Virus record (IMG/VR): IMGVR_UViG_3300047564_003843
Location: 96,705 to 160,704 of that record
Source of the DNA: a virus
Length of the DNA: 64,000 bases
Reading direction: 5' to 3' (one strand)
Part shown: one piece after another, positions 1 through 64,000 of the stretch
Layout: each line of letters begins with the position of its first letter
How positions within the stretch are numbered: the first letter of the stretch is position 1
Position numbers and translations under genes: made by a program
The notes under the pieces: model-generated
The model's database searches: none
Seen by the model: the letters and a program-made list of their open reading frames with translations, nothing else
What the model was told of the DNA's origin: nothing

Positions 1-1
1 A

Positions 2-2929
2 CACCCAACGTCAACAGATGCTACAAACAATACAAATATTGTTGACATAACAACTACAGGAACTGGAAGCAACTTCCAGCTTGCTGCAGTAATTAAAACT
101 TTTGCTGATGCAGATGTTAATACAACAAACAACCGTATTGTTAAAACTCATAACTTTGCTACTGGCGATGTTGTTAAGTTTGCTACAAATGGTGGAGTGG
201 CCCCAACTCCTTTGGTTGATGGTTACTACTACTATGTAAGAGCTGTATCAAATACTGAAATCACTCTTCACACTACTTTGAACGATGCTAACAACAACCT
301 TCAGGCTATTGACTTCAGCACACAAGGTACTGGAACAGGGTTCACTTTAACAAACACAATCCCTGTTGGACCAATTATTCGTAAGATTACTGCAATTGGT
401 TCTGATACACAGATTACTGTGGACCGTCCATATGCAAATGCATATAGCGCTGTTTCTTACTCTTACCCAACCTTCGTATATGTTCGCCCACAAGGTTACT
501 CACTGCACCGTCCATTCGACGGTGGCGTTGAAATGTCGGTAGGTTCTAAGACATCATTTGGTCAGATTGTTCGTCAGACTCGTAAGTACTTCCGTTATCA
601 GTCAGGTAAGGGTATTCAGTCTTCTTGCGGTGTCAACTTCCAGCCTTCAATTGACCTTGAAAGTATGGTTCAATTTAGCTCTCTACAAGTTGAATGTAAG
701 ACTCGACGTCCACACGGACTTGTGTCAGGCTTGTTTATTGCTGTAAACGGTGCTGAAGATTCTTATGGAAACACAAGCACTGTATATAACGGAGAGTTCC
801 AAGTTACTGTTGTTAACTTAACAACATTTAGATTTACCGCTTCCCAGCCAATTGTAGAAAATAGAGCTTATGGATTCCCTCAGTTCTATGTCCGCGAGTG
901 GGAAAATGGTGCTGTACGTGAAGGTATGTTTGATTTCCAGAACGGTGCCTTCTTTGAGTTCGATGGAGAAGCAATTTACTGTGTTCGTCGTTCCTCTACA
1001 CAACAGCTTGCTGGAACAGCATCTGCTTTGCAAGGTTCAGAGTTAATTTTTGGAAATAATACAGCGTTTCAAGCTCAACTTGCAGTAGGTGATTACATCG
1101 TTATGCGTGGTCAAAGCTATCGTATTGCAGAAATTGAGTCAGATACTCGTATGGCTGTTCGTCCAGAGTATAAAGGCTCTTCTGGAACAGAAAAAGAATT
1201 TAACCCACAAACTCAAGTTAATACAACAACTGACATAATTAGCATCATTGGACACGGTTTTTCAAATCGACTTCCAGTTGTATACAACTCAATTGACGGT
1301 GAGCCAATTGGTGGAATGATTAACGGTCGAACTTACTATATTGACTTAATCAACAACAATACTTTTAAACTACTTGCTGACCCAGATGCAACAGTTAACG
1401 TAGATTTGTCTAGTACTGGAACAACTACAGTTCACTCATTTGTACCTGCTAAGTCAGGTATTGTTATGACTAAGACAGTAGATACAAGAGTTCCTCAAAG
1501 CCAGTGGAATATTGACATCTGCGATGGCTCTGGTCCAACTGGTTATAACCTTGATATCTCTCGTATTCAGATGGCCTACATTGACTACTCTTGGTACGGT
1601 GCAGGTAAGATTCGTTTTGGATTTAAGACTGTAGACGGTCAGGTTCAATACGTTCACGAGTTTGTCCACAACAACAACTTATTTGAGTCATACTTCCGTT
1701 CTGGTAACTTGCCAGGTCGCTACGAAGTAGTCACCTATGAGAATCCAACTTACATCCCTTACTTGTTCCACTGGGGTACATCGGTCATCATGGATGGTCG
1801 ATTTGATGATGACAACGCATACTTGTTCACTGGTTCAAGCCAGACACTAAATGTTCCAGGAACAACAGCAAAATCATTTGCTTCATCTGGTATCAACCTA
1901 ACAACTGACTTGTTTACTGTTCAAAGTCACGGTTTTTCTACTGGTGACACTCTACAGTTCCAGTCAATTGCAACTAATGGTTTCCCAGGCACTAACTCTT
2001 TGAACCCAGCAACTCAGATTATTGGTTCAAATACTCGTGCAAACCTAACTAATGATTCGTTATATGGAGTTTTGGTTAACTCACCAAACTTTATTCACTT
2101 GACTCCACCTAACGTAACAATTAGCCGTGGCACTGGATACGCTATTAATCCTCAGACTATTCAGAGCGCTCAGACTGGAACTACTGTAACTATCACAACA
2201 ACACAGCCACACGGTTTAACTACTGGTATGTATGCTGGTATCTACGGTTCTAGTCGTGTACCAAATGGTCCGTTCTATGTAACTAGAACAAGTGACACAG
2301 TGTTTACTTACACAGCAACTAACGTTGCTACCCCCGTGACTGCTGCTAATGATCCAAACATCATTATCTCTGAAGTTATTAACTTTACTTCACAAGGTAA
2401 CACCCAGTACACCTACTTCTTGTATCCAAACGGCTCATTGAACAATACCTCTGGTCCTAACTACCAGCCATTGCTTTCAATCCGCCTCTCTCCTTCAGTA
2501 TCTGAAGGTTTGACAGGTAAGCTTGGTGACCGAGATGTTCTTAACCGAATGCAGCTACGCCTACAAGAAATTGGTGTATCTACAACACAGCTTGTCGACG
2601 TTAAGGTTCTTTTGAATCCACGTTTGAACAACTTGAACTTCGTAGGTGTAGACTCACCTTCCTTGACTCAGATTGTTGAGCACACTGCTCAAGACACTGT
2701 TTCAGGTGGAGTTCAGGTTTATAACTTCCGTGCCGCTGGTGGTGCTGCTGGTGCAGAAGATACAACCGTGGTAGATGTTTCAACATTGTTCGAGTTATCA
2801 AACTCAATCCTTGGCGGAGACTCTATCTTCCCAGATGGTCCAGACATCTTGACAATTGCAGTGTCTAGGTTGACTGGTAGTTCTACACTAACTTCAGCGA
2901 AGATGTCATGGGCAGAAGCTCAGGCGTAG
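2..2929 (+). CDS. Large virion structural / tail-fibre-associated protein, 5'-truncated by the window edge
   Basis: The frame is open from nt 2 (HPTSTDATNNTNIVDI...) through the GTG at 197, so the true start is upstream of the window. Thr/Asn/Gly-rich, with several HG[FL]xxG beta modules (HNFATGD, HGLVSG, HGFSTGD, HGLTTG). Confidence 0.7.
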   Translation, partial: HPTSTDATNNTNIVDITTTGTGSNFQLAAVIKTFADADVNTTNNRIVKTHNFATGDVVKFATNGGVAPTPLVDGYYYYVRAVSNTEITLHTTLNDANNNLQAIDFSTQGTGTGFTLTNTIPVGPIIRKITAIGSDTQITVDRPYANAYSAVSYSYPTFVYVRPQGYSLHRPFDGGVEMSVGSKTSFGQIVRQTRKYFRYQSGKGIQSSCGVNFQPSIDLESMVQFSSLQVECKTRRPHGLVSGLFIAVNGAEDSYGNTSTVYNGEFQVTVVNLTTFRFTASQPIVENRAYGFPQFYVREWENGAVREGMFDFQNGAFFEFDGEAIYCVRRSSTQQLAGTASALQGSELIFGNNTAFQAQLAVGDYIVMRGQSYRIAEIESDTRMAVRPEYKGSSGTEKEFNPQTQVNTTTDIISIIGHGFSNRLPVVYNSIDGEPIGGMINGRTYYIDLINNNTFKLLADPDATVNVDLSSTGTTTVHSFVPAKSGIVMTKTVDTRVPQSQWNIDICDGSGPTGYNLDISRIQMAYIDYSWYGAGKIRFGFKTVDGQVQYVHEFVHNNNLFESYFRSGNLPGRYEVVTYENPTYIPYLFHWGTSVIMDGRFDDDNAYLFTGSSQTLNVPGTTAKSFASSGINLTTDLFTVQSHGFSTGDTLQFQSIATNGFPGTNSLNPATQIIGSNTRANLTNDSLYGVLVNSPNFIHLTPPNVTISRGTGYAINPQTIQSAQTGTTVTITTTQPHGLTTGMYAGIYGSSRVPNGPFYVTRTSDTVFTYTATNVATPVTAANDPNIIISEVINFTSQGNTQYTYFLYPNGSLNNTSGPNYQPLLSIRLSPSVSEGLTGKLGDRDVLNRMQLRLQEIGVSTTQLVDVKVLLNPRLNNLNFVGVDSPSLTQIVEHTAQDTVSGGVQVYNFRAAGGAAGAEDTTVVDVSTLFELSNSILGGDSIFPDGPDILTIAVSRLTGSSTLTSAKMSWAEAQA

Positions 2930-2938
2930 GAGAGACAC

Positions 2939-5320
2939 ATGCCAATTCAGCGACTTGGGATTTCAAACCCTGCGGCTAACACTGACACTGTACTTGCAAC
3001 ATTTTCTGAGGCACACCTTGTCTCGGTTATTGTTGCTAGCAGAGCAGTTGTAGCTGTACCAGCTTGTAAAGTAAGTATTTGGATTGCTCCAGCTAATGCT
3101 GTTCAGCAATCAAATTTTGCATACATTGCTTTCAACCTTGATATCCCTGTTGGTTCTTCCTTCGAGACTTTCCGTTTTGCAGTAAATCCAGGAGATACTC
3201 TTTGGGTACGTTCAGCTGTACCAACTACTTCCTTTAGTTGCGTAGGTATTGCTCAAGAAGATTCAGCTCTTCCAGAAAACATAACTCAGACATTCACAAA
3301 CAAAGAAATTCGTGGTCTTTACAACACTATTTATGTAGACATTGGAACAACTTCAGAACGTCGTAGTTCTGCTGAAGTTGGTTATGTTCGTTTTAATACT
3401 GAACTTAATAGTGGAAATGGTGCTTTAGAGCAGAAGACTTCAAACGGCTGGGAAATTGTTGGAACAGGTGTAACATCTGGCCCAACTGGCGCTACTGGCC
3501 CAGTTGGTGCAACAGGAGCAACTGGCCCTTCTGGAGGCCCTACTGGACCTACAGGCTCTACAGGCCCAACTGGTGCTACTGGTCCTGTTGGTTTAGGTGG
3601 TAATGAAGGTCCTTTAGGTCCTACTGGTCCTGCTGGTCCAGCTGGTCCTCAAGCAACATCTGTAAATATTTTAGGCTCCGTAGAAAATGTTGGAGCACTA
3701 CCTCTTACTGCAGCAGAAGTTGCTGATGCGTATGTAGTTTTAAGTACTGGTGATGTTTATGCTTGGACTGGAACAGAGTGGCAGAGTTTAGGACCACTTA
3801 TTGGTCCTACGGGCCCAACAGGTGCAACTGGCGCTGCAAGCACAGTGGCTGGTCCAACTGGACCAACTGGTGCGCAAGGATTAGTTGGGCCTCAAGGTGC
3901 TACAGGTCCTCAAGGTGCTGACTCTGTAGTTCCAGGACCTACGGGCCCAACGGGAGCTACTGGTCCTGTAAGCACAGTGGCTGGTCCAACTGGATCAACT
4001 GGTCCTACTGGACCAATAGGTCTTCAAGGACCAGCTGGTACAAATATAACTGTAAAAGGATCTGTTGCGGATGTTGCATCACTACCTTCTTCTGGAAACA
4101 CAACTGGTGATGCATATATAACTCTTGATACTGGAAATACTTATTTCTGGACTGGTTCCGCTTGGGTAAATATTGGATTAATTGCAGGACCAGTGGGTCC
4201 AACAGGTGCAACTGGTGCAGTAGGTGCTACAGGTCCAACAGGATCTACAGGCCCATCAGGTGGACCAACTGGTCCAACAGGCCCAGCGGGACCTATAGGA
4301 CCTGCTGGAACTTCAAACGTGGCTGTAGTGGAAACTACAGATTCAACAACTTTTGTTGGTTTGTATGAAAACATAACTGGTACACAAGGTGGCGTAACAA
4401 ACCAAGGTATTAAATATGATGCTTCAACACAAAAGTTTATTGTCACTCAAATTGAAACATCTCAAATTTTGCCACCTTCTAGTGGCACTGGAACTTTTAC
4501 TATAAGTTCTCCAACAACTTTAACTTTGTCTGCACAAAGCGAAGTTATTACAGATGCACCATTCCAGCTTCTCAGTGCAACTCTTACGGAGTTAACAACT
4601 TTAGTTGCTACGGCTGGTTCAATTATTTATGTAACTGATGCTCCTTTAGGTTCTCAGTTGTACTACTACGATGGACTTCAATGGGTTGAAATTGAAGGAA
4701 CTGGTCAAGGACCTACGGGACCTACAGGTGCTACTGGTCCTTCTGGTGGCCCAACTGGTCCAGAAGGACCAACTGGCCCAACAGGTGCCACTGGACCATC
4801 AGTAACTGGTGCGACTGGAGCACAGGGTATTACTGGTCCAACAGGCTCTACAGGACCAACTGGTCCTACTGGAGCAACTGGTCCTGCTGGAACAACTAAC
4901 TTCAATTCTCTTAATGATATAACTGCAGCTTCAGTAACAATTGATGAAATTGCAGAGTCAGCTATGGCTAAATTAACTGTTGTAAATAATGCAACAGTAG
5001 CTTATAGATTTACAAGTCATTATGGAACCACAAATAATCCAGTTATTTATGTTATCTCTGGAACAACAATTGCATTTAATCTTGCTAATGCTGGACACCC
5101 ATTTGCTATTCAAACAGCAGACGGTAACAACTACAGTGAAGGTTTAATTCATGTTGATACTAATGGTGTAGTTTCTACTGATTCAAACGCTCAAGGAAAA
5201 ACTTCTGGAACTTTGTATTGGAGGGTTCGTCAAGGAATTTCTGGTGGATATAGATATCAATGTCTATCCCACCCAGGAATGGGCGGAACTATTGCTATCC
5301 GAGAAATCTCTACAATCTAA
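2939..5320 (+). CDS. Collagen-like (Gly-Pro-Thr) fibre protein with C-terminal cupredoxin-like domain
   Basis: SD AGGAGA; four GXY blocks (GPTGATGP...); C-terminal GHPF...[11 protein letters not shown]. Confidence 0.8.
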
Positions 5321-5332
5321 TAGGACTGGTAG

Positions 5333-6919
5333 ATGAGTGATTATAAAGAATACACAGTCACTACAGAGAGTATGGAAATTACCGACTCTGTGTGGGAAGA
5401 CTTGGTGTCTCCAAATAGTATTCTAGAAACTATCCCAGATAGACCTGTAGAAGTCGCTAATGAGAGACCATCTAACCCCTGCAATACGTCTTACTGGCTA
5501 ACCGATGAAGAAGCAATGGCTCTTCGAGAAGACCCTCGTATTGTTGATGTTCAAGATTTAAGTATTTTTAAGCCAACAAAATTTGCTTTTCAAGAAGGAA
5601 ATTTTGACAAGTTAAGCACGCAAACTGGAGCTAAAGCCAACTGGGGTTTATTAAGACATTCAAATTTAAGTAATCTCTATGGCAATCAATTAGGTGATCC
5701 AGGTGGAACTTACGATTATGTGTTAGATGGTACTGGTGTTGATGTAGTAATTATCGATAGTGGGATTCAAACAAATCATCCAGAATTTACAGAAGTAAGT
5801 AACCCATCAGCCAGTAGAGTTAATCCAATAGATTGGTTTGCTGTTAGTGGAGTTTCTGGCTCTATGCCATCAGGGTTTTATCAAGATTATGACGGACACG
5901 GTACACATGTTGCAGCAACAGTTGCTGGTAAAACTTTTGGCTGGGCAAAAAATGCTCAAATTTTTTCTATAAAGTTAGAAGGTCTTAGGTCACCTCTTGA
6001 TCCAGGTCAAGGTTTAGATACAGCTACAGCTTTTGATGTTTTAGTAGGTTGGCATAACAATAAAACAAATGGAAGACCAACTGTTGTCTGCAACAGCTGG
6101 GGATATGGAATCTTTCATAGAGCAGATTTAGAAGCTTTTTCTTTTGGATTAGATGAGAATGACACATTGTTTGGAATTAGTGGTGGTTCTTATAGAGGAG
6201 TTACTTGGAGTGGAGGAACCTTAGACCCTAATAAAGGTCATACAGGTGCTTTAGTAGCTCCAAGTACTTATTTTTATCCTTACAGGGTCTCTGCTGTAGA
6301 TGCTGATATTACTATAGGAGCTAATGCTGGAATTTTATTTTGTAATGCTGCTGGAAACAATTATTTAAAAATTGATGTACAAGGTGGAGTAGATTACAAT
6401 AATTACATATCAACAGACTTTGGATTTTATTATTACCACAGGGGTGGTACACCAGCTAGAAATATTAGCGTCCCAGACAAAGTTTTTACTGTTGGAGCGC
6501 TAGACCACACAACTCAAGGTATTGTAGATAGAAAAGCAAGTTTTAGTAACTCTGGACCAGGTGTTAATATTTATGCAGCTGGATCTAGAATTATTAGCGC
6601 TATGAGTGCAGTAAATGATGACAACAGTAACTTTGCTTATTTTTTAAACAACTCATTTAAACAGCAGCTTCTATCTGGAACTTCAATGGCTGCTCCTCAG
6701 GTGGCAGGGGTTGCTGCCCTCGTGTTCCAAATGCACCCAGACTGGGACCCTCGAAGGGTTATTGCTTTTATAAAAAATAAATCTTTAGACCAAGTTTATA
6801 AGACCAATTTAGACGATGACTATACAAACACTGCTAGTATCCATGGAGGGGCTAATGATCTATTGTATGTCCCTATGGCCTCCCAGCGTGTCTTTTCATT
6901 CTTTAAGGCTACAGTCTAG
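5333..6919 (+). CDS. Subtilisin-like serine protease (peptidase S8) with prodomain
   Basis: Catalytic triad motifs VVIIDSG, HGTHVA and GTSMAAPQVAG; oxyanion motif AAGN. Confidence 0.92.
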   Translation: MSDYKEYTVTTESMEITDSVWEDLVSPNSILETIPDRPVEVANERPSNPCNTSYWLTDEEAMALREDPRIVDVQDLSIFKPTKFAFQEGNFDKLSTQTGAKANWGLLRHSNLSNLYGNQLGDPGGTYDYVLDGTGVDVVIIDSGIQTNHPEFTEVSNPSASRVNPIDWFAVSGVSGSMPSGFYQDYDGHGTHVAATVAGKTFGWAKNAQIFSIKLEGLRSPLDPGQGLDTATAFDVLVGWHNNKTNGRPTVVCNSWGYGIFHRADLEAFSFGLDENDTLFGISGGSYRGVTWSGGTLDPNKGHTGALVAPSTYFYPYRVSAVDADITIGANAGILFCNAAGNNYLKIDVQGGVDYNNYISTDFGFYYYHRGGTPARNISVPDKVFTVGALDHTTQGIVDRKASFSNSGPGVNIYAAGSRIISAMSAVNDDNSNFAYFLNNSFKQQLLSGTSMAAPQVAGVAALVFQMHPDWDPRRVIAFIKNKSLDQVYKTNLDDDYTNTASIHGGANDLLYVPMASQRVFSFFKATV

Positions 6920-6940
6920 GGAGATGAAGGTATAATTATG

Positions 6941-6972
6941 ATGAAAAGTGTAGACGCAGTAAGGAGAGACAT
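6941..6972 (+). promoter_or_regulatory. Leader and SD of the 6973 gene, downstream of a perfect -10 box (TATAAT at 6931-6936)
   Basis: GGTATAAT in the 53-nt intergenic gap; AAGGAGA before the ATG. Confidence 0.5.
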
Positions 6973-8559
6973 ATGGCAGTAAAACGTTTAGGTGTAGCCA
7001 CCCCTAACTCCACCGTTCCTACCCTTTTGGCCACTAACGATACTAGCGGTGTCGCCTCAGTTATTGTTTCAAATCGAGCAAATATAGCCAGTCTTGTAAC
7101 AATTTATGTAGAGCCTTCAGACTCTTTAGGAGTAGAGGGAAGTCGTGGCTATATTGTTGACAATCTATCTGTAGATGTCGGTCAGTCTTTTGAAACCTTT
7201 AGATTTGCATTAAATGTTGGAGACCAAATATGGGTCAAATCTTCAACCTCTCTTGCCAATTTTTCTTGCACTCTTTTGTATGACCAAGCTGGAAAATCAA
7301 ATGTAATTTACTCACCTACTCAACCTGGTTTCCCATCAATAGGTGATATTTGGATTGATTCGGAAACAGAAGAAGTTAATGTTTATGTAGGAGATGGTTT
7401 TAATACTATTGCTACAGTTGCACCTACTGGACCTACTGGTCCTGCTGGTCCATTCGGACCTACTGGTCCTTCTGGTCCAACTGGTCCACAAGGTTCAAGT
7501 GTTCGTATCCTTGGAACTTATTCAACTCTTCAACTTCTTCAAGCAGATAACCCAATCGGTGCAATTGGTGATGCTTATGTTGTCGGTCAAGAATTTGTAT
7601 ATGCATGGTCTGATTTAAATCAAGAGTGGGCATTAGTTGGTCCAATTGGTGTAACTGGTCCAACGGGAGCAACTGGTGCACAAGGTCCGCAAGGTATCGG
7701 TGGTGCAGATGGTGGTACTGGTCCAACAGGTCCCGCAGGTGAGCCAGGTGGACCAACAGGTGCTGCAGGTCCAACTGGTGTAGCAGGTCCAACGGGTCCA
7801 GAAGGCCCAACTGGTCCAGAAGGTCCAACGGGTCCAACTGGAAGTATTGGAGCTACAGGAATTGAAATTGGAGCTACTCCACCAGCAAATGTTGGCCTAC
7901 TATGGGTTGACACAACTCAAGATGCAGCAATTTTACCTCACTCGCAGACTCATACAGTGGGTGGAAGTGACCAACTCACATTGTCTTCATCTCAGATATC
8001 TGGATTAGATACAAAGTTATCCGAGTTAGATATTTTGACCAGCGGCGAATCAAGCATTGATAGAAAAGCAGCTCTTACAGGTATTTCATATGGTTCCTCT
8101 GGTAACGTCCTTTTAACTTATAGAAGAGCTACAAAAACTGAAACTGTGACAAAACTTCAAGCAGCTTGTGGTACTGCAGCTGGAGCTACCCCAACTCTTA
8201 TTAAATTTGGTGTTTATTCTGTAAATGAATCTACTGGAGAGCTAACAAGAGTGGCTATTACAGCAAGCGATACTTCTGTTTTTGCTACTTCTAACACTGG
8301 ATATGAACTTACTTTAACAACCCCTTGGGAAAAACAAGCTGGTGTTATGTATGCATATGCTCTTCTTATCGTTAGTGCTCAGACTCTTCCTACAATTGTT
8401 GGATTTGCTCACGCATCCTCCGCAGCTGTGAACGCAATATTGGCTCTTCCACCAAGAATAACTGGAACAGTTCCAGCTCAAACAGATTTACCAGATACTG
8501 TTGCTGGTGGCTCCGTTAGCGTATCCAACCGTGCTATTTGGATGCACGCTCTTCCATAG
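6973..8559 (+). CDS. Collagen-like fibre protein; N-terminal domain paralogous to that of 2939..5320
   Basis: GXY blocks; [22 protein letters not shown] versus [22 protein letters not shown]. Confidence 0.8.
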   Translation: MAVKRLGVATPNSTVPTLLATNDTSGVASVIVSNRANIASLVTIYVEPSDSLGVEGSRGYIVDNLSVDVGQSFETFRFALNVGDQIWVKSSTSLANFSCTLLYDQAGKSNVIYSPTQPGFPSIGDIWIDSETEEVNVYVGDGFNTIATVAPTGPTGPAGPFGPTGPSGPTGPQGSSVRILGTYSTLQLLQADNPIGAIGDAYVVGQEFVYAWSDLNQEWALVGPIGVTGPTGATGAQGPQGIGGADGGTGPTGPAGEPGGPTGAAGPTGVAGPTGPEGPTGPEGPTGPTGSIGATGIEIGATPPANVGLLWVDTTQDAAILPHSQTHTVGGSDQLTLSSSQISGLDTKLSELDILTSGESSIDRKAALTGISYGSSGNVLLTYRRATKTETVTKLQAACGTAAGATPTLIKFGVYSVNESTGELTRVAITASDTSVFATSNTGYELTLTTPWEKQAGVMYAYALLIVSAQTLPTIVGFAHASSAAVNAILALPPRITGTVPAQTDLPDTVAGGSVSVSNRAIWMHALP

Positions 8560-8572
8560 GAATAGGTGAAAA

Positions 8573-9034
8573 ATGCCAATTATAAAGAAATATAACTTAG
8601 ATACCACTATCTGGGAACCTGTTGCTGTTGGAGCTACTGGACCTACAGGTCCTATTGGAGTTTTGGGAGCTACAGGACCAACAGGACCAACGGGCCCGAC
8701 AGGACCTCAAGGAGATTGGTCTACAGCTCAGGTAGTTGTTACAAAAAGTGCATCTTTTGATTTAGAGCTTTCTGATGCTGGAAAAATTTTAAAATGCGAC
8801 AGTGGAGCTTCTCTAGCTGCAACTATACCTACAGCAGCTACTGCTGCTTTTGTTATTGGACAAAAGATAGACTTTTTACAATATGGAGCTGGTCAGCTAA
8901 CTGTTGGCGGAGCTACTGGAGTTACAGTTCGATCTACACCAACCAATAGACTTCGCACTCAATACTCTGTCGCATCTGCGATAAAGATTGCTGAGAACGA
9001 ATGGATTTTGGTTGGAGATTTGGCGCTGAGCTAA
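8573..9034 (+). CDS. Short collagen-containing fibre/tip protein
   Basis: GPT repeat, then a beta-rich domain ending RTQYSVASAIKIAENEWILVGDL, typical of phage fibre C-termini. Confidence 0.7.
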   Translation: MPIIKKYNLDTTIWEPVAVGATGPTGPIGVLGATGPTGPTGPTGPQGDWSTAQVVVTKSASFDLELSDAGKILKCDSGASLAATIPTAATAAFVIGQKIDFLQYGAGQLTVGGATGVTVRSTPTNRLRTQYSVASAIKIAENEWILVGDLALS

Positions 9035-9035
9035 A

Positions 9036-9665
9036 ATGCCAGTAAATGTTGGATTTGTAGGTGCAGCTGGTTCTCTTAAAGACAGAGCAAAACCTAGAGA
9101 GCTTGGCTATAGAGTTAACTACATTAAAAATCCTAGTTTTGAAGTTTCAGTTGCAGACTGGGCACCTTTTGCTGGAACTACTTTAGAAAGAACCACTTCT
9201 GAATTTAATACTGGTTCTGCCTGTTTAAAAGTAACTAATACTTCTGGTGGTGGAGCTCAAAATGTAACAAGAATTCCATTTTTTAATCCTAACGATGTAT
9301 GGCATATAAGTGCCTATGTAAAGCTTGAATTAGGGAATGAAAATGCTACTTACTATTTGAGACATTTACAGTATGTAACAGAATCATCCAGCGCTGCTGT
9401 TGCTAGTGGTAATATAGGAGTGCAAAGTTTAACCGATGCTGATGGTTGGGTAAGATTAAGCGGCTCTTTTCAAAAAAACCCAAGTGCCAACTTTTTTCTA
9501 ATGAGAGTTGTGACCACCTCTGCTTCAAATACAGATGTTTTTTATGTAGACTCTGCTTTAGCAGAGTATTCTGCCGATTTAAACCCATATTTTGATGGCT
9601 CATATAATGGATTCTGGTCTGGCGAGCCTAATAACAGTTTTAGTGGTGCTACCCCCTACATTTAG
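9036..9665 (+). CDS. Carbohydrate-binding-module-like (CBM4/9, galactose-binding fold) virion protein
   Basis: NYIKNPSFE...W, SAYVK, GWVRLS, FYVD, YFDG pattern. Confidence 0.6.
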   Translation: MPVNVGFVGAAGSLKDRAKPRELGYRVNYIKNPSFEVSVADWAPFAGTTLERTTSEFNTGSACLKVTNTSGGGAQNVTRIPFFNPNDVWHISAYVKLELGNENATYYLRHLQYVTESSSAAVASGNIGVQSLTDADGWVRLSGSFQKNPSANFFLMRVVTTSASNTDVFYVDSALAEYSADLNPYFDGSYNGFWSGEPNNSFSGATPYI

Positions 9666-9702
9666 CCTATACTTTATAAACTGAAAGGACAAAAGAGACG
9701 AT

Positions 9703-10278
9703 ATGGACCTACCTAACTGGTTTGTGCAAAATGGAGTAGAAAATTTTGTTAATCATTTAACAGACTATAAAGATAAACCTACAAGGATGCTTCAAATAGG
9801 AGCGTATACAGGAGATGCCTCCCTGTGGCTTTGGGACAATATTTTGACACACAATCCTGCTTCTGTTCTTATTGATGTTGATACTTGGCAGGGTTCTGAC
9901 GAGCCTTCCCACTACGAAATGAATTGGAATACTGTAGAAAAAATTTATGATGTAAAAACCCAAGAAGGTCAGCTAAAAAGAAAAATAATAAAAGTAAAAT
10001 CAACAAGCGACTGGTTTTTTAAAAATAATTTAGAAAAATACGATTTTATATATGTTGATGGGGACCACACTTCATACGGGGTTTTAAAAGACGCTATTAA
10101 CGCTTTTGAGTGTTTAAATGTTGGCGGCATATTAGCTTTTGATGATTACAGATGGTCAGCAGGATTAGGTATATTAAAAGAGCCAAAACTAGCTATTGAT
10201 GCGTTTTCAGTAGTCAATTCAGACAAAATCGAGACAATAGTTGACGGCTATCAGCGTTGGTACAAGAGAATCGGGTAG
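9703..10278 (+). CDS. Class I SAM-dependent methyltransferase (Methyltransf_24-like)
   Basis: LQIGAYTG motif I, DVDTW, YDFIYVDGDH, GGILAFDDY. Confidence 0.85.
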   Translation: MDLPNWFVQNGVENFVNHLTDYKDKPTRMLQIGAYTGDASLWLWDNILTHNPASVLIDVDTWQGSDEPSHYEMNWNTVEKIYDVKTQEGQLKRKIIKVKSTSDWFFKNNLEKYDFIYVDGDHTSYGVLKDAINAFECLNVGGILAFDDYRWSAGLGILKEPKLAIDAFSVVNSDKIETIVDGYQRWYKRIG

Positions 10279-10287
10279 GATATAAAC

Positions 10288-11364
10288 ATGAAGGTAGCCA
10301 TATACACAATAGCTTTAAACGAACGTCAATTTGTAGATACATGGTATGAAGCCGCAAAAGATGCTGATTACTTGCTAATTGCTGACACAGGGTCGACTGA
10401 TGGCACTGTAGAGCGTGCTAAAGAGCTCGGGATTAATGTTGTAGATGTTCGAGTCTCTCCTTGGAGATTTGACGATGCACGAAACGCAGCGATGGCTGCT
10501 CTGCCAATTGATATTGACATGTGCATCTCTCTTGACATGGATGAAGTAATCACTCCAAATTGGAGAGAACCACTACGCCGAGCTTGGCAAAAAGGGGTGA
10601 CTCGCCCTCGCTACAAGCACATTTGGTCTTGGAATGATGATGGAACTCCTGGCCTCGAGTTTAGCTATGACCACATCCACACTCGTAAAAACTATCGTTG
10701 GCGCCATCCAGTACACGAGTGTCTGTATGTATATGGACGTGAAGAGGTTCAAGAGTGGATTGAAGATATTGAAACTCATCACCACCCAGATCCAACTAAG
10801 TCTCGTTCACAATATCTACCTCTTCTTGCTATGTCAGTTCAAGAAGACCCTTATAACGATAGAAACGCTTTTTACTATGGCCGCGAACTTTATTTTTATG
10901 GTCAATATCAAGAAGCAGCTGTAGAACTAAAACGCCACCTCGAACTGCCTACAGCACGCTGGGCACCTGAACGTGCTGCTTCAATGAGATTTATTGGTAA
11001 GTCTTTACCTGCAGAAGCAGAAATTTGGTTCCGTAAAGCAATTGCACAAGCGCCCGGTAGACGAGAACCATTTGTAGACCTTGCAGAGCTTTACTATCAA
11101 CGCAAGGACTGGGAGAAATGCTATGAAGCTTCTAAAGATGCTATTGCAATTGTAGAAAAACCTCTCGAGTATCTTTGTGAGGCTAAAGCTTGGGGAGCAG
11201 CCCCACACGATTTCGCTGCTATTTCTGCTTTTAATTTAGGAAATTTTGAAGAAGCGGTAGAACATGCCAAGAATGCATTTAGTCTCGAGCCCGATAACGA
11301 TAGATTAAAAGCTAATCTTGATTTTTGTTTAAAAGCTTTACTACCTAAAGAAGAGAAAAAATGA
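10288..11364 (+). CDS. Family 2 glycosyltransferase with C-terminal TPR repeats
   Basis: IALNE, DTGSTDGT, FDDARN, SLDMDE (DxD), VHE; TPR-like helices in the C-terminal half. Confidence 0.9.
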   Translation: MKVAIYTIALNERQFVDTWYEAAKDADYLLIADTGSTDGTVERAKELGINVVDVRVSPWRFDDARNAAMAALPIDIDMCISLDMDEVITPNWREPLRRAWQKGVTRPRYKHIWSWNDDGTPGLEFSYDHIHTRKNYRWRHPVHECLYVYGREEVQEWIEDIETHHHPDPTKSRSQYLPLLAMSVQEDPYNDRNAFYYGRELYFYGQYQEAAVELKRHLELPTARWAPERAASMRFIGKSLPAEAEIWFRKAIAQAPGRREPFVDLAELYYQRKDWEKCYEASKDAIAIVEKPLEYLCEAKAWGAAPHDFAAISAFNLGNFEEAVEHAKNAFSLEPDNDRLKANLDFCLKALLPKEEKK

Positions 11365-12863
11365 AGTTTGTAATCTGTGGCGGTGGAACAGCTGGCTGGG
11401 TCACTGCCTACACTATCCATGCTTCTAATCCTAGGACCCACGAAGTAGTTGTAATTGAGTCCCAGAAAATTGGAATTATTGGTGCTGGAGAAGCTACAAG
11501 TGGTTTTTTGTATGACTTACTAGATGGAACAACTCTTTTTAATAATAATGATTATTTAAACCCGAATAAGCCTCCTTTTGATTTTGCAGAGTTTGTTTCA
11601 AAAGTAGATGCGGTTCCAAAGTACGCACTTAAACATATAAACTGGGCAAAAGAAAAAGGACATTACTGGGCACCTATTAACGGTTCAGAGACTTCCAAAA
11701 GGTCTCCAGATCATTTGTTTAACTATGTAATTTCAGAGTTTGGTCCAGAAAAAGCATATTTATCTTCTACCCTTGGTCAAGCTTATGATTTAAATAAAAT
11801 GCCTAAAAGCGGCGGATATGGATTTCAATTTGATGCCCATAAGGTTGCTAAATATCTTCGAGAGCATATAACAACAACTACTAATACAAATCATATTGAC
11901 GCTGTAATAGACAATGTATCTGTTAATAGCGCTGGTCTTGTTGAAAGCGTAACTCTAGACAACGGAGAAGTTGTTGAGGGTGACTTTTTTATTGACGCTA
12001 CAGGTTTTGCTCGAGTTTTAGCAAATAAGTTAGATATTGGTTGGATTGACTATAAAGATCAACTTCTAGTTGATAAAGCTATGCCATTTATTGTTCCTTA
12101 CAAAGATGAGGAAAAAGTTCAACCAGTTACGGTTGCAGAAGCTTTGTCATCTGGCTGGATGTGGAGAACTCCAACAGGTGGTCGCAGAGGTTGCGGGTAT
12201 GTTTACAGTAGCTCATTTATGTCTGAAGATGAGGCCCAAGCCGAGGCAGAGAAAGTAATGGGCCACCCTATTGAACCAATTAAACACATTAAATATGAAT
12301 CTGGCCGTGTTGACCAGTTTTGGAAAGGTAATGTTCTTGTTGTTGGTCTTGCAAGTTCATTTATTGAACCTTTGGAAGCAACAAGTATTCATGCAACTAT
12401 TACTCAGATATTTATATTTTGCCAAGAGTATTTGTCATATACAAAAGAAAAAACTTTAAATCAAGCATCTATTGAAAAATATAATGCTAAAACATCAAAA
12501 ATGTATGAGTATTACAAAGACTTCACCGTGTTTCATTACCAAGGAGGACGTGAAGATTCTGAATTTTGGAAAACAATTAAGTTCGACAAAATTACTTCTC
12601 CAGCTGTAGAAAACTATATTGAGCGCTCAAAGAGTAGGATTCCAAGCGTTCTACATTTTATGGATTTCTGGGGGGTAGATGCTCTTTGGAAGTGGACCTT
12701 GGCAGGTTTAGGCTACATAAATAGAGAGCAAGCTATGAATGAACTAATCCAATTTCAACAGTTTGAGTACGCACAGGGTCATTATCAAGCTTTTAGAAAT
12801 GACATGAGAAAAATGTTAGCTGACAGACCTGCTTTTGAAATGAATCCAAAAGATATTATTTAG
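11361..12863 (+). CDS. Flavin-dependent halogenase (tryptophan halogenase PrnA/RebH family)
   Basis: GGGTAGW, GAGEATS, Lys in AVPKYAL, FIDATGF, GWMWRTP (variant of WxWxIP), FIEPLEATSI. Confidence 0.85.
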   Translation: MKFVICGGGTAGWVTAYTIHASNPRTHEVVVIESQKIGIIGAGEATSGFLYDLLDGTTLFNNNDYLNPNKPPFDFAEFVSKVDAVPKYALKHINWAKEKGHYWAPINGSETSKRSPDHLFNYVISEFGPEKAYLSSTLGQAYDLNKMPKSGGYGFQFDAHKVAKYLREHITTTTNTNHIDAVIDNVSVNSAGLVESVTLDNGEVVEGDFFIDATGFARVLANKLDIGWIDYKDQLLVDKAMPFIVPYKDEEKVQPVTVAEALSSGWMWRTPTGGRRGCGYVYSSSFMSEDEAQAEAEKVMGHPIEPIKHIKYESGRVDQFWKGNVLVVGLASSFIEPLEATSIHATITQIFIFCQEYLSYTKEKTLNQASIEKYNAKTSKMYEYYKDFTVFHYQGGREDSEFWKTIKFDKITSPAVENYIERSKSRIPSVLHFMDFWGVDALWKWTLAGLGYINREQAMNELIQFQQFEYAQGHYQAFRNDMRKMLADRPAFEMNPKDII

Positions 12864-13401
12864 ATTTCTTTTTAAGCAGTTTAGCTTGTCTTTTTCTTTC
12901 TAGTTGTCTTGCCTTTTTCTCTCGAATACGGGCACGCTTTTCTGACTTTTCAATCTTCTCTACTTTATATGCTTCTATAGCATTAACACTTGTTCGACTG
13001 CGCCAAGAAAAGCCACACACCGTACATGTGACTATCTTGGCGACAGTCCATCTCCCACCACCAGGAATTTCTTGAGAACTTGTTTCTAGTTTAGAAGGAC
13101 GTGCTGAACAATGAGGACAATGAGGGTATCTACGTCTTTTTATTTCTTCACCTTTGTAAGAAACCGAAAGAGCACGACGAATCTCTCCTTCATCTCTTCC
13201 ACCCCAAGTCCCCCAAATTTGCCTGTGCTCTAAAGCCCACTGCAAACACTTAGTTCTTACAGGACATTGGTAGCAAAGGTTCTTAGCATCGTATTTTTCT
13301 TTTGCATCCTTTGAAAAGAACCAATCCTTGTAATGTCTATTATTAGGGTCGGCACAGAAGGCTTCAGACTGCCACTCTAAATTATTAGCTGGTTTCCACA
13401 C
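12856..13401 (-). CDS. whiB: WhiB-family Fe-S transcription factor fused to a C-terminal Zn ribbon and basic tail
   Basis: WQSEAFC...CYQCPVRTKCLQWAL...GTWGG; then CPHC...CTVC; Lys/Arg-rich end. Confidence 0.85.
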   Translation of the reverse strand: MWKPANNLEWQSEAFCADPNNRHYKDWFFSKDAKEKYDAKNLCYQCPVRTKCLQWALEHRQIWGTWGGRDEGEIRRALSVSYKGEEIKRRRYPHCPHCSARPSKLETSSQEIPGGGRWTVAKIVTCTVCGFSWRSRTSVNAIEAYKVEKIEKSEKRARIREKKARQLERKRQAKLLKKKSK

Positions 13402-13462
13402 ACTATAAACTATACAACTAAAAGTCTATAAAATGAGAACTAACACACTATAAACTAAATAT

Positions 13463-13801
13463 TTAAAACTCTATCCAAGTAAACTCTAAAACCTCTTGAA
13501 CATACTCTCCGTACTCAGTTTCCCCTACTTCATCACAAAAAGTATAATTGTTTTCCCCTTCAATAACTCCTGCCCAGCCAGCTTCTACATGAGCGTCAGC
13601 TATCATATTAAATCCGTCTGATAACGAGTCAGCTATTCCATCCCTTTGTAGTGTTGAAGCAAGAGCTCTTCTAACTATCTCATTCTCAATATCAACATGC
13701 CCAACGGTATAATAAATTAAATCACTATATATTGTTTGTTGTATGTAGCCACTACCGTCCCAATGAATCCAAAGAGATTCTCCAACTCTTTTATCTTTCA
13801 T
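13463..13801 (-). CDS. Hypothetical protein
   Basis: Acidic 112-aa ORF with ATGA overlap to the upstream gene. Confidence 0.7.
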   Translation of the reverse strand: MKDKRVGESLWIHWDGSGYIQQTIYSDLIYYTVGHVDIENEIVRRALASTLQRDGIADSLSDGFNMIADAHVEAGWAGVIEGENNYTFCDEVGETEYGEYVQEVLEFTWIEF

Positions 13802-14103
13802 TCGTTAGTGTCTTCCCCGTAGTAGTCGCTAGCCTCATCTTCTTCATAATCCTGAGACTCTTCGCCAGCATTAAAAATTATTTGCTGTTCTTTTACATCA
13901 AATATCCCAGCAATGGTTATTTTTCCACAACCCGAGCATGTTTCTACAGAGCCAGTATTTATTTTTTGTGGGACATCCACCCCCGAAAGAGCCATTTTTA
14001 TATTTCCATGGCCATCCATACTGTGAGGCTCCCAGCGGGCATGCTCTTTTAACCAGCACTGTTCGCAGACAGGCATAGGAGACATTATTGGTGAAGCGCT
14101 CAT
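13798..14103 (-). CDS. Hypothetical protein with CxxC pairs (possible Zn finger)
   Basis: CEQCW...CSGCG; leaderless-type start. Confidence 0.7.
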   Translation of the reverse strand: MSASPIMSPMPVCEQCWLKEHARWEPHSMDGHGNIKMALSGVDVPQKINTGSVETCSGCGKITIAGIFDVKEQQIIFNAGEESQDYEEDEASDYYGEDTNE

Positions 14104-14112
14104 AACATAATT

Positions 14113-14397
14113 CTACGCCGTCTTTTTATACGGGAATGCTTTGCGCTTGCTTTTTATATTCTTTCTATCTCCAGGACTTAATCCGCCCCATAAACCAAAT
14201 TCTTCGTTACTTAAACCCCATAAAGCACACTCAACTAAATGAGAACAGCTTTTACAAATTCTTCTTGCTCCCTCATAATTTACTTCAGGAGTTGCTACAA
14301 GTCCTGGCTCATCTCTATCATCAGCAAAAAATAAGTTACCTCCCACCTGAGCACAAAGCGGGTCTTCATATTGCCAGGGTGGGCGGACATTTTCCAC
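14113..14397 (-). CDS. whiB: WhiB-family transcription factor
   Basis: PLCAQVGGNLFF...ICKSCSHLVECALWG...GLWGGLS. Confidence 0.9.
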   Translation of the reverse strand: MENVRPPWQYEDPLCAQVGGNLFFADDRDEPGLVATPEVNYEGARRICKSCSHLVECALWGLSNEEFGLWGGLSPGDRKNIKSKRKAFPYKKTA

Positions 14398-14402
14398 TTG
14401 TT

Positions 14403-14711
14403 TTATCCCTTCTTGTTTTTTTCTTCCTTGAGCCCTACTTCATAACCACATCCAGCATAGCCAGCGATATCAATCCAAGTATCGGGTTGAAAATCTCCTT
14501 TGTTTGCATATCTAGCCATTTTTAAACCAACCATCATCATGGCCACATCTTCATTGGAGATATCTACTCCCAAAATAACTGACCAAATTTTTCTTGTTCT
14601 GTCAAAGTTATCTTCAGGATCTCCATAATTCATATTGCGCTCGGTGGAAATAATGCGAGCTGCTTCTCGAAGGGCTTCTATACGAGGTGGTGTTACTTCA
14701 TTCTCTGACAT
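14403..14711 (-). CDS. DUF6378-like small helical protein (putative nucleotide-modification-associated)
   Basis: EAARII..RNMNYGDPEDNF..W...DVAMMMVGLKMAR...DTWIDIAGYA pattern. Confidence 0.7.
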   Translation of the reverse strand: MSENEVTPPRIEALREAARIISTERNMNYGDPEDNFDRTRKIWSVILGVDISNEDVAMMMVGLKMARYANKGDFQPDTWIDIAGYAGCGYEVGLKEEKNKKG

Positions 14712-14949
14712 CTTTTACCTTCGCTATCACTTGTGCCGAGTATTGATATTCGGATGACATGTTCTCTATTTGTGTTACTACCAGTTCATAGTTTATGTTC
14801 CTAAAAGATTCTGGAATAGATTCTTCGTCAAAAAAATCGTCTTCTTCGTCTTCAGTCCCTAAAAACTTTGAGATTGCAACTTCAGCTTTCTCTTTTAGTT
14901 CTTCGTAGTTGTCCCCCTGAACTGTTAGGTTTAGGGTAATACTTTTCAT
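14698..14949 (-). CDS. Hypothetical protein
   Basis: 83-aa acidic ORF coupled to its neighbours. Confidence 0.65.
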   Translation of the reverse strand: MKSITLNLTVQGDNYEELKEKAEVAISKFLGTEDEEDDFFDEESIPESFRNINYELVVTQIENMSSEYQYSAQVIAKVKDVRE

Positions 14950-15368
14950 GTTAGTACTAGTTTTTCAAGTTTAGTTGGTGGATAATGAGCTCCATCTAAT
15001 ACTGGTTCTTTTCCATCAGTGCTTTTAATAATAATGTCGCCATATCTAACACCAACTACTACACCGCGTCTACCGTTGTGTAAAGTCCCTAGCTCACCAT
15101 CAAATGCATCTGATTTAACTCTTACCGAGTCTGCAACTTTTATAAAACCTGCTTGTACTGGTACCCAAGTTTCATTTTTTTGCTCTTTCGCAACTACATG
15201 ACCTTTTGCTAAAGTAGAAAACATATCGACTGCTTTAGTTCTAAACTCTGGACTTAAGTCAAAAGAGTCTAGAAGTTCTATCAGTTTCATAGTGGCATCA
15301 CCCACTGGTTTTCTTACTTTAGCGGCCTGTAGTTGGGATTTAATCCAATCAATATCTAGGCTTCCCAT
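14946..15368 (-). CDS. Hypothetical protein with C-terminal KOW/SH3-like barrel
   Basis: Strong SD GGGAGG; DSVRVK...HNGRRGVVVGVRYGDIII. Confidence 0.65.
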   Translation of the reverse strand: MGSLDIDWIKSQLQAAKVRKPVGDATMKLIELLDSFDLSPEFRTKAVDMFSTLAKGHVVAKEQKNETWVPVQAGFIKVADSVRVKSDAFDGELGTLHNGRRGVVVGVRYGDIIIKSTDGKEPVLDGAHYPPTKLEKLVLT

Positions 15369-15422
15369 GAGGCCTCCCTTCTTTCATATAGTCTATTAGT
15401 TTTTAGTCTTTTAGTAAAGCAT

Positions 15423-16436
15423 TTAAACTAACTGTTTTATAGTTTTTAATAAGATATTGCTAGTTTCTTCCTGCTCTGGGAGTTGATTAAGATATGATTG
15501 TTTTTGACTATAAGCAAGCTCTTCTCTGTCAGAAACATTCATACCTTCTACAGTGCTAGCAAGATTTAACCACTCATTTCCTAAATACCCTGTAGAACGC
15601 CAGTTGTGCACTACAGGTACGCCCTGAGAAAGTGATTGAGCAAGGGCTGGAGACCACCAAGACTCATCTCCTCTGTATGTAGCTATAAGAGTGCCTAATG
15701 ACTCTCTAATTCTAGAAAGTGTGTCATTCTCGTTTTCCCAAATAGAAGACCTTGTGGGAAGCACTGGTTTAGTGAGAAGTTTTTGTTGCTCTTTGCCAAA
15801 AGGATTCATAGAGTCGCAGGTCCAGTATTCGTCACTAGCATAAAAATTTTTGACTTTTGCTGGTTGTAAAAGGACATATAAATCAACACTTATTCCGCAA
15901 AGAGCCTCTGAATCTAAATTAGAGATGTTTTTTATCATACTATCTTTTGTAGACCAAGGAAATGCAGGGTAGAAGGTTGTAGGCCAAGGGTCTTCGCATA
16001 AGTATGAAATAAAACTTTTTAGCTGGTCTTGAAGGGTTTCATCTTTTGCAACATCAGAATAATTTTTTCTTCTGTCATAAAAACTTTTTAAAGTTGTCTC
16101 TTTATCTGACCATGATCTGAAGGATGGGAGAAGTTTAAAGCTTTCAGGAGCATCTAAAAGTAGTGCTAAATTTCCAATGTTTCTAGCTTTTTCTGCTGTT
16201 ATAAATGCAGGGTAAATCTTATTTGCTGAGATACTAGTTGTAGGAGCAATACCAACAATTACTAGATTAAATTGGGAAAGAAATCCCTCGTCCCAATCTA
16301 AGCGGGGGGACGCTAAGTGTGCTTCTACTCCCGCATCTTGAAAACTTCTTACAAGTAAATTTGAAAAAGTAGGAGTTCTTTCTACATGCAAACGAGATGC
16401 TTGTTGAGCAGTACACCCAGTAATTAAAACTTTCAT
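15423..16436 (-). CDS. Putative GT-B-fold glycosyltransferase-like protein
   Basis: N-terminal Rossmann-like MKVLITG...LVRSFQDAGVE; C-terminal WWSPALAQSLSQGVPVV resembles a GT-B donor-binding region. Family inferred. Confidence 0.45.
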   Translation of the reverse strand: MKVLITGCTAQQASRLHVERTPTFSNLLVRSFQDAGVEAHLASPRLDWDEGFLSQFNLVIVGIAPTTSISANKIYPAFITAEKARNIGNLALLLDAPESFKLLPSFRSWSDKETTLKSFYDRRKNYSDVAKDETLQDQLKSFISYLCEDPWPTTFYPAFPWSTKDSMIKNISNLDSEALCGISVDLYVLLQPAKVKNFYASDEYWTCDSMNPFGKEQQKLLTKPVLPTRSSIWENENDTLSRIRESLGTLIATYRGDESWWSPALAQSLSQGVPVVHNWRSTGYLGNEWLNLASTVEGMNVSDREELAYSQKQSYLNQLPEQEETSNILLKTIKQLV

Positions 16437-16460
16437 ATCATCTCTTTCGTTTTATGTGAA

Positions 16461-16491
16461 GAGCCACCCAACGTTTTTCGTTGGGCGGCTC
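16461..16491 (-). terminator. Strong hairpin downstream of the SSB gene
   Basis: Minus strand GAGCCGCCCAACG-AAAAA-CGTTGGGTGGCTC (13 bp including one GU); poor U-tract. Confidence 0.55.
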
Positions 16492-16506
16492 TAACACAAT
16501 GGCACT

Positions 16507-17034
16507 TTAGAACGGTGCTGCAGGTGCTGCTGCTGGTGCTGGTGCTGGAGCAGGAGCTGGTGCTGGAGCAGGAGCTACAGCAACTGGTGGAACTGCTGCC
16601 CCTGCAGGTGCTGCTGATGCAGTCGTGGCAGGGTAGTAGTTCTTAATTTCATTCCTTTTTTGACCCTGATAAGTCTTTTGACCAATCTGAGCACGGAACT
16701 TACGTCCTGCAAGTGCAGCTTCAATCTGCGCATTTGTAGGGGCTGGATTACGATCAAAGAACTCTCGAGTTAGACCAAGAGCTCCCATCTTACGGAAAAA
16801 GATTCCTAGAGCAGTTGAATTATCTGGTGAGACAGTTAGGTTGTCCCAAACTAGGCGCTTTGCAAATGCACCTGATTCAACTTGCGACTTTAGGCTGAAC
16901 ATAGTCTTTCCAGACTGTGCAACCTTTGCTACGGCTTCTACGACAACTAGGTCGTAATCGCCATCTGGTAGTGGTTCATAAGAAGCTGATTCTCCAGCAT
17001 TCTTAATGAGGTCTGACCAATTGAGAGTACTCAT
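16507..17034 (-). CDS. Single-stranded DNA-binding protein (DUF669-like)
   Basis: YEPLPDGDY, SGKTM, KRNEIKNY, Ala/Pro tail ending in PF; follows the Sak4-like gene. Confidence 0.8.
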   Translation of the reverse strand: MSTLNWSDLIKNAGESASYEPLPDGDYDLVVVEAVAKVAQSGKTMFSLKSQVESGAFAKRLVWDNLTVSPDNSTALGIFFRKMGALGLTREFFDRNPAPTNAQIEAALAGRKFRAQIGQKTYQGQKRNEIKNYYPATTASAAPAGAAVPPVAVAPAPAPAPAPAPAPAAAPAAPF

Positions 17035-17819
17035 ACGGTTGTTTCCTTCTTAGTAGTGGTGGTTTTTTCGGCTTGTGGCGCTTGCTTTGGGCCGAAGATG
17101 GTGTCAAGCATTACATCAATCGAGAGTTTGTCTTGCTCAACGATTGCTCCTAAACGTCCCTGTACTCGCTCTCCTGCTTCATATTCGTTTGTGCGCTCGA
17201 CATACATGCGACGAACTTTGTAAGGAGATTGCAACGGGTCAGGATTTGGGAACGACTCAATAGTCAATGCACCAAGAATGTCGTAGAAATATGGCGCTTG
17301 AATTGCGAGCTGTCCCTGTAGATATGGACGATGCTTACCGTCCTGAGTCACACGAGACATTGCTGTAAGAACAACTGCCTCGAGTGGATTAGTTGGGTGC
17401 ATTGTGAGGTCACGAAGGTCACGAAGAAGGCCACCCATGTGACGGAGAAGTTCTCCCCACTGTTGCATCTTCATTTGTTCGTTACCAGCAATGCTGTCCA
17501 TACACTTGACTTGCAACTCTGAAATAGAATCGATAATCAAGCTCTTAAAGTGGTGTTTACCGAGTTGTAGCCACTGATATGTTTTGATAACAGTGTCATA
17601 ATCTCGAACTGGAACAACCACAGTGTCCCAAGTACCATCTGCGATTGGTGGTTCCTCACGCAATGGGTCCCAATACTTGACAACGATAGGCAAGAATCTG
17701 TGTCCGCCTTCGACGTCTAGCATGAGTCTTGGATACGGTGCGGTTACAGCAAAAGTTGACTTACCAACTTTTGATTCTCCGTAAACCATTACGGTCAACG
17801 ACCGTTGGATTTCACTCAT
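17031..17819 (-). CDS. Sak4/AAA_24-type ATPase (ssDNA-annealing recombinase)
   Basis: YGESKVGKST Walker A, LDVEGG, IIDSISE; exonuclease-Sak4-SSB synteny. Confidence 0.8.
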   Translation of the reverse strand: MSEIQRSLTVMVYGESKVGKSTFAVTAPYPRLMLDVEGGHRFLPIVVKYWDPLREEPPIADGTWDTVVVPVRDYDTVIKTYQWLQLGKHHFKSLIIDSISELQVKCMDSIAGNEQMKMQQWGELLRHMGGLLRDLRDLTMHPTNPLEAVVLTAMSRVTQDGKHRPYLQGQLAIQAPYFYDILGALTIESFPNPDPLQSPYKVRRMYVERTNEYEAGERVQGRLGAIVEQDKLSIDVMLDTIFGPKQAPQAEKTTTTKKETTV

Positions 17820-17822
17820 TCG

Positions 17823-18752
17823 TCACTCATTTCCTTTAGTTTCTTCTTGACCATAATAAGCATATGGATCTGCTACTACGAAGTTATCACTGATTGCTTG
17901 TTCGGCGGCACTGCCGTCATCAACAAGAGTGCAAACAGTGAAGAACGGACACTTCCATTTGCAATCACGGCTAGGCCGTGGGTACGCATGGAATGCTGGA
18001 TTTTCACCTTCATCTAATGCTGTGCGAACACGCATCATGTCTGCAATGGTTCCGTGGAGACGGTCCCAGAAAGACCTGAGGGTGAAAATGTTGTGCCGTA
18101 CTTCGATTTGGTCGTAGAACGGCGGACGTGCCGCTGCAGAACGACGAACTTTCTTCAACATTGTGAAGATTCCGCCATCTGAGCGTTCTGACTCATCCTT
18201 CTTGGTGGATTCCAAGAGCATGTAAGTCAAAATCTGTTCATTCATTGGAGCAAGGTTTGCAAAGTCTCCAAGAGAGCCACCAACAGTTTTAAAGTCACGG
18301 AACATACGAACACCATCACCCTTGCGACGGACACGCATGTCAAGCTTTCCTGTTAACTCAACCTCGCCATTAAACAGTGGAGCAGTGATGACTTCTTCAG
18401 TAGAAATCATTTCAAGTTCTGCATCAATGCCATTTTCTTCTACCCACTGTAGGTATCCCTCAAGCATTATGTGCCCGAGCTCTCCTTCTTTTTCTAACTC
18501 TGATACATCTTTAAATTCTGCTAAGAGAGCAGCTTTTTCTGTGTTCAAAAGATTTGAATGGGATTGTAGTAATGGAGTTCCATTAGCGTAATAATCATCT
18601 AACGCGGCGTGGATTCGTGTACCAAGAGCAAGAGCTCCAGTGGAGTCTCTATATTTTGGTTGCAGTCTTCTGTAATAAGTGAGCCACCACTTACGACGAC
18701 AATCTTTAAATGTCTGAATCTCGCTATTAGAGATTCTAACTATTTCGCTCAT
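17823..18752 (-). CDS. Cas4/RecB-like PD-(D/E)XK exonuclease
   Basis: ISNSEIQTFKDCRRKW, GTRIH, GKLD...DFKT, QILTY, C-terminal CKWKCPFFTVC. Confidence 0.85.
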   Translation of the reverse strand: MSEIVRISNSEIQTFKDCRRKWWLTYYRRLQPKYRDSTGALALGTRIHAALDDYYANGTPLLQSHSNLLNTEKAALLAEFKDVSELEKEGELGHIMLEGYLQWVEENGIDAELEMISTEEVITAPLFNGEVELTGKLDMRVRRKGDGVRMFRDFKTVGGSLGDFANLAPMNEQILTYMLLESTKKDESERSDGGIFTMLKKVRRSAAARPPFYDQIEVRHNIFTLRSFWDRLHGTIADMMRVRTALDEGENPAFHAYPRPSRDCKWKCPFFTVCTLVDDGSAAEQAISDNFVVADPYAYYGQEETKGNE

Positions 18753-20548
18753 AGTAGTCCTGCCTTATCGTCTTTGAGTAGTTTTAACAATTGTGCTTGG
18801 TCTTGAACAATATCTTCGAAGTTTTGTGCCTTTTTGTCAAGGACACTAATAACTCTCTCTTCAATTGTTCCTTCAGTTACATAATCAGTAATGATGACGG
18901 AGTCATGAATCTCTGACCCAATGCGATGCACACGGTCCAACGCTTGCTTGTGGTCGACAAGTGACCAAGGGCGTTGAAGCATAATCAACCGACGAGCAGC
19001 AGTAAGAGTTACACCTACGCCACCAGCTTGTGCTGTAAATAAAATCCACTTGATTTTACCTGATTGAAAATCATCAATTGCTTTTTGTCTCTCGTCTTCA
19101 GTTTGGGCGCCAGTGATTAAACCGTGAGGGATATTCTTTTTAGTCATCTCAGCGCTAACTAAATCGATAAGTTGTCTAGATACAGCACACACAGCTACAG
19201 AGTCGTCACCAAAATCATTATTATTAATATCGTCCATTAACGCATCAACTTTGCAAGAAGGTTCAGTTAAATAGACACGAACTTCACCTGTTTGCTCATC
19301 TGTCTCTAACACAGCAGAGGAACTTGCAAACTGAAGTAGTCTCAGTGTTTGAGTCAGAATACTTGGTGCAGTAAGAGCATCGCCATTTTCAAGTTCAGCA
19401 ATCATGGTGTCACGCATCTGCTCGTAGGCTTTCTTTTGCTTAGGTGACATTTCAATATCGCGACGCTCGTTAATTACTTCTGGGAGCCAAGGCAGCACCA
19501 CAGACTTAAGCATTCTTCGCATAACTGGTTGCACTGCTTTATCAAACTCTGTTTGCATATGCGGTTTCACACCAAGAACTAACATGCCACCAAAAGCATT
19601 GAGCATCGTATCAACCATGCGTTCAATCCAACGAGTCTTTGAAGGCCAATCTTTTGGAGATAGCCAATGCAAGATTGCCCAAAGATCTACAACGTCTTTT
19701 GCAATTGGAGTTCCTGTTAAAGCAAATCGAATGTTGGCATCTCCTGTAGCAGCCCACAAAGCGCGAGTTTGTTTGCTCTTAGGTTCTTTAGAACGGTGAA
19801 TCTCATCTGCAACTACAGCCTTAAAATCAATCTCATTTAGTTCCCGTGTATGCACCTCACAACGGTTAGCACTAACAGACTCATCGTGTCCACCGCAATC
19901 AGAACATCTTGTAAGAGCAACAGAGCCATATGGAGCCAATCTGGAGTGTCCCCTTAAGGCTTCCCAATTGATGACATAAACATCGGCTTGTGCTTCAAAT
20001 TGTTTTTTTCTTTGGACAGCACTGCCCTTAACCACCTGAGTAGTGACTTCAGGCCACCATTTTTCAAACTCTCTAGCCCAGTTCTTTTTTAGGGTGTTAG
20101 GGCAGACAATTAGAGCTGGGAATACTGGTTCACCCTGCTCTTGGATTTTCTTCAGGGCACGGATAGCTTGAGCTGTCTTACCTAAGCCTGGTTCATCAGC
20201 TAAAAGAGCACGTTTAGCCGTGCTAAGGAACTGTACGCCAGCCCTTTGATGCGGGAACAAGTCTTCATCCCCATCAGCCTCTAAAACCTCTCTAAGAGCC
20301 ATTGCAGGGCCTATACGGGTAGTTAATTCATTAGCTGCCCAATCGTTGAGGGCAGGGCCTATTTGTAGGTCATTGAGGAATGTAGAGCGTAGTGCAAGGC
20401 AACTAGACCAGCTTAGGGGGATTCTCCACAGTTGGTCTTGAGCCGACCATTTAGAGCCGGGAATAGACTTACATAGGTCTTTAAACCGCCATTCGGCTTT
20501 TATGACTATATGACTCTTGGACTCGTCAAGTTCCACTAATACTGGCAT
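18749..20548 (-). CDS. SNF2-family helicase
   Basis: DEPGLGKT, DEIH, LTGTP, AGGVGVTLT, QALDRVHRIG; small Zn-binding insert CSDC...CEVH. Confidence 0.9.
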   Translation of the reverse strand: MPVLVELDESKSHIVIKAEWRFKDLCKSIPGSKWSAQDQLWRIPLSWSSCLALRSTFLNDLQIGPALNDWAANELTTRIGPAMALREVLEADGDEDLFPHQRAGVQFLSTAKRALLADEPGLGKTAQAIRALKKIQEQGEPVFPALIVCPNTLKKNWAREFEKWWPEVTTQVVKGSAVQRKKQFEAQADVYVINWEALRGHSRLAPYGSVALTRCSDCGGHDESVSANRCEVHTRELNEIDFKAVVADEIHRSKEPKSKQTRALWAATGDANIRFALTGTPIAKDVVDLWAILHWLSPKDWPSKTRWIERMVDTMLNAFGGMLVLGVKPHMQTEFDKAVQPVMRRMLKSVVLPWLPEVINERRDIEMSPKQKKAYEQMRDTMIAELENGDALTAPSILTQTLRLLQFASSSAVLETDEQTGEVRVYLTEPSCKVDALMDDINNNDFGDDSVAVCAVSRQLIDLVSAEMTKKNIPHGLITGAQTEDERQKAIDDFQSGKIKWILFTAQAGGVGVTLTAARRLIMLQRPWSLVDHKQALDRVHRIGSEIHDSVIITDYVTEGTIEERVISVLDKKAQNFEDIVQDQAQLLKLLKDDKAGLL

Positions 20549-20616
20549 TTGCTACCTTCTGTCGTTATGTCTAAATACTATCACGAAAAATTAAAAAACT
20601 TTTTATTTCTTGATAG

Positions 20617-21102
20617 TTATTTTTCTTTGTCTAAGAGTACACGAGGTACCCATTTTTGCTTAGTTAAGGCAAGTAGGGCGTGTCGTATTGCATCATTAGC
20701 ATGACCTTCTCCGCCCACATGCCAAGTCCCGATTTTCTTTAGTGCTTGGTTCGGGAACATGTTTTTAGCATCTACTGGATTTTGCATCCATATATTTTCA
20801 GGGTCGTACCCAGACTCTCTACATAGATGTTTTAAAACACCTATTTGCTCTAAAGAGTATGGAGCCTGACTATTTCTGACTGTTGCGGCATTTATAATAA
20901 AACGTTCACAGACCACTTTTACAGAAGGTGCGACCGCCGCCTGAGCCAATACCGCTCTTACATCGGCAGCAAAATCTTCAGGCTGAGACTCCATTGAGTA
21001 GACCTTTACTGGCAAATCTTCTGACCCACCAGACCAAGTAATTAAAGCAATCCCGCTGGCTTTACCTGGGTCGATAGACACTACTGCAAAATTACTATTC
21101 AT
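20617..21102 (-). CDS. RuvC-like Holliday junction resolvase
   Basis: SIDPGKASG, VVCERF, HANDAIRH. Start moved to the ATG at 21102, which overlaps the PolA stop. Confidence 0.75.
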   Translation of the reverse strand: MNSNFAVVSIDPGKASGIALITWSGGSEDLPVKVYSMESQPEDFAADVRAVLAQAAVAPSVKVVCERFIINAATVRNSQAPYSLEQIGVLKHLCRESGYDPENIWMQNPVDAKNMFPNQALKKIGTWHVGGEGHANDAIRHALLALTKQKWVPRVLLDKEK

Positions 21103-22921
21103 ACTTTTGACCCCAATTCTGTAATGGTCCATCAACATCTGCTGTAAGTGGTACTGACCAACCTTCTCGAGTAGTCATGCATTCTTTTACTAGTTGTTTA
21201 ATTTCCTCGGCTTCGCCCTTAGGAGCTTGAAGAACAATTTCATCGTGTACAGGAACAATCAAATAGTCAGTCAAATCTGCTTGGTCTAACTTTAAAAGAT
21301 TTGATTTAAATACTTCAGCTGCTCCACCTTGAATTAGATAGTTTACAAGTGTGTATGTACGGTCATCGTCACAGGGGATACGACGACCAGTCCACGTGTG
21401 AACATAGCCCTGACCTTCTTCACGGAAACGACGTTGTCCTATGTTGTCTATTTGTTTTTGAAAAGACGCCATACCTGGATAATTAATGTCAAAAGAATCT
21501 GAAACAGCACGCATCTGCGGCTCTGGGACGCCAGCAGTTAGTGCTTGTTTAGAAACTCCTGCGCCGTAGAGACGACCATAAACAACACCCTTAATAAGAT
21601 TACGACGCTTGTCCGACTTTTGCATAGTTGGGTCTTGATAAACCTGACGACCAATTTCGGTGAACGGGTCTGAGCCAGTTGCATCTGCCATGTTAAACAG
21701 GTTGATGAGATTCTCATCCCCTGAGAGCGATGCAAACATACGGAACTCAACCTGATCTAGGTCGGAAGTGATGATTACATGGTCTGGGTCTTTAGGTATA
21801 AATGCTCGACGGACAGTCGCATCTCCCTTTGGAAGAGTTTGTAGAGCTGGGTCAGTAATAGACATACGAGATGTTCTAGCCGCTACAGTTTTAATTGAGG
21901 GATGTAGAACTCCATCTATATTCATATTGATAAAGTTTAAAAAGTAAGTGCTAGCAAGTTTTTCAGCTTTTCTAACTTGAAGAACTATCTCTGCTAACTC
22001 TTTTACCTCTTCGTTACCTTCAATTACTAGTTTATCTAGCTGATCTTTTGCAGCAGACTTTTGACCAGAAGCAGTGAACTCTGTTATCTCTGCTCCCAAA
22101 TCTTCAAGCATTCTTACTAGTTGCTGATTGCTAGTTATAGAACCACCAAATTTGTTAAACGCCCAAAGTTTTGTTTTTTCTGTGTAATCAAGAAGTTCGT
22201 CATATTTCTTTTTAGAATAGTCAACATCAACAGTTGCTCCATTGATTTCCATTCTGGTGACTACCTTGCGAGCACCCATCTCCAATTCATATGCGCGACT
22301 ATATGGACCGTTTGGCCCACACTTCTCCCAAAACATTTCCCAAAGACGCATTGTTAGAACAGTATCGAGTGCTCCATAAGACCAGAATGGTTCAAATGAA
22401 ATAGGAACTGTTCCCCAAGTCCACCCATTTGCAGCAAGCTCTTCATCAAGTTTGCTTTGTAGATGTGCAGCGTAAGGGTCGATGTGCTGAGCGGAAAGTT
22501 CTTTCAATGCTCCTGACCCAAGTGGATCAACAATGTGAGCCATAATCATCGTGTCATGTGCACGGTCCCAAGGAATACGCCACTTAGATTTAATCTCAAA
22601 CCAACGAGCTTCAAACGCAATGTTGTGACAGACAATTGGACCGTCAAAACGATTCATTGCTTCGTAGAAGACGCCGTTCCACTCTTCCCACGGTATAGAC
22701 CAACCAGTCATACCGTCGCCCACTTGGACTAATCGAAGTTGACCATGCCAAGGAGATAATGCATCTTTGCGTTGCCCACCTGGAAGTTCTCCAGTTTCAG
22801 TATCAATTGCTATGGCATTGTAAGGACGTCGTTCACCAAGCCAATGTAGGAACTCTTGCGCTTTTTCTACAGAGTCAACTAGTTTTAATTGAACTCCTGT
22901 TAAATCTCGTCTCTCAGTCAC
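21095..22921 (-). CDS. polA: DNA polymerase family A (3'-5' exonuclease + polymerase)
   Basis: IDTETG, HNIAFE, DLDQVEFR (motif A), RNLIKGVVYGRLYG (motif B), PVHDEI (motif C). Confidence 0.95.
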   Translation of the reverse strand: MTERRDLTGVQLKLVDSVEKAQEFLHWLGERRPYNAIAIDTETGELPGGQRKDALSPWHGQLRLVQVGDGMTGWSIPWEEWNGVFYEAMNRFDGPIVCHNIAFEARWFEIKSKWRIPWDRAHDTMIMAHIVDPLGSGALKELSAQHIDPYAAHLQSKLDEELAANGWTWGTVPISFEPFWSYGALDTVLTMRLWEMFWEKCGPNGPYSRAYELEMGARKVVTRMEINGATVDVDYSKKKYDELLDYTEKTKLWAFNKFGGSITSNQQLVRMLEDLGAEITEFTASGQKSAAKDQLDKLVIEGNEEVKELAEIVLQVRKAEKLASTYFLNFINMNIDGVLHPSIKTVAARTSRMSITDPALQTLPKGDATVRRAFIPKDPDHVIITSDLDQVEFRMFASLSGDENLINLFNMADATGSDPFTEIGRQVYQDPTMQKSDKRRNLIKGVVYGRLYGAGVSKQALTAGVPEPQMRAVSDSFDINYPGMASFQKQIDNIGQRRFREEGQGYVHTWTGRRIPCDDDRTYTLVNYLIQGGAAEVFKSNLLKLDQADLTDYLIVPVHDEIVLQAPKGEAEEIKQLVKECMTTREGWSVPLTADVDGPLQNWGQKYE

Positions 22922-22935
22922 TTACAATCTCTCTT

Positions 22936-23406
22936 CTAGGGAATCATCTCTATTCTGTAGATTGATTCTATCTTTTCATCATACTTGGCTGCTTGTTCAA
23001 GTAGTCTTTGGGCTACATGAGTTAGATATCTTGCCCCACCAGCATCATATTTGTAAAGGGCATCTAAAACAGGTTCAGGCTCTTCCGAAACCTGAGCCCA
23101 TGTTCTATCTTTTTCAGGGAAAATTACAGGAAGGTTTTTGCTTGGATAACACTCTTCACAAGGTAAAGAGTCTACTTTTAACTCGTCAGAGCCAGCTTCA
23201 ACAAGTCCATAGCGCTTCACTAGTGGACAAGCTGCTCCATGAAAAACTAATGAAACACCGACTCGAGAAAGAATATATGAACCATTATCTGTTTTGTAAA
23301 GCTTAAACTCAATCCATCGGGTTGACCCGCGGCGCCAAGAAGATGATTCACCTAAAAGGCGTCCGCTAAATTGGAGGGTACGAGAACCGTCCTTAACTTC
23401 ATACAT
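22936..23406 (-). CDS. Hypothetical protein
   Basis: 156-aa ORF coupled (TAATG) to the upstream gene. Confidence 0.7.
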   Translation of the reverse strand: MYEVKDGSRTLQFSGRLLGESSSWRRGSTRWIEFKLYKTDNGSYILSRVGVSLVFHGAACPLVKRYGLVEAGSDELKVDSLPCEECYPSKNLPVIFPEKDRTWAQVSEEPEPVLDALYKYDAGGARYLTHVAQRLLEQAAKYDEKIESIYRIEMIP

Positions 23407-23879
23407 TAGGGTTGTGTCTCCTCTGGTGTAGTCTCGTTCGGGATTGCTTCTCCTGTTTCTGGGTCATGAGTGTGGTCTTGAGTCTCATGTGTTTCAGCTT
23501 CTGCTGCTAACTCTGCTTCTAATTTAGCATTAATAGCTGCCATATATCTCTCTTCATAATCCTTGTTATATATGTATTGCCACCACACTTCAATTTCATT
23601 TTGAGCCCAAACAACCTCTGCCCAACCTTTTACAGGCCATGGCTCTTGATGTTGAAAATCGTCCATAGCAATGATGGTCATTAAATCTAGTTTTTCATCT
23701 ACGTATTTAAGTACGTTTTGCATATGTTCATATATTAACTCTGCAGTAATCTCTTTTACATCTTCTTCGTTTCCAAGATTTATCAGAGTATGAGAGTCTT
23801 CTCCGTTAGAAGCAGTAAATTTTTTGCAAATGTATGGACGTTTTTCGGCTCCATAAAAATTAGCAATATATTCTATCAT
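23406..23879 (-). CDS. Hypothetical protein (acidic C-terminus)
   Basis: 157-aa ORF with ATGA overlap to the tail-fibre gene. Confidence 0.7.
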   Translation of the reverse strand: MIEYIANFYGAEKRPYICKKFTASNGEDSHTLINLGNEEDVKEITAELIYEHMQNVLKYVDEKLDLMTIIAMDDFQHQEPWPVKGWAEVVWAQNEIEVWWQYIYNKDYEERYMAAINAKLEAELAAEAETHETQDHTHDPETGEAIPNETTPEETQP

Positions 23880-25447
23880 TTTGCATCCTTTAGTCGTTGT
23901 ACTTCTTCTTTTAGGAAGTCTATCTCATCTTGTTGAGATTTAAGGAGTTCTACAACTAGTGTCGAAAGAAGTCCGTAATTTAAACCAATCGGCTCTTGAT
24001 TTTCATTATAAACAACTATTTCTTCAATACCTAAATCTTGAACTTCTTCAGCAATGTAGCCATGCATCCACTCTCTATTTAGATCATCTTGAAATTGTCT
24101 AGCTGGAGCAGCTTCTCTGTATTTGTATTTTTTAAGTTTTAGTTCGAGAATTTTTTTTGGATCAATCTCGTAATCTGATATATCTTTTTTAAATTTTCTG
24201 CTAGATGTGACAACAGAACCAACTGTTCCTTGAACAGTAAGCCCGTGTTGGTGGCTACCATCTCGGCCTAAGTGGGAGTGGCCTGAGAGAGCACCAGGAT
24301 TTGTTATCAGACTTTGACCAAAAAATTGGTGCGTGTGAGCAGGTACCGAACCGCCTGAATGCGAATGGTTTCCAAGAGCTACTTGATTAGAACCAGTACC
24401 AGTTGGAATACGGCTAATGCTTAAAGTTCCAGAGTCAATCTTACTTGCTGAAATTCCTGGAATTCGAGCATCAGCAAAAACACCAGAGTTAATTTTTGCT
24501 GCTTCTAAGCTAGGAATTAATGTAGTAGCAAATGTTCCACTTGTTATTTTTGCTGCAGTTAAGCTAGGAATTCGAGCATCAGCAAATGTTCCACTTGTTA
24601 TTTTTCCTGCATCTAAGCTAGGAATTCTTGCAGTATCAAATGTCCCACTTGTTATTCTTGATGCAGTAAGACCAGCAGTGGCTATATGACGATTTTCAAC
24701 AGCTCCACTAAGTATTGCATCTCCATCAACAGCGTTAGTTCCAAGCTCTGCCTGTCCAACAGCATTTAGTGCAATTTCATCTGCATCTACACCGTTTGTA
24801 GCAATTTCGGAAGTACCAACCGCATTTAATCTAATTTCTGCAGAGTCTACGGAGTCATTACCCATTTCTGAAAGGTTGACGGCATCAACATCAATTTCAT
24901 CTGCCTTAACAGCACCAATTGCAATCTCGTCGGAGCCCACGGCGTTAGTTCTAATTTCTGCGGCATCTACGGAGTTGTCTCCCATTTCTGAAAGACCAAC
25001 AGCATCAATATCGATTTCATCTGCTTTAACAGCACCTAATGCAATTTCCTCAGAACCCACTGCGTTAAGACGAATCTCTGCAGCATCAACAGAGTTATCG
25101 TCCATTTCTGTTAAACCAATAGCATTGACATTAACATTCTCATTGTAGACAGCGTCAATACCAAGTTCGCTAGTTCCAACAGCGTTCTCTCGAATCTCTG
25201 AAGAATCAACAGAGTTCTCACCCATCTCTCGAATGCCGATAGCTCCTTCTTCAACATTGAGAGCTGTTACAGCAGAAAGTGCAAGTTGGTCTGCAGCAAC
25301 CGAGCGAGGCTGTAAGTTATTCCCTTTAACAGAGTAATTACCTAATCTAGAAGGAGAAGGTCTTCCTTCTAAATACTTAAGTCTTTTTTGGACATCAGAT
25401 AACGAGCCAGTAAGACTTCTGCTACGCGTTCTTCTTCTAGAAGCCAT
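23876..25447 (-). CDS. Tail fibre/spike with C-terminal intramolecular chaperone (peptidase S74-like)
   Basis: 10-residue AVxxxEI repeats; 15-aa ITSGTFADARIPSL repeats; HSH/HTH motifs; TSSRKFKKDI...GYIAEEV...LNYG; terminal coiled coil. Confidence 0.85.
   Translation of the reverse strand: MASRRRTRSRSLTGSLSDVQKRLKYLEGRPSPSRLGNYSVKGNNLQPRSVAADQLALSAVTALNVEEGAIGIREMGENSVDSSEIRENAVGTSELGIDAVYNENVNVNAIGLTEMDDNSVDAAEIRLNAVGSEEIALGAVKADEIDIDAVGLSEMGDNSVDAAEIRTNAVGSDEIAIGAVKADEIDVDAVNLSEMGNDSVDSAEIRLNAVGTSEIATNGVDADEIALNAVGQAELGTNAVDGDAILSGAVENRHIATAGLTASRITSGTFDTARIPSLDAGKITSGTFADARIPSLTAAKITSGTFATTLIPSLEAAKINSGVFADARIPGISASKIDSGTLSISRIPTGTGSNQVALGNHSHSGGSVPAHTHQFFGQSLITNPGALSGHSHLGRDGSHQHGLTVQGTVGSVVTSSRKFKKDISDYEIDPKKILELKLKKYKYREAAPARQFQDDLNREWMHGYIAEEVQDLGIEEIVVYNENQEPIGLNYGLLSTLVVELLKSQQDEIDFLKEEVQRLKDAK
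24410..24680 (-). repeat. 45-nt tandem coding repeats (15-aa unit KITSGTFADARIPSL)
   Basis: Five or six copies; near-identical DNA such as GCTAGGAATT...AAATGTTCCACTTGTTATT. Confidence 0.8.
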
Positions 25448-27452
25448 TTTCTTCCTTAAACTCTCTCTTCTTGTCTACTTTCCAATCAGGTATCAACACT
25501 AAATCTACCGTTTCTGGGAAGGTAGGACTGTCAGGAACGGAGACTTTAAAAGACTCTATTTTTCTCACAAGAACGTCATCTCGCGGCTCTTGGTCATCAC
25601 CCATGCGTTGACGTATAAATTCGTCATCAATAATGATTGTGCAGTAATCGCCTGGAACATATGAACCAATTACTGGTGAAAGAGAGCCGTTAACTTGAAT
25701 GTTGTATGTACCGATAGGGGGTAGAGCTTCATACAAATATTCTTGAGCGTAGTTCCATAAAGCGTCTTCGTTCTCAATCTCATCTATTTGCTCTACTTGG
25801 TCAAGAAGTGGCCAACTTCGACCGCTCTCAGCGGAAAGATATGAACGATTTGCTGCACCAGCATATGGTTGACTGGCGTCATCAGTCATATCTTCAATAC
25901 GACCTACAACAAAGAATCGAGTTGCAGCTTCTTCAGCCGATTCATCAACTGTAAAAGTAAGAATGTTGCCAGGATACTCAAAGACTCTTTGGTCTGCTCC
26001 AAGCTCCTCGGGCTCATAGTACGACCCATTTGCAGGTAGAAAATCTGGTTGACTTGGGAAGGTAACAAACGTTCTTGTAAAACTCGCTGTGTCGTAGTCA
26101 TAATCACATTCAATACGATAATCAAATGGACCATTTACAGAGTTTGAATAGTCTTCAAGAATTTCTCCAACAGTTTTGTTTTGATAGCCTCTAAAAATTC
26201 TTGTGTCTCTATAAACTCCACTTTTATTGGTATCAGAAAGAGAAATACCAATATCTGAGTTTGATAGATAGCTTCCAAAGTCTCCGTATGTAACTTTACT
26301 TCCCATGGTAACGGTTCCACCAGATACAGGTCTAGAATCGTTAAGTATTCCACCAGTTACATATTGAATTATATTTGCAGACGGAACGTTACTAATAACG
26401 TGTCTTCCATTATATGTAGAGTCTAGAGTTCCAGAGAAAAAGCTGTCTACACCAGTAACAACAAAAGAAGAGCCAACAGACAACCCGTGGGGCCTGTCCA
26501 GTGTAAGTTCAGCAACACCATTTTGTGTTTTTCTAAAAGTTACGTTAAATGTTTGCAGACCGTTTACTACAGCCGATGGCACATCTGGACCATTTAAATC
26601 AAATCTAAAAGTTGTTCTAGAAGGAACTTCGGTAACAAAATGAGTTCCGTCTAAGCCAGATCCCACCTCATACAAAGTAATTTCTTGACCAATAATTATG
26701 TCGTGCTCGGTGGCTGTAGTTATAGTTACTACGTTTGCAGAGCGTTCTTTTTTAATAACAGGTACGTCATAGTCTTTTGATGGTCTAATTGCTTCATTAG
26801 CAAAATTAACCCCACCTAAATCTGTGTTAATTCTATATACCAAATCGCGAGCAACATCATATGTATCTGCAAGTAGTCTGCACGCCCCCGAGGTGCTGCT
26901 TCCAGAGGTGTTCGCCGAGTTTGTCGAGTAGGTAAATTGATTTGCGGCTGGAATAGAGATTATTTGATAGTCACCGTCCACCGCTGGGTTTACTGTAGTA
27001 ATTTTTACAAACTGACCTTCAATAAATCCATGAGCCGCATCTGTTGTGATTGTTGCAGTTCCATTAGAAATTGAATACGCAGAAACTCCAACATATTCAG
27101 AACCATAAATAATAGTTTGCCAAATATTTCTATGATAAAGATAACTTACAAACTCTGATGCATCTACAGAAAGCTCTTTTGTGGCTACGCTGTATTGACG
27201 CGCCCAAATTATCCCTCCCCAAACGCAAGTGCCATTTCGAATTATGTACAAACCAGTTCTTCCTGGCATTGTAGACTCATAAAGATTTAAAGCTTTTGTA
27301 GTCTCGATGAAAGGTATAGTTCCAGAAAAGCCACCAGCTTTTTTATTAGCTCTTTCATAAGAAACGCTTTTAAAAGGCACCTCTGATATAACAGTGTTGC
27401 TTAGCAAATCTGTTAGGTAATATCGATATTCAACATTAGTCTGTAGTGTCAT
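25437..27452 (-). CDS. Minor tail protein (baseplate hub / Tal-like) with inserted HG[FL] modules
   Basis: Position after Dit; YIIRNGTCVWGGIIW and FEYPGNI typical of actinophage minor tail proteins; three inserted modules. Confidence 0.75.
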   Translation of the reverse strand: MTLQTNVEYRYYLTDLLSNTVISEVPFKSVSYERANKKAGGFSGTIPFIETTKALNLYESTMPGRTGLYIIRNGTCVWGGIIWARQYSVATKELSVDASEFVSYLYHRNIWQTIIYGSEYVGVSAYSISNGTATITTDAAHGFIEGQFVKITTVNPAVDGDYQIISIPAANQFTYSTNSANTSGSSTSGACRLLADTYDVARDLVYRINTDLGGVNFANEAIRPSKDYDVPVIKKERSANVVTITTATEHDIIIGQEITLYEVGSGLDGTHFVTEVPSRTTFRFDLNGPDVPSAVVNGLQTFNVTFRKTQNGVAELTLDRPHGLSVGSSFVVTGVDSFFSGTLDSTYNGRHVISNVPSANIIQYVTGGILNDSRPVSGGTVTMGSKVTYGDFGSYLSNSDIGISLSDTNKSGVYRDTRIFRGYQNKTVGEILEDYSNSVNGPFDYRIECDYDYDTASFTRTFVTFPSQPDFLPANGSYYEPEELGADQRVFEYPGNILTFTVDESAEEAATRFFVVGRIEDMTDDASQPYAGAANRSYLSAESGRSWPLLDQVEQIDEIENEDALWNYAQEYLYEALPPIGTYNIQVNGSLSPVIGSYVPGDYCTIIIDDEFIRQRMGDDQEPRDDVLVRKIESFKVSVPDSPTFPETVDLVLIPDWKVDKKREFKEENGF

Positions 27453-27467
27453 TTTTATTTTGTCCTT

Positions 27468-29795
27468 TTATCCAAGCCATCCAGAGCGGTAGTAGATTCT
27501 TAAGCTTGCCCCACCCTTTGGGTTTCCAGCATCCTCAAACTCTATCTGATTATTGCCAGGAGCAATTTCAATAAAATCAGCAAGAACATCAACTCTTCCT
27601 CGAGCACCATCAACTTCTCCGTTAAAAGCAACTTCTCTATTTTTTGTATCAATTTCTAAAATATCTGCAGATAGGACAGCAGTAGCATTTGAAATACCTG
27701 GAGTAAAGATGACATCGTTCTTTTTAATAGCTTTTCCAGACGCCTGAGTTGCTGCTACTGTTCCAGAGACACTAGCAGTTCCTGAAGACCCAGTGAAAGG
27801 AAGACTTCCTGAAACAGTTGCTGTTCCACTAGGAGTTACTGTGGTCACGTTTTCAATACCTAAAAGCTCAAGAAAAACTGTTGTCACATTTGTACTTGGA
27901 ATATCTGTACCAGAGATTACTACCGTAAAAGAGTTTGCAGTAAGAATAGAAGCAACTTGCCTTGCATCTGTTCCGAACGGGGTTGTTCCAGAGAAACGAA
28001 CCTCTGCCCCAGTAAATAACCCATGAGAGCTATTTGTAACTACAGTTACTATATTTCCAGTCCTTGAGTAAGAACTTACTTTTCTAGTTGCAACCTCGAC
28101 AAAACCTGCAGATACCACTGTAGGAATTAAATTAGTAACGGTTTTTGAGTATGAGAAAGTGGTTGTACTAGGTATGGCTGTAATTACAAAAGTTCCATCA
28201 TAGGTAGGGTCTACCCCAGAAACCGTGACTCTTTCACCAATTATAAAATTATGTGGAGTTGTTGTTGTCAATATAACTGTATTAGAAGACGCCGAACGAG
28301 TTGCAATAGACCGTTCGTTTGCAGATGCTCTTTTATATGTAAAGCTGGTAGAAGTTGGTGTATCTAAAACTGTGTAATTCCCGTTAAAGTGAGAGTCTAC
28401 GTTTGAAATAGCCACTGACTCTCCTACAATAAAACCGTGAGCAGAGTTAGTAACTAAGCTTGCAATATTAGAAGTGAGCTGTTTGCTTACAATCTCTTTT
28501 GCATTTGTACGAGTTGCAGCATAGCTAAAAGTATTGCTAGTTACAGCAGTAATTCCATATGAACCGTCAAAAGGAATTCCAGCACCAGCCACGGTGGCTG
28601 TATCTCCAATAATAAATTGATGTACGTCAGAAGTTGTTATTGTTGCAATGTTAGATACAACAACTTTTCCTGTTATAGCTCTTGGCGGTACTCGAGTCTT
28701 TTGGTATGTAAAACTATTAGCATTTGGAGTTCCTGTAACTGTATATACCCCGTCAAAAAGACTATCTACTCCAGCTATTGTTACTGAATCGCCAGACCCA
28801 AAACCGTGAGGAGTTGTTGTCTCAAGTCGAGCAACAGTATTTAAAAGAGACTTAGAAACAATTTCACGCACTTCTGCAGACTGTGTTTCAAAAGTAAAAG
28901 TTGTGTCTGTAGGAACAGTTAATATCGACTGCTCTCCATCAAACGGAAATCCAACATTAGAGATATAGATACTGTCTCCAACTTTAAAATCATGCTTAGT
29001 TGTAGTTGTCAACGTAGCAATGTCCTTTAATTGAGTTGTATCAAAAACAAGCTGTTTATTTACAATAGACCTTGTAATGCTGCCTTTAAGAGACTGAGTT
29101 ATTAAAAGAAGCTTATCTGTTGTTCTGTTATAAATTGTAGCTGGAGAGGTTAAAGGTCCACTAATTTCTAAAATACAAGGAACAGGGTAATTTCCAATAT
29201 TGACTACTGAACCTGTTCCGTCATAGCCAGTTTCAATGTTACTTACAGGAACTTCTACAACGCTGTAGCCGTCTGGGCTAGCATCGTTCCAAGAATATTT
29301 AATTGGGTCTGCAGCGCGAAGACCGATTTCAAAGTTTGTTCTGCCACGAGCATTATCAGTGTTTATTTGAACATCCCCACTTAGACGAACAAAAGACGCT
29401 CTAATTGGGTCGTTACCAGTCTTTAGCCATGTTCCCTTATAAACCAAGTCGCAAGCGGCTACTAATCTATCTCGAGCTGTTTCCACCTGAGCAGGGTTTT
29501 GAACAAGGAAAGTTCCCTTTAAAACAAGACTTCTTGCAGCATATCGTCCTTGAACATCGTAAGAACCGTCACCAAATCCCCGAGCAATATCTGGCATTTC
29601 TGCTGGTGGCATAGACCACCAACCTTCAATATCTGTGACAACCCAAACAACACCAAATTCATCAATAGTGTTAAAAATAAAATCTCCAAGAATAATATTT
29701 GCTTGAAGTTTTAGTTTTTCTATTTCATTTGGTTGTAGGGGTGTAAGACCTCTATTAACGTAATAATTTTCCTGAGCTTGATTGTAAGAAGTCAT
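27468..29795 (-). CDS. Distal tail protein (Dit-like), evolved with six inserted beta modules
   Basis: Immediately after the TMP; EGWW...GDG, AADPIKY, NIGNYPV, IAPGNNQI, YRSGW. Confidence 0.8.
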   Translation of the reverse strand: MTSYNQAQENYYVNRGLTPLQPNEIEKLKLQANIILGDFIFNTIDEFGVVWVVTDIEGWWSMPPAEMPDIARGFGDGSYDVQGRYAARSLVLKGTFLVQNPAQVETARDRLVAACDLVYKGTWLKTGNDPIRASFVRLSGDVQINTDNARGRTNFEIGLRAADPIKYSWNDASPDGYSVVEVPVSNIETGYDGTGSVVNIGNYPVPCILEISGPLTSPATIYNRTTDKLLLITQSLKGSITRSIVNKQLVFDTTQLKDIATLTTTTKHDFKVGDSIYISNVGFPFDGEQSILTVPTDTTFTFETQSAEVREIVSKSLLNTVARLETTTPHGFGSGDSVTIAGVDSLFDGVYTVTGTPNANSFTYQKTRVPPRAITGKVVVSNIATITTSDVHQFIIGDTATVAGAGIPFDGSYGITAVTSNTFSYAATRTNAKEIVSKQLTSNIASLVTNSAHGFIVGESVAISNVDSHFNGNYTVLDTPTSTSFTYKRASANERSIATRSASSNTVILTTTTPHNFIIGERVTVSGVDPTYDGTFVITAIPSTTTFSYSKTVTNLIPTVVSAGFVEVATRKVSSYSRTGNIVTVVTNSSHGLFTGAEVRFSGTTPFGTDARQVASILTANSFTVVISGTDIPSTNVTTVFLELLGIENVTTVTPSGTATVSGSLPFTGSSGTASVSGTVAATQASGKAIKKNDVIFTPGISNATAVLSADILEIDTKNREVAFNGEVDGARGRVDVLADFIEIAPGNNQIEFEDAGNPKGGASLRIYYRSGWLG

Positions 29796-29796
29796 T

Positions 29797-32700
29797 TTAT
29801 GCAGCTCCTCGTCTCATTTGATAAGCAAGCTGACGTGATACAAGGTTTGCAAGCTCACGCTCATCCATACCAGCTGAAGGGTAAACATTTACTGTTATGC
29901 CTCTACCAGAACCACCTGCCATGTAATCAATCATGGCTTTATCACGCTTTGATAACCCGTCTGGGTCCAAAGGTTCAACGCGCTCTGCTCTTCCACCTTC
30001 ACCAATAAGGCTGAGCATTCCACCTCTTGTTGGTGGAACAATTCCACCCATAGCAAGTCTAGGTAGGCCAATCTCAAAACTTGGAAGTTTCTTTCCAAAT
30101 ACTTCAAAGCCACCAATTTTTAATCTCTTTGAAGCTACATTGCTGTTCCACCAGTTTTTAGCTAACTCCCAAGCGCCTTGTAGCCCACTAGATATAAAAC
30201 TCCAAATACCCTTAAGGTTGTTTGTAAATCTTTGTGGGATTCCCTTCACCCAACCAAGGACTTCTTCCATCTTAGTTTTTACAGCTTGATACGCTGTACC
30301 AAGACCATCAGAGACAAATCCCCAAATCTTTCCAGCACCATCAATAAATCTCTTAGGTAATCCTGTTAACCATGGAACTAAAGTATTTGTAAAGTATGTA
30401 GTTACTGCATTCCAAGCATCTTTAATCTTGTCTGATAAAAAGTTCCAAACTTTTCCTGCAAGCTCAAAAACTTTTTTAGGTAAGAATGTATACCAATCCC
30501 AAACAGTCTTAAACCAAGAAAGAAGAGTGTTCCATGAAGTGACAGCAGCATCCTTGAGGAAGTTCCAAACTTTGCCCGCTAACTCCATAACTTTTCCAGG
30601 AAGTGCAGTAAACCAAGGGAAGACAGTTTCAGTAAAGAATTTAGTGATTTCAGGCCAAAACTTGATAATTAAACTTGGAATAGGGAATAAGATAAATGCC
30701 AAAACTTCAAGGACTTTTTTACCAAAGTCCACAATTCCTGGGATTAAAGTTTCAGTAAAGAAAGTCTTAACCTTTGTCCAAATTTCTGGAACCTTTTCAC
30801 TAACTGCACCCCATACCTTTGAGAATATTTCTCCAATTTTTTTAGGAAGTTCTTTAAAGAAGGCAACAATCTTGTCCCAGTTTTCGATAATAAGAGGAAG
30901 AACTAGAAGAAGAATTCCAATAGGACCGCCAATTAAAGCAAGACCTCTACCAGCAGTGCGAGCAGCAGCTCCCAAACCTCTTAAAACGCCAGTCTTTACC
31001 TTTGCAGCACCAGTGCTTTTCTGCATTCCAGCCCTTGCTGCAGCAGAAGAAGTTGAAACTTTACGAAGACTTATAGCAGCTTGATCTGCAGATAGATAAA
31101 CGCCCCTCATCGCTGCTTTCTTTTGCTTATCTACAATCATCTGTTTTTGTAGTTCTTTTCTGGTTAAACCAGAACCAGTACGGAATTTACCAAATGGGTC
31201 ACGTATAAATTTAAGTAGTCCACTAAAAGTATTTTTAACTTTTAGAATCGAACCAATAATTCCTAGAAATACAAATCTTGCACCCTTACCTACAAGGGCA
31301 AATGCACGATATACAGCAAAGATACTTCCAGTAAATATCAAAATCTTTTGACCAATATCACTACCAAAAATATTTGTTAAAACTCTAAAAATCTTAGACA
31401 GTGTTTCAAAGAATATTTGAATAGCTCCGCTATCTGCAAACACCTTCACAAGTTTTGCAAACTCAACTACTACATCTCCCAAAGCAGGAAGAGTCCCAGA
31501 AAATTCTTCACCAATACTTCCAAAAATGTCAACTGCTTCATTAAGCTTGTCAAGAAGTATTCCAAAACCTTCAGAAGCTCCAACTTTGGCTGATTCACCA
31601 ACAATATTGCCAATTAAATCCAAAAGCTTTGTAAAGTTGGTTGTTAACCCATTTAAGAACGTTGTAAGACCTTCGTTATCAGCCCCACCGCTTGTAAATT
31701 CTTTCCATTTTGTAAAGGTGGTGTCTAAGTATTTAACAAAGATATCTGCAGCACCACCTGGGGCAATAACGTTGTCAATAATGTCGCCTAGAGAGCCAAA
31801 GCCCTTCTTGAAAGCATCTCCTAAGCCACTCGAGATTCTATTAATGTTTTCAAAAAACTCTGTAAGCTCTCCTGTAGCTTGTTTAGCTTTCATTGTTTTA
31901 TCAAAAGTTTCGCCAAGACGCTGAATCCATAAACCAAACTTGTCAATCAAAGGCTCAGCTGCAGCTAGAAGAGCAACAAGCCCGCCATAGAATCCAGCAG
32001 CACCTTTACCTACTCTTCTTAGGAGAGTGTCGTTGTTTTTCCATACCTTTTGAAGGTTAGCAAGATTTGTACCTTCAGTGAGTGCATTAGAAAAATCAAT
32101 AGCAATATCACCAAGAACTCCTCCAGTGCCTTCAAGCAGTGGAATAAGTTTTGGAAATAGGTTATCTACAAGATTTTGAATTGCTGTTTCAAGTTTAGGG
32201 AATAGGTTCTTTCCAGCGGCGGCTCTAAGTTTTTTAAACTCGCCTTGGATACTCATTAAGTATTTAACAAACCTTTGAGCCTCAGGGGATAAGCCAGCAA
32301 GAGCATCAGCAAAAGCATCTGCTCCAGGACCTTTTCGAGCGTCTGCTAATTCTTTTTCAGCATCTACAACATCACGAATAGCTAGTCCAATTTGACGATT
32401 GATGTCACGGACTGCTTTGCTTTTCTTTTCATCATTTGTTGCTTCATCTGTAGCTTCAGAAAGGGCTTTCTTTGCATCGTCAACTGATTTCAAAGATTTT
32501 GCATAATCAACAGCAGCATCTCCAGCTGCTTCTCGAGCATTTCTTTCTGCAATGGCAGCATCTTTAACAGCCTGAGAACCCTCGACGCCAACAGCAGTTG
32601 CTGCTTTTTCTTCTTTCTTTAAATCTTTATTTCGATCAATAGCCTTACGAAGGTTGAGGTCAGCCTCGGCAAATGCAAGCTCGGCTTCTTGTCGAGCACG

Positions 32701-33537
32701 AGAGTTTGGTGGGAGGTCTTGAACGCGTTGCAACGCATCTCTTGCTTTAATAAACTCAAGTCGTGCTTTTTTCTCGGAGATTGCAGCGCCTTCAGTCTCA
32801 AATCTGAGCTGCTGTAGTTTTTCTTTAGCCTCTTCACGAGTTTTATTAAGTTGCTGCGTTGCTTTATTACTTGCTTCCTGAGCATCTCGATAAGTGCGCT
32901 CAGAGCGAGAAGCAGAAATTTTTGCATCAGCAAGGTTCTCTTCTGCATCAAGCTGCCTTTTAGCTAATTGAGCAAGAAGTTCTGGTTTTCCTTCTGTTTG
33001 AAGACGCTTAAGTTTTAATGTAGCGTCTGAGACTCTTCGCCTAGCTGCTGCAATTGCTTTATCATTTGCAATAGAACCTTTCTGGGTTTTTAGTCCAGCT
33101 TTTAAAGCTTCACTAACACCAGAAAATGCAAGTTTTGCAGTTAGAGCAGCTTGCGCTACGGCACCTAAAGTAGCGGTCATTGCTACTAAACCACCTGCTG
33201 CTACTGCAGCTGCGGTTGCACCTAAAGTTAATAATCCACCACCTACAGCACCAATAGCTCCTGCTAAAGCAGTAAATGCAGGACCTAAAAAGTATCCTGT
33301 AGTGATTAATCTCTGTAAACCTAGTCGAGCGTCTTCAGCTTCTTTTCTAAACTTTGCACTAAAGAGTCCTCCTCTGTCCTTGTCACCGCTGGATAGCCCT
33401 CTTGAAAAAGAGTTGGAAATATCGCGTCCGTATCTTTCACCAATACCGTCTAAGCCTTCAAAGGCTCTTTGAATATCGGGACGAACGCGATTTGTGATAG
33501 CACGGACAATGACGTGTGCTTCACCTACTACTGCCAT
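29797..33537 (-). CDS. Tape measure protein
   Basis: 1246 aa, helical and Ala-rich; VVGEAHVIVR start; periodic W/F repeats; PRLAMGGIV...IGEGGRAERVEPL end. Confidence 0.92.
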   Translation of the reverse strand: MAVVGEAHVIVRAITNRVRPDIQRAFEGLDGIGERYGRDISNSFSRGLSSGDKDRGGLFSAKFRKEAEDARLGLQRLITTGYFLGPAFTALAGAIGAVGGGLLTLGATAAAVAAGGLVAMTATLGAVAQAALTAKLAFSGVSEALKAGLKTQKGSIANDKAIAAARRRVSDATLKLKRLQTEGKPELLAQLAKRQLDAEENLADAKISASRSERTYRDAQEASNKATQQLNKTREEAKEKLQQLRFETEGAAISEKKARLEFIKARDALQRVQDLPPNSRARQEAELAFAEADLNLRKAIDRNKDLKKEEKAATAVGVEGSQAVKDAAIAERNAREAAGDAAVDYAKSLKSVDDAKKALSEATDEATNDEKKSKAVRDINRQIGLAIRDVVDAEKELADARKGPGADAFADALAGLSPEAQRFVKYLMSIQGEFKKLRAAAGKNLFPKLETAIQNLVDNLFPKLIPLLEGTGGVLGDIAIDFSNALTEGTNLANLQKVWKNNDTLLRRVGKGAAGFYGGLVALLAAAEPLIDKFGLWIQRLGETFDKTMKAKQATGELTEFFENINRISSGLGDAFKKGFGSLGDIIDNVIAPGGAADIFVKYLDTTFTKWKEFTSGGADNEGLTTFLNGLTTNFTKLLDLIGNIVGESAKVGASEGFGILLDKLNEAVDIFGSIGEEFSGTLPALGDVVVEFAKLVKVFADSGAIQIFFETLSKIFRVLTNIFGSDIGQKILIFTGSIFAVYRAFALVGKGARFVFLGIIGSILKVKNTFSGLLKFIRDPFGKFRTGSGLTRKELQKQMIVDKQKKAAMRGVYLSADQAAISLRKVSTSSAAARAGMQKSTGAAKVKTGVLRGLGAAARTAGRGLALIGGPIGILLLVLPLIIENWDKIVAFFKELPKKIGEIFSKVWGAVSEKVPEIWTKVKTFFTETLIPGIVDFGKKVLEVLAFILFPIPSLIIKFWPEITKFFTETVFPWFTALPGKVMELAGKVWNFLKDAAVTSWNTLLSWFKTVWDWYTFLPKKVFELAGKVWNFLSDKIKDAWNAVTTYFTNTLVPWLTGLPKRFIDGAGKIWGFVSDGLGTAYQAVKTKMEEVLGWVKGIPQRFTNNLKGIWSFISSGLQGAWELAKNWWNSNVASKRLKIGGFEVFGKKLPSFEIGLPRLAMGGIVPPTRGGMLSLIGEGGRAERVEPLDPDGLSKRDKAMIDYMAGGSGRGITVNVYPSAGMDERELANLVSRQLAYQMRRGAA

Positions 33538-33552
33538 GCTCTCACCTCCTAG

Positions 33553-33990
33553 CTATCCGAGCGGTGCATCAAGTACTGTTCCAAATGGTTTTGACATTTC
33601 TGCGTCAAAATCAGTTGGTGGTACATAAGGTTTAGTTACGCTATTTGACGGATCAAATGGAACTAGATCGTCAAAGGACTGCGAGCCAGATGCGGTTGCA
33701 GTTGAACCTGCACTCGTATCAACTCTGTACTTGTAAGTCGTGCCATACAGCGTTCTGTAGATCACTGAACGCGACTCTGACTTTGCTGCTACTTGTTCTT
33801 GAGAGACAAGATTTAAATCATCCTCAAAATAGTAGTGAAGGACGTCGACCATATCAGCCGCATCCATTTCAGCTAGTTTCAGCCCGCTCACAATTGCTTT
33901 CCCATTAACGTAAGGCCAGAGATCTACTGCCCACTCGAGGAAGGCTCTGGCTGCTGCATAGGGCGGAGTGAATACTGTTCCACTAGCCAC
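33553..33990 (-). CDS. Tail assembly chaperone, downstream (T) frame; probably expressed as a -1 frameshift fusion
   Basis: Overlaps the G ORF by 67 nt in the -1 frame and lies directly before the TMP. Confidence 0.65.
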   Translation of the reverse strand: MASGTVFTPPYAAARAFLEWAVDLWPYVNGKAIVSGLKLAEMDAADMVDVLHYYFEDDLNLVSQEQVAAKSESRSVIYRTLYGTTYKYRVDTSAGSTATASGSQSFDDLVPFDPSNSVTKPYVPPTDFDAEMSKPFGTVLDAPLG

Positions 33991-34271
33991 GCAGTAATCT
34001 CACCGAGGGTGTCCACGGTTACGATTTTGTCTGGGTCGTTGAGAAGTGCATTGAACTTCTCCAAACTCTCTGAGAGAAGAGTCTTCTCAAAGAATTCGTT
34101 GATGGTTCGTGCTACCGCTGCACCATCAGACTCATCTGAATTTGCCACGATGGTAAGAAGTGTCTTGCCTTGAATTGCTGGTCGGCAATGAAACTCTTCA
34201 CCGTGAATCTTGAACGATAGTGGAGAGAACTCTTGAGCAGCTCCACCGAAGTCCTTGAATCGGTTTGTCAT
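33924..34271 (-). CDS. Tail assembly chaperone (G)
   Basis: Position upstream of the TMP; SFKIHGEEFHC...AWLVEQYSLRP. Confidence 0.75.
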   Translation of the reverse strand: MTNRFKDFGGAAQEFSPLSFKIHGEEFHCRPAIQGKTLLTIVANSDESDGAAVARTINEFFEKTLLSESLEKFNALLNDPDKIVTVDTLGEITAWLVEQYSLRPMQQPEPSSSGQ

Positions 34272-34325
34272 CCTGTTTCCTTTGTTTGTGTCTTTCCTAT
34301 TACTGGTGTAATAGGTGTATCTATT

Positions 34326-34715
34326 TTACCTAGCTAACCTAAGGTTATCTGTCAGATAACGATTAGGTCTTGTACCAGGGTGCTTCACTACATGGGCAAA
34401 AACTATTTGACCTCTTGTAGCAAACTTTAGAACTTGCTTTCTATTTGGCTTAATAATGTGCGGAGAAGTGCCTTCGTGATGCATTTTTGCATAGCTCAAG
34501 GTAGAGCCAACTCGAACATATTGACCTCTCGTGTCAGTAAAATGTCGCATATGAATGGATGCACGAAGTGCTCCAGTTCTAACACCGACTTGACGTCGAG
34601 CCCCACTCAAAACTCTTAGTCCTCTTGCTCTTAAATCTTTTCCTATTGGACCATTTGAAGACCTAAGCAGATACTCCATACCTGCTCTATTTTCTATAAA
34701 AATTACATCAGCCAT
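34326..34715 (-). CDS. HK97 gp10-like tail completion/neck protein
   Basis: VGVRTGALRASI, YAKMHHEGT, VKHPGTRPNRYL. Confidence 0.8.
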   Translation of the reverse strand: MADVIFIENRAGMEYLLRSSNGPIGKDLRARGLRVLSGARRQVGVRTGALRASIHMRHFTDTRGQYVRVGSTLSYAKMHHEGTSPHIIKPNRKQVLKFATRGQIVFAHVVKHPGTRPNRYLTDNLRLAR

Positions 34716-35221
34716 TATGGAACCACCATCGTGATTGTCATACGAGTTGTTTGAAATCCACCCTCGGGAGGAGCAGAGTCAACAGTTGCAATAACGCCCA
34801 TACCAAATGGACCATTAGTTGCCCAAGAATCGAATTGGTTAATACTTTCCATAAGAATCCAAGCATCGTAAGCTGCAACAACAGCTGCTGCTTGAATATC
34901 ATCAGCTAGAGGTGGTTGACCATTTTGCTGAACAATTGGGACCTCACGGGAGACAGAAATATTTAAGGTAACAGAGCGAGGGTCATTACAACGACGAGGC
35001 TCAGTTGCTTCATCTCCTGGAGTTCCTACATACATCTGAATAAGAGAAACAACAAGCTGTTCGCAGTCGACAACAGGAGTGGCTATATTCCAATAACGAC
35101 GTGCTGGAAGAGGCATGTCATAAGAGTTATAAACATTAATAACTCTATTTAAAACATCTTGCATCAAATTAGCCAAATTTTTAGCGTCATTTGACACACC
35201 AGTCACGTTAGGAAGTGCCAT
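34715..35221 (-). CDS. Putative tail terminator / head-tail connector
   Basis: Synteny between adaptor and gp10-like gene; DCEQLVV, PPEGG. Confidence 0.55.
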   Translation of the reverse strand: MALPNVTGVSNDAKNLANLMQDVLNRVINVYNSYDMPLPARRYWNIATPVVDCEQLVVSLIQMYVGTPGDEATEPRRCNDPRSVTLNISVSREVPIVQQNGQPPLADDIQAAAVVAAYDAWILMESINQFDSWATNGPFGMGVIATVDSAPPEGGFQTTRMTITMVVP

Positions 35222-35236
35222 TGTCTATCTCCGTCT

Positions 35237-36376
35237 CTAGGGAAGTGCTATAGGGGTTACAGGATTTCCTAGTTGATAAATAATGTTGCTTGTCAAAAGG
35301 TTTATTACTTCATCAACTGCAGGGTTACCTAGACTTGGTCTTGTTGCATAAAGGTCTAAAGTACCTGGGTCACGAGTACCGAGAATTGGAAGAATGTCTG
35401 TGTAATTAAGACTTAATCTAATTGTTCCCTCAGTACGGTCTAATGCTGCTGCCTCCGTAAAAGTTGTACTAGTTGTGTTTGTATAGTTGGAAACAGTTGC
35501 TGTAACTGTCCAAGCATTATCAAGAGTTAGGAAATCTCCACCAAACTCATCGAGGTAGTAAATGTTAGTTCCGCCTTCTTGGTTAAAGTACAAGTCAAAG
35601 GCAGACAGCTCGAAAGCAGGTGCCTGACCAATAATACGTCGAGCACGAGGAGTATCTGGGGAGAACACACGGGAACGGGCACGGGCTTTATCTGGGTTTG
35701 CAGTCTTTAAAAATAGGTCAACAGCGTAAACACCAGTGCGAAGGTCATCAATAAAGTCTTGAGAATCTAGAACAGTGTAAGAAACACCTTGTCTAGATAC
35801 AGAAGTTACCCGCTGAGGTAGGGCGCAGGTGTCATCTCCTTCATAGAGTTTTACAAGCTCTGTAGCAAGAATTCTGGCGGCTGCTTTACCTGCTACTGGT
35901 GGAGGAGAGCCATATGTGTATGTAACTTCCACATTAGAAGGAGTCCATGTGGCATTAGGAGTGCCATAAATAGTTGAGTGGTCAGCTAAATAATAAGTAT
36001 TTGGGTCAACAATATCTCCGTCACCTGTACGAAGAGCATGTACTCGAACCACTTTGCGACCACGAAGGCGTACACGGCTGTAGGAAGATGTTCCATCTCC
36101 TTGGTAATCATGGTGGGAATCAGAACCAAATCCCCCCTGAGGAAGGTTTTCTACTTGACCATTGATAAGAGTAGGAGAGTATGACAAGCGAGAAGCGCCA
36201 GCACGAAGATATGGGTCATACACCGAAACATAACGCTCGGTTACTGTAGTGGTGCCAGAGAACTTGCGGCCTGACATTGCCCAAAGCATGTAAGAGGCAG
36301 TCTTAACGGCTTCATAGGCATAATCAGATTCGGCATATATGCCTAACTCTTCTGTATCAACCCATAAGTTGCTCAT
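35237..36376 (-). CDS. Head-to-tail adaptor with C-terminal extension
   Basis: ASYMLWAMSGRKF, VTYTYG.PPP, CALPQRVTSVSRQGVS, TGVYAVDLFL..ANP. Confidence 0.8.
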   Translation of the reverse strand: MSNLWVDTEELGIYAESDYAYEAVKTASYMLWAMSGRKFSGTTTVTERYVSVYDPYLRAGASRLSYSPTLINGQVENLPQGGFGSDSHHDYQGDGTSSYSRVRLRGRKVVRVHALRTGDGDIVDPNTYYLADHSTIYGTPNATWTPSNVEVTYTYGSPPPVAGKAAARILATELVKLYEGDDTCALPQRVTSVSRQGVSYTVLDSQDFIDDLRTGVYAVDLFLKTANPDKARARSRVFSPDTPRARRIIGQAPAFELSAFDLYFNQEGGTNIYYLDEFGGDFLTLDNAWTVTATVSNYTNTTSTTFTEAAALDRTEGTIRLSLNYTDILPILGTRDPGTLDLYATRPSLGNPAVDEVINLLTSNIIYQLGNPVTPIALP

Positions 36377-36401
36377 TGCGTCCCTTTCTACAAATGTGAA
36401 T

Positions 36402-36453
36402 AGGGGCGGGCAGGGAACCGAGTGCTAAACACAAACGGCATCTGCCCGCCCCT
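36402..36453 (-). terminator. 12-bp GC-rich hairpin after the major tail gene (possibly bidirectional)
   Basis: AGGGGCGGGCAG / CTGCCCGCCCCT, followed by TTTT on the + strand. Confidence 0.6.
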
Positions 36454-36467
36454 TTTTCCTACTATTA

Positions 36468-37514
36468 CTAGGCGGATGGATCCTCAGTCGACGCAATGAT
36501 GAAGTCGATTGGTAGATCTGGGTTGTAGGTATCAGAGCCTGGAACGTTATATCCAGTTTCTGAACCTTGGCTATCGAAGTCAGAGACTGCGAGATATCCG
36601 CGGTTACGAGTTGCTGAACCAGCTGGGCTTACTGCTGCTGATGGAACATCAGTTGCTGTCTTAGCAAAACGGAAGGATGTTGGAGTTGGAGCTGCAGTAA
36701 TTGTGTAAGTTCCGTTGAATGTTGAATCAACGCCCTCGACTGTTACTGACTGACCAACTTCAAACCCGTGTGCAGAACCTGTTGTAAGGGTTGCAGTGTT
36801 TGAAGTGAGAGACTTGTTGGTGATTGTCTTTGTTGACAAATCGAACCAGCGGTAGAAGCCCTTTAGTCCTTCTGGTGCCCAGTTTGAACGAGCATATGAA
36901 TATGGACGTTCTGCAGCTACTGGGAACTCCCAGCGGCCATCTAGACCCATTTCGAACTGTGGGTTTCCAAGGCCGTAGCCTTCGAAGGTGTTCGCAAGCA
37001 AACCATTTTCAATAACACGGTCACCGCTTTGACGAAGCTTGCAATATGGGAATACCCAGTAGAAGTATGGAAGTGTGGTGTCACGCTTTCCGTCCTTCAC
37101 TGCAAATGACCATACTTCAATTGAAACGCCGTTTCCAGCAGGGTCGTCGCCAACAGCTGGTGCGGCCCAACCGATTGACTTGTTATCAGGTGATGCATAT
37201 GAACCAAAATTCTTGCGGAGAAGTAGACCGCCAGACATTAGAGCTGAAAGCTCAGTGTCTGGTTCGCAAATCGCGATCTCCATAGTGATGCGCTTTAGAG
37301 TGTCAGGGGCTTTGTATGACACGCATACAGTACCGTCTGCTGACTTCTCTACAATTTCGTCACCCTCTTCATATTCAGGGGTGAATGATGCGCGAAGAAA
37401 CGCCGAGGTGGTGTAAGAGTCACCTGCTCCATTAAGCAGGTTACCAGCGGCGTCCAGTCGAGTGACTCGGATCGCCACACCTTGGACGCTAGCCGCGTAG
37501 TCCTGTGTAGCCAT
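36468..37514 (-). CDS. Major tail (tube) protein with accessory C-terminal beta module
   Basis: IRVTRLD, EYEEGDEI.EKSADG.VC, GVSIEVWS, YFYWVFP; extra HGFEVG module. Confidence 0.85.
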   Translation of the reverse strand: MATQDYAASVQGVAIRVTRLDAAGNLLNGAGDSYTTSAFLRASFTPEYEEGDEIVEKSADGTVCVSYKAPDTLKRITMEIAICEPDTELSALMSGGLLLRKNFGSYASPDNKSIGWAAPAVGDDPAGNGVSIEVWSFAVKDGKRDTTLPYFYWVFPYCKLRQSGDRVIENGLLANTFEGYGLGNPQFEMGLDGRWEFPVAAERPYSYARSNWAPEGLKGFYRWFDLSTKTITNKSLTSNTATLTTGSAHGFEVGQSVTVEGVDSTFNGTYTITAAPTPTSFRFAKTATDVPSAAVSPAGSATRNRGYLAVSDFDSQGSETGYNVPGSDTYNPDLPIDFIIASTEDPSA

Positions 37515-37549
37515 TCCAGTGTGCTCCTTATTCTATGTTGTTGTTGCTT

Positions 37550-38440
37550 TTAGTCGCTAGGAAGTGTCACTCGCATTGCGTAATGAATCGACGGATCTGC
37601 ATACGCAGCTGCAGGGCGAAATGCCTTAATCCGCATGTTATTAATTGTAACATCTGCACCTTGAGCTAAGTTTTCATTCACAATCTCGATTTTACCGAGG
37701 TGAACATCAACTGCTCCAGTTGCATAAATCCACTTGTTAGTAGCAGACGCCGCAGCGTTTGTATCTCCAATTGGACCGTTACCTGTATAACCCGAACCAA
37801 TGACAACGTGAGTTCCAAGACGTGTCATAGCACGACCAGAATTCTCGTCATCTCCCTTCTTATAAATAAGACGGGAACCTAGAATTGAAGCCACATCGCG
37901 AGTCATATGAATGACTGCATTCTCACCAGTAGGTGAGTCTGCAATTGCTTGTTCTAGAATCATTAGTGCGTTCTCTGGCTTTTTAGCTCCAGAAACTGGA
38001 ACAAGTGCATGATTAGCCTTGCTGAGATACATGTTGCCATTGGCAGATGATTCAGCTTGAGCTGCTGCTCCTTCCCAGAATTCTCTTTCTACTGCCTTCT
38101 GTGTTGCTGCCTCAAGCGCACGAGTTACTTGCGCGAAGCGGTCTTCACCAGGAAGGCTAAATGTTGAATCAAATAGTTCTACGTCAACAATAAATGGGAC
38201 GTAATCAAGATAAGTTGTGAACCCAGCGTTATCGGTTAGAGTTCCGTTAGTTACAGACGCATCGTTAACTGTTAAAAGACGAAGATATGAAGGTAGTGTG
38301 TCAAACTCCTGAGAGATATGACGAACCCAACGCTCGTCCCCTTCGCGACCCGTGTGTTTCATAACACGGGCAACGCTTAGGAGACCGCATGGGGCAGGAA
38401 GCAGCTCATTCGCTGGAAATACTCCTCTGAATGTTGCCAT
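37550..38440 (-). CDS. Second capsid protein (pentamer-type / minor capsid)
   Basis: Directly after the major capsid gene; GLLSVA, KAVEREFW, TRLGTHVVIGSGY, WIYATG resemble actinophage 'capsid pentamer' proteins. Confidence 0.6.
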   Translation of the reverse strand: MATFRGVFPANELLPAPCGLLSVARVMKHTGREGDERWVRHISQEFDTLPSYLRLLTVNDASVTNGTLTDNAGFTTYLDYVPFIVDVELFDSTFSLPGEDRFAQVTRALEAATQKAVEREFWEGAAAQAESSANGNMYLSKANHALVPVSGAKKPENALMILEQAIADSPTGENAVIHMTRDVASILGSRLIYKKGDDENSGRAMTRLGTHVVIGSGYTGNGPIGDTNAAASATNKWIYATGAVDVHLGKIEIVNENLAQGADVTINNMRIKAFRPAAAYADPSIHYAMRVTLPSD

Positions 38441-38489
38441 TTCTTACTCCTCGATTCCTAAGCGTTGCCTACGTATTATTTATCGAATT

Positions 38490-40610
38490 TTAGTATTCGA
38501 TTGCAGCAGCGGTTGCGCCACCAGTTGTGTCACGGAGAGCAGCTGCTACACCGTTAACACTGATAGTTGAGGTCACTGCAAGACCCTCGATACCAACCTT
38601 TGCAACACCTTCGAAGGTCTCAACGAACATCTTGTAGTCGTTGGTTCCAACTAGGGAGCTGTCACGGATGATTCCGAGATCAAGAGTTCCACCGTCAAGG
38701 AACAAGAATGTTCCCTCGGAGAACAGATACCAAGTGAAGGAATCTGCGAACTCATTTAGAGCGCCTGTGGACTGTGCGCCATAGACGTTCTGGTCAAGGC
38801 TGAAGCTAACAACTACACCGCGAGCTGCGAGGTAGCCATCGATTTCAGCATATGCATTGAGGGTGCTGTCGCCAGGCATTGACAAGGCGAGGTCTGCAGC
38901 CATTGCATCCTTAACCCATGAAGGGATAATGACGCGAAGTGGTGCATCAGCCTCAAGGCGGTGACGTGAACGGTAAGCAGAAGCAGCGCGAGCAACCTGT
39001 ACTAGGAAGTCACGACCGAACCCGATTAGCGAAGAAGTAGTTACAGCGGTTGAACCAGCTGCAATCTTGCTAAGTAGGTACTGCTCTGCCTCACGAGCGT
39101 GCTGAATCAGACCAAGCTCGTTGTGACGAGCAATTAGTTCTGGGTATGCACGGGTGGCGAGGTTACCAAACTGCATCTGAAGAGTGACAGCGTCAGTTGC
39201 GACGGTTGTCTCAGATGCTGCTGCAACAGTAAGACTTGTCTTAGTTGCTGGGTCTGGAGTAGTAGCTGCATCGTTTGCTGCAGTCCATACACCGACAGCG
39301 TTTGCATAGTCAGTTAGAACTGGTGGAACGATGTAGCGGATACCACCACGGTCAGCTTGGAAACGAGGAAGTGCGTCACGTACTGGACGTGCAGTAGTTC
39401 CTAGCCCGAAGATGTCGTAGCGGACCTCGAAAGGTGCAACGTGTCCACCAGCAGCGACAATCGCCTCTGGGGAAGTTACAGCCTGGATCTTTGCCCAGTT
39501 AGATTCTGCATCCTGAGTAAGGGTGCGCTCTTCTGAGAAAGAGGTAGAGACGGATGCAACGATGTGTTGTTCTCCATCTCCGCCGTTTACACGGCGTAGA
39601 GCATGGATGCGCTTAGCGAAAGCTTCAGCAACATCTGACATGCTTGAAAGCGGGCTGCCAGCTGTTAGACCAGGGATATCAGCACCTGCCGTGATTGCCA
39701 CGGGAGCGGCTGAGACCTGAGCAACAGGACGGCGGTCCGCTGGGACCTCTGGGGTGAGGTCATCTGCATTTGCAGCGGCGGTCACGGGTGCCTCCATTGT
39801 TTCCTGAACCACTACTGGTTCAATTGGTTGGGTTTCTTTAATTGATGCCTCTGCGCCGTCGGCGACATCGGCAGCTGCGTCGTCAGTTTCATCGGAAACT
39901 GCATCTGCAACATCTGAATCAGCAGAAGCATCTGCTTCTGCAGGTGCATCGGTTGATTCAGCTGCAACAGCTTCTTCATCTCCAGATGCGGTTACTGGTA
40001 CCTCAGTAGCGGAAGCTACTTCAGCAACAGGTGCCTCAGTAGCAGGTGCTACCTCAGCTGTCTCGGTTGTGTCAGTTGAGAGCTCAACGGTTTTATCCGC
40101 TTCGGTTGACGCTTCAGACATGGCCTTTTTCTCCTCTTCCTTTTCTTTGTCTGCATCTGTTTCAGCAACAGGTGCTTCTTCAGCTGCAGGTGCGGAATCG
40201 GCAGGAGCTTCAGGAGCTTCCTCAGCAACAGGTGCTGGGGCTTCTTCCTTCTTCTCCTCTTCCATCACAGGTGCTGCCATCTCAGACTTTTCCTCTTCGG
40301 TAGAGTCATCCTTAGCTTCATCTGTTTCTGGCATTTCGCCATCTTCCTTCTTCATGTCGTCGCCATACACACGGGACGCTGCCTCAGCGGCCCGCTGGGC
40401 GAGCTCCTGAACTGCGGCTTCGCGCTGCTTAAGTTCTGACTTAACAGAATCAAGCATGTCGGCAAGCGACGTCATAGCGTCAACTGTCGCAGGAGTGGGC
40501 TCTTCTTTCTCAACCGATTCGAATTCGCTGATAATCGACTTCTGAAGCTCGGCGACTGAAGAGTCGTCAAGGTCAGCAAGCTGATCCATCATTTCTTTGA
40601 TTCGGTCCAC
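38490..40610 (-). CDS. Major capsid protein (hexamer-type) with N-terminal acidic scaffold-like region
   Basis: About 300 aa of acidic/coiled-coil leader, then IVAAGGHVAPFEVRYD, RGGIRY and LDLGIIRDSSLVGTNDY..FVE; SD GGAGG. Confidence 0.85.
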   Translation of the reverse strand: MDRIKEMMDQLADLDDSSVAELQKSIISEFESVEKEEPTPATVDAMTSLADMLDSVKSELKQREAAVQELAQRAAEAASRVYGDDMKKEDGEMPETDEAKDDSTEEEKSEMAAPVMEEEKKEEAPAPVAEEAPEAPADSAPAAEEAPVAETDADKEKEEEKKAMSEASTEADKTVELSTDTTETAEVAPATEAPVAEVASATEVPVTASGDEEAVAAESTDAPAEADASADSDVADAVSDETDDAAADVADGAEASIKETQPIEPVVVQETMEAPVTAAANADDLTPEVPADRRPVAQVSAAPVAITAGADIPGLTAGSPLSSMSDVAEAFAKRIHALRRVNGGDGEQHIVASVSTSFSEERTLTQDAESNWAKIQAVTSPEAIVAAGGHVAPFEVRYDIFGLGTTARPVRDALPRFQADRGGIRYIVPPVLTDYANAVGVWTAANDAATTPDPATKTSLTVAAASETTVATDAVTLQMQFGNLATRAYPELIARHNELGLIQHAREAEQYLLSKIAAGSTAVTTSSLIGFGRDFLVQVARAASAYRSRHRLEADAPLRVIIPSWVKDAMAADLALSMPGDSTLNAYAEIDGYLAARGVVVSFSLDQNVYGAQSTGALNEFADSFTWYLFSEGTFLFLDGGTLDLGIIRDSSLVGTNDYKMFVETFEGVAKVGIEGLAVTSTISVNGVAAALRDTTGGATAAAIEY

Positions 40611-40611
40611 T

Positions 40612-40745
40612 GTCCCTCCTTGGGCAGTTGTGTAGAACGGAAATAGTTCTATCGCTGATTAGTCGAGGCCGAGGGACTCCGAGACGCGCATAATGCGGGG
40701 AGGCACTCCACCTGTTATAAATGGTACTAGCATCTAAAACAGGTG
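40612..40745 (-). promoter_or_regulatory. Putative capsid promoter (-10 TACCAT) inside an inverted repeat, plus a structured 5' leader
   Basis: CACCTGTT-N21-AACAGGTG at 40709-40745; leader GTCCCTC complementary to the SD GAGGGAC. Confidence 0.55.
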
Positions 40746-40775
40746 ATTGGACGGAAAACGCCGTGTTTCTGTCCT

Positions 40776-41498
40776 TTATGTTAGAAGTCTTAATAGCTTC
40801 GCCATCTGACCAGAAATCTCTGATTGATTGTAGAGTTCACTGCCAGACATAAACTTTTTTAGCTCGGCGGTTGCAATATCTGCATCCTCATCGCCAATCT
40901 TTTCCTCAACCCGAGTAATCATGTCTTTCATAAGTTTTTGTAGGGCTGGGGGTACATCAGAGAATCGAATCTTTTCTGCTTGCTCTCCAAAGGCAAATGG
41001 GAGGTTAGCAATAACCTTGCCGAGTTCTGCAGAACTGGCTCGAACGTTCTCTAAAGCTTCAGGATTAAGGGCTTTTGCGTCCAATCGGTCAATAATTCCA
41101 ATTAAATCGTCTGCTGCTTTAGCCGCATTACCGTAGTCACCAGCATTGTCTAAGTTTTCGGCCTCTTCAACCTTGGCAATTACTCGGTCAAGACCAGCAG
41201 TCCCAAGGTCAGACTTTAAACGAGCAAGGACTTGACGGAACTTTCCTGCAGCATCACGAGGTTGAGTTTTAGGGGTGTACTTGCCACGCTCTTCCCCCGC
41301 CTTATCTTGTTTAACTTTTTCTAGCTTTAAGGCTTCAATCTCTTCTTCAGTCAAACCCTCTAATTCTGGGTCTATAGCAAAAAGTGCTTCTGATTTTTCA
41401 GAAATATCACTTTTTATCTCTCCTGCAGCCAACATAGCCTGAGCAGCAGAAATAGCCTCGCGCATTCTAAAAGCTGTGTCTTCAGTGTTTGTAGTCAC
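40776..41498 (-). CDS. Helical head-associated protein with QPRDAAGKF motif
   Basis: GTG start with SD AAGGA; lies between protease and capsid genes. Confidence 0.7.
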   Translation of the reverse strand: MTTNTEDTAFRMREAISAAQAMLAAGEIKSDISEKSEALFAIDPELEGLTEEEIEALKLEKVKQDKAGEERGKYTPKTQPRDAAGKFRQVLARLKSDLGTAGLDRVIAKVEEAENLDNAGDYGNAAKAADDLIGIIDRLDAKALNPEALENVRASSAELGKVIANLPFAFGEQAEKIRFSDVPPALQKLMKDMITRVEEKIGDEDADIATAELKKFMSGSELYNQSEISGQMAKLLRLLT

Positions 41499-41500
41499 TA

Positions 41501-44500
41501 TTAGTCCTTTTTAGATTCAGTTGACTCTTTCGATTCAAGCACTGCAGCAGCGGCTAGGGCACGCTCCCGCATTGAGGCAACTACAGAGTCATCTACTGCA
41601 GCTGCTCCCCACTTCTCTGGGATTAGATTCTCTCGCTTTAGAGCACGAGCACGCTTCATGATGTGCTTGCGAACAAGACCACGCTTACCAGCCTTTGCAC
41701 GACCATAAGCTTGAATTGCGTTCTTCAAATCACCTGGGTTGCGGATTGGGAACGAACCATCTGGCAAAGCCTTACCCTCTTCTGCAAGCTTCTTTCGCTC
41801 ACGGCGAGTAATAACAGCCATTTCTGCTTCAGGGTTGTCGTCAAACATCTGAAGCATGTACTCTGAAGCAGCATCCTCTTCTGCTTTAATGCTTGCCACA
41901 CGGGAAGAAAGCTCTGCCATCTTCTCGGAGAGAGCTGACGCCTGAGACTGCTTGTGAATGTTTTCTAGTGCGTCAATTTTTGAATTTATTTCAGCAATTG
42001 GGTCGTACTTCATTTGAGCAAGAACGTTCGCACCTGCTGCAACCAAAGCCATTACCTGACCTGATGCAACACGAGCACGAGCAATTGGGAATCCTGGAAC
42101 GTTTACTTGGCAAACAGCAACCAACTCAAGGTGTCCCTTGATTGGTCGCCAGTCACCTGATGGAGCTGATGCACGAGCGGCTCTGATTTGCTCGGGGGTT
42201 GTGCCAGGACGTAGTGCGCCTGAAACCCAGATTCCGTAAGCATCTTCACCTGCGTGCACGTCTGCGAATGCTGATGCAGTGTCGTCATAGTGACGTACTG
42301 CTTCTTCAGCAGAAGCTTCTAGACCAGCGTGACCGCCAGCCAAAGTTAGTTGACCAACTGGAACATCCTTACCTTCAGCGGTACGAATTACACCAGTGTG
42401 GAAATATGAATACTTAGAGCGGCTACGTGGAGGACGAGTTCCAAATGCCATTCCGATGTGGTCTACATGCCAAGCAGCAATGTGACCGAATACGCGACCC
42501 TCATCTGTGATGGTGAGTGGAGTCGCTTTATCAAGTTTCTGATTCTCAAACCATTCTGCAGGAGGTTCTACAGGGATAGCACCAGCAACCATGCCGCAAG
42601 CAACAAGTGCTGAAGCATCAAGCGGGTTCACCCCATCTACATAAATACCATCTGGAACTGCCACGGCATCCTCCTCTAACTCGTTGTCATCATCAACGAT
42701 TTGGATATAACACTCTTGAAACGCTGGTTTTGGCACAATCGTGACTGCCATAATCCGAGCATTCTTGATTACTATTCTACCCGCCTCTATCTTCTCTGAG
42801 TCCTCTGAAGCCTCTTCTTCATCAGCTTCAAACATATCCATGTCAGCGGAGACTCCACGGATAAACCCATGACGAACTAGCCTTTCGGCTTCTTTTCCAT
42901 ACTCACCTGTATCGAAAACACCAACGGCATTTCCAATTCCATCTTCGACACGCTCCATGTGGGTAATTTGACCTACAACCACGGAGCCGTCATGTCCTTG
43001 ACCTGTCTTAATCTGCCAAAGTAGCGGCAAAGGTAGGTCACGCATAACTATTACACCTTTATCAAAGATGCGACCATCGCCAGATTCTTTGCCCTCAGGG
43101 ATAACCAAAGGAATCACAAACTTTGCACCATGCTCTGTTGGCTTCGCACCTTCTCGCCCAGCAAACTTGGCTTTTGCGGCTTCAGCACGGGCATTCAAAG
43201 TGAAAGTATCAATAATTTGCTCTTCAGAACGAAGTGCTTCAATACTTGACACTAAAGACTTCTTTTTCATACCTGGATTGCGCTTATCTCCTGGCCACAT
43301 ACCAGTCATCTCTTTATGACGAAGAGCGCAGTAGCCTTTCGAGCGAGGGCCAAGATATTTAGATAGGTAGCGGTCGCAGCGGGTCCAGTCTCCTGGAGAG
43401 TTCCAGCGAATTTTTAATCCACCCTTACCAACTGTCCAGTAGCGTCGTAATTTCTCAGCATTACCGCGGTTCCTGTCAGCACCACCTGCTGCAGTAATTG
43501 CATTAAGGCTTAGTGCCATTCCAACGTTAAAACTTAGAGAAGCAACAATTCCGCCATCAATTTGTGAAACAACGTCTGCTAATTGCTCGTTGCTCAAAAC
43601 AATTGTTGGTGGTGGAGTTGGGCTCTTAAGGTCAGCCATAATCCCTTCGTCGCGCTCCCACTTACGATTACGGCGCTTGAAAGTTGATGGTTGATTTGTG
43701 TCAATTCCAGCAGGAACTACAGCAACTAATTCCATGACTGCAGCAGGGTCATCCTCGGCGACAATTGCAATGTACATAGGAGCAACGTCTGTTTTTTCAG
43801 GGGTAATCTCATAGTTAGGCTTTTTACCCTCAGCTGAAGAAATAATTGACATCTCAAGGTCTGGGTCAAACTTCTTCATGTAATCTTTTGCGCTGACCTT
43901 TTTTACATCCTTAGCAGATTTTTTATCTTCTACCTTTGGTCCAAGATCACCATAAGTACGACTTGGTCTATACCAGCCGTCTCGGTGGTAAGCAGTTTCT
44001 GGGCTTGTAGTGTTTTTGTTTTTCTTATCTAGCCAGTCACGCAAGAGTGGGTTGTTGTAAACATTTTCTGTTGTAGCAGGATTCCAACCTGGCTTTGGAG
44101 TTCCATCTGGATTAAATGACCCTGTGTAGTACTTACCCAAAACGCTGTTGATATCAATGTTTGTGTTTACTGGAGTTGTTCCAGCAGAACTTGGGCTTGG
44201 GTTAGTTGCAGAAACAGGTTGACCTGTGTACTCAGGAGTAAGTCTTTGGTCTGAAACCCAAGTAGTCCAGTCATTCATCATTACTTGCAAACTGTCTGGG
44301 TTTAGTGGAGGAAGACGACCAGGAAGGTTTGCAATTGGGCTATCAATTGGAGCACGAGGCTCACCAAGAATGCCAGATGTGTCTAGCTCGAAGTCAACAA
44401 AACCTTGATTTGAAATTGGCTTGTAATCTTCCGCCAACTGAGTCTGATTTGCAGGAACTGCAACAACTTGTCCACTTGGGAACTCAACATTTGCTTCCTG

Positions 44501-45697
44501 AGTTTGAGCATTAATGGAAAGAATTTTTCCTGTGTACTTAGGATCATTTCCAACAACAACTGTGCTTCCAGCTTTAGCAAATTTTCCTAGCTGGTCGCGA
44601 ACTTGACCCTTTGCCTTCTCGGAGCGCTCTTCAGGAGTGTAGTTGCCATCTTGGTCTGTAGGAGCACCTACAGCAATGAGGCCATCATCCCACTCATCAA
44701 CCTCATAGACGTCGTCTTCTGATAGCTGGTCTAAGAAATTCCAATCAATTTCAGGAATTGCTTTCTCAATTAAGTGTGATTCATCAAAATCAATCATCTG
44801 CACAGAAACTGGACTGAAAGGACTGTTGTCTAGCATTGCAGAAATTTTTACTGCAGATTCACGGTCCACAGGGGTGTGAATTTTTTGCACTTGGTCGTAA
44901 GGGTCGTCAAGTGACTTGTCGTAGGTAATAAAGTCGTGGTCTATATGACCAAGGTCTTCCCAGCTACCGTCATCCCAAACGGTGCAGTAACCTTCCATAT
45001 CTACTTTGTATAGACGGTCAATACCTGATCCATCTAAACGAATACGAATGTAGAAATCGGGTTCGTAATCTGACGGAGTAAATGCGGTGTAGTCAATTCT
45101 TTGTACAGGCATAAACTCATCAATTGATGCAACCACTGAGTTATCTGCACGCTTCTTGTTATCGCGTTCGACAATTGCAGATGCCCAGCGCTTAGCAGCA
45201 TCTCCACCCCAAAGTGCCCATGCGATGCGACCATTACTTGGGTAGTTTTGTTGACCTGGCTTGTAGCCCTTGCCTTTTTTGTCCACTTCGTGGCGTGGAA
45301 AATATTTTGCGATATGACGAATCTTTTGGATACCAATCTGACCACCCTGCGCTAGAGTGCGTGCAGTATTCAGGCCAACAGGTGTGCCACCACGTTTTTC
45401 CTCGCGTCTCCAAGCAAGACCTCTCTTAGCCTCAGCAATAACAGCATCAGGAATTGTGTACATGTTACTGCTATCGCCATTACTTAAAACTTTAATATCT
45501 AAGTCAGTTACAGCTGCGCTCGCTAGCTCTAAAGAAGGAGCTGATGGACTTCCAGCCGAGGTGCTCCACTCTGCAGATGCAAGTAAAACAGCTGTCTTGT
45601 CTACCTGAACAACTGTATTGGTTGACTCATCAACAATAGCTGCCAACTCTTCATTGGAGAAGAGAACATAACTGTCAGTTCTGCCTAGATATTTCAT
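41501..45697 (-). CDS. Multi-domain capsid maturation protease polyprotein (1398 aa)
   Basis: PEGKESGDGRIF...LPLPLLWQ...GHDGSVVVG...GVSADMD (assemblin/HK97-type protease); GRVFGHIAAW; KLRRYW...CALRH; C-terminal ALPDGSFPIRN. Confidence 0.8.
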   Translation of the reverse strand: MKYLGRTDSYVLFSNEELAAIVDESTNTVVQVDKTAVLLASAEWSTSAGSPSAPSLELASAAVTDLDIKVLSNGDSSNMYTIPDAVIAEAKRGLAWRREEKRGGTPVGLNTARTLAQGGQIGIQKIRHIAKYFPRHEVDKKGKGYKPGQQNYPSNGRIAWALWGGDAAKRWASAIVERDNKKRADNSVVASIDEFMPVQRIDYTAFTPSDYEPDFYIRIRLDGSGIDRLYKVDMEGYCTVWDDGSWEDLGHIDHDFITYDKSLDDPYDQVQKIHTPVDRESAVKISAMLDNSPFSPVSVQMIDFDESHLIEKAIPEIDWNFLDQLSEDDVYEVDEWDDGLIAVGAPTDQDGNYTPEERSEKAKGQVRDQLGKFAKAGSTVVVGNDPKYTGKILSINAQTQEANVEFPSGQVVAVPANQTQLAEDYKPISNQGFVDFELDTSGILGEPRAPIDSPIANLPGRLPPLNPDSLQVMMNDWTTWVSDQRLTPEYTGQPVSATNPSPSSAGTTPVNTNIDINSVLGKYYTGSFNPDGTPKPGWNPATTENVYNNPLLRDWLDKKNKNTTSPETAYHRDGWYRPSRTYGDLGPKVEDKKSAKDVKKVSAKDYMKKFDPDLEMSIISSAEGKKPNYEITPEKTDVAPMYIAIVAEDDPAAVMELVAVVPAGIDTNQPSTFKRRNRKWERDEGIMADLKSPTPPPTIVLSNEQLADVVSQIDGGIVASLSFNVGMALSLNAITAAGGADRNRGNAEKLRRYWTVGKGGLKIRWNSPGDWTRCDRYLSKYLGPRSKGYCALRHKEMTGMWPGDKRNPGMKKKSLVSSIEALRSEEQIIDTFTLNARAEAAKAKFAGREGAKPTEHGAKFVIPLVIPEGKESGDGRIFDKGVIVMRDLPLPLLWQIKTGQGHDGSVVVGQITHMERVEDGIGNAVGVFDTGEYGKEAERLVRHGFIRGVSADMDMFEADEEEASEDSEKIEAGRIVIKNARIMAVTIVPKPAFQECYIQIVDDDNELEEDAVAVPDGIYVDGVNPLDASALVACGMVAGAIPVEPPAEWFENQKLDKATPLTITDEGRVFGHIAAWHVDHIGMAFGTRPPRSRSKYSYFHTGVIRTAEGKDVPVGQLTLAGGHAGLEASAEEAVRHYDDTASAFADVHAGEDAYGIWVSGALRPGTTPEQIRAARASAPSGDWRPIKGHLELVAVCQVNVPGFPIARARVASGQVMALVAAGANVLAQMKYDPIAEINSKIDALENIHKQSQASALSEKMAELSSRVASIKAEEDAASEYMLQMFDDNPEAEMAVITRRERKKLAEEGKALPDGSFPIRNPGDLKNAIQAYGRAKAGKRGLVRKHIMKRARALKRENLIPEKWGAAAVDDSVVASMRERALAAAAVLESKESTESKKD

Positions 45698-45699
45698 GA

Positions 45700-45963
45700 T
45701 TATTCCTCTATCACGTATTCTGCTAGGTCCGATTCAGTTAGAGTGTTGGTGTCCCATTTGTCGACTAGCTCACGGGACTTTGTAGCATCTAGTTCAAAAA
45801 CAACTAGCTCTTCAAATTGACCGTCAGTTTCTTCGTAATTAGGAACCCACTTTGAACCTTCGCGGCGGAAATCACCTAGACCTTCTACAAGGTAGGTAAA
45901 GTACTTAATTTCTCTAGTTTTAGGGTCGAGCAAAACCTCTAGAGTTTGAATTCCGTTACTCAT
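45700..45963 (-). CDS. Small acidic hypothetical protein
   Basis: Start moved to the ATG at 45963 (MSNGIQ), overlapping the upstream stop. Confidence 0.65.
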   Translation of the reverse strand: MSNGIQTLEVLLDPKTREIKYFTYLVEGLGDFRREGSKWVPNYEETDGQFEELVVFELDATKSRELVDKWDTNTLTESDLAEYVIEE

Positions 45964-46273
45964 CGGCTTCTGTCTCCTCTTCCTGCTCGTTCCTTGCGAT
46001 TTCATCTAACTCTTCCGCAGAGTAGGGGCGAACTATGTATCTGTTTTCGTATGCCTCAAACTCAATTGTACGCGCCTCATTATTAATGATTAGCTCATTT
46101 TCAGGCACAAAAAACATCTTGTCGTCTACAAGAAGACCGCTTTGGTCTACTTCATCGCCATCGTATGTTTTATAGAGGACTGATTGATAAGGGAGTTTAT
46201 ATGGCTCTGGCTGGGTAAGTCGCTCCAACATGCCTGGAGTGTCGAAAATTATCTTATCTTCTACAAAAGACAT
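45956..46273 (-). CDS. Small acidic hypothetical protein
   Basis: SD GGAGGA; starts 2 nt after the giant ORF stop. Confidence 0.7.
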   Translation of the reverse strand: MSFVEDKIIFDTPGMLERLTQPEPYKLPYQSVLYKTYDGDEVDQSGLLVDDKMFFVPENELIINNEARTIEFEAYENRYIVRPYSAEELDEIARNEQEEETEADE

Positions 46274-46275
46274 GA

Positions 46276-49200
46276 TTAGCTGTCCTCCTTCAGAATGTCA
46301 ACGACATTTACTCCACTAACAATTTCATTATTTCCCTGGGTCAACTTTTCAATAAGCTTTTTTCTCACCGCTGGGCTCATGTTCACCACTGCAAGGTCAG
46401 CCCAAGATAGGTTCTTCTTAAACATAATCTGTGAAGCGTTATTCTTCATGTTATCCATTACGTCGAAGTTTTCCCCCTTAAGTTGCCCATACTGGTCTCC
46501 GCCCGTCGAGTAGTACCCTAATTTGCGGAAAAGCTTGGCAGCATCAAAATTCCATGTTGGACTCCCGCTGTTAGAACCATTTGATTTGCTGGAGTGTGAC
46601 CCGTAGGTGAAAACATAGTTCCCACCGTTAGCACGCAAGTCTTCGCTGGAGGACATACCTCCCATGTTTAGACCGTTGTCCCATCTCTGGCCTGTTGCCA
46701 AAATTCCACCTCGAAGAATCATTTTGTACAAAGCTTCTGCCTGACCATCTGAATCGGATGGAAAATCTTTCCCAGTAGTTTTGTGGTAGAAATATTTAAT
46801 TCCAGTAAAATCAGAAATCTTTTTTCCAACACTTTCTGGAAGTAGGTACTCGACTGTTCCAGTTGTGTCGAGCTTTACTTCGACATCATCTGCAGTTACG
46901 CCCCACTCTTGCTCGATCTGCTGTAGCTTCTGTTCACGTAGAATACCCTTGTAGTTTTTCTTACCCGTGGTGTGTTTTCCAAGTAGCCAAATAAGTTTGT
47001 TCTCTACAACACCTTTCACATCCTCTGGGCTTGCTGGTTTTACAGATTGAACACCGAAAACAGACATAGCATCAGCAATATCTTTTTCAGTAGCGTCTGC
47101 AGGAAGAAGTAGTTCTACGCGGTTGTGTAAACCAACTGTGTAGTTGCTGTATGAATAGTGTTTTGTAAAATCAACTTCACTATCATCGATATCTTTAGTG
47201 GCACGAATGAAGTTAAAAACACCTTTTCCTGCTTTACCTGTAATAGTCGTACCTTTTTCATATTTATCTACGGTACGACGCTTCGAGTCTTCACCGCCAG
47301 TCTTGAAAAACTTTCCTTGCTTAAGAAGACCGCTTTCGGGGTCTGTTTCCCACATTGTCATCTGAATAGCATCTGACTTTGTTGCTTCAGGATTATTAGA
47401 CAAAGCGGCAGCTACACCATTTCCTGCCCACGGGGTGAGTTTAAAAGTAACGCGAATATTTTCTTTATTGCCTTTTACTTTTACCTTTTGAACTTTAACT
47501 TCTAAGTCTTCAATTTCATCGGCGTCAACCAAAGCAGATACGCCATTAGTTGCAACTACTGCATTACCTTCTTTTACTTGAGATACAGCGGAAGCTAGTG
47601 AGGGTACAGCATCAGAAGATGAGCTGCTCCAATCTGCTGGTTTGTTTTCAGCGGGTGCTTGCTCAAATCCACCACCTTCAACCTCGAACTCTGCTTTAAG
47701 AGCCTTCTCCTGTGCTTCGATTTCGGCTTGCTTCTTTTTCTTAAGAAGTTCTTTTTCGTAAGCTTCAGCTTTATCCTTAGCTACTTGAAGAGCTTTTTTT
47801 AGATAAGAAGGGTCAACATCAATGTCAAGTTCTTTTGCCTGCTCGATGGTTAGGAACTTTTCACGGCTCCATACTTTGTCGTTTGGCAAAGTCTTGCTTT
47901 CACCTGCGAGCGGTCCATCAAAATATGAAATCTCAACGGTGTTATCTGATGGATTCAAGTTAGTGATTACACCGTGGCTAGCAAGGTCTTGGTCTCCAGC
48001 AGCTGGACTTGCGTTAGATGCAATCAAACCAGGAAACATATTCTTAGACTCTGGGTCTTTAAGGAACATGCCAGCAGGCTTAAATACATTCTTGTAGTCA
48101 GATTGACTCTGCGCACCGAAATATGTGTAATGCTCGACAGAGTTTTTTTCTTGAGCTTTCTTCAAAACATCTTTGAGAGTTTTTGCTCCGCTAATTGATT
48201 GTCCAGTGAAGTACGGGCTAGAACTTTCTCCTGTAGGTGCAGAAGAAGCTTCTGGTGTTGCTGGGACTTCTGCTGGTGCAGTTGTAGGAGTGGCAGGGGT
48301 TGCTGAATCAGGAGTTGAGTCAGTTTTTGGGGTTGGGTCGCCCCACTTCCACTCGCTATCGATTGGAGTAACGCTTAGAGAGCGAATTTTATTCTTTTCG
48401 CCATCTTCATACACAACGTTTAGGTAGTCGGTGTACACATACTTTCCGACCTTCCAATACAAACGCTTCTTTTTAATAACGGCAGTTTGACCAAATTTAG
48501 AGTGAGAAGGGTTGACAATTTTAACAGTCATACCTTCCTCAAGAACAGTTCCATCAGCAGCAATGTGAGCTTCTTTTTTAGTAGGGACTGATTCCTCGGA
48601 AGTCGGTAGTAGAGATTTGTCCGTCTCGGGTTTGGTCTTGCTCTTTAGATATTTAGGTTTGCTATTAGCATTGTAAATCTGGTCTGCAATAGAGTTCTTA
48701 AGAGCCTCACTTGAGTGGTTCTTCTTTGATAGGAAGTAAACCTTACTTGTGCCGTTTGCAAAAGTAATTCGGTGATATACCTCGAAGCTGTTGCTCTCGT
48801 TTCTGCGAACCACAACGTCGTAGCGGTCCTCTCCATGCATTACAGAATGGACAACAATGTGTCCATTTTCAAGAACACTGCCGTTGTAGTCTTCCTTTAC
48901 TGACTTCCAAATAAGTTCTGGGTCAGTAAGAGATGGATCAGACATAACCTTTTCAGCCTGTTCAACCGTAAGTGGGGTTGAAGCAAGCTCTGGGTCTTCT
49001 GGAGTAAGGTCTGTAATGTCTGCAGCTAGTTTTTCTTCAGCAGTTTCTAACTCTTCTGGTGCATCAACCGAAGAGAGTAAAGAATCAACTAGGTCTGGAT
49101 TCTGTGAACCTTCTTTTAGACCTTCAAGAGTTTCTTTTAGCTCATCGGTGGTGTTGGCTTTACCAAACACACCATCAACAACATCTGACAAGTCATCTAA

Positions 49201-52200
49201 AACTTTTTGCTTTTCTGCAGCAGGAAGTTCAGTTGGTTTTTCAACTGGTGTTCCTGGTGTTTCTAAGATTTCTGCTTCTGGTGCTGGTTTTGTTACAGAA
49301 CTTTCTGGAACGTTTGTTCCATCACCTTCTGCATCTTCCATCTTTCCAATGGTGAATGCCTTGATGACACCTGTGTTGTCTACAGTAATAACGTTGACGT
49401 TTCCGTTTTTGCCTTCTTTGATTTCCTGTGGCTTTACTAAACGGTCTTTTCCGTTATAGCTAAATAAAATCATGTCGCCGTTAGCAATTGCATCTTCAAT
49501 TTGAGCCTGCATGTCATCGGCAGTTGAAAGCTTACGAACTTTCTGCGTAGTTGAGACAGCTTCAGGTGCGTCTGCTGCAACTTCTTCAACACCAAGTTTT
49601 TGCATAAGGTTTGTACGACGTGCCTTTAGAAGGCTCTTAAGCATTTCTGCGGTCTCAGGGTCTTCAGGGAACGCTGCATCAACCAGTTCGTCAATCTTTT
49701 CTGGAGTGACGGCAGCAACCTTCTTACCAGATTCAGCGAGTTCGTCTGGAGTCATACCCGAGAAAATATCGGCAGCTTGTGGATTCGTATCAGAATCAAG
49801 CATGCTGTCAAGTTCAGTTACTTCTTCTCCAAAGTTTTCTTTGTTTTTACCCTGTGCACGGAATAGAAGTGAACCACCTGCATCAACACGGGTGACATTT
49901 CCTTCGCCGTCGGTAAGCATGTTGTCATACTCAAGACCTACTGCATCGTAGTTAGCAAGCCATGCATCAACAGCGAAATCTGCTTGAGCATTCTTTTTCA
50001 CTGTTTCATCATTCTTCTTGCTAGCAAGATCAGCTTTTGAACCGTCAATAACTGGAGAAACTAAAACAGTTTTTCCACTCTTGTCTACACCTAGATAAGC
50101 ACGACCGAACTTAACACCTGCAGCTTCGTATAATGCACCGCCAAGAACTTCATTCGCAGCGTGCTTGTCAGACTTTGGCTTCTTTACGTAGTACTGCTGA
50201 CCAGTTTGTGGGTCAGTGTAGAAAGCACCTTGGTTAGAACCACCTTGTCCACCTGACTTGACCCACTTGCTGGTGTCGAATGTTGTTGAAACATCTTCAG
50301 CAAATACGGTTTCAGTGGTAGTTGGCTTACCAGAGGTAGGAGCATCAAGATTTACAGAGTCAATAATTCCTGGGAATGAGTCAGCAAAGTCTGAGTGAAG
50401 TTTTCCTTCATCTGCCATCTTGGTAATTTGGTCAGCGGTGAACCAACCAACTGCAGTGTTCTCTCCATCCTTGCTGGAAAGGTCTTTGAATTGGTTTGGT
50501 CCTACTTCATAAACATCTGTCTCGTAGCCCCACTCTGCCCCAACCTTGTTAATGTCGGTGTAGATAGGTGTGAGGTTAGTGAGGTCACCACCAACTTCTT
50601 CCATAAACTCTTCTTTGGAAGTTGCTTGTGGAGTCTTCGCCATAAGTTGGTCTTTGTGAGCACCACCTGGGATGCCCCACTTGCCACCACCTTGGGATAG
50701 GCTTGAAGAACGCTTTGCTAAGAAGTACTCGTACTCTCCATCTGCATTCTTGCGACGTACCAAAGCACCAGCGGCACCATACTTACCCCAGAAGCGCTTG
50801 CCATCTGTGGTGAAGAAGTAGCCTTCTCCAGTCTCTTGATCATTTCCGCCGCCAAGTGGTGCAAAGAATGGAGTTTGTGGAGGTGTTAGCTCACCACTCT
50901 TTAGTTTCTGTACATCCTCAGACTTAATGTTTTCGGCATAGTAAACACCGTCGGTGCCTTGAGAAATCTTGTAACCCTCCCAAGTACCAGCGGACTCCTC
51001 CTTCTTTGGGGCCTCATCGGTTTCAAGTTGTGGTTGTTCTAGCTCTGGCTCTGGTTCTACTTCAGTAGTAGCAGAGTTACGTCTCCACAAACCGTACTTC
51101 GCATACTTAACCCAGCTGTTAATTTTTCCGTTCTCGGCGCTGTAAACGTTACCGTTTGCAAGCAGACGTCGATTAACAAAAACTTTTTTATCGTTTTCTG
51201 GGTCTGGCTCAATTGAGAGGACTTCCCAGTATCCGCCGTTTGGTGCAGCAATAAAGTCTCCTGCTTTCCACTCTTCAACAGGAACTGCACCTAGGTAGGT
51301 AACGTTTTCTGGGTCATTTACATAGTTGTTGGAAACAAATCCACCAAGGACAGACTCGATGTCTGGCTCTGTTGTAACGACTTCAGAGATAGTTGCAGAA
51401 GTTAGGTCATCTTTTGTTGGAAGCTCAGCTGGGACCTTCTCGATAAGAGAGTCAACAGTCTCCCCTTCGCCGCCCTTAGCAACAGTCTCAGCCATAATCT
51501 GGTCTGTTTCAACCTTAGACTTCTTAGCCTTACTAGCAAGGTAGTCTGCTACAGCTGCATCGTACTTAGCCTTTGCTGCATCAATGTCGAAATCTTCTAA
51601 AACTAGAGGATTCTTAGTTAACGCAGTTTCATCAAGCATTGCGTTGAGAATGTCTGGAAGAACTGAAACATCAGTTGCAGCGTCGTGCCAGTTGAGGTCT
51701 CCCTTCTCAGGGAAATACTTTGCGTAAACTTCAGCAAGCTTGTTTCCATCTCCAAGGAACTTTAACTTCTTTGCAAGTGGAAGTGTGTCAATAGTTCCAC
51801 CAATATTTACAGTCTCACCGATTTCTTCCATGTGGCGCTGAAGAATTGGGATATCAAAGTCACTGATGTTATGGCCCATGAGAATTACAGGCTCGTCACC
51901 AAGGTATTCCTTAATCTTGGCAAAAGCTTCACTAATAGATTGCTGCTTAGCGAGCCACTCATCAGAGATTGGGTTTCCTTCAGTGTCCTTGAGAATACCT
52001 TCTGAGTCAGCCTTCTTGTAGAAATCGCCTAGAGGTACTTCAGGATTCATCCAAAGAACTAGAGGCTCTTCTACAAGCTCGCCATTCTTAGTCTTTGTAA
52101 CTGCAACTTGAATTGGCTTTTGCTCGTTAAATACTTTTGTCTTGTTTGCAGCAGTTTCAAAATCAAAGCTGACAATAACTTCATTATTAAGAAGTTCCTT

Positions 52201-55200
52201 GAGCTTTGCTGGGTCTCCATTAGCTTCAGCAAGAATCGACTTGAGCTTCTCGCCGCCACCAAAGATTGGGTAAACAGGGCGAGATGGCTTTGGAGGAACT
52301 GCAGCTGTGGTTGTTTCTGGGTCAATTGGAGGTGTGAAAGCTGCACCAGACTCTGCTTTAGCTTTATCAAAAGCAGCCTTCTTAGAGTTGTAATCTGGGT
52401 CTGCATACTTTGGACGCTCTAGAGCTGGCTTGTCGCCAGGTGAAGGCAAGTCCTGAGTTCCACGCATAACTTTGATAAGAGTTCCTGCGTTCCAAGCCTT
52501 CTCCTGAGAGACGTGTCCTGGATAGAATCCCTTTAGTTTTGCCTGACCTGTTTCTGGGTCAATGCCGAGGTTCTCTTCAACAACAAAAAATTCGTAGTTT
52601 GGAGCGTCTTTCTCTTTCTTGAAAGTTATGTCTCCAGCTTTTACTTCAGCTGCAGGAACTTCAACAATGGCAACAGGGTTAGAAACAGGAACAGAAGAAA
52701 CAGTGTCTTCTTTACTGTGCCACTTGTCTAGACCTTCTGGCTCTTGCCACTTAGCTTTAGCCTCTGCCATCTGAGCGTTGTATTGGTCTAGAGCATCGAG
52801 GAACTTGCTGCGAGCTTCTCCATCTTTTGGAACAAAAACACCAAGGACCTTGTCCTTGTAAATCTTGCCTTCAGGGTCAAACTCTTTTGGCTTTGGCTTA
52901 GACAGCTCTGGCAAGTCTCCCTTTGCAGGAGGCTCGACGTTACGGAAAACAGAAATGTTTGTGTCTGCGTTCCACAATTTAGTCTTTTGTGTGACGTGAC
53001 CTGGATAGTAACCCTCAACCCAAACTGAACCCGGTTTTAGTGCCTCAGACTCTTCATCAGAAAATACGTTTTCAATCGTAAAGTTGTCACCAACAGTTAT
53101 ATCTCCTGGTTTGAGATCTCCTGCTTTTGATTCAACGATTGCAGGTCCGCTTGGTTCTCCAATATTGGCAACGGTTTCGGGTCCCGCTTCATCCGTCGCA
53201 ACTTGTTGCGGGGCTTCGGCAGGCGCTTCTTGCTCAGGGGTTGGTGTTCCTTCGGATGTTTCAGGTTCTTCTCCTTCCAGAGCGTCACTGATTTCTACAG
53301 GGGTTAGGTCTTCTTGACCAGCGATACCTTCTTCGTAAATGTCATTAAGAAGAGAATTAGTGTCTTCACCTTGTAGTTGAAGCGCATCGCGAATCGCTTC
53401 TGCTGGAACGTACCCATTGTAATCTTCGCCAGTATCAGTCTCTTGAGAAAGAATTCCATAACCATCGCCGCCTGGTTCCACAGCGCGACGCAACTCCTTC
53501 TTAAGTGCTTCAGTGTCGTAGTTATTTGCAATATCGATTGGGTCGAAATTAAATCCTTCTGGAGCATCCTCTGGAAGTGTGAATAGGTCTTTGTTAAAAG
53601 GCTCTGCGTCTAGGAAGCCGTAACCTTCTGGCAAATCAAAATCATCTTTATTTTTTGGAAGATGCTTGGCGTAATCGCCAGTTTTGGCATACTCGTCTTT
53701 TTCTGCATCAGACAATCCATCAAGCAGTGCAGGCAATTTTGCTGGGTCTGCATCAGCAGATGGCATTGGAGACTCTGGTAAGTCTTTGCCTAATTCATCT
53801 ACAACATCTTGAGGAACTTCAGGTGTAGCTTCTTCTTTCTTACCTGAAAGCTTGTTTTTAATCTTGTCGTAAATTTTTGCAAGAATGCTTTTAGAGTCTT
53901 CGCCCTTTTCATCAAGAGCATCTCTTAGAGCCTCAGCAGGTACAGACTCATCTCCTGCTTCAAATGGAAGCTGAGAAGTTCCGTCTCCATCAACAGCTTT
54001 TTCCAAAGCATCAGTAATTTCTGGAGTATCAAACTTTTGTGCGATTTCAGCAGGGTCATCTGTGTAGTCAGCAGACTCTACATCTGCATCGGCTCCCTGT
54101 GGTGTGTATGGAGCATCGTCCATCTTGTATGCGCCAGCAGGAACTTCAGATGCTTCAGTTCCAGGCTTAATTTTTGCAGAGGTTCCATCTGCATTACGAA
54201 CAACCTCACCAGTCTCAGCGTCAACAACTGTGCCATCTGGAAGAAGCATGTGGTCTTTGGTCGGGTCGAGTGGGAATGTTCCACCACTCTTCTCATAATC
54301 CTTAAGAGCCTTTTGATACTTCTTCTGGTCTTTCTTCAAATTCTTCTTTGAAGATTTAGGAACTAACTTGCCTTCAAGACCTTCAGCAGGTGTTGCCTCT
54401 GGGGCTTGTGGCTCAGAAGCTTCTTGACCTTCATCAAGCATCTTTGATGGGTCTGGTAGTTCGTTCTTCTCAAACTTTGGTTCATCCTGTGCAATGTAGT
54501 CCTGAACATCAGACCAACGCTGTACAGCAGCAAACGGGAACTTCTCGTTCTCTCCACGGCGAGATACAAAGTAGACAGGAAGATTTGGGTCTAGTGAGCC
54601 ATTCTTTCCAAGTCCTTCTGTAACAACGTTCTGACCTTCTCCTTCGCGCTGTTGTGCTGCTTCGAATTGGTCTTTAGCAAATGCGTTAGGGCTAGAAACT
54701 TTAATAACGTCGTATGCATCATCTGTGTACTTGGTTCCAAGGTCAATCTTGGTTCCGTAGTACTTCTGGTCGTCTTCGCTTGGAGACCAGCTTTCATCCT
54801 TGCTAAATCCTGCAGGAGCATCGAGCTTAATTAAATCTTTTTCATCAACAACTGGGTCACCAGTTTTTACCTTTGCAGGAGTCTTGCTATATCCATCTGG
54901 ATTTTGAGCAGACTTAAGAACTGCCTTGACACCTTCTGCAGACTTGGCTGGGACACGAACAAGGTCACCATTTGGCAACTCAATGTCAAAAGTATCGCTG
55001 TTCTCATCGGCAGCAACAGTCTTACCAGTTAGAGATTGAACAACACCATTTGCTTTACGAATCAAAGCACGAAGTGAACCGCCCATGAACGCAAAGCGAC
55101 CCTTACGGTCACGACGCTGTAGCAAAGCACGAGCGCGACGTGCAGCAGATGAGTTTCCATCACCTAGAGCTGCTAGAAGTGCGTAAGAAGGGACTGTGCC

Positions 55201-55689
55201 CTGTGGCAGTGACTGCAAGCGAGCGATTGAATACTCGTACTCAGCGGTAGCTGGGTGTGCAGTTAGAGCAGAAGCTAGAACAGAGCGAATCTCATCGTCT
55301 TGAATCTTTGGGTCGTCAACAATCCAGCGAGCGCGGTGGCGCATAAGGTCAGCAGTGCTCAACTCATGCTTGCGAGTAGAACGTGGGTGGGAGATTGGAA
55401 GTAGGTCTGTGTTATCTACAGTTCCAAAGAAAACTTTGTTGTATTGAGCAAGTTGGATGTAGTTGTTTAACTCTTTGATGGAGCGAATACGACGAAGAGA
55501 GTAAGACTCACCTTCATACTTTGTCAAAGAACGGTTTAGAACAGCAAGAGCAGCTCTACGAGTAACAATGCGAGAACCAGAAAACTTAGAGTTTGCTTCT
55601 TTAACTAGCTCAAGACCAGCATCAATAATTCGCTGGTTCTGCGCTTCATAAGAAATAACTGGTACTTGTATTTTGCTCTTGGCAGCCAT
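46276..55689 (-). CDS. Giant (3137 aa) polyvalent head-module protein: DEDDh exonuclease, Nudix, kinase-like, WYL-like, SH3-like and C-terminal ART-like domains
   Basis: SFDFET/GHNISDFD/WHDAATDV; WGKYGAAG/WGIPGG/EEFMEEVG; GGSNQG/YYVK/NEV/DAWLANYD/RVDAG; AI..G....FSY.G..R.V.P; YFYH/GGILA/YVF/QIMFK. Confidence 0.8.
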   Translation of the reverse strand: MAAKSKIQVPVISYEAQNQRIIDAGLELVKEANSKFSGSRIVTRRAALAVLNRSLTKYEGESYSLRRIRSIKELNNYIQLAQYNKVFFGTVDNTDLLPISHPRSTRKHELSTADLMRHRARWIVDDPKIQDDEIRSVLASALTAHPATAEYEYSIARLQSLPQGTVPSYALLAALGDGNSSAARRARALLQRRDRKGRFAFMGGSLRALIRKANGVVQSLTGKTVAADENSDTFDIELPNGDLVRVPAKSAEGVKAVLKSAQNPDGYSKTPAKVKTGDPVVDEKDLIKLDAPAGFSKDESWSPSEDDQKYYGTKIDLGTKYTDDAYDVIKVSSPNAFAKDQFEAAQQREGEGQNVVTEGLGKNGSLDPNLPVYFVSRRGENEKFPFAAVQRWSDVQDYIAQDEPKFEKNELPDPSKMLDEGQEASEPQAPEATPAEGLEGKLVPKSSKKNLKKDQKKYQKALKDYEKSGGTFPLDPTKDHMLLPDGTVVDAETGEVVRNADGTSAKIKPGTEASEVPAGAYKMDDAPYTPQGADADVESADYTDDPAEIAQKFDTPEITDALEKAVDGDGTSQLPFEAGDESVPAEALRDALDEKGEDSKSILAKIYDKIKNKLSGKKEEATPEVPQDVVDELGKDLPESPMPSADADPAKLPALLDGLSDAEKDEYAKTGDYAKHLPKNKDDFDLPEGYGFLDAEPFNKDLFTLPEDAPEGFNFDPIDIANNYDTEALKKELRRAVEPGGDGYGILSQETDTGEDYNGYVPAEAIRDALQLQGEDTNSLLNDIYEEGIAGQEDLTPVEISDALEGEEPETSEGTPTPEQEAPAEAPQQVATDEAGPETVANIGEPSGPAIVESKAGDLKPGDITVGDNFTIENVFSDEESEALKPGSVWVEGYYPGHVTQKTKLWNADTNISVFRNVEPPAKGDLPELSKPKPKEFDPEGKIYKDKVLGVFVPKDGEARSKFLDALDQYNAQMAEAKAKWQEPEGLDKWHSKEDTVSSVPVSNPVAIVEVPAAEVKAGDITFKKEKDAPNYEFFVVEENLGIDPETGQAKLKGFYPGHVSQEKAWNAGTLIKVMRGTQDLPSPGDKPALERPKYADPDYNSKKAAFDKAKAESGAAFTPPIDPETTTAAVPPKPSRPVYPIFGGGEKLKSILAEANGDPAKLKELLNNEVIVSFDFETAANKTKVFNEQKPIQVAVTKTKNGELVEEPLVLWMNPEVPLGDFYKKADSEGILKDTEGNPISDEWLAKQQSISEAFAKIKEYLGDEPVILMGHNISDFDIPILQRHMEEIGETVNIGGTIDTLPLAKKLKFLGDGNKLAEVYAKYFPEKGDLNWHDAATDVSVLPDILNAMLDETALTKNPLVLEDFDIDAAKAKYDAAVADYLASKAKKSKVETDQIMAETVAKGGEGETVDSLIEKVPAELPTKDDLTSATISEVVTTEPDIESVLGGFVSNNYVNDPENVTYLGAVPVEEWKAGDFIAAPNGGYWEVLSIEPDPENDKKVFVNRRLLANGNVYSAENGKINSWVKYAKYGLWRRNSATTEVEPEPELEQPQLETDEAPKKEESAGTWEGYKISQGTDGVYYAENIKSEDVQKLKSGELTPPQTPFFAPLGGGNDQETGEGYFFTTDGKRFWGKYGAAGALVRRKNADGEYEYFLAKRSSSLSQGGGKWGIPGGAHKDQLMAKTPQATSKEEFMEEVGGDLTNLTPIYTDINKVGAEWGYETDVYEVGPNQFKDLSSKDGENTAVGWFTADQITKMADEGKLHSDFADSFPGIIDSVNLDAPTSGKPTTTETVFAEDVSTTFDTSKWVKSGGQGGSNQGAFYTDPQTGQQYYVKKPKSDKHAANEVLGGALYEAAGVKFGRAYLGVDKSGKTVLVSPVIDGSKADLASKKNDETVKKNAQADFAVDAWLANYDAVGLEYDNMLTDGEGNVTRVDAGGSLLFRAQGKNKENFGEEVTELDSMLDSDTNPQAADIFSGMTPDELAESGKKVAAVTPEKIDELVDAAFPEDPETAEMLKSLLKARRTNLMQKLGVEEVAADAPEAVSTTQKVRKLSTADDMQAQIEDAIANGDMILFSYNGKDRLVKPQEIKEGKNGNVNVITVDNTGVIKAFTIGKMEDAEGDGTNVPESSVTKPAPEAEILETPGTPVEKPTELPAAEKQKVLDDLSDVVDGVFGKANTTDELKETLEGLKEGSQNPDLVDSLLSSVDAPEELETAEEKLAADITDLTPEDPELASTPLTVEQAEKVMSDPSLTDPELIWKSVKEDYNGSVLENGHIVVHSVMHGEDRYDVVVRRNESNSFEVYHRITFANGTSKVYFLSKKNHSSEALKNSIADQIYNANSKPKYLKSKTKPETDKSLLPTSEESVPTKKEAHIAADGTVLEEGMTVKIVNPSHSKFGQTAVIKKKRLYWKVGKYVYTDYLNVVYEDGEKNKIRSLSVTPIDSEWKWGDPTPKTDSTPDSATPATPTTAPAEVPATPEASSAPTGESSSPYFTGQSISGAKTLKDVLKKAQEKNSVEHYTYFGAQSQSDYKNVFKPAGMFLKDPESKNMFPGLIASNASPAAGDQDLASHGVITNLNPSDNTVEISYFDGPLAGESKTLPNDKVWSREKFLTIEQAKELDIDVDPSYLKKALQVAKDKAEAYEKELLKKKKQAEIEAQEKALKAEFEVEGGGFEQAPAENKPADWSSSSSDAVPSLASAVSQVKEGNAVVATNGVSALVDADEIEDLEVKVQKVKVKGNKENIRVTFKLTPWAGNGVAAALSNNPEATKSDAIQMTMWETDPESGLLKQGKFFKTGGEDSKRRTVDKYEKGTTITGKAGKGVFNFIRATKDIDDSEVDFTKHYSYSNYTVGLHNRVELLLPADATEKDIADAMSVFGVQSVKPASPEDVKGVVENKLIWLLGKHTTGKKNYKGILREQKLQQIEQEWGVTADDVEVKLDTTGTVEYLLPESVGKKISDFTGIKYFYHKTTGKDFPSDSDGQAEALYKMILRGGILATGQRWDNGLNMGGMSSSEDLRANGGNYVFTYGSHSSKSNGSNSGSPTWNFDAAKLFRKLGYYSTGGDQYGQLKGENFDVMDNMKNNASQIMFKKNLSWADLAVVNMSPAVRKKLIEKLTQGNNEIVSGVNVVDILKEDS

Positions 55690-57032
55690 TACTTGTTCTT
55701 CCTTTTCGGCAGAAGGTCTGAATCCATGCTGTCGTATGTCATTACTGCAAGAACTGCTGCTCGCTTAAATGGGTTTTCATTGTTGCGAACTGCACGAAGC
55801 CAAGCAGCACGGAAAGCTGGCTCTGCTTCGTAGCCAAGTCCAGAATATTCTGTCATGGCAAAAATTGCGTACTCTGGAGTTTCGTACTCTTCTTCAGACT
55901 TCAACTCCACGGTTAGGTCTGCTTCTGCCTCTGCAGATGCAAGAAGAAGTTCTAGGTCTTCTTCATCACGAACTGGAACCTGCGAAACATCTACAACGCC
56001 TTCTGGAATTACAGCAAAACGGCACTTACCATCATCTTCAATTGGAAGAGAAATAATTCGACATACATCTCCTGCTTGGTAGAAGACGCAGTTGGAGCAC
56101 TTAACGCCGATATCTTTTACTTCGTTCTCAGAAGCAGGTGTGTAGCCAGCCCAAACTCCATCACCGTCTTGGTCAAACTTGCCATATTTCTCTGTGATTG
56201 AAACAAGAGCGTCTGCTAGTGCCTGCTCTTCAGGAATCAACGCAGAAGCTGTAATTGCTTTTGAAGATGCGTTCTTTTTTGAAGACTTAGGGTGTGATGC
56301 TGGTAGAAGGTCATTATCTGCTTTGTACGCAGAGTTCTTTGGCTTACCAGACTTAAGTAGACGAAGGAAAGCGTTAACGCGACCCATAGCCCACTGGTTA
56401 CGAGTCATCCCAGGTCGATGAGATACTGAATAGGCTCCTGCACCACGGCGGTAGACCGCCTTGAGCGTTGAGACGGAAGTCTTGCGACCCTTAGGTGCCT
56501 TCTCGTTGTGCTCCTGTGCCTTCTTTCGAAGAGAAGCTTCAATCGCAGGAGTAAAAGTGATTTTCTTACCGCCTGCAGCTGAGCCCTTTGTATTTTTGTC
56601 AGAGCCTTTGACGCGATCTTTTTTAGGGGCAGGGGTTTGTGCAATCTTCTTTTTAGCAGCAGCTGTCACAGGACCACCTGCAACCCAAGCGCGACATGTA
56701 CGTGCAGATGCACATTTGAAATCAAACGCTTCGCAATATCCTAGTTCACCAGCTGCATCAATTGAATCGAACTCATCTGAGTTGTCGGTCAAACCGCTTT
56801 CAATGCATGAAAGCATCTCTGGTGTTTTAATAAAGACAGCGCAATTGCCACAAGTCTGCTTTTTAGCAGTTTCTGCATCTACGCCCCACTCGCTTCCAAG
56901 TGCAGTCCAATACTCTTCGTTTGGCTCTGCAGGATTGAGTGGTCCATACATTGCAGTGTCAATCGCGTTCTTGCGATTTTTTAGATTCAAAGCAACATCT
57001 TGAGTTGCTGGAGGGCAAGTCTCTTCAGCCAT
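55689..57032 (-). CDS. Modular head-associated protein with two 4-Cys domains and a DLLPxSHP domain
   Basis: CGNC...C...C...C; CSNC...C...C; AVYRRGAGAY...WAMGRVNAF...DLLPASHP; coupled to the portal (TAAATG) and to the giant ORF (TAATG). Confidence 0.7.
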   Translation of the reverse strand: MAEETCPPATQDVALNLKNRKNAIDTAMYGPLNPAEPNEEYWTALGSEWGVDAETAKKQTCGNCAVFIKTPEMLSCIESGLTDNSDEFDSIDAAGELGYCEAFDFKCASARTCRAWVAGGPVTAAAKKKIAQTPAPKKDRVKGSDKNTKGSAAGGKKITFTPAIEASLRKKAQEHNEKAPKGRKTSVSTLKAVYRRGAGAYSVSHRPGMTRNQWAMGRVNAFLRLLKSGKPKNSAYKADNDLLPASHPKSSKKNASSKAITASALIPEEQALADALVSITEKYGKFDQDGDGVWAGYTPASENEVKDIGVKCSNCVFYQAGDVCRIISLPIEDDGKCRFAVIPEGVVDVSQVPVRDEEDLELLLASAEAEADLTVELKSEEEYETPEYAIFAMTEYSGLGYEAEPAFRAAWLRAVRNNENPFKRAAVLAVMTYDSMDSDLLPKRKNK

Positions 57033-58802
57033 TTACTGCTGAGCCTCCTCAGTTGGTGCAGGTGTTGCTGGTTCCTCGGTTGGAGTCTCTGCTGGAGCTT
57101 CGCCAATTGCACCGTCAAGAAGAGTTTGCAACTCTGGTGACATTGGAGCAACAGAACTTTCTTGGCTTACTTGCTGAACTGCTTGCATCACATCTGGTGC
57201 AACAGCTTTAAGCATTGCCTCTGTAAGTTCTGGTGTGATTGCGCCACGCTCTTGTAGAAGTCGTAGAGCAACTTCTGTTGGAGTAGGAGCATCTTGGTCT
57301 GAGAAGCCGTGAGCACGACGCCATGTGTCAGCAGAAACTGCCATGCGGTCGTAACCTGCATCTGCATCTGCAGCACGGTCGTTACGTGTTGAGACTGCTG
57401 ATGGGTCGTACCAAACAACAATTCTATTTACTTCAGACTCGGTGAAACCATTTGCCATTAGATATGGGCGTAGGTAGACAACTGTAAGAGCGTCTGAGAT
57501 GAGAAGCATCAATGGTTCGATGTGTGCCTTGTACAGAGACTCGTCGATTTGCATCGCGTTGGAGTACTTAACATTTGCAAGACCTGTGACGATGTCCTTT
57601 GGAACATCAAGACCTTGAAGAATGCGCTCTAGTACACGGTCTGAACGCTCAGCAAGTGCTGGGTCGAAAGAACGCTCAAACTTAAATTGCTTGATGCGGT
57701 CACCAAGTTCTGCAGGACCGCGAATGATAAGAGGAACAACAGCGCTCGCAGATTCTTCATCACGAATCGGAGTTGTCATCGCATCGATGAGTTGCTCTTC
57801 AAATTCGTCTTCTGCTTCTTCTGCAGTAAAGCCCGCTCCCATTCCGTCTTCAGAATCGTATGGATAGTTAGGGTCTGCTTGTGCAGCAACAGAAAGTCCG
57901 TCTGGAAGATAAAGTGCTCCTGCGTTGAGGCGAGAGCGTGCAGTTGCACGGAATGTTCTGTTGAGGAGAAGTAGTTCTGCGCAAAGATCTAGAAGACCGC
58001 GTAGAGAAGAATCTGCTTCATCAGAGAAACGTGGATGTGAACGCCAGATACGTCCTACAAAGGAACCTTTATTAAGTTTGTTAACTCCCATTGATGCACC
58101 GCCACCTTGACCTGCACCCTGCTCACGGCGACCAATAACATTAAATCCACCACGTGCATCTGTTACAACTTCGTCAACGGAACGGACGTCCCAAGATTCA
58201 GGAATTCCTGAACCTGGACGAGCTGGCATTTGTACTAGATAACATTCACCAGCAACTGAAAGATTAAGAGCTGCATCTTTAAGAAGACCTGCTTGGCCTC
58301 CATATGCAGAGTTAAGACGGTCAAGAGCACGCTCTGCTGCTGATGCAAGACGTTGGTCAATTACTCGAGACTCGTGTACTGAAACTGGAGCCTGTGATGG
58401 GTCATCAATTGCAGCTGCGTATATACGAATACGTGAGACAACAGATGCAACAAGATTAAATGCGTATTTAATTTCACCAATTGCGTCGTAATACTCCCAA
58501 GCTTCGGCCTGCCATGCAGATGAGGATGCGCTACGACGTTGCTTAAACTGTTCGAACTCGCCTTTGTCATTTACTTTGACTTGAACTGCTGCTGCAGTCA
58601 TAGAACGAGGAGTGTTGTAAGAAAGCGGAGCTGGTGAGTTTGGTGAAGTGAAAACTGAAAGAATGCCAGAAGGCTGAGGAGCTACTGTTCTCTCAATAAT
58701 TTGAGTAGAGCGGTTAGTACGAGTACGGCGACGAGGACGTGGTTTCTTGGTTTCAGAAACAACTGGCTCTTGTACTGGCTCTTCTTTTTTGAATACCGCC
58801 AT
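57033..58802 (-). CDS. Portal protein
   Basis: WQAEAWEYYDAIGEIKY, NLSVAGECY, RIWRSHP, SAVVP, GLDVP.DI.TG, VWYD, typical of actinophage portals. Confidence 0.88.
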   Translation of the reverse strand: MAVFKKEEPVQEPVVSETKKPRPRRRTRTNRSTQIIERTVAPQPSGILSVFTSPNSPAPLSYNTPRSMTAAAVQVKVNDKGEFEQFKQRRSASSSAWQAEAWEYYDAIGEIKYAFNLVASVVSRIRIYAAAIDDPSQAPVSVHESRVIDQRLASAAERALDRLNSAYGGQAGLLKDAALNLSVAGECYLVQMPARPGSGIPESWDVRSVDEVVTDARGGFNVIGRREQGAGQGGGASMGVNKLNKGSFVGRIWRSHPRFSDEADSSLRGLLDLCAELLLLNRTFRATARSRLNAGALYLPDGLSVAAQADPNYPYDSEDGMGAGFTAEEAEDEFEEQLIDAMTTPIRDEESASAVVPLIIRGPAELGDRIKQFKFERSFDPALAERSDRVLERILQGLDVPKDIVTGLANVKYSNAMQIDESLYKAHIEPLMLLISDALTVVYLRPYLMANGFTESEVNRIVVWYDPSAVSTRNDRAADADAGYDRMAVSADTWRRAHGFSDQDAPTPTEVALRLLQERGAITPELTEAMLKAVAPDVMQAVQQVSQESSVAPMSPELQTLLDGAIGEAPAETPTEEPATPAPTEEAQQ

Positions 58803-58834
58803 TGTTAACCCTTCACTTTGTTACGGAGCATGAG

Positions 58835-59119
58835 CTATTTGTCCTCATACGCAGTCAACAGTCCTGCTACGGCTGATAGTGCGAATGGCACTAAAAGGAT
58901 AACAGTTACTGATGTAATGATAAAGCATACGTAGACAAGTGATGCTACCCAAATCGACATACACCACTCGCAAGTGAATAGGTAGCCAATCTTGGAAGAC
59001 TCTGGGGGTAGCTTTTTCCAGACTCTACTCCTTATTGGTTCGGTAATAACGTCTCGCGTTATTAGTCTGGTGATACGAAAGGTTGCAAGGGCGAGTATTA
59101 CAAACTCAAATAATTCCAC
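58835..59119 (-). CDS. DUF1360-like membrane protein
   Basis: GTG at 59119 with SD GGAGG; LATFRITRLITRD.I...CEWCMSIW; hydrophobic helices. Confidence 0.75.
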   Translation of the reverse strand: MELFEFVILALATFRITRLITRDVITEPIRSRVWKKLPPESSKIGYLFTCEWCMSIWVASLVYVCFIITSVTVILLVPFALSAVAGLLTAYEDK

Positions 59120-59477
59120 TTGGGTCCTCCGTAGATGAGACGATGTTTCCAAAAGGGTTCCAACTACGAAGCCGAGACCCACACCCGCAGTTATTGTCCT
59201 TGATAAAAGCCAGCATTTTGCCTGATTCGGTTTTTACCCTGTCTAAGCCCTTCTCATTGAGCATTTCAACAACCCGCTCGCGGAAGACTAGCTGAGGCCC
59301 CTCAGGAGAGTCAACGGCAATCACAATCGTGTCGCCAAGCACCACAACCCTACAACGGTCCAACTTCCTTGTCCCTTGTGGCATATCCCCTTTGACGTTA
59401 GCGAGGCTTAGGTCGGAAAGGGAGCCCGGAGAAATGACTTTTACGATTGCTGGAAAGACATCTAGTTGTTTTCTCAT
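59106..59477 (-). CDS. Hypothetical protein
   Basis: Ends CGCGSRLRSWNP; coupled to its neighbours. Confidence 0.7.
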   Translation of the reverse strand: MRKQLDVFPAIVKVISPGSLSDLSLANVKGDMPQGTRKLDRCRVVVLGDTIVIAVDSPEGPQLVFRERVVEMLNEKGLDRVKTESGKMLAFIKDNNCGCGSRLRSWNPFGNIVSSTEDPSGII

Positions 59478-59800
59478 TATTCCTCTACGTATTCAGTTGG
59501 GATATAGAAGTTGTCCCAGCCCAAGGCTGATTTGGCAATCGGCATTGGGATTATTAGAGGACTTCTTTTGGTGCTCTTAGGTAGAAGGTCAAAAACCTCT
59601 TGCTGTGTGGACACAAATGTGGCAAGGCCCCACTCGCGCCTTTTCTTAAGATAGGCAGTGGGGAAAACGATTGGCATAGTGGAATCGTCGGTAGTCATAG
59701 TCTCAAGGGCTCTACCCCTGCCTTTTTGGTTAGACCACACAACAATGGACAGCTCGGTGGGGGCGTAGGAACCAGTCTTGTTCTTAAAGACGGTGTTCAC
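59477..59800 (-). CDS. Hypothetical protein
   Basis: GTG start, coupled to upstream and downstream ORFs. Confidence 0.6.
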   Translation of the reverse strand: MNTVFKNKTGSYAPTELSIVVWSNQKGRGRALETMTTDDSTMPIVFPTAYLKKRREWGLATFVSTQQEVFDLLPKSTKRSPLIIPMPIAKSALGWDNFYIPTEYVEE

Positions 59801-59958
59801 GAGTCTCTCCGCTCAAGGTAGAAAACAAAGACTCGTTTGCCGATAATTAGGTCAATGGTAAATAAACGTCGGTCATCTCTGTAGATATTAAACCCGAAGA
59901 CGTAGGTGTTGCCCAAGCTGCCACTGTTGTTGTAGCGAGTGAATCTAAGACGGGTCAT
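59797..59958 (-). CDS. 53-aa hypothetical protein (absent from the ORF track)
   Basis: MTRLRFTRYNNSGSLGNTYVFGFNIYRDDRRLFTIDLIIGKRVFVFYLERRDS; ATGA and GTGA overlaps fill the gap exactly. Confidence 0.65.
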   Translation of the reverse strand: MTRLRFTRYNNSGSLGNTYVFGFNIYRDDRRLFTIDLIIGKRVFVFYLERRDS

Positions 59959-60449
59959 TTTGTTATCCTTCGAATCATTGCTCTGTAAGAAACTCCAGCG
60001 GCATCGGCTAATGCTTGTGCAGGAACGCCCATTGTGTAGAGGGTTTTAACCATTGTAGTTAATTGATCGTTAGCAAGGGCTACAGGATGACCCATCGGCG
60101 TTTTTGCTCGGTAGAGTCTTGCTTGTAGAGATAACTGCTTAATCTCGCTTTTTAGATGCTCGGGGACGCCCGGAGAAATCGTTCTAACTCGAGGAGCAGT
60201 CCTTGTCGGAACGCTGGTTGTCAGAGAGCGTGGAGGCGGTGAAGGTACCTGCCTATGTTGCTCCTCAGGGGTGGCTCGCTTGACCCAGAAGTGGATTGTG
60301 GTTTTAGGGCGTTGAGGAACGAGAGAGGACCCGATTGATTGTAGGGACCAGCCAACCTCCCAGAGGGCTCGCATACGGGCCTCAGCTTGTGGGCGTGGCA
60401 AAGATTTGATGAAGGTTACTTCATCTGCAGGCAAGGTTGGGATATCCAC
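59955..60449 (-). CDS. Double helix-turn-helix DNA-binding protein
   Basis: GWSLQSIGSSL...KTTIHFWV and GVPAQALADAAGVSYRAMIRR; leaderless start. Confidence 0.7.
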   Translation of the reverse strand: MDIPTLPADEVTFIKSLPRPQAEARMRALWEVGWSLQSIGSSLVPQRPKTTIHFWVKRATPEEQHRQVPSPPPRSLTTSVPTRTAPRVRTISPGVPEHLKSEIKQLSLQARLYRAKTPMGHPVALANDQLTTMVKTLYTMGVPAQALADAAGVSYRAMIRRITK

Positions 60450-60619
60450 TTACTTAGTGTACAGGCTTTTAGAGGAGCCGTACGGAGCTAAATCTTTGTA
60501 CGGCAGCAGCGTTTTTATGAACCTTAACGTTTTTTTGTTTTGGCCTGTGAGACGGCTCTGCATGCTAGGAGCCTTTCTCCAAATCGTTCCGGGCTTTTTT
60601 TGATGTCGTCGAGCTTTTT

Positions 60620-60920
60620 TCTGTCAATCAAAAAATGTGCTGCTGCTTGTCAATGCATGTTGTTTTTATTCTGCAGGGGGGAGGGGGGGTGTCAAATAAA
60701 GATGTTTTTTATTTTTTGTGCAGGTTGTAAATCTGGAGGTTGTTCTTTTGTTGTCAATGTGTCTAGTCAATGACTAGTTCTTGTCTAAAGTTTCTAGTCA
60801 ATGTCTTGTCAAGGTGGGCTTGATGTCTAATGTCTAGTGCTAGTGGTCAAGACTTGTGCTTAGGTCAATGACTAGACAGGTGGAGGTGGTGGGTCAGGTG
60901 GTGGGTCAGGTGGTGGCTAC
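60620..60920 (+). repeat. GTCAA-rich non-coding repeat cluster (origin or packaging candidate)
   Basis: Nine GTCAA copies between 60623 and 60868; palindrome CTAGTCAATGACTAG; GGTGGTGGGTCA x2; G-run. Confidence 0.6.
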
Positions 60921-61043
60921 TGACGAGTAGCAAATGTTGTGCTGACAGATACAAACAACTTACAAATGTCTGACCTGGTACATGTGTGCCTGGCTAAGTC
61001 TGGCTGGGCTACTGGCTGGGGCTGAGTTATTGTGATGTTGGGA

Positions 61044-61069
61044 TTAGCACTCTAGGCTTAGAGTGCTAA
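61044..61069. promoter_or_regulatory. CIRCE-like inverted repeat (TTAGCACTC-N8-GAGTGCTAA)
   Basis: Both 9-nt arms are identical to the CIRCE consensus; the spacer is 8 nt instead of 9. Confidence 0.65.
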
Positions 61070-61111
61070 AAACTTGTTACCAAACTGTTATCTAATTCAC
61101 TGAGGTTGGGC

Positions 61112-61139
61112 TTGACATTATGCAGGAAGGTGCTAGATT
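61112..61139 (+). promoter_or_regulatory. Sigma70/SigA-type promoter, copy 1
   Basis: TTGACA-16-TAGATT with extended TGn. Confidence 0.75.
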
Positions 61140-61186
61140 AGAGGAGTGGTGAGAGGCTCACCGCATAAATGACGAAAGAGGCAAAG

Positions 61187-61399
61187 ATGAAAACTTATGG
61201 TGTAGCAATCACCGCAGGTGGAACAAAGTATCACTTCCATGTAGACCGTATCAAAGATGTTCGAGAGTTGTTCTCGGGGTCACGGTATGTGACTGACTTT
61301 CAGGTGACTGAAGAGTCCCGCACCAATGACGGGTGTGTCGCTCACAGGGAGATGCCCGCAGAAGAAGTGCAAGACATTATCTGGGGGAGAGCTTCCTAA
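61187..61399 (+). CDS. Small hypothetical protein (probable early gene)
   Basis: ATG at 61187 after GAAAGAGG; TAATG coupling to the next gene. Confidence 0.65.
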   Translation: MKTYGVAITAGGTKYHFHVDRIKDVRELFSGSRYVTDFQVTEESRTNDGCVAHREMPAEEVQDIIWGRAS

Positions 61400-61728
61400 T
61401 GACTACCGCACTAGTTCTCAAGGCAGACGGCACAATGGAAACCCTAGATAAAGTGGGGCTTCAAGAATTACAGACCGCAGTTGGTGGGTGGGTGCAAGCC
61501 GTAGACCTAGCACCAGACTTGACAATGTGGCTCAATGAAGAGGGCAAACTCATAGGGCTACCGCACAACCAAGCCGCACAGAAACTCTGGGATAAGACTT
61601 TCTGGGTGGGTTCAGATTTCGTCGTTGGTGATGTCGTCCTAACGGGTGGCACAGATGATGAGGGTCAGACCCTTGCTCTGGCTACAGACACCGCACAACG
61701 AGTCCGTGAGTTATTAGTTGCCTCCTAA
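61399..61728 (+). CDS. DUF3846-like protein
   Basis: LQELQTAVGGWVQAV...MWLNEEGKLIGLPHN..A...VVGDVVLTG; start moved to 61399. Confidence 0.75.
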   Translation: MTTALVLKADGTMETLDKVGLQELQTAVGGWVQAVDLAPDLTMWLNEEGKLIGLPHNQAAQKLWDKTFWVGSDFVVGDVVLTGGTDDEGQTLALATDTAQRVRELLVAS

Positions 61729-61744
61729 ATAACTCAAACGAAAG

Positions 61745-61775
61745 ACCCTCCCTCCCTTCTTGGGGAGGGTTTTTT
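61745..61775 (+). terminator. Intrinsic terminator
   Basis: ACCCTCCC...GGGAGGGT followed by TTTTT. Confidence 0.75.
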
Positions 61776-61811
61776 GTTACCTAAATGTGATGTAATAAAC
61801 GGCGTGTCTAC

Positions 61812-61839
61812 TTGCAAAAGTGCAGGAAGGTGCTACAGT
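61812..61839 (+). promoter_or_regulatory. Sigma70/SigA-type promoter, copy 2
   Basis: TTGCAA-16-TACAGT; shares TGCAGGAAGGTGCTA with copy 1. Confidence 0.7.
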
Positions 61840-61874
61840 TATCCGTATAGAGGCAAACGACGAAAGGAAAACAA

Positions 61875-62108
61875 ATGTCAGGCTACTACCCAGCAGGTGT
61901 TACAGGAAACGAATACCAAATCGCAGGGGCTCAGAGGGAGTGGAGTGATGTCCGTGCAGAGGCTTGCTACAACGAAGAGTGTAAGATGTTCGAGGTTGAA
62001 GATGTCGAGGCAGATGTAGACATTGAGTTGTATCACGACATGGAGTATTACGAGTGGGCTTGTCCAACTTGTGGGGCAACCCGCGACATTGAAAGAAATG
62101 TCGAATAG
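61875..62108 (+). CDS. Small acidic Zn-ribbon-like protein
   Basis: SD AAAGGA; CYNEEC...CPTCG. Confidence 0.7.
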   Translation: MSGYYPAGVTGNEYQIAGAQREWSDVRAEACYNEECKMFEVEDVEADVDIELYHDMEYYEWACPTCGATRDIERNVE

Positions 62109-62113
62109 AACCT

Positions 62114-62150
62114 AAAAAAGAGAACCCCGCTTCGGCGGGGTTTTTCTTTT
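62114..62150. terminator. Bidirectional intrinsic terminator between convergent genes
   Basis: A-tract, AACCCCGC-TTCG-GCGGGGTT, T-tract. Confidence 0.85.
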
Positions 62151-62213
62151 GCTATGGGAGTAGAGGGCCTGGGAGGGTAAAAATTCCGATCACCAGGCCC
62201 TCCAACATCTGAA

Positions 62214-62483
62214 TTACTTTGCTTTCTTAGATGTTTTTGCTTCAGCCTCAACGAAGATGTCATTAATTTCATCTTCAGTGAGCTTGCCATCGGTAAGGTA
62301 TGCGCGACTCAGGGCTTCAACCACTGTTGCTACACCACCAATACCTGCCATCAAGACTGCTTGCCATAGTTCGACACCAGCAATAGCACCAGCACCAATC
62401 ACAGACAACCCAGATGCAGAGAACACCGCAAGGATTCTTTTCATAATCCCAGAGGTTTTCTTACTCATTTTGTATGCTGACAT
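62214..62483 (-). CDS. Holin-like small membrane protein (start uncertain)
   Basis: Two hydrophobic segments, DGKLTEDEI motif and basic C-terminus; adjacent to cell-wall enzyme genes. Confidence 0.5.
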   Translation of the reverse strand: MSAYKMSKKTSGIMKRILAVFSASGLSVIGAGAIAGVELWQAVLMAGIGGVATVVEALSRAYLTDGKLTEDEINDIFVEAEAKTSKKAK

Positions 62484-62585
62484 GAGAACCGCCCTTCCAT
62501 AGTCCGTACCCATGCGTTGGCGTTAAAACACCAACGCCCAGCACTCCGATTTTCTCAGAGATACTGGGCGTTGATACTTGTAAAA

Positions 62586-63242
62586 CTATGGAAGAACTTG
62601 AACTGATGTGCCTACAAACAAGGACTTGATGACGTCCTCGGCGTAAATACTATCTGCTTCGATTCCATTATCTTTCTTGTAGTCTTCTAGGGCTTCAACA
62701 GTTCCCGTACTTACCCAGCCTGGCTTGTCATCACCAGCAGTGATGTAGCCATGCTCCATCAAACGAGCCTGAAGTACACGAACGGAGTTGCTGTTCTGCT
62801 CAGTGTTTGACTGAAATACGAGTTTAGAAAGAAGAACAACAGATCCTTCTTCGATTTCCGTTGGGATCACAGCTGATGTGCTGGATTTTTTACCCTTGTT
62901 TCTCTTTGCAGGTGCAGCTGGAGCTGCTTCTACAACTGGAGCTGCTTCTTCAACAGCTGCTGCCATCACTACTGGAATAGTTTCTGGCTCTACCGCAACA
63001 GCAACAGGCTCCGCAGGGCGTTCCCATTTGGTTGCGTCTTGAACAAATCCATCTCCATCGCCATCTTTGGCATCTGGATTGAACCCATCAACGGGACGCT
63101 CCCACTCGGTACCATCTTGCACGAACCCATCACCATCACCATCGGTTGCATCTGGGTTGAAACCTTGTGGGACATTGACGCCACCCTGGTCCAAAATGTC
63201 AGGGTGATGAGTGCCCTCGTTTAGGTTTTTCTCATCGCTCAT
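62586..63242 (-). CDS. Protein with DxDGDG repeats and C-terminal peptidoglycan-binding-like domain
   Basis: GFNPDAxDGDGDGFVQD..WERP x2; VRVLQARLMEHGY...G...TVEALEDYK..NGI. Confidence 0.65.
   Translation of the reverse strand: MSDEKNLNEGTHHPDILDQGGVNVPQGFNPDATDGDGDGFVQDGTEWERPVDGFNPDAKDGDGDGFVQDATKWERPAEPVAVAVEPETIPVVMAAAVEEAAPVVEAAPAAPAKRNKGKKSSTSAVIPTEIEEGSVVLLSKLVFQSNTEQNSNSVRVLQARLMEHGYITAGDDKPGWVSTGTVEALEDYKKDNGIEADSIYAEDVIKSLFVGTSVQVLP
63015..63164 (-). repeat. Two 26-aa (78-nt) tandem repeats with Ca-binding-like DxDGDG loops
   Basis: Direct comparison of the translated repeats. Confidence 0.75.
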
Positions 63243-63251
63243 GGTTATCCT

Positions 63252-63905
63252 TTATTTATCTGATGGGTATTCAGCGAGAAATGTTCTAAATCTCTCACTA
63301 CCTTGATTATACCCTCTAACCTTCCACGCTGAGAAGTCAGTTCCACCCGCACTCATCTTGTATGCGATGGTTGCGTTAGTTACTGGGTCAAACAAATCAT
63401 CATTGGACTTGAGTTCATACTTGGCTCTACGAGCCTCTCCAAGAGAACCAATCATGTTTATTTGGAATAGTCCGTATGAGTTATCGCCTGTTGAGGCGTT
63501 CCCATTATGTGCTTTTGGACGACCATTGGATTCAGTCATCACGATAGCCCAAGCTGCCTTGAGGGATTGACCTTCAAAACCTACCAACTTCAGTAAGTTC
63601 TTTAGTTCTATCTCAGCTAGAGGGACTTTTCGTTCCTCAAACAGCTCAAGCTGTATCTCGGCTTTCAGATTTTTTACCTCTTGCAGCTTCTTCTCTTCTG
63701 TCGCAGCTCTGTCAATCTTCGCCGCAACTACTTTGAATAGCCGCACTTCTTCATTAACAACAACAACGGGGGCTGCTGCTTCTACTGCATCTACTCGATT
63801 AGTTTCTGCACTTGCTGCCGCGCTCCACACGACTGCTCCTGCTAGCACTGCTGCTATCACACCAAACACTGTGGTTTCGGCATGGCGAAATAAAGGGTTT
63901 CGCAT
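63252..63905 (-). CDS. Secreted lytic transglycosylase (lysozyme-like/SLT)
   Basis: N-terminal signal/TM segment ending ASA; catalytic ES (MTESNG), YGLFQIN, LFDPVTNA, AW; SD AAAGGAG. Confidence 0.85.
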   Translation of the reverse strand: MRNPLFRHAETTVFGVIAAVLAGAVVWSAAASAETNRVDAVEAAAPVVVVNEEVRLFKVVAAKIDRAATEEKKLQEVKNLKAEIQLELFEERKVPLAEIELKNLLKLVGFEGQSLKAAWAIVMTESNGRPKAHNGNASTGDNSYGLFQINMIGSLGEARRAKYELKSNDDLFDPVTNATIAYKMSAGGTDFSAWKVRGYNQGSERFRTFLAEYPSDK

Positions 63906-64000
63906 TTGCTTCTCCTTTGTTAGGGGACATGGGCAGGTTGCTAGTTACTCGCAACCAATGGGCTAGGACGCCCTTCGTTTTGTCTAATGTGTCGTTTCAT

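Follow-up and report, generated by a model that had tools for sequence, protein, structure and literature searches.

Gene organization of the head-assembly locus

The DNA analysed here is a window of 64,000 nucleotides from the virus record IMGVR_UViG_3300047564_003843, a phage of freshwater actinobacteria, and its head-assembly operon contains a gene for a giant protein. The operon runs in the order portal, 447-aa DUF5824 protein, giant, two small acidic ORFs, 1398-aa protease polyprotein, 240-aa scaffold-like ORF and capsid protein. The genes with their positions in the window are as follows.

57033..58802, minus strand: portal protein (phrog_776, E 3e-107)
55689..57032, minus strand: 447-aa portal-adjacent protein, DUF5824, Cys-rich, with the motif DLLPASHPKS
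46276..55689, minus strand: giant ORF, 3137 aa and stop
41501..45697, minus strand: 1398-aa prohead protease polyprotein, with the tag QVRDQLGKF at 44579-44605
40776..41498, minus strand: 240-aa scaffold-like protein, with the tag QPRDAAGKF at 41238-41264
38490..40610, minus strand: major capsid protein (phrog_777, E 2e-83)

The giant gene is one open frame from an ATG start to a TAA stop, and its product has a mass of 341.6 kDa, a pI of 4.7 and no cysteine. Its ATG overlaps the stop of the upstream 447-aa gene in the sequence TAATG and is preceded at about 9 nt by AAGGAAG. The next ORF starts 2 nt past the stop of the giant gene and is preceded by GAAGGAGGA. An earlier note on this DNA had described a single ORF coupled between the portal-adjacent gene and the protease region. 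The open frame and the TAATG overlap bear this out, and the gene order is also as described, but the giant gene is not directly adjacent to the protease gene, from which it is separated by the two small ORFs.

Synteny around the giant gene was identical in the six related loci compared, and over 40 independent contigs (NCBI, JGI, ENA and Logan) had colinear homologues of 3000-3400 aa. Megablast of the giant gene against GenBank phages gave no match. In relatives, the scaffold-like protein is joined to the C-terminus of the protease polyprotein.

Domain architecture of the giant protein

When the uncut protein was scanned against Pfam, there was only a sub-threshold match, and the domains emerged after the protein was cut into pieces. 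The following features were assigned, with coordinates that the earlier note had placed correctly to within a few codons for the domains it named.

54370..55689, minus strand: putative N-terminal anchor domain, aa 1-440, family-defining, not MuF (alignment A3 and profile search)
55366..55413, minus strand: motif [DN]xDLLPxSHP[RK]S, aa 93-108, common to the 447-aa portal-adjacent protein
55093..55119, minus strand: tag QRRDRKGRF, aa 191-199, inside a basic stretch (aa 170-265, pI 10.5)
53179..54369, minus strand: acidic linker region, aa 441-837, in which aa 542-599 and aa 713-777 form an internal repeat
52408..53178, minus strand: two tandem repeat modules, aa 838-933 and 995-1094 (40% identity, E 4e-13)
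51655..52194, minus strand: DEDDh (DnaQ/PolC-type) 3'-5' exonuclease, aa 1166-1345 (PF00929, phrog_192, PolC)
50374..50832, minus strand: Nudix hydrolase domain, aa 1620-1772 (RenU 6uuf, PF00293)
49570..50283, minus strand: atypical protein-kinase-like domain, aa 1803-2040 (AF2 model, Foldseek, VIA)
49318..49515, minus strand: WYL-like module, aa 2059-2124 (via the homologue P0050)
46834..49317, minus strand: conserved modules with acidic or Pro/Thr linkers, aa 2125-2952 (alignments A4 and A5)
46279..46833, minus strand: ADP-ribosyltransferase (ART) fold nearest DarT/Tpt1, aa 2953-3137 (AF2, Foldseek, VIA, Atlas)

The exonuclease scored 42.4 bits with PF00929 (RNase_T; cut-off 24) and also matched phrog_192 (E 4e-17) and the exonuclease region of PolC (E 7e-15). 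Its five catalytic residues D1176, E1178, D1279, H1335 and D1340, in the motifs DxE, NxxxFD and Hx4D, were all invariant in 34 sequences, which is in full agreement with the DEDDh exonuclease predicted from the letters alone. The predicted Nudix-like hydrolase was likewise recovered, with 24.1 bits for PF00293 (cut-off 21.1) and an E of 1.3e-9 to RenU 6uuf over 153 residues. E1694, E1697 and E1698 were invariant in 31 sequences. Compared with the consensus GX5EX7REUXEEXGU, the E-U-x-E-E core is present, the Arg is variable and the spacing of the PGG glycine is 3-4 residues longer.

For the kinase-like domain, the AF2 model (pLDDT 88.5) showed a bilobal fold. Foldseek returned CtkA at E 7e-7 and 279 kinase matches at E <= 1e-3, and structure comparison with VIA gave CtkA Z 16.8 (rmsd 3.4 over 217 residues), followed by CotH (14.0), LepB (11.8) and HipT (11.7). 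K1836, E1847, D1908, N1913 and D1936 were invariant in 26 sequences; their roles as ATP-binding Lys/Glu, catalytic D-x4-N and metal-binding Asp were assigned by motif order, not by superposition. This fold with its residues upholds the HipA/PI3K-type kinase-like domain of the earlier note. Neither HipA_C (PF07804) nor PI3_PI4_kinase (PF00454) gave a match above the gathering score, and the giant itself gave none; among 26 members, three had a sub-threshold HipA_2 match (0.031) and one a sub-threshold HipA_C match (0.17). In other phages the domain is fused to portal, to MuF or to ARTs, and in Gordonia phage GodonK it lies in gp67, a protein of 1479 aa adjoining the portal. Annotation of related phage proteins would make the kinase-like domain itself an ART, and this was rejected, as PF03496 lies elsewhere in P0054, P0057 and Dolphis gp117.

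The WYL-like module could be assigned only through a homologue: the corresponding segment of P0050 (aa 890-952) scored 21.8 bits with PF13280, exactly the cut-off, but the giant itself, cut into pieces, gave no match to this WYL family. Support for the suggested WYL-like domain is indirect.

The fold of the C-terminal domain comes from its AF2 model alone (pLDDT 82.5), and sequence profiles gave only chance-level matches. With the model, the best Foldseek match was DarT1 8baq (E 0.018), besides many other ARTs. In VIA, DarT structures took the top four places (Z 8.4/7.7/7.6/7.3, 142-155 residues aligned) and Tpt1 reached 6.0-6.5, and in the Atlas the domain fell to a DarT cluster with TM 0.62. 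The ART fold is therefore indicated by three independent searches, with DarT Z values that are middling. The ART-like residues are H2969, R3002, S3013, D3017, Y3025, D3065 and Q3087, and the pattern H/R/S/Y/[E] is conserved in the homologues. At the position of the catalytic Glu, which was set from the alignment and the strand pattern of the model, 75 of 80 homologues and the second variant in this record have Glu. Because Gln (Q3087) replaces it here, this allele may have lost or changed its ART activity. The ART-like C-terminus proposed earlier holds for the fold. DarT PF14487 gave no match in 27 members at E <= 1, and a search of the genome was also blank, with its controls likewise silent. 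With working controls, no Macro or NADAR match, as for a DarG-like partner, was found in the genome. The two small acidic ORFs were considered as a DarG-type antidote and rejected, being too small and without a family match.

Pro/Glu-rich stretches were located at aa 402-439, 790-839, 1535-1575 and 2125-2164, which matches the acidic Pro/Glu linkers reported between the domains. The internal repeats were detected by windowed BLAST of the giant against itself, and the tandem repeat modules had no Pfam match. The SH3/KOW-like modules of the earlier note are tentative only. The modules at aa 2125-2952 had no match in PDB, Pfam, NCBIfam or Atlas, including no PDB-profile, NCBIfam or Atlas match for aa 2280-2800. 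In total, a fold was assigned for all but about 1700 of the 3137 residues.

A conserved N-terminal domain with exchangeable cargo

The N-terminal 440 aa form a conserved, family-specific domain, and the cargo downstream of it differs among the members. Its profile recovered at least 442 representative clusters, all metagenomic sequences, and the domain was N-terminal in every case. Most of these proteins have about 2000-5400 aa, with a maximum of 7004 aa. The cargo behind the domain includes UvrD helicase, ArdC, MPTase-PolyVal, SprT, KTSC, ART PF03496, Nudix and RNase_T, with matches of same-anchor homologues to PF18818, PF08401, PF00580, PF10263 and PF03496. The earlier note had proposed that homologues be compared for a conserved N-terminus with swappable enzyme domains, and this is the arrangement that we found.

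The domain had no match in Pfam, PDB profiles, NCBIfam or Atlas features, and profile searches gave no match to any protein known to bind portal or capsid. The 447-aa neighbour was considered as a homologue of this domain and rejected; their common part is one 21-residue motif only.

Short motifs and depletion of cysteine

Two short motifs lie within the N-terminal domain. In the DLLPxSHP motif, D95, L96, L97 and P102 were invariant in alignment A3. The second is the tag Q-x-R-D-x-x-G-[KR]-F. Where 0.007 occurrences were expected, the six-frame translation had three, one each in the giant, the protease polyprotein and the scaffold-like protein, and none in any other frame. The same three-protein pattern was present in the related loci L001, L006, L009 and L010. 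In L011 it matched only in the protease and scaffold copies, and in L007 the two copies belonged to the giant and an 815-aa downstream protein. The tag is kept near aa 190 in most giant homologues, and in phage DSL-LC01 it also heads a separate 467-aa portal-adjacent protein. Neither the tag nor the DLLP motif was found in the MuF-type locus (L008). When the tag segment (aa 170-265) was co-folded with the capsid protein, the score was 0.00, in a calculation made without control runs; this value speaks neither for nor against binding.

The tag might be a lineage-wide capsid-targeting address, used by scaffold-like protein, prohead protease and effector cargo alike for docking inside the HK97-fold shell, like encapsulin cargo with its loading peptides. 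The tag-bearing 440-aa domain would then be a MuF-independent platform for 2-7 kb of freely exchanged enzyme cargo. We offer this idea tentatively, as a possibility that is somewhat less probable than its failure.

In addition, Cys makes up 0.022% of the giant family, compared with 0.63% of the genome's other long ORFs. As circumstantial evidence, this would fit storage in an extracellular particle and threading through a narrow channel.

Proposed role of the giant protein

Taken together, the giant is probably a polyvalent protein, with independent effector domains strung along flexible acidic linkers, that is incorporated during procapsid assembly and enters the host along with the DNA. This agrees with the virion-packaged, ejected toolkit that the earlier note had proposed. 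This reading is based on the position in the head operon, the modules common to MuF-, portal- and ART-fused proteins, the motifs that recur in the scaffold-like protein and the protease, and the depletion of Cys. The N-terminal domain would anchor the giant for packaging, the basic tag would let it enter the assembling shell and the DLLPxSHP motif may provide a second contact with the head. After ejection, the domains would work early in infection. The exonuclease would act on nucleic-acid 3' ends, the RenU-like Nudix domain on ADP-ribose/NAD(H)-type dinucleotides or caps, and the kinase on host proteins or small molecules, while the ART might ADP-ribosylate nucleic acid or protein.

It is also conceivable, though unlikely, that the packaged giant is mainly an internal structural, scaffolding or ejection-conduit part, comparable to the inner body or T7-like core proteins, with enzymes that are secondary or vestigial. 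The great size, the long acidic linkers, the internal repeats and the tag common to the scaffold-like protein and the protease would suit such a part, as would the ART without catalytic Glu in this allele and the more than half of the protein that has no enzymatic assignment. However, none of the catalytic residues in the exonuclease, Nudix and kinase domains varies among 26-34 diverged homologues, which argues for selection on catalysis, and the free swapping of cargo under a constant anchor is unlike a structural core protein.

There is only a slight chance that the giant is a late cytoplasmic multi-enzyme that is never packaged and acts in the producer cell on nucleotide pools, abortive-infection NAD/ADPr signals or DNA ends, with its place in the head operon serving for timing only. 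DnaQ-type exonucleases and Nudix hydrolases are indeed common housekeeping enzymes, but the tightly coupled position between portal and protease is conserved in all related loci compared and is the slot that MuF-fused proteins occupy. Elsewhere, portal and MuF proteins carry these modules as fusions, the tag is common to two proteins that must enter the procapsid, and the family is nearly free of Cys; all of these speak against a purely cytoplasmic enzyme.

An assembly or annotation artefact, such as wrongly joined genes or a chimeric contig, is scarcely credible: two diverged variants are joined in the record as a wrap-around and the gene call of the source (P0002) begins 201 aa later, but the frame is open and colinear in the independent contigs and the six loci keep the same synteny, the second variant has an intact frame of 3133 aa, the first 200 aa are kept among homologues, and the junction of the two variants lies outside the giant ORF.

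The giant family is of interest in several ways. Polyvalent proteins are believed to reach the host before any other phage weapon, yet hardly any has been examined experimentally. The family is large (at least 442 sequence clusters, with proteins of up to 7004 aa) and comes from abundant freshwater actinobacterial phages. Since a fixed anchor carries swappable cargo, the family is a natural catalogue of candidate anti-defence enzymes, such as the DnaQ-type exonuclease, Nudix, CtkA-type kinase and DarT-like ART. The tag common to the scaffold-like protein and the protease is a short candidate signal for capsid addressing; if true, it would account for the loading of 340-kDa cargo in a phage that lacks MuF and could serve to bring foreign proteins into phage heads.

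Comparison with known systems

Encapsulin cargo-loading peptides, the T4 capsid-targeting sequence and the C-terminal targeting of the HK97 protease are known signals that address proteins to a shell. The tag resembles them as a short conserved peptide common to proteins destined for the interior of an HK97-fold shell. It differs from them in its unrelated sequence, in its internal position in the giant (aa ~190) where theirs is terminal, and in that its shell binding is putative.

The kinase-like domain matches the fold of CtkA from H. pylori, CotH, the N-terminal kinase of LepB and HipA/HipT over about 200-220 residues (Z 16.8-10.8) and keeps the Gly-rich loop, Lys, Glu, D-x4-N and D-x-G-G. 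In contrast to this likeness, the identity is just 10-18%, and the giant has an extra conserved insert, Y-D-x-x-G-x-x-x-D-N, after D-x4-N. For aa 2953-3137, DarT (DarT1 8baq, DarT2 7omv) and Tpt1/KptA are the best structural matches. The giant homologues have a conserved strand-1 His, Arg and Tyr and, in most of them, a Glu that opens the catalytic strand, which parallels R52 and E152 of DarT1 (PMC11543638). Unlike DarT and Tpt1, the domain of the giant has an extra subdomain of about 160 aa in front.

Large effectors packaged in the head are supported by experiment for T4 Alt, P1 DarB and the N4 virion RNA polymerase, as reviewed in PMC5512222 and PMC9503650. Such an enzyme or ART is stored in the capsid, delivered with the DNA and active before phage genes are expressed; packaging of the giant would follow the same course. 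No sequence relationship to these proteins was detected, and their domain set differs from that of the giant.

The earlier note had placed the giant in the slot next to the portal where MuF-type and polyvalent proteins sit. The position is right: in L008, a MuF-2H-Nudix-kinase-ART protein (P0057) directly follows the portal, in the slot of the giant. The giant, however, has no MuF domain; a search of its pieces for MuF (PF04233) was negative at E <= 1, as was a search of the genome in six frames, in which the controls responded. P0057 and P0058 combine MuF (SPP1 gp7 / Mu gpF) with the same kinase and Nudix modules as the giant, and the Nudix and kinase-like modules of P0057 are 33% identical to aa 1619-2046.

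We found no description of this actinophage protein in the literature, and the paper on DSL-LC01 left the giant homologue as hypothetical. The earlier note had not recognised the domain combination as described. The kind of protein, though, is already known as the polyvalent proteins of phages and conjugative elements of Iyer, Burroughs, Anand, de Souza and Aravind 2017 (PMC5512222), so the combination represents a variant rather than a category of its own. Proteins of that class combine 2-15 unrelated effector domains in a single chain and are encoded among the virion genes of a terminase-portal phage, beside portal and head genes, or by a conjugative element. The giant has an exonuclease, Nudix, kinase fold, WYL-like module and ART fold and lies between portal and protease/capsid genes in a terminase-portal phage. 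It shares the domain vocabulary of the class through its same-anchor homologues and P0057/P0058, with ART, Nudix, kinase, helicase, ArdC, MPTase and 2H in the family repertoire. Polyvalent proteins are predicted to be packaged in the head and injected, and the same is predicted for the giant. A clade of truncated Ser/Thr/Tyr kinases in the class has lost the C-terminal subdomain, whereas the kinase of the giant is of the CtkA/CotH/HipA type and retains the helical C-terminal half in its model. In contrast to the anchors of the class as far as that paper describes them, MuF and portal among them, the giant carries a separate 440-aa N-terminal domain with two short motifs common to other head-operon proteins. 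The giant belongs to the known polyvalent class, with a new, non-MuF front end.

Gene order and start site

The giant ORF, which codes for a multi-domain protein, lies among head genes that were identified by PHROG and Pfam scans:

57033-58802 (-), portal, phrog_776 (E 3e-107)
55689-57032 (-), portal-adjacent 447-aa protein, DUF5824
46276-55689 (-), giant ORF, ATG start, 3137 aa, single open frame
45700-46273 (-), pair of small acidic ORFs, one of 105 aa and one of about 87-101 aa
Prohead-protease polyprotein, 1398 aa, Peptidase_S78 and several head-protease PHROGs
240-aa ORF, between the protease polyprotein and the major capsid gene
38490-40610 (-), major capsid protein, phrog_777, 706 aa; tail genes next

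The giant's ATG and the upstream gene's stop codon share bases in TAATG, with a Shine-Dalgarno sequence (AAGGAAG) ahead, and the downstream ORF, preceded by GAAGGAGGA, begins 2 nt past the giant's stop. An earlier note had described a single ORF in the head operon, translationally coupled between the portal-adjacent gene and the protease region; this holds, except that the two small ORFs stand ahead of the protease. They come after the giant's ART-like C-terminus, overlap each other and matched no family in the PHROG and Pfam scans; at this position relatives carry either a single ORF of 200 aa or a pair of ~100 aa each. The computed product of the giant is 341.6 kDa, with pI 4.7 and 0 Cys. 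The source gene call (P0002, 2936 aa) begins 201 aa later and lacks window 55087-55689, including two short motifs treated below; the longer start is supported by homologues.

The DUF5824 protein is rich in Cys (11 residues, with paired CxxC-like motifs), and relatives carry a Ferritin domain, either as a fusion with this protein or beside it. The capsid protein has a conserved helical N-terminal part of ~80 aa, then an acidic low-complexity stretch of ~200 aa, and its HK97-like part starts near aa 290.

Exonuclease, Nudix and WYL-like modules

A Pfam scan of the whole giant gave almost nothing, while clear matches were obtained when the protein was cut into pieces. Residues 1166-1345 matched RNase_T (PF00929) with 42.4 bits (cut-off 24) and phrog_192 (E 4e-17), with the PolC proofreading region as top NCBIfam match (E 7e-15). 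None of the five catalytic residues (D1176, E1178, D1279, H1335 and D1340) varies among 34 homologues, which supports the DEDDh exonuclease read earlier from the sequence. Residues 1620-1772 matched the mycobacterial Nudix hydrolase RenU (6uuf, E 1.3e-9), whose substrates are FAD, ADP-ribose and NADH, and exceeded the PF00293 cut-off. In the Nudix box the Arg is missing and the spacing departs from the canonical one; E1694, E1697 and E1698 are invariant among homologues and, together with the two matches, bear out the proposed Nudix-like hydrolase. The WYL assignment of aa 2059-2124 is predicted and serves as a lead: this segment itself had no match, and the homologous segment of one relative (P0050) was exactly at the WYL gathering score. 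Tandem repeats are present at aa 838-933 and 995-1094. Database searches yielded no domain assignment for them, nor for the N-terminal 440 aa, aa 1346-1600 or aa 2125-2952; the SH3/KOW-like modules of the earlier note are putative.

Kinase-like domain

In the scan of protein pieces no Pfam family matched the kinase-like domain (aa 1803-2040). Its AF2 model, built from 26 homologues (pLDDT 88.5), had kinases as sole structural matches. Foldseek gave CtkA (E 7e-7), then LepB, PI4KIIIbeta and HipT, and VIA-align gave CtkA (Z 16.8, 217 residues, rmsd 3.4), CotH (Z 14.0), LepB (11.8), HipT (11.7) and actin-fragmin kinase (10.7). The invariant columns are the Gly loop, K1836, E1847, D1908/N1913, D1922-N1923 and D1936. 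These are the motifs from which the earlier note had proposed a HipA/PI3K-type kinase, and the model agrees with that proposal. Related phage proteins with this domain owe their annotation as 'ADP-ribosyltransferase' solely to a distinct PF03496 ADP-ribosyltransferase (ART) located elsewhere in those polypeptides. BFVD also has fusions of the domain with an HK97-type portal, with a head-morphogenesis (MuF) domain and with ARTs, and the cultured Gordonia phage GodonK has it in gp67, adjoining the portal.

C-terminal ART-like domain

Sequence searches gave no match for the C-terminal domain (aa 2953-3137), and its AF2 model (pLDDT 82.5) was compared by three routes. Foldseek placed DarT1 (8baq, E 0.018) at the top, then OspC3, PltA, pierisin, scabin and pertussis toxin S1. 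In a Foldseek-independent search four DarT entries led, with Z of 8.4, 7.7, 7.6 and 7.3 (142-155 residues), followed by Tpt1 at Z 6.0-6.5, where Z about 8 counts as middling by the tool's own note. ESM Atlas gave the DarT (PF14487) cluster with TM 0.62. Because the three routes agree, the model argues persuasively for an ART fold, as suggested earlier for this end of the protein, with DarT and Tpt1 as probable nearest structural relatives.

H2969, R3002, S3013, D3017, Y3025 and D3065 are kept in 62-80 homologues. Immediately ahead of the catalytic strand, 75 of 80 homologues and the second variant in the source record have Glu, and the giant has Gln (Q3087). E152, the DarT1 counterpart of this residue, and R52, that of the conserved Arg, are both essential (PMC11543638). 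Since Gln replaces this Glu, the ART domain of the window's allele may be inactive or altered.

Fixed anchor and exchanged cargo

In a length-matched search 57 relatives (1700-5000 aa) were found, and BLAST was used to map their modules. The N-terminal ~800 aa are common to all family members and the middle is variable. Members with the same anchor have UvrD helicase, ArdC, MPTase-PolyVal, SprT or PF03496 ARTs, replacing or adding to the domains of the giant. Some proteins that lack the giant's N-terminus, MuF-bearing ones (P0057, P0058) among them, also have the kinase-like and C-terminal ART-like modules. An exhaustive profile search with only the N-anchor (the first 440 aa) found 442 representative clusters, 209 of them at E <= 1e-30; the match was N-terminal in every case and the proteins were mostly 2000-5400 aa. 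The earlier note had proposed comparing homologues for a constant N-terminus with exchangeable enzyme domains, and this is the pattern observed. This build fits the definition of polyvalent proteins (PMC5512222; PMC9503650). The metagenomic member P0153 reaches 7004 aa, with the N-anchor, KTSC, RNase_T, UvrD helicase, three PF03496 ARTs and two Nudix domains.

In six related loci the portal (and DUF5824 protein) genes are followed by the giant, the small ORFs, a protease to which a scaffold part may be fused, and the capsid gene. In another locus (L008) a MuF-2H-Nudix-kinase-ART protein stands immediately after the portal, thus in the same slot; unlike this protein, the giant has no MuF, and a domain search found none anywhere in the window's genome.

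Short motifs shared by head proteins

Two motifs were counted in the six-frame translation of the genome. The first (Q-x-R-D-x-x-G-[KR]-F, here the tag) has 3 occurrences in each genome copy, where 0.007 would be expected, at aa 191 of the giant, aa ~365 of the protease polyprotein and aa ~79 of the 240-aa ORF. The same three-protein pattern is repeated in DSL-LC01, L006, L009 and L010; L011 has it in the protease and scaffold copies and not in the giant, and the two copies of L007 are located in the giant and an 815-aa protein further downstream. Most giants, even very distant ones, have the tag close to aa 190; P0054 and P0055 have it at aa 17. Its flanking segment in the giant is basic (pI 10.5) and the rest of the protein is acidic. 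We infer that the tag is a candidate capsid-addressing signal.

In L010 and L011 the protease polyprotein carries the 240-aa part as a fused C-terminal extension. By analogy with lambda, where the C and Nu3 genes are nested, this fits a putative scaffold role for the 240-aa ORF. In DSL-LC01 a separate 467-aa portal-adjacent protein (L001 9273-10673) also begins with the tag; it is unrelated to the DUF5824 protein, continues with the module that follows the tag in the giant and then has a C-terminal domain, and may be a small separate cargo.

The second motif (DLLPxSHP[RK]S) was observed twice against 0.003 expected, only in the giant, where it spans aa 95-104 and does not vary within the family, and in the DUF5824 protein. 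The C-terminal end of the latter is a second motif copy, DSDLLPKRK.

Cysteine depletion and possible role

The 171 family members longer than 1900 aa contain 118 Cys out of 535,046 residues (0.022%), and 103 members are Cys-free; the figure for the genome's other long ORFs is 0.63%. Cys is also absent from the capsid protein, the scaffold-like 240-aa protein and a 1246-aa putative tape measure protein. As circumstantial evidence, this loss is consistent with storage in an extracellular particle and threading through a channel.

The fixed anchor with variable cargo, the head-operon slot and the shared motifs are established, and by sequence conservation the catalytic constellations of the exonuclease, Nudix and kinase domains are intact. 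We consider the giant probably a packaged effector protein. The N-anchor would load it into the procapsid and it would be ejected together with the DNA. Its early targets might be nucleic-acid ends, ADP-ribose/NAD-type dinucleotides, and host proteins or small molecules; the ART module would ADP-ribosylate, possibly nucleic acid, because DarT and Tpt1 are its nearest structural matches. A mainly structural internal protein is an unlikely reading. Somewhat less likely still is a late enzyme that stays unpackaged.

Source record, second variant and host

The window is the final 64 kb of a 160,704-bp IMG/VR virus record. By self-comparison, record bases 1-24059 are colinear with 136445-160704 (window 39741-64000) at only 66-84% nucleotide identity. 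From this colinearity of first and last 24 kb, the record is one full turn of a ~136.4-kb genome continuing into a diverged variant, so that two variants are joined. The join falls outside the giant ORF and the second variant has its own intact copy (3133 aa, 53% protein identity); an artefactual frame is extremely improbable. Identity between the two copies is uneven: 76% in the N-anchor, 83% in Nudix, 61% in the kinase and 32-47% in most other segments.

Among named phages the nearest is Actinomycetia phage DSL-LC01, assembled from a metagenome, with a 3289-aa hypothetical protein in the giant's slot, which is not discussed in the DSL-LC01 paper. The genome has two WhiB-family genes (window 13171-13374 and 14158-14367, both -). 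Such genes are a hallmark of actinobacteria and their phages, and their presence is consistent with an actinobacterial host.

Comparison with known polyvalent proteins

The polyvalent kind of protein is already known. New here are an anchor family distinct from MuF and the size of that family, two motifs common to the giant and the scaffold-like protein, protease and portal-adjacent protein, the Cys loss across the whole N-anchor family, a CtkA-type kinase family without a Pfam model, and, as modelled, a probable DarT-like ART as terminal module.
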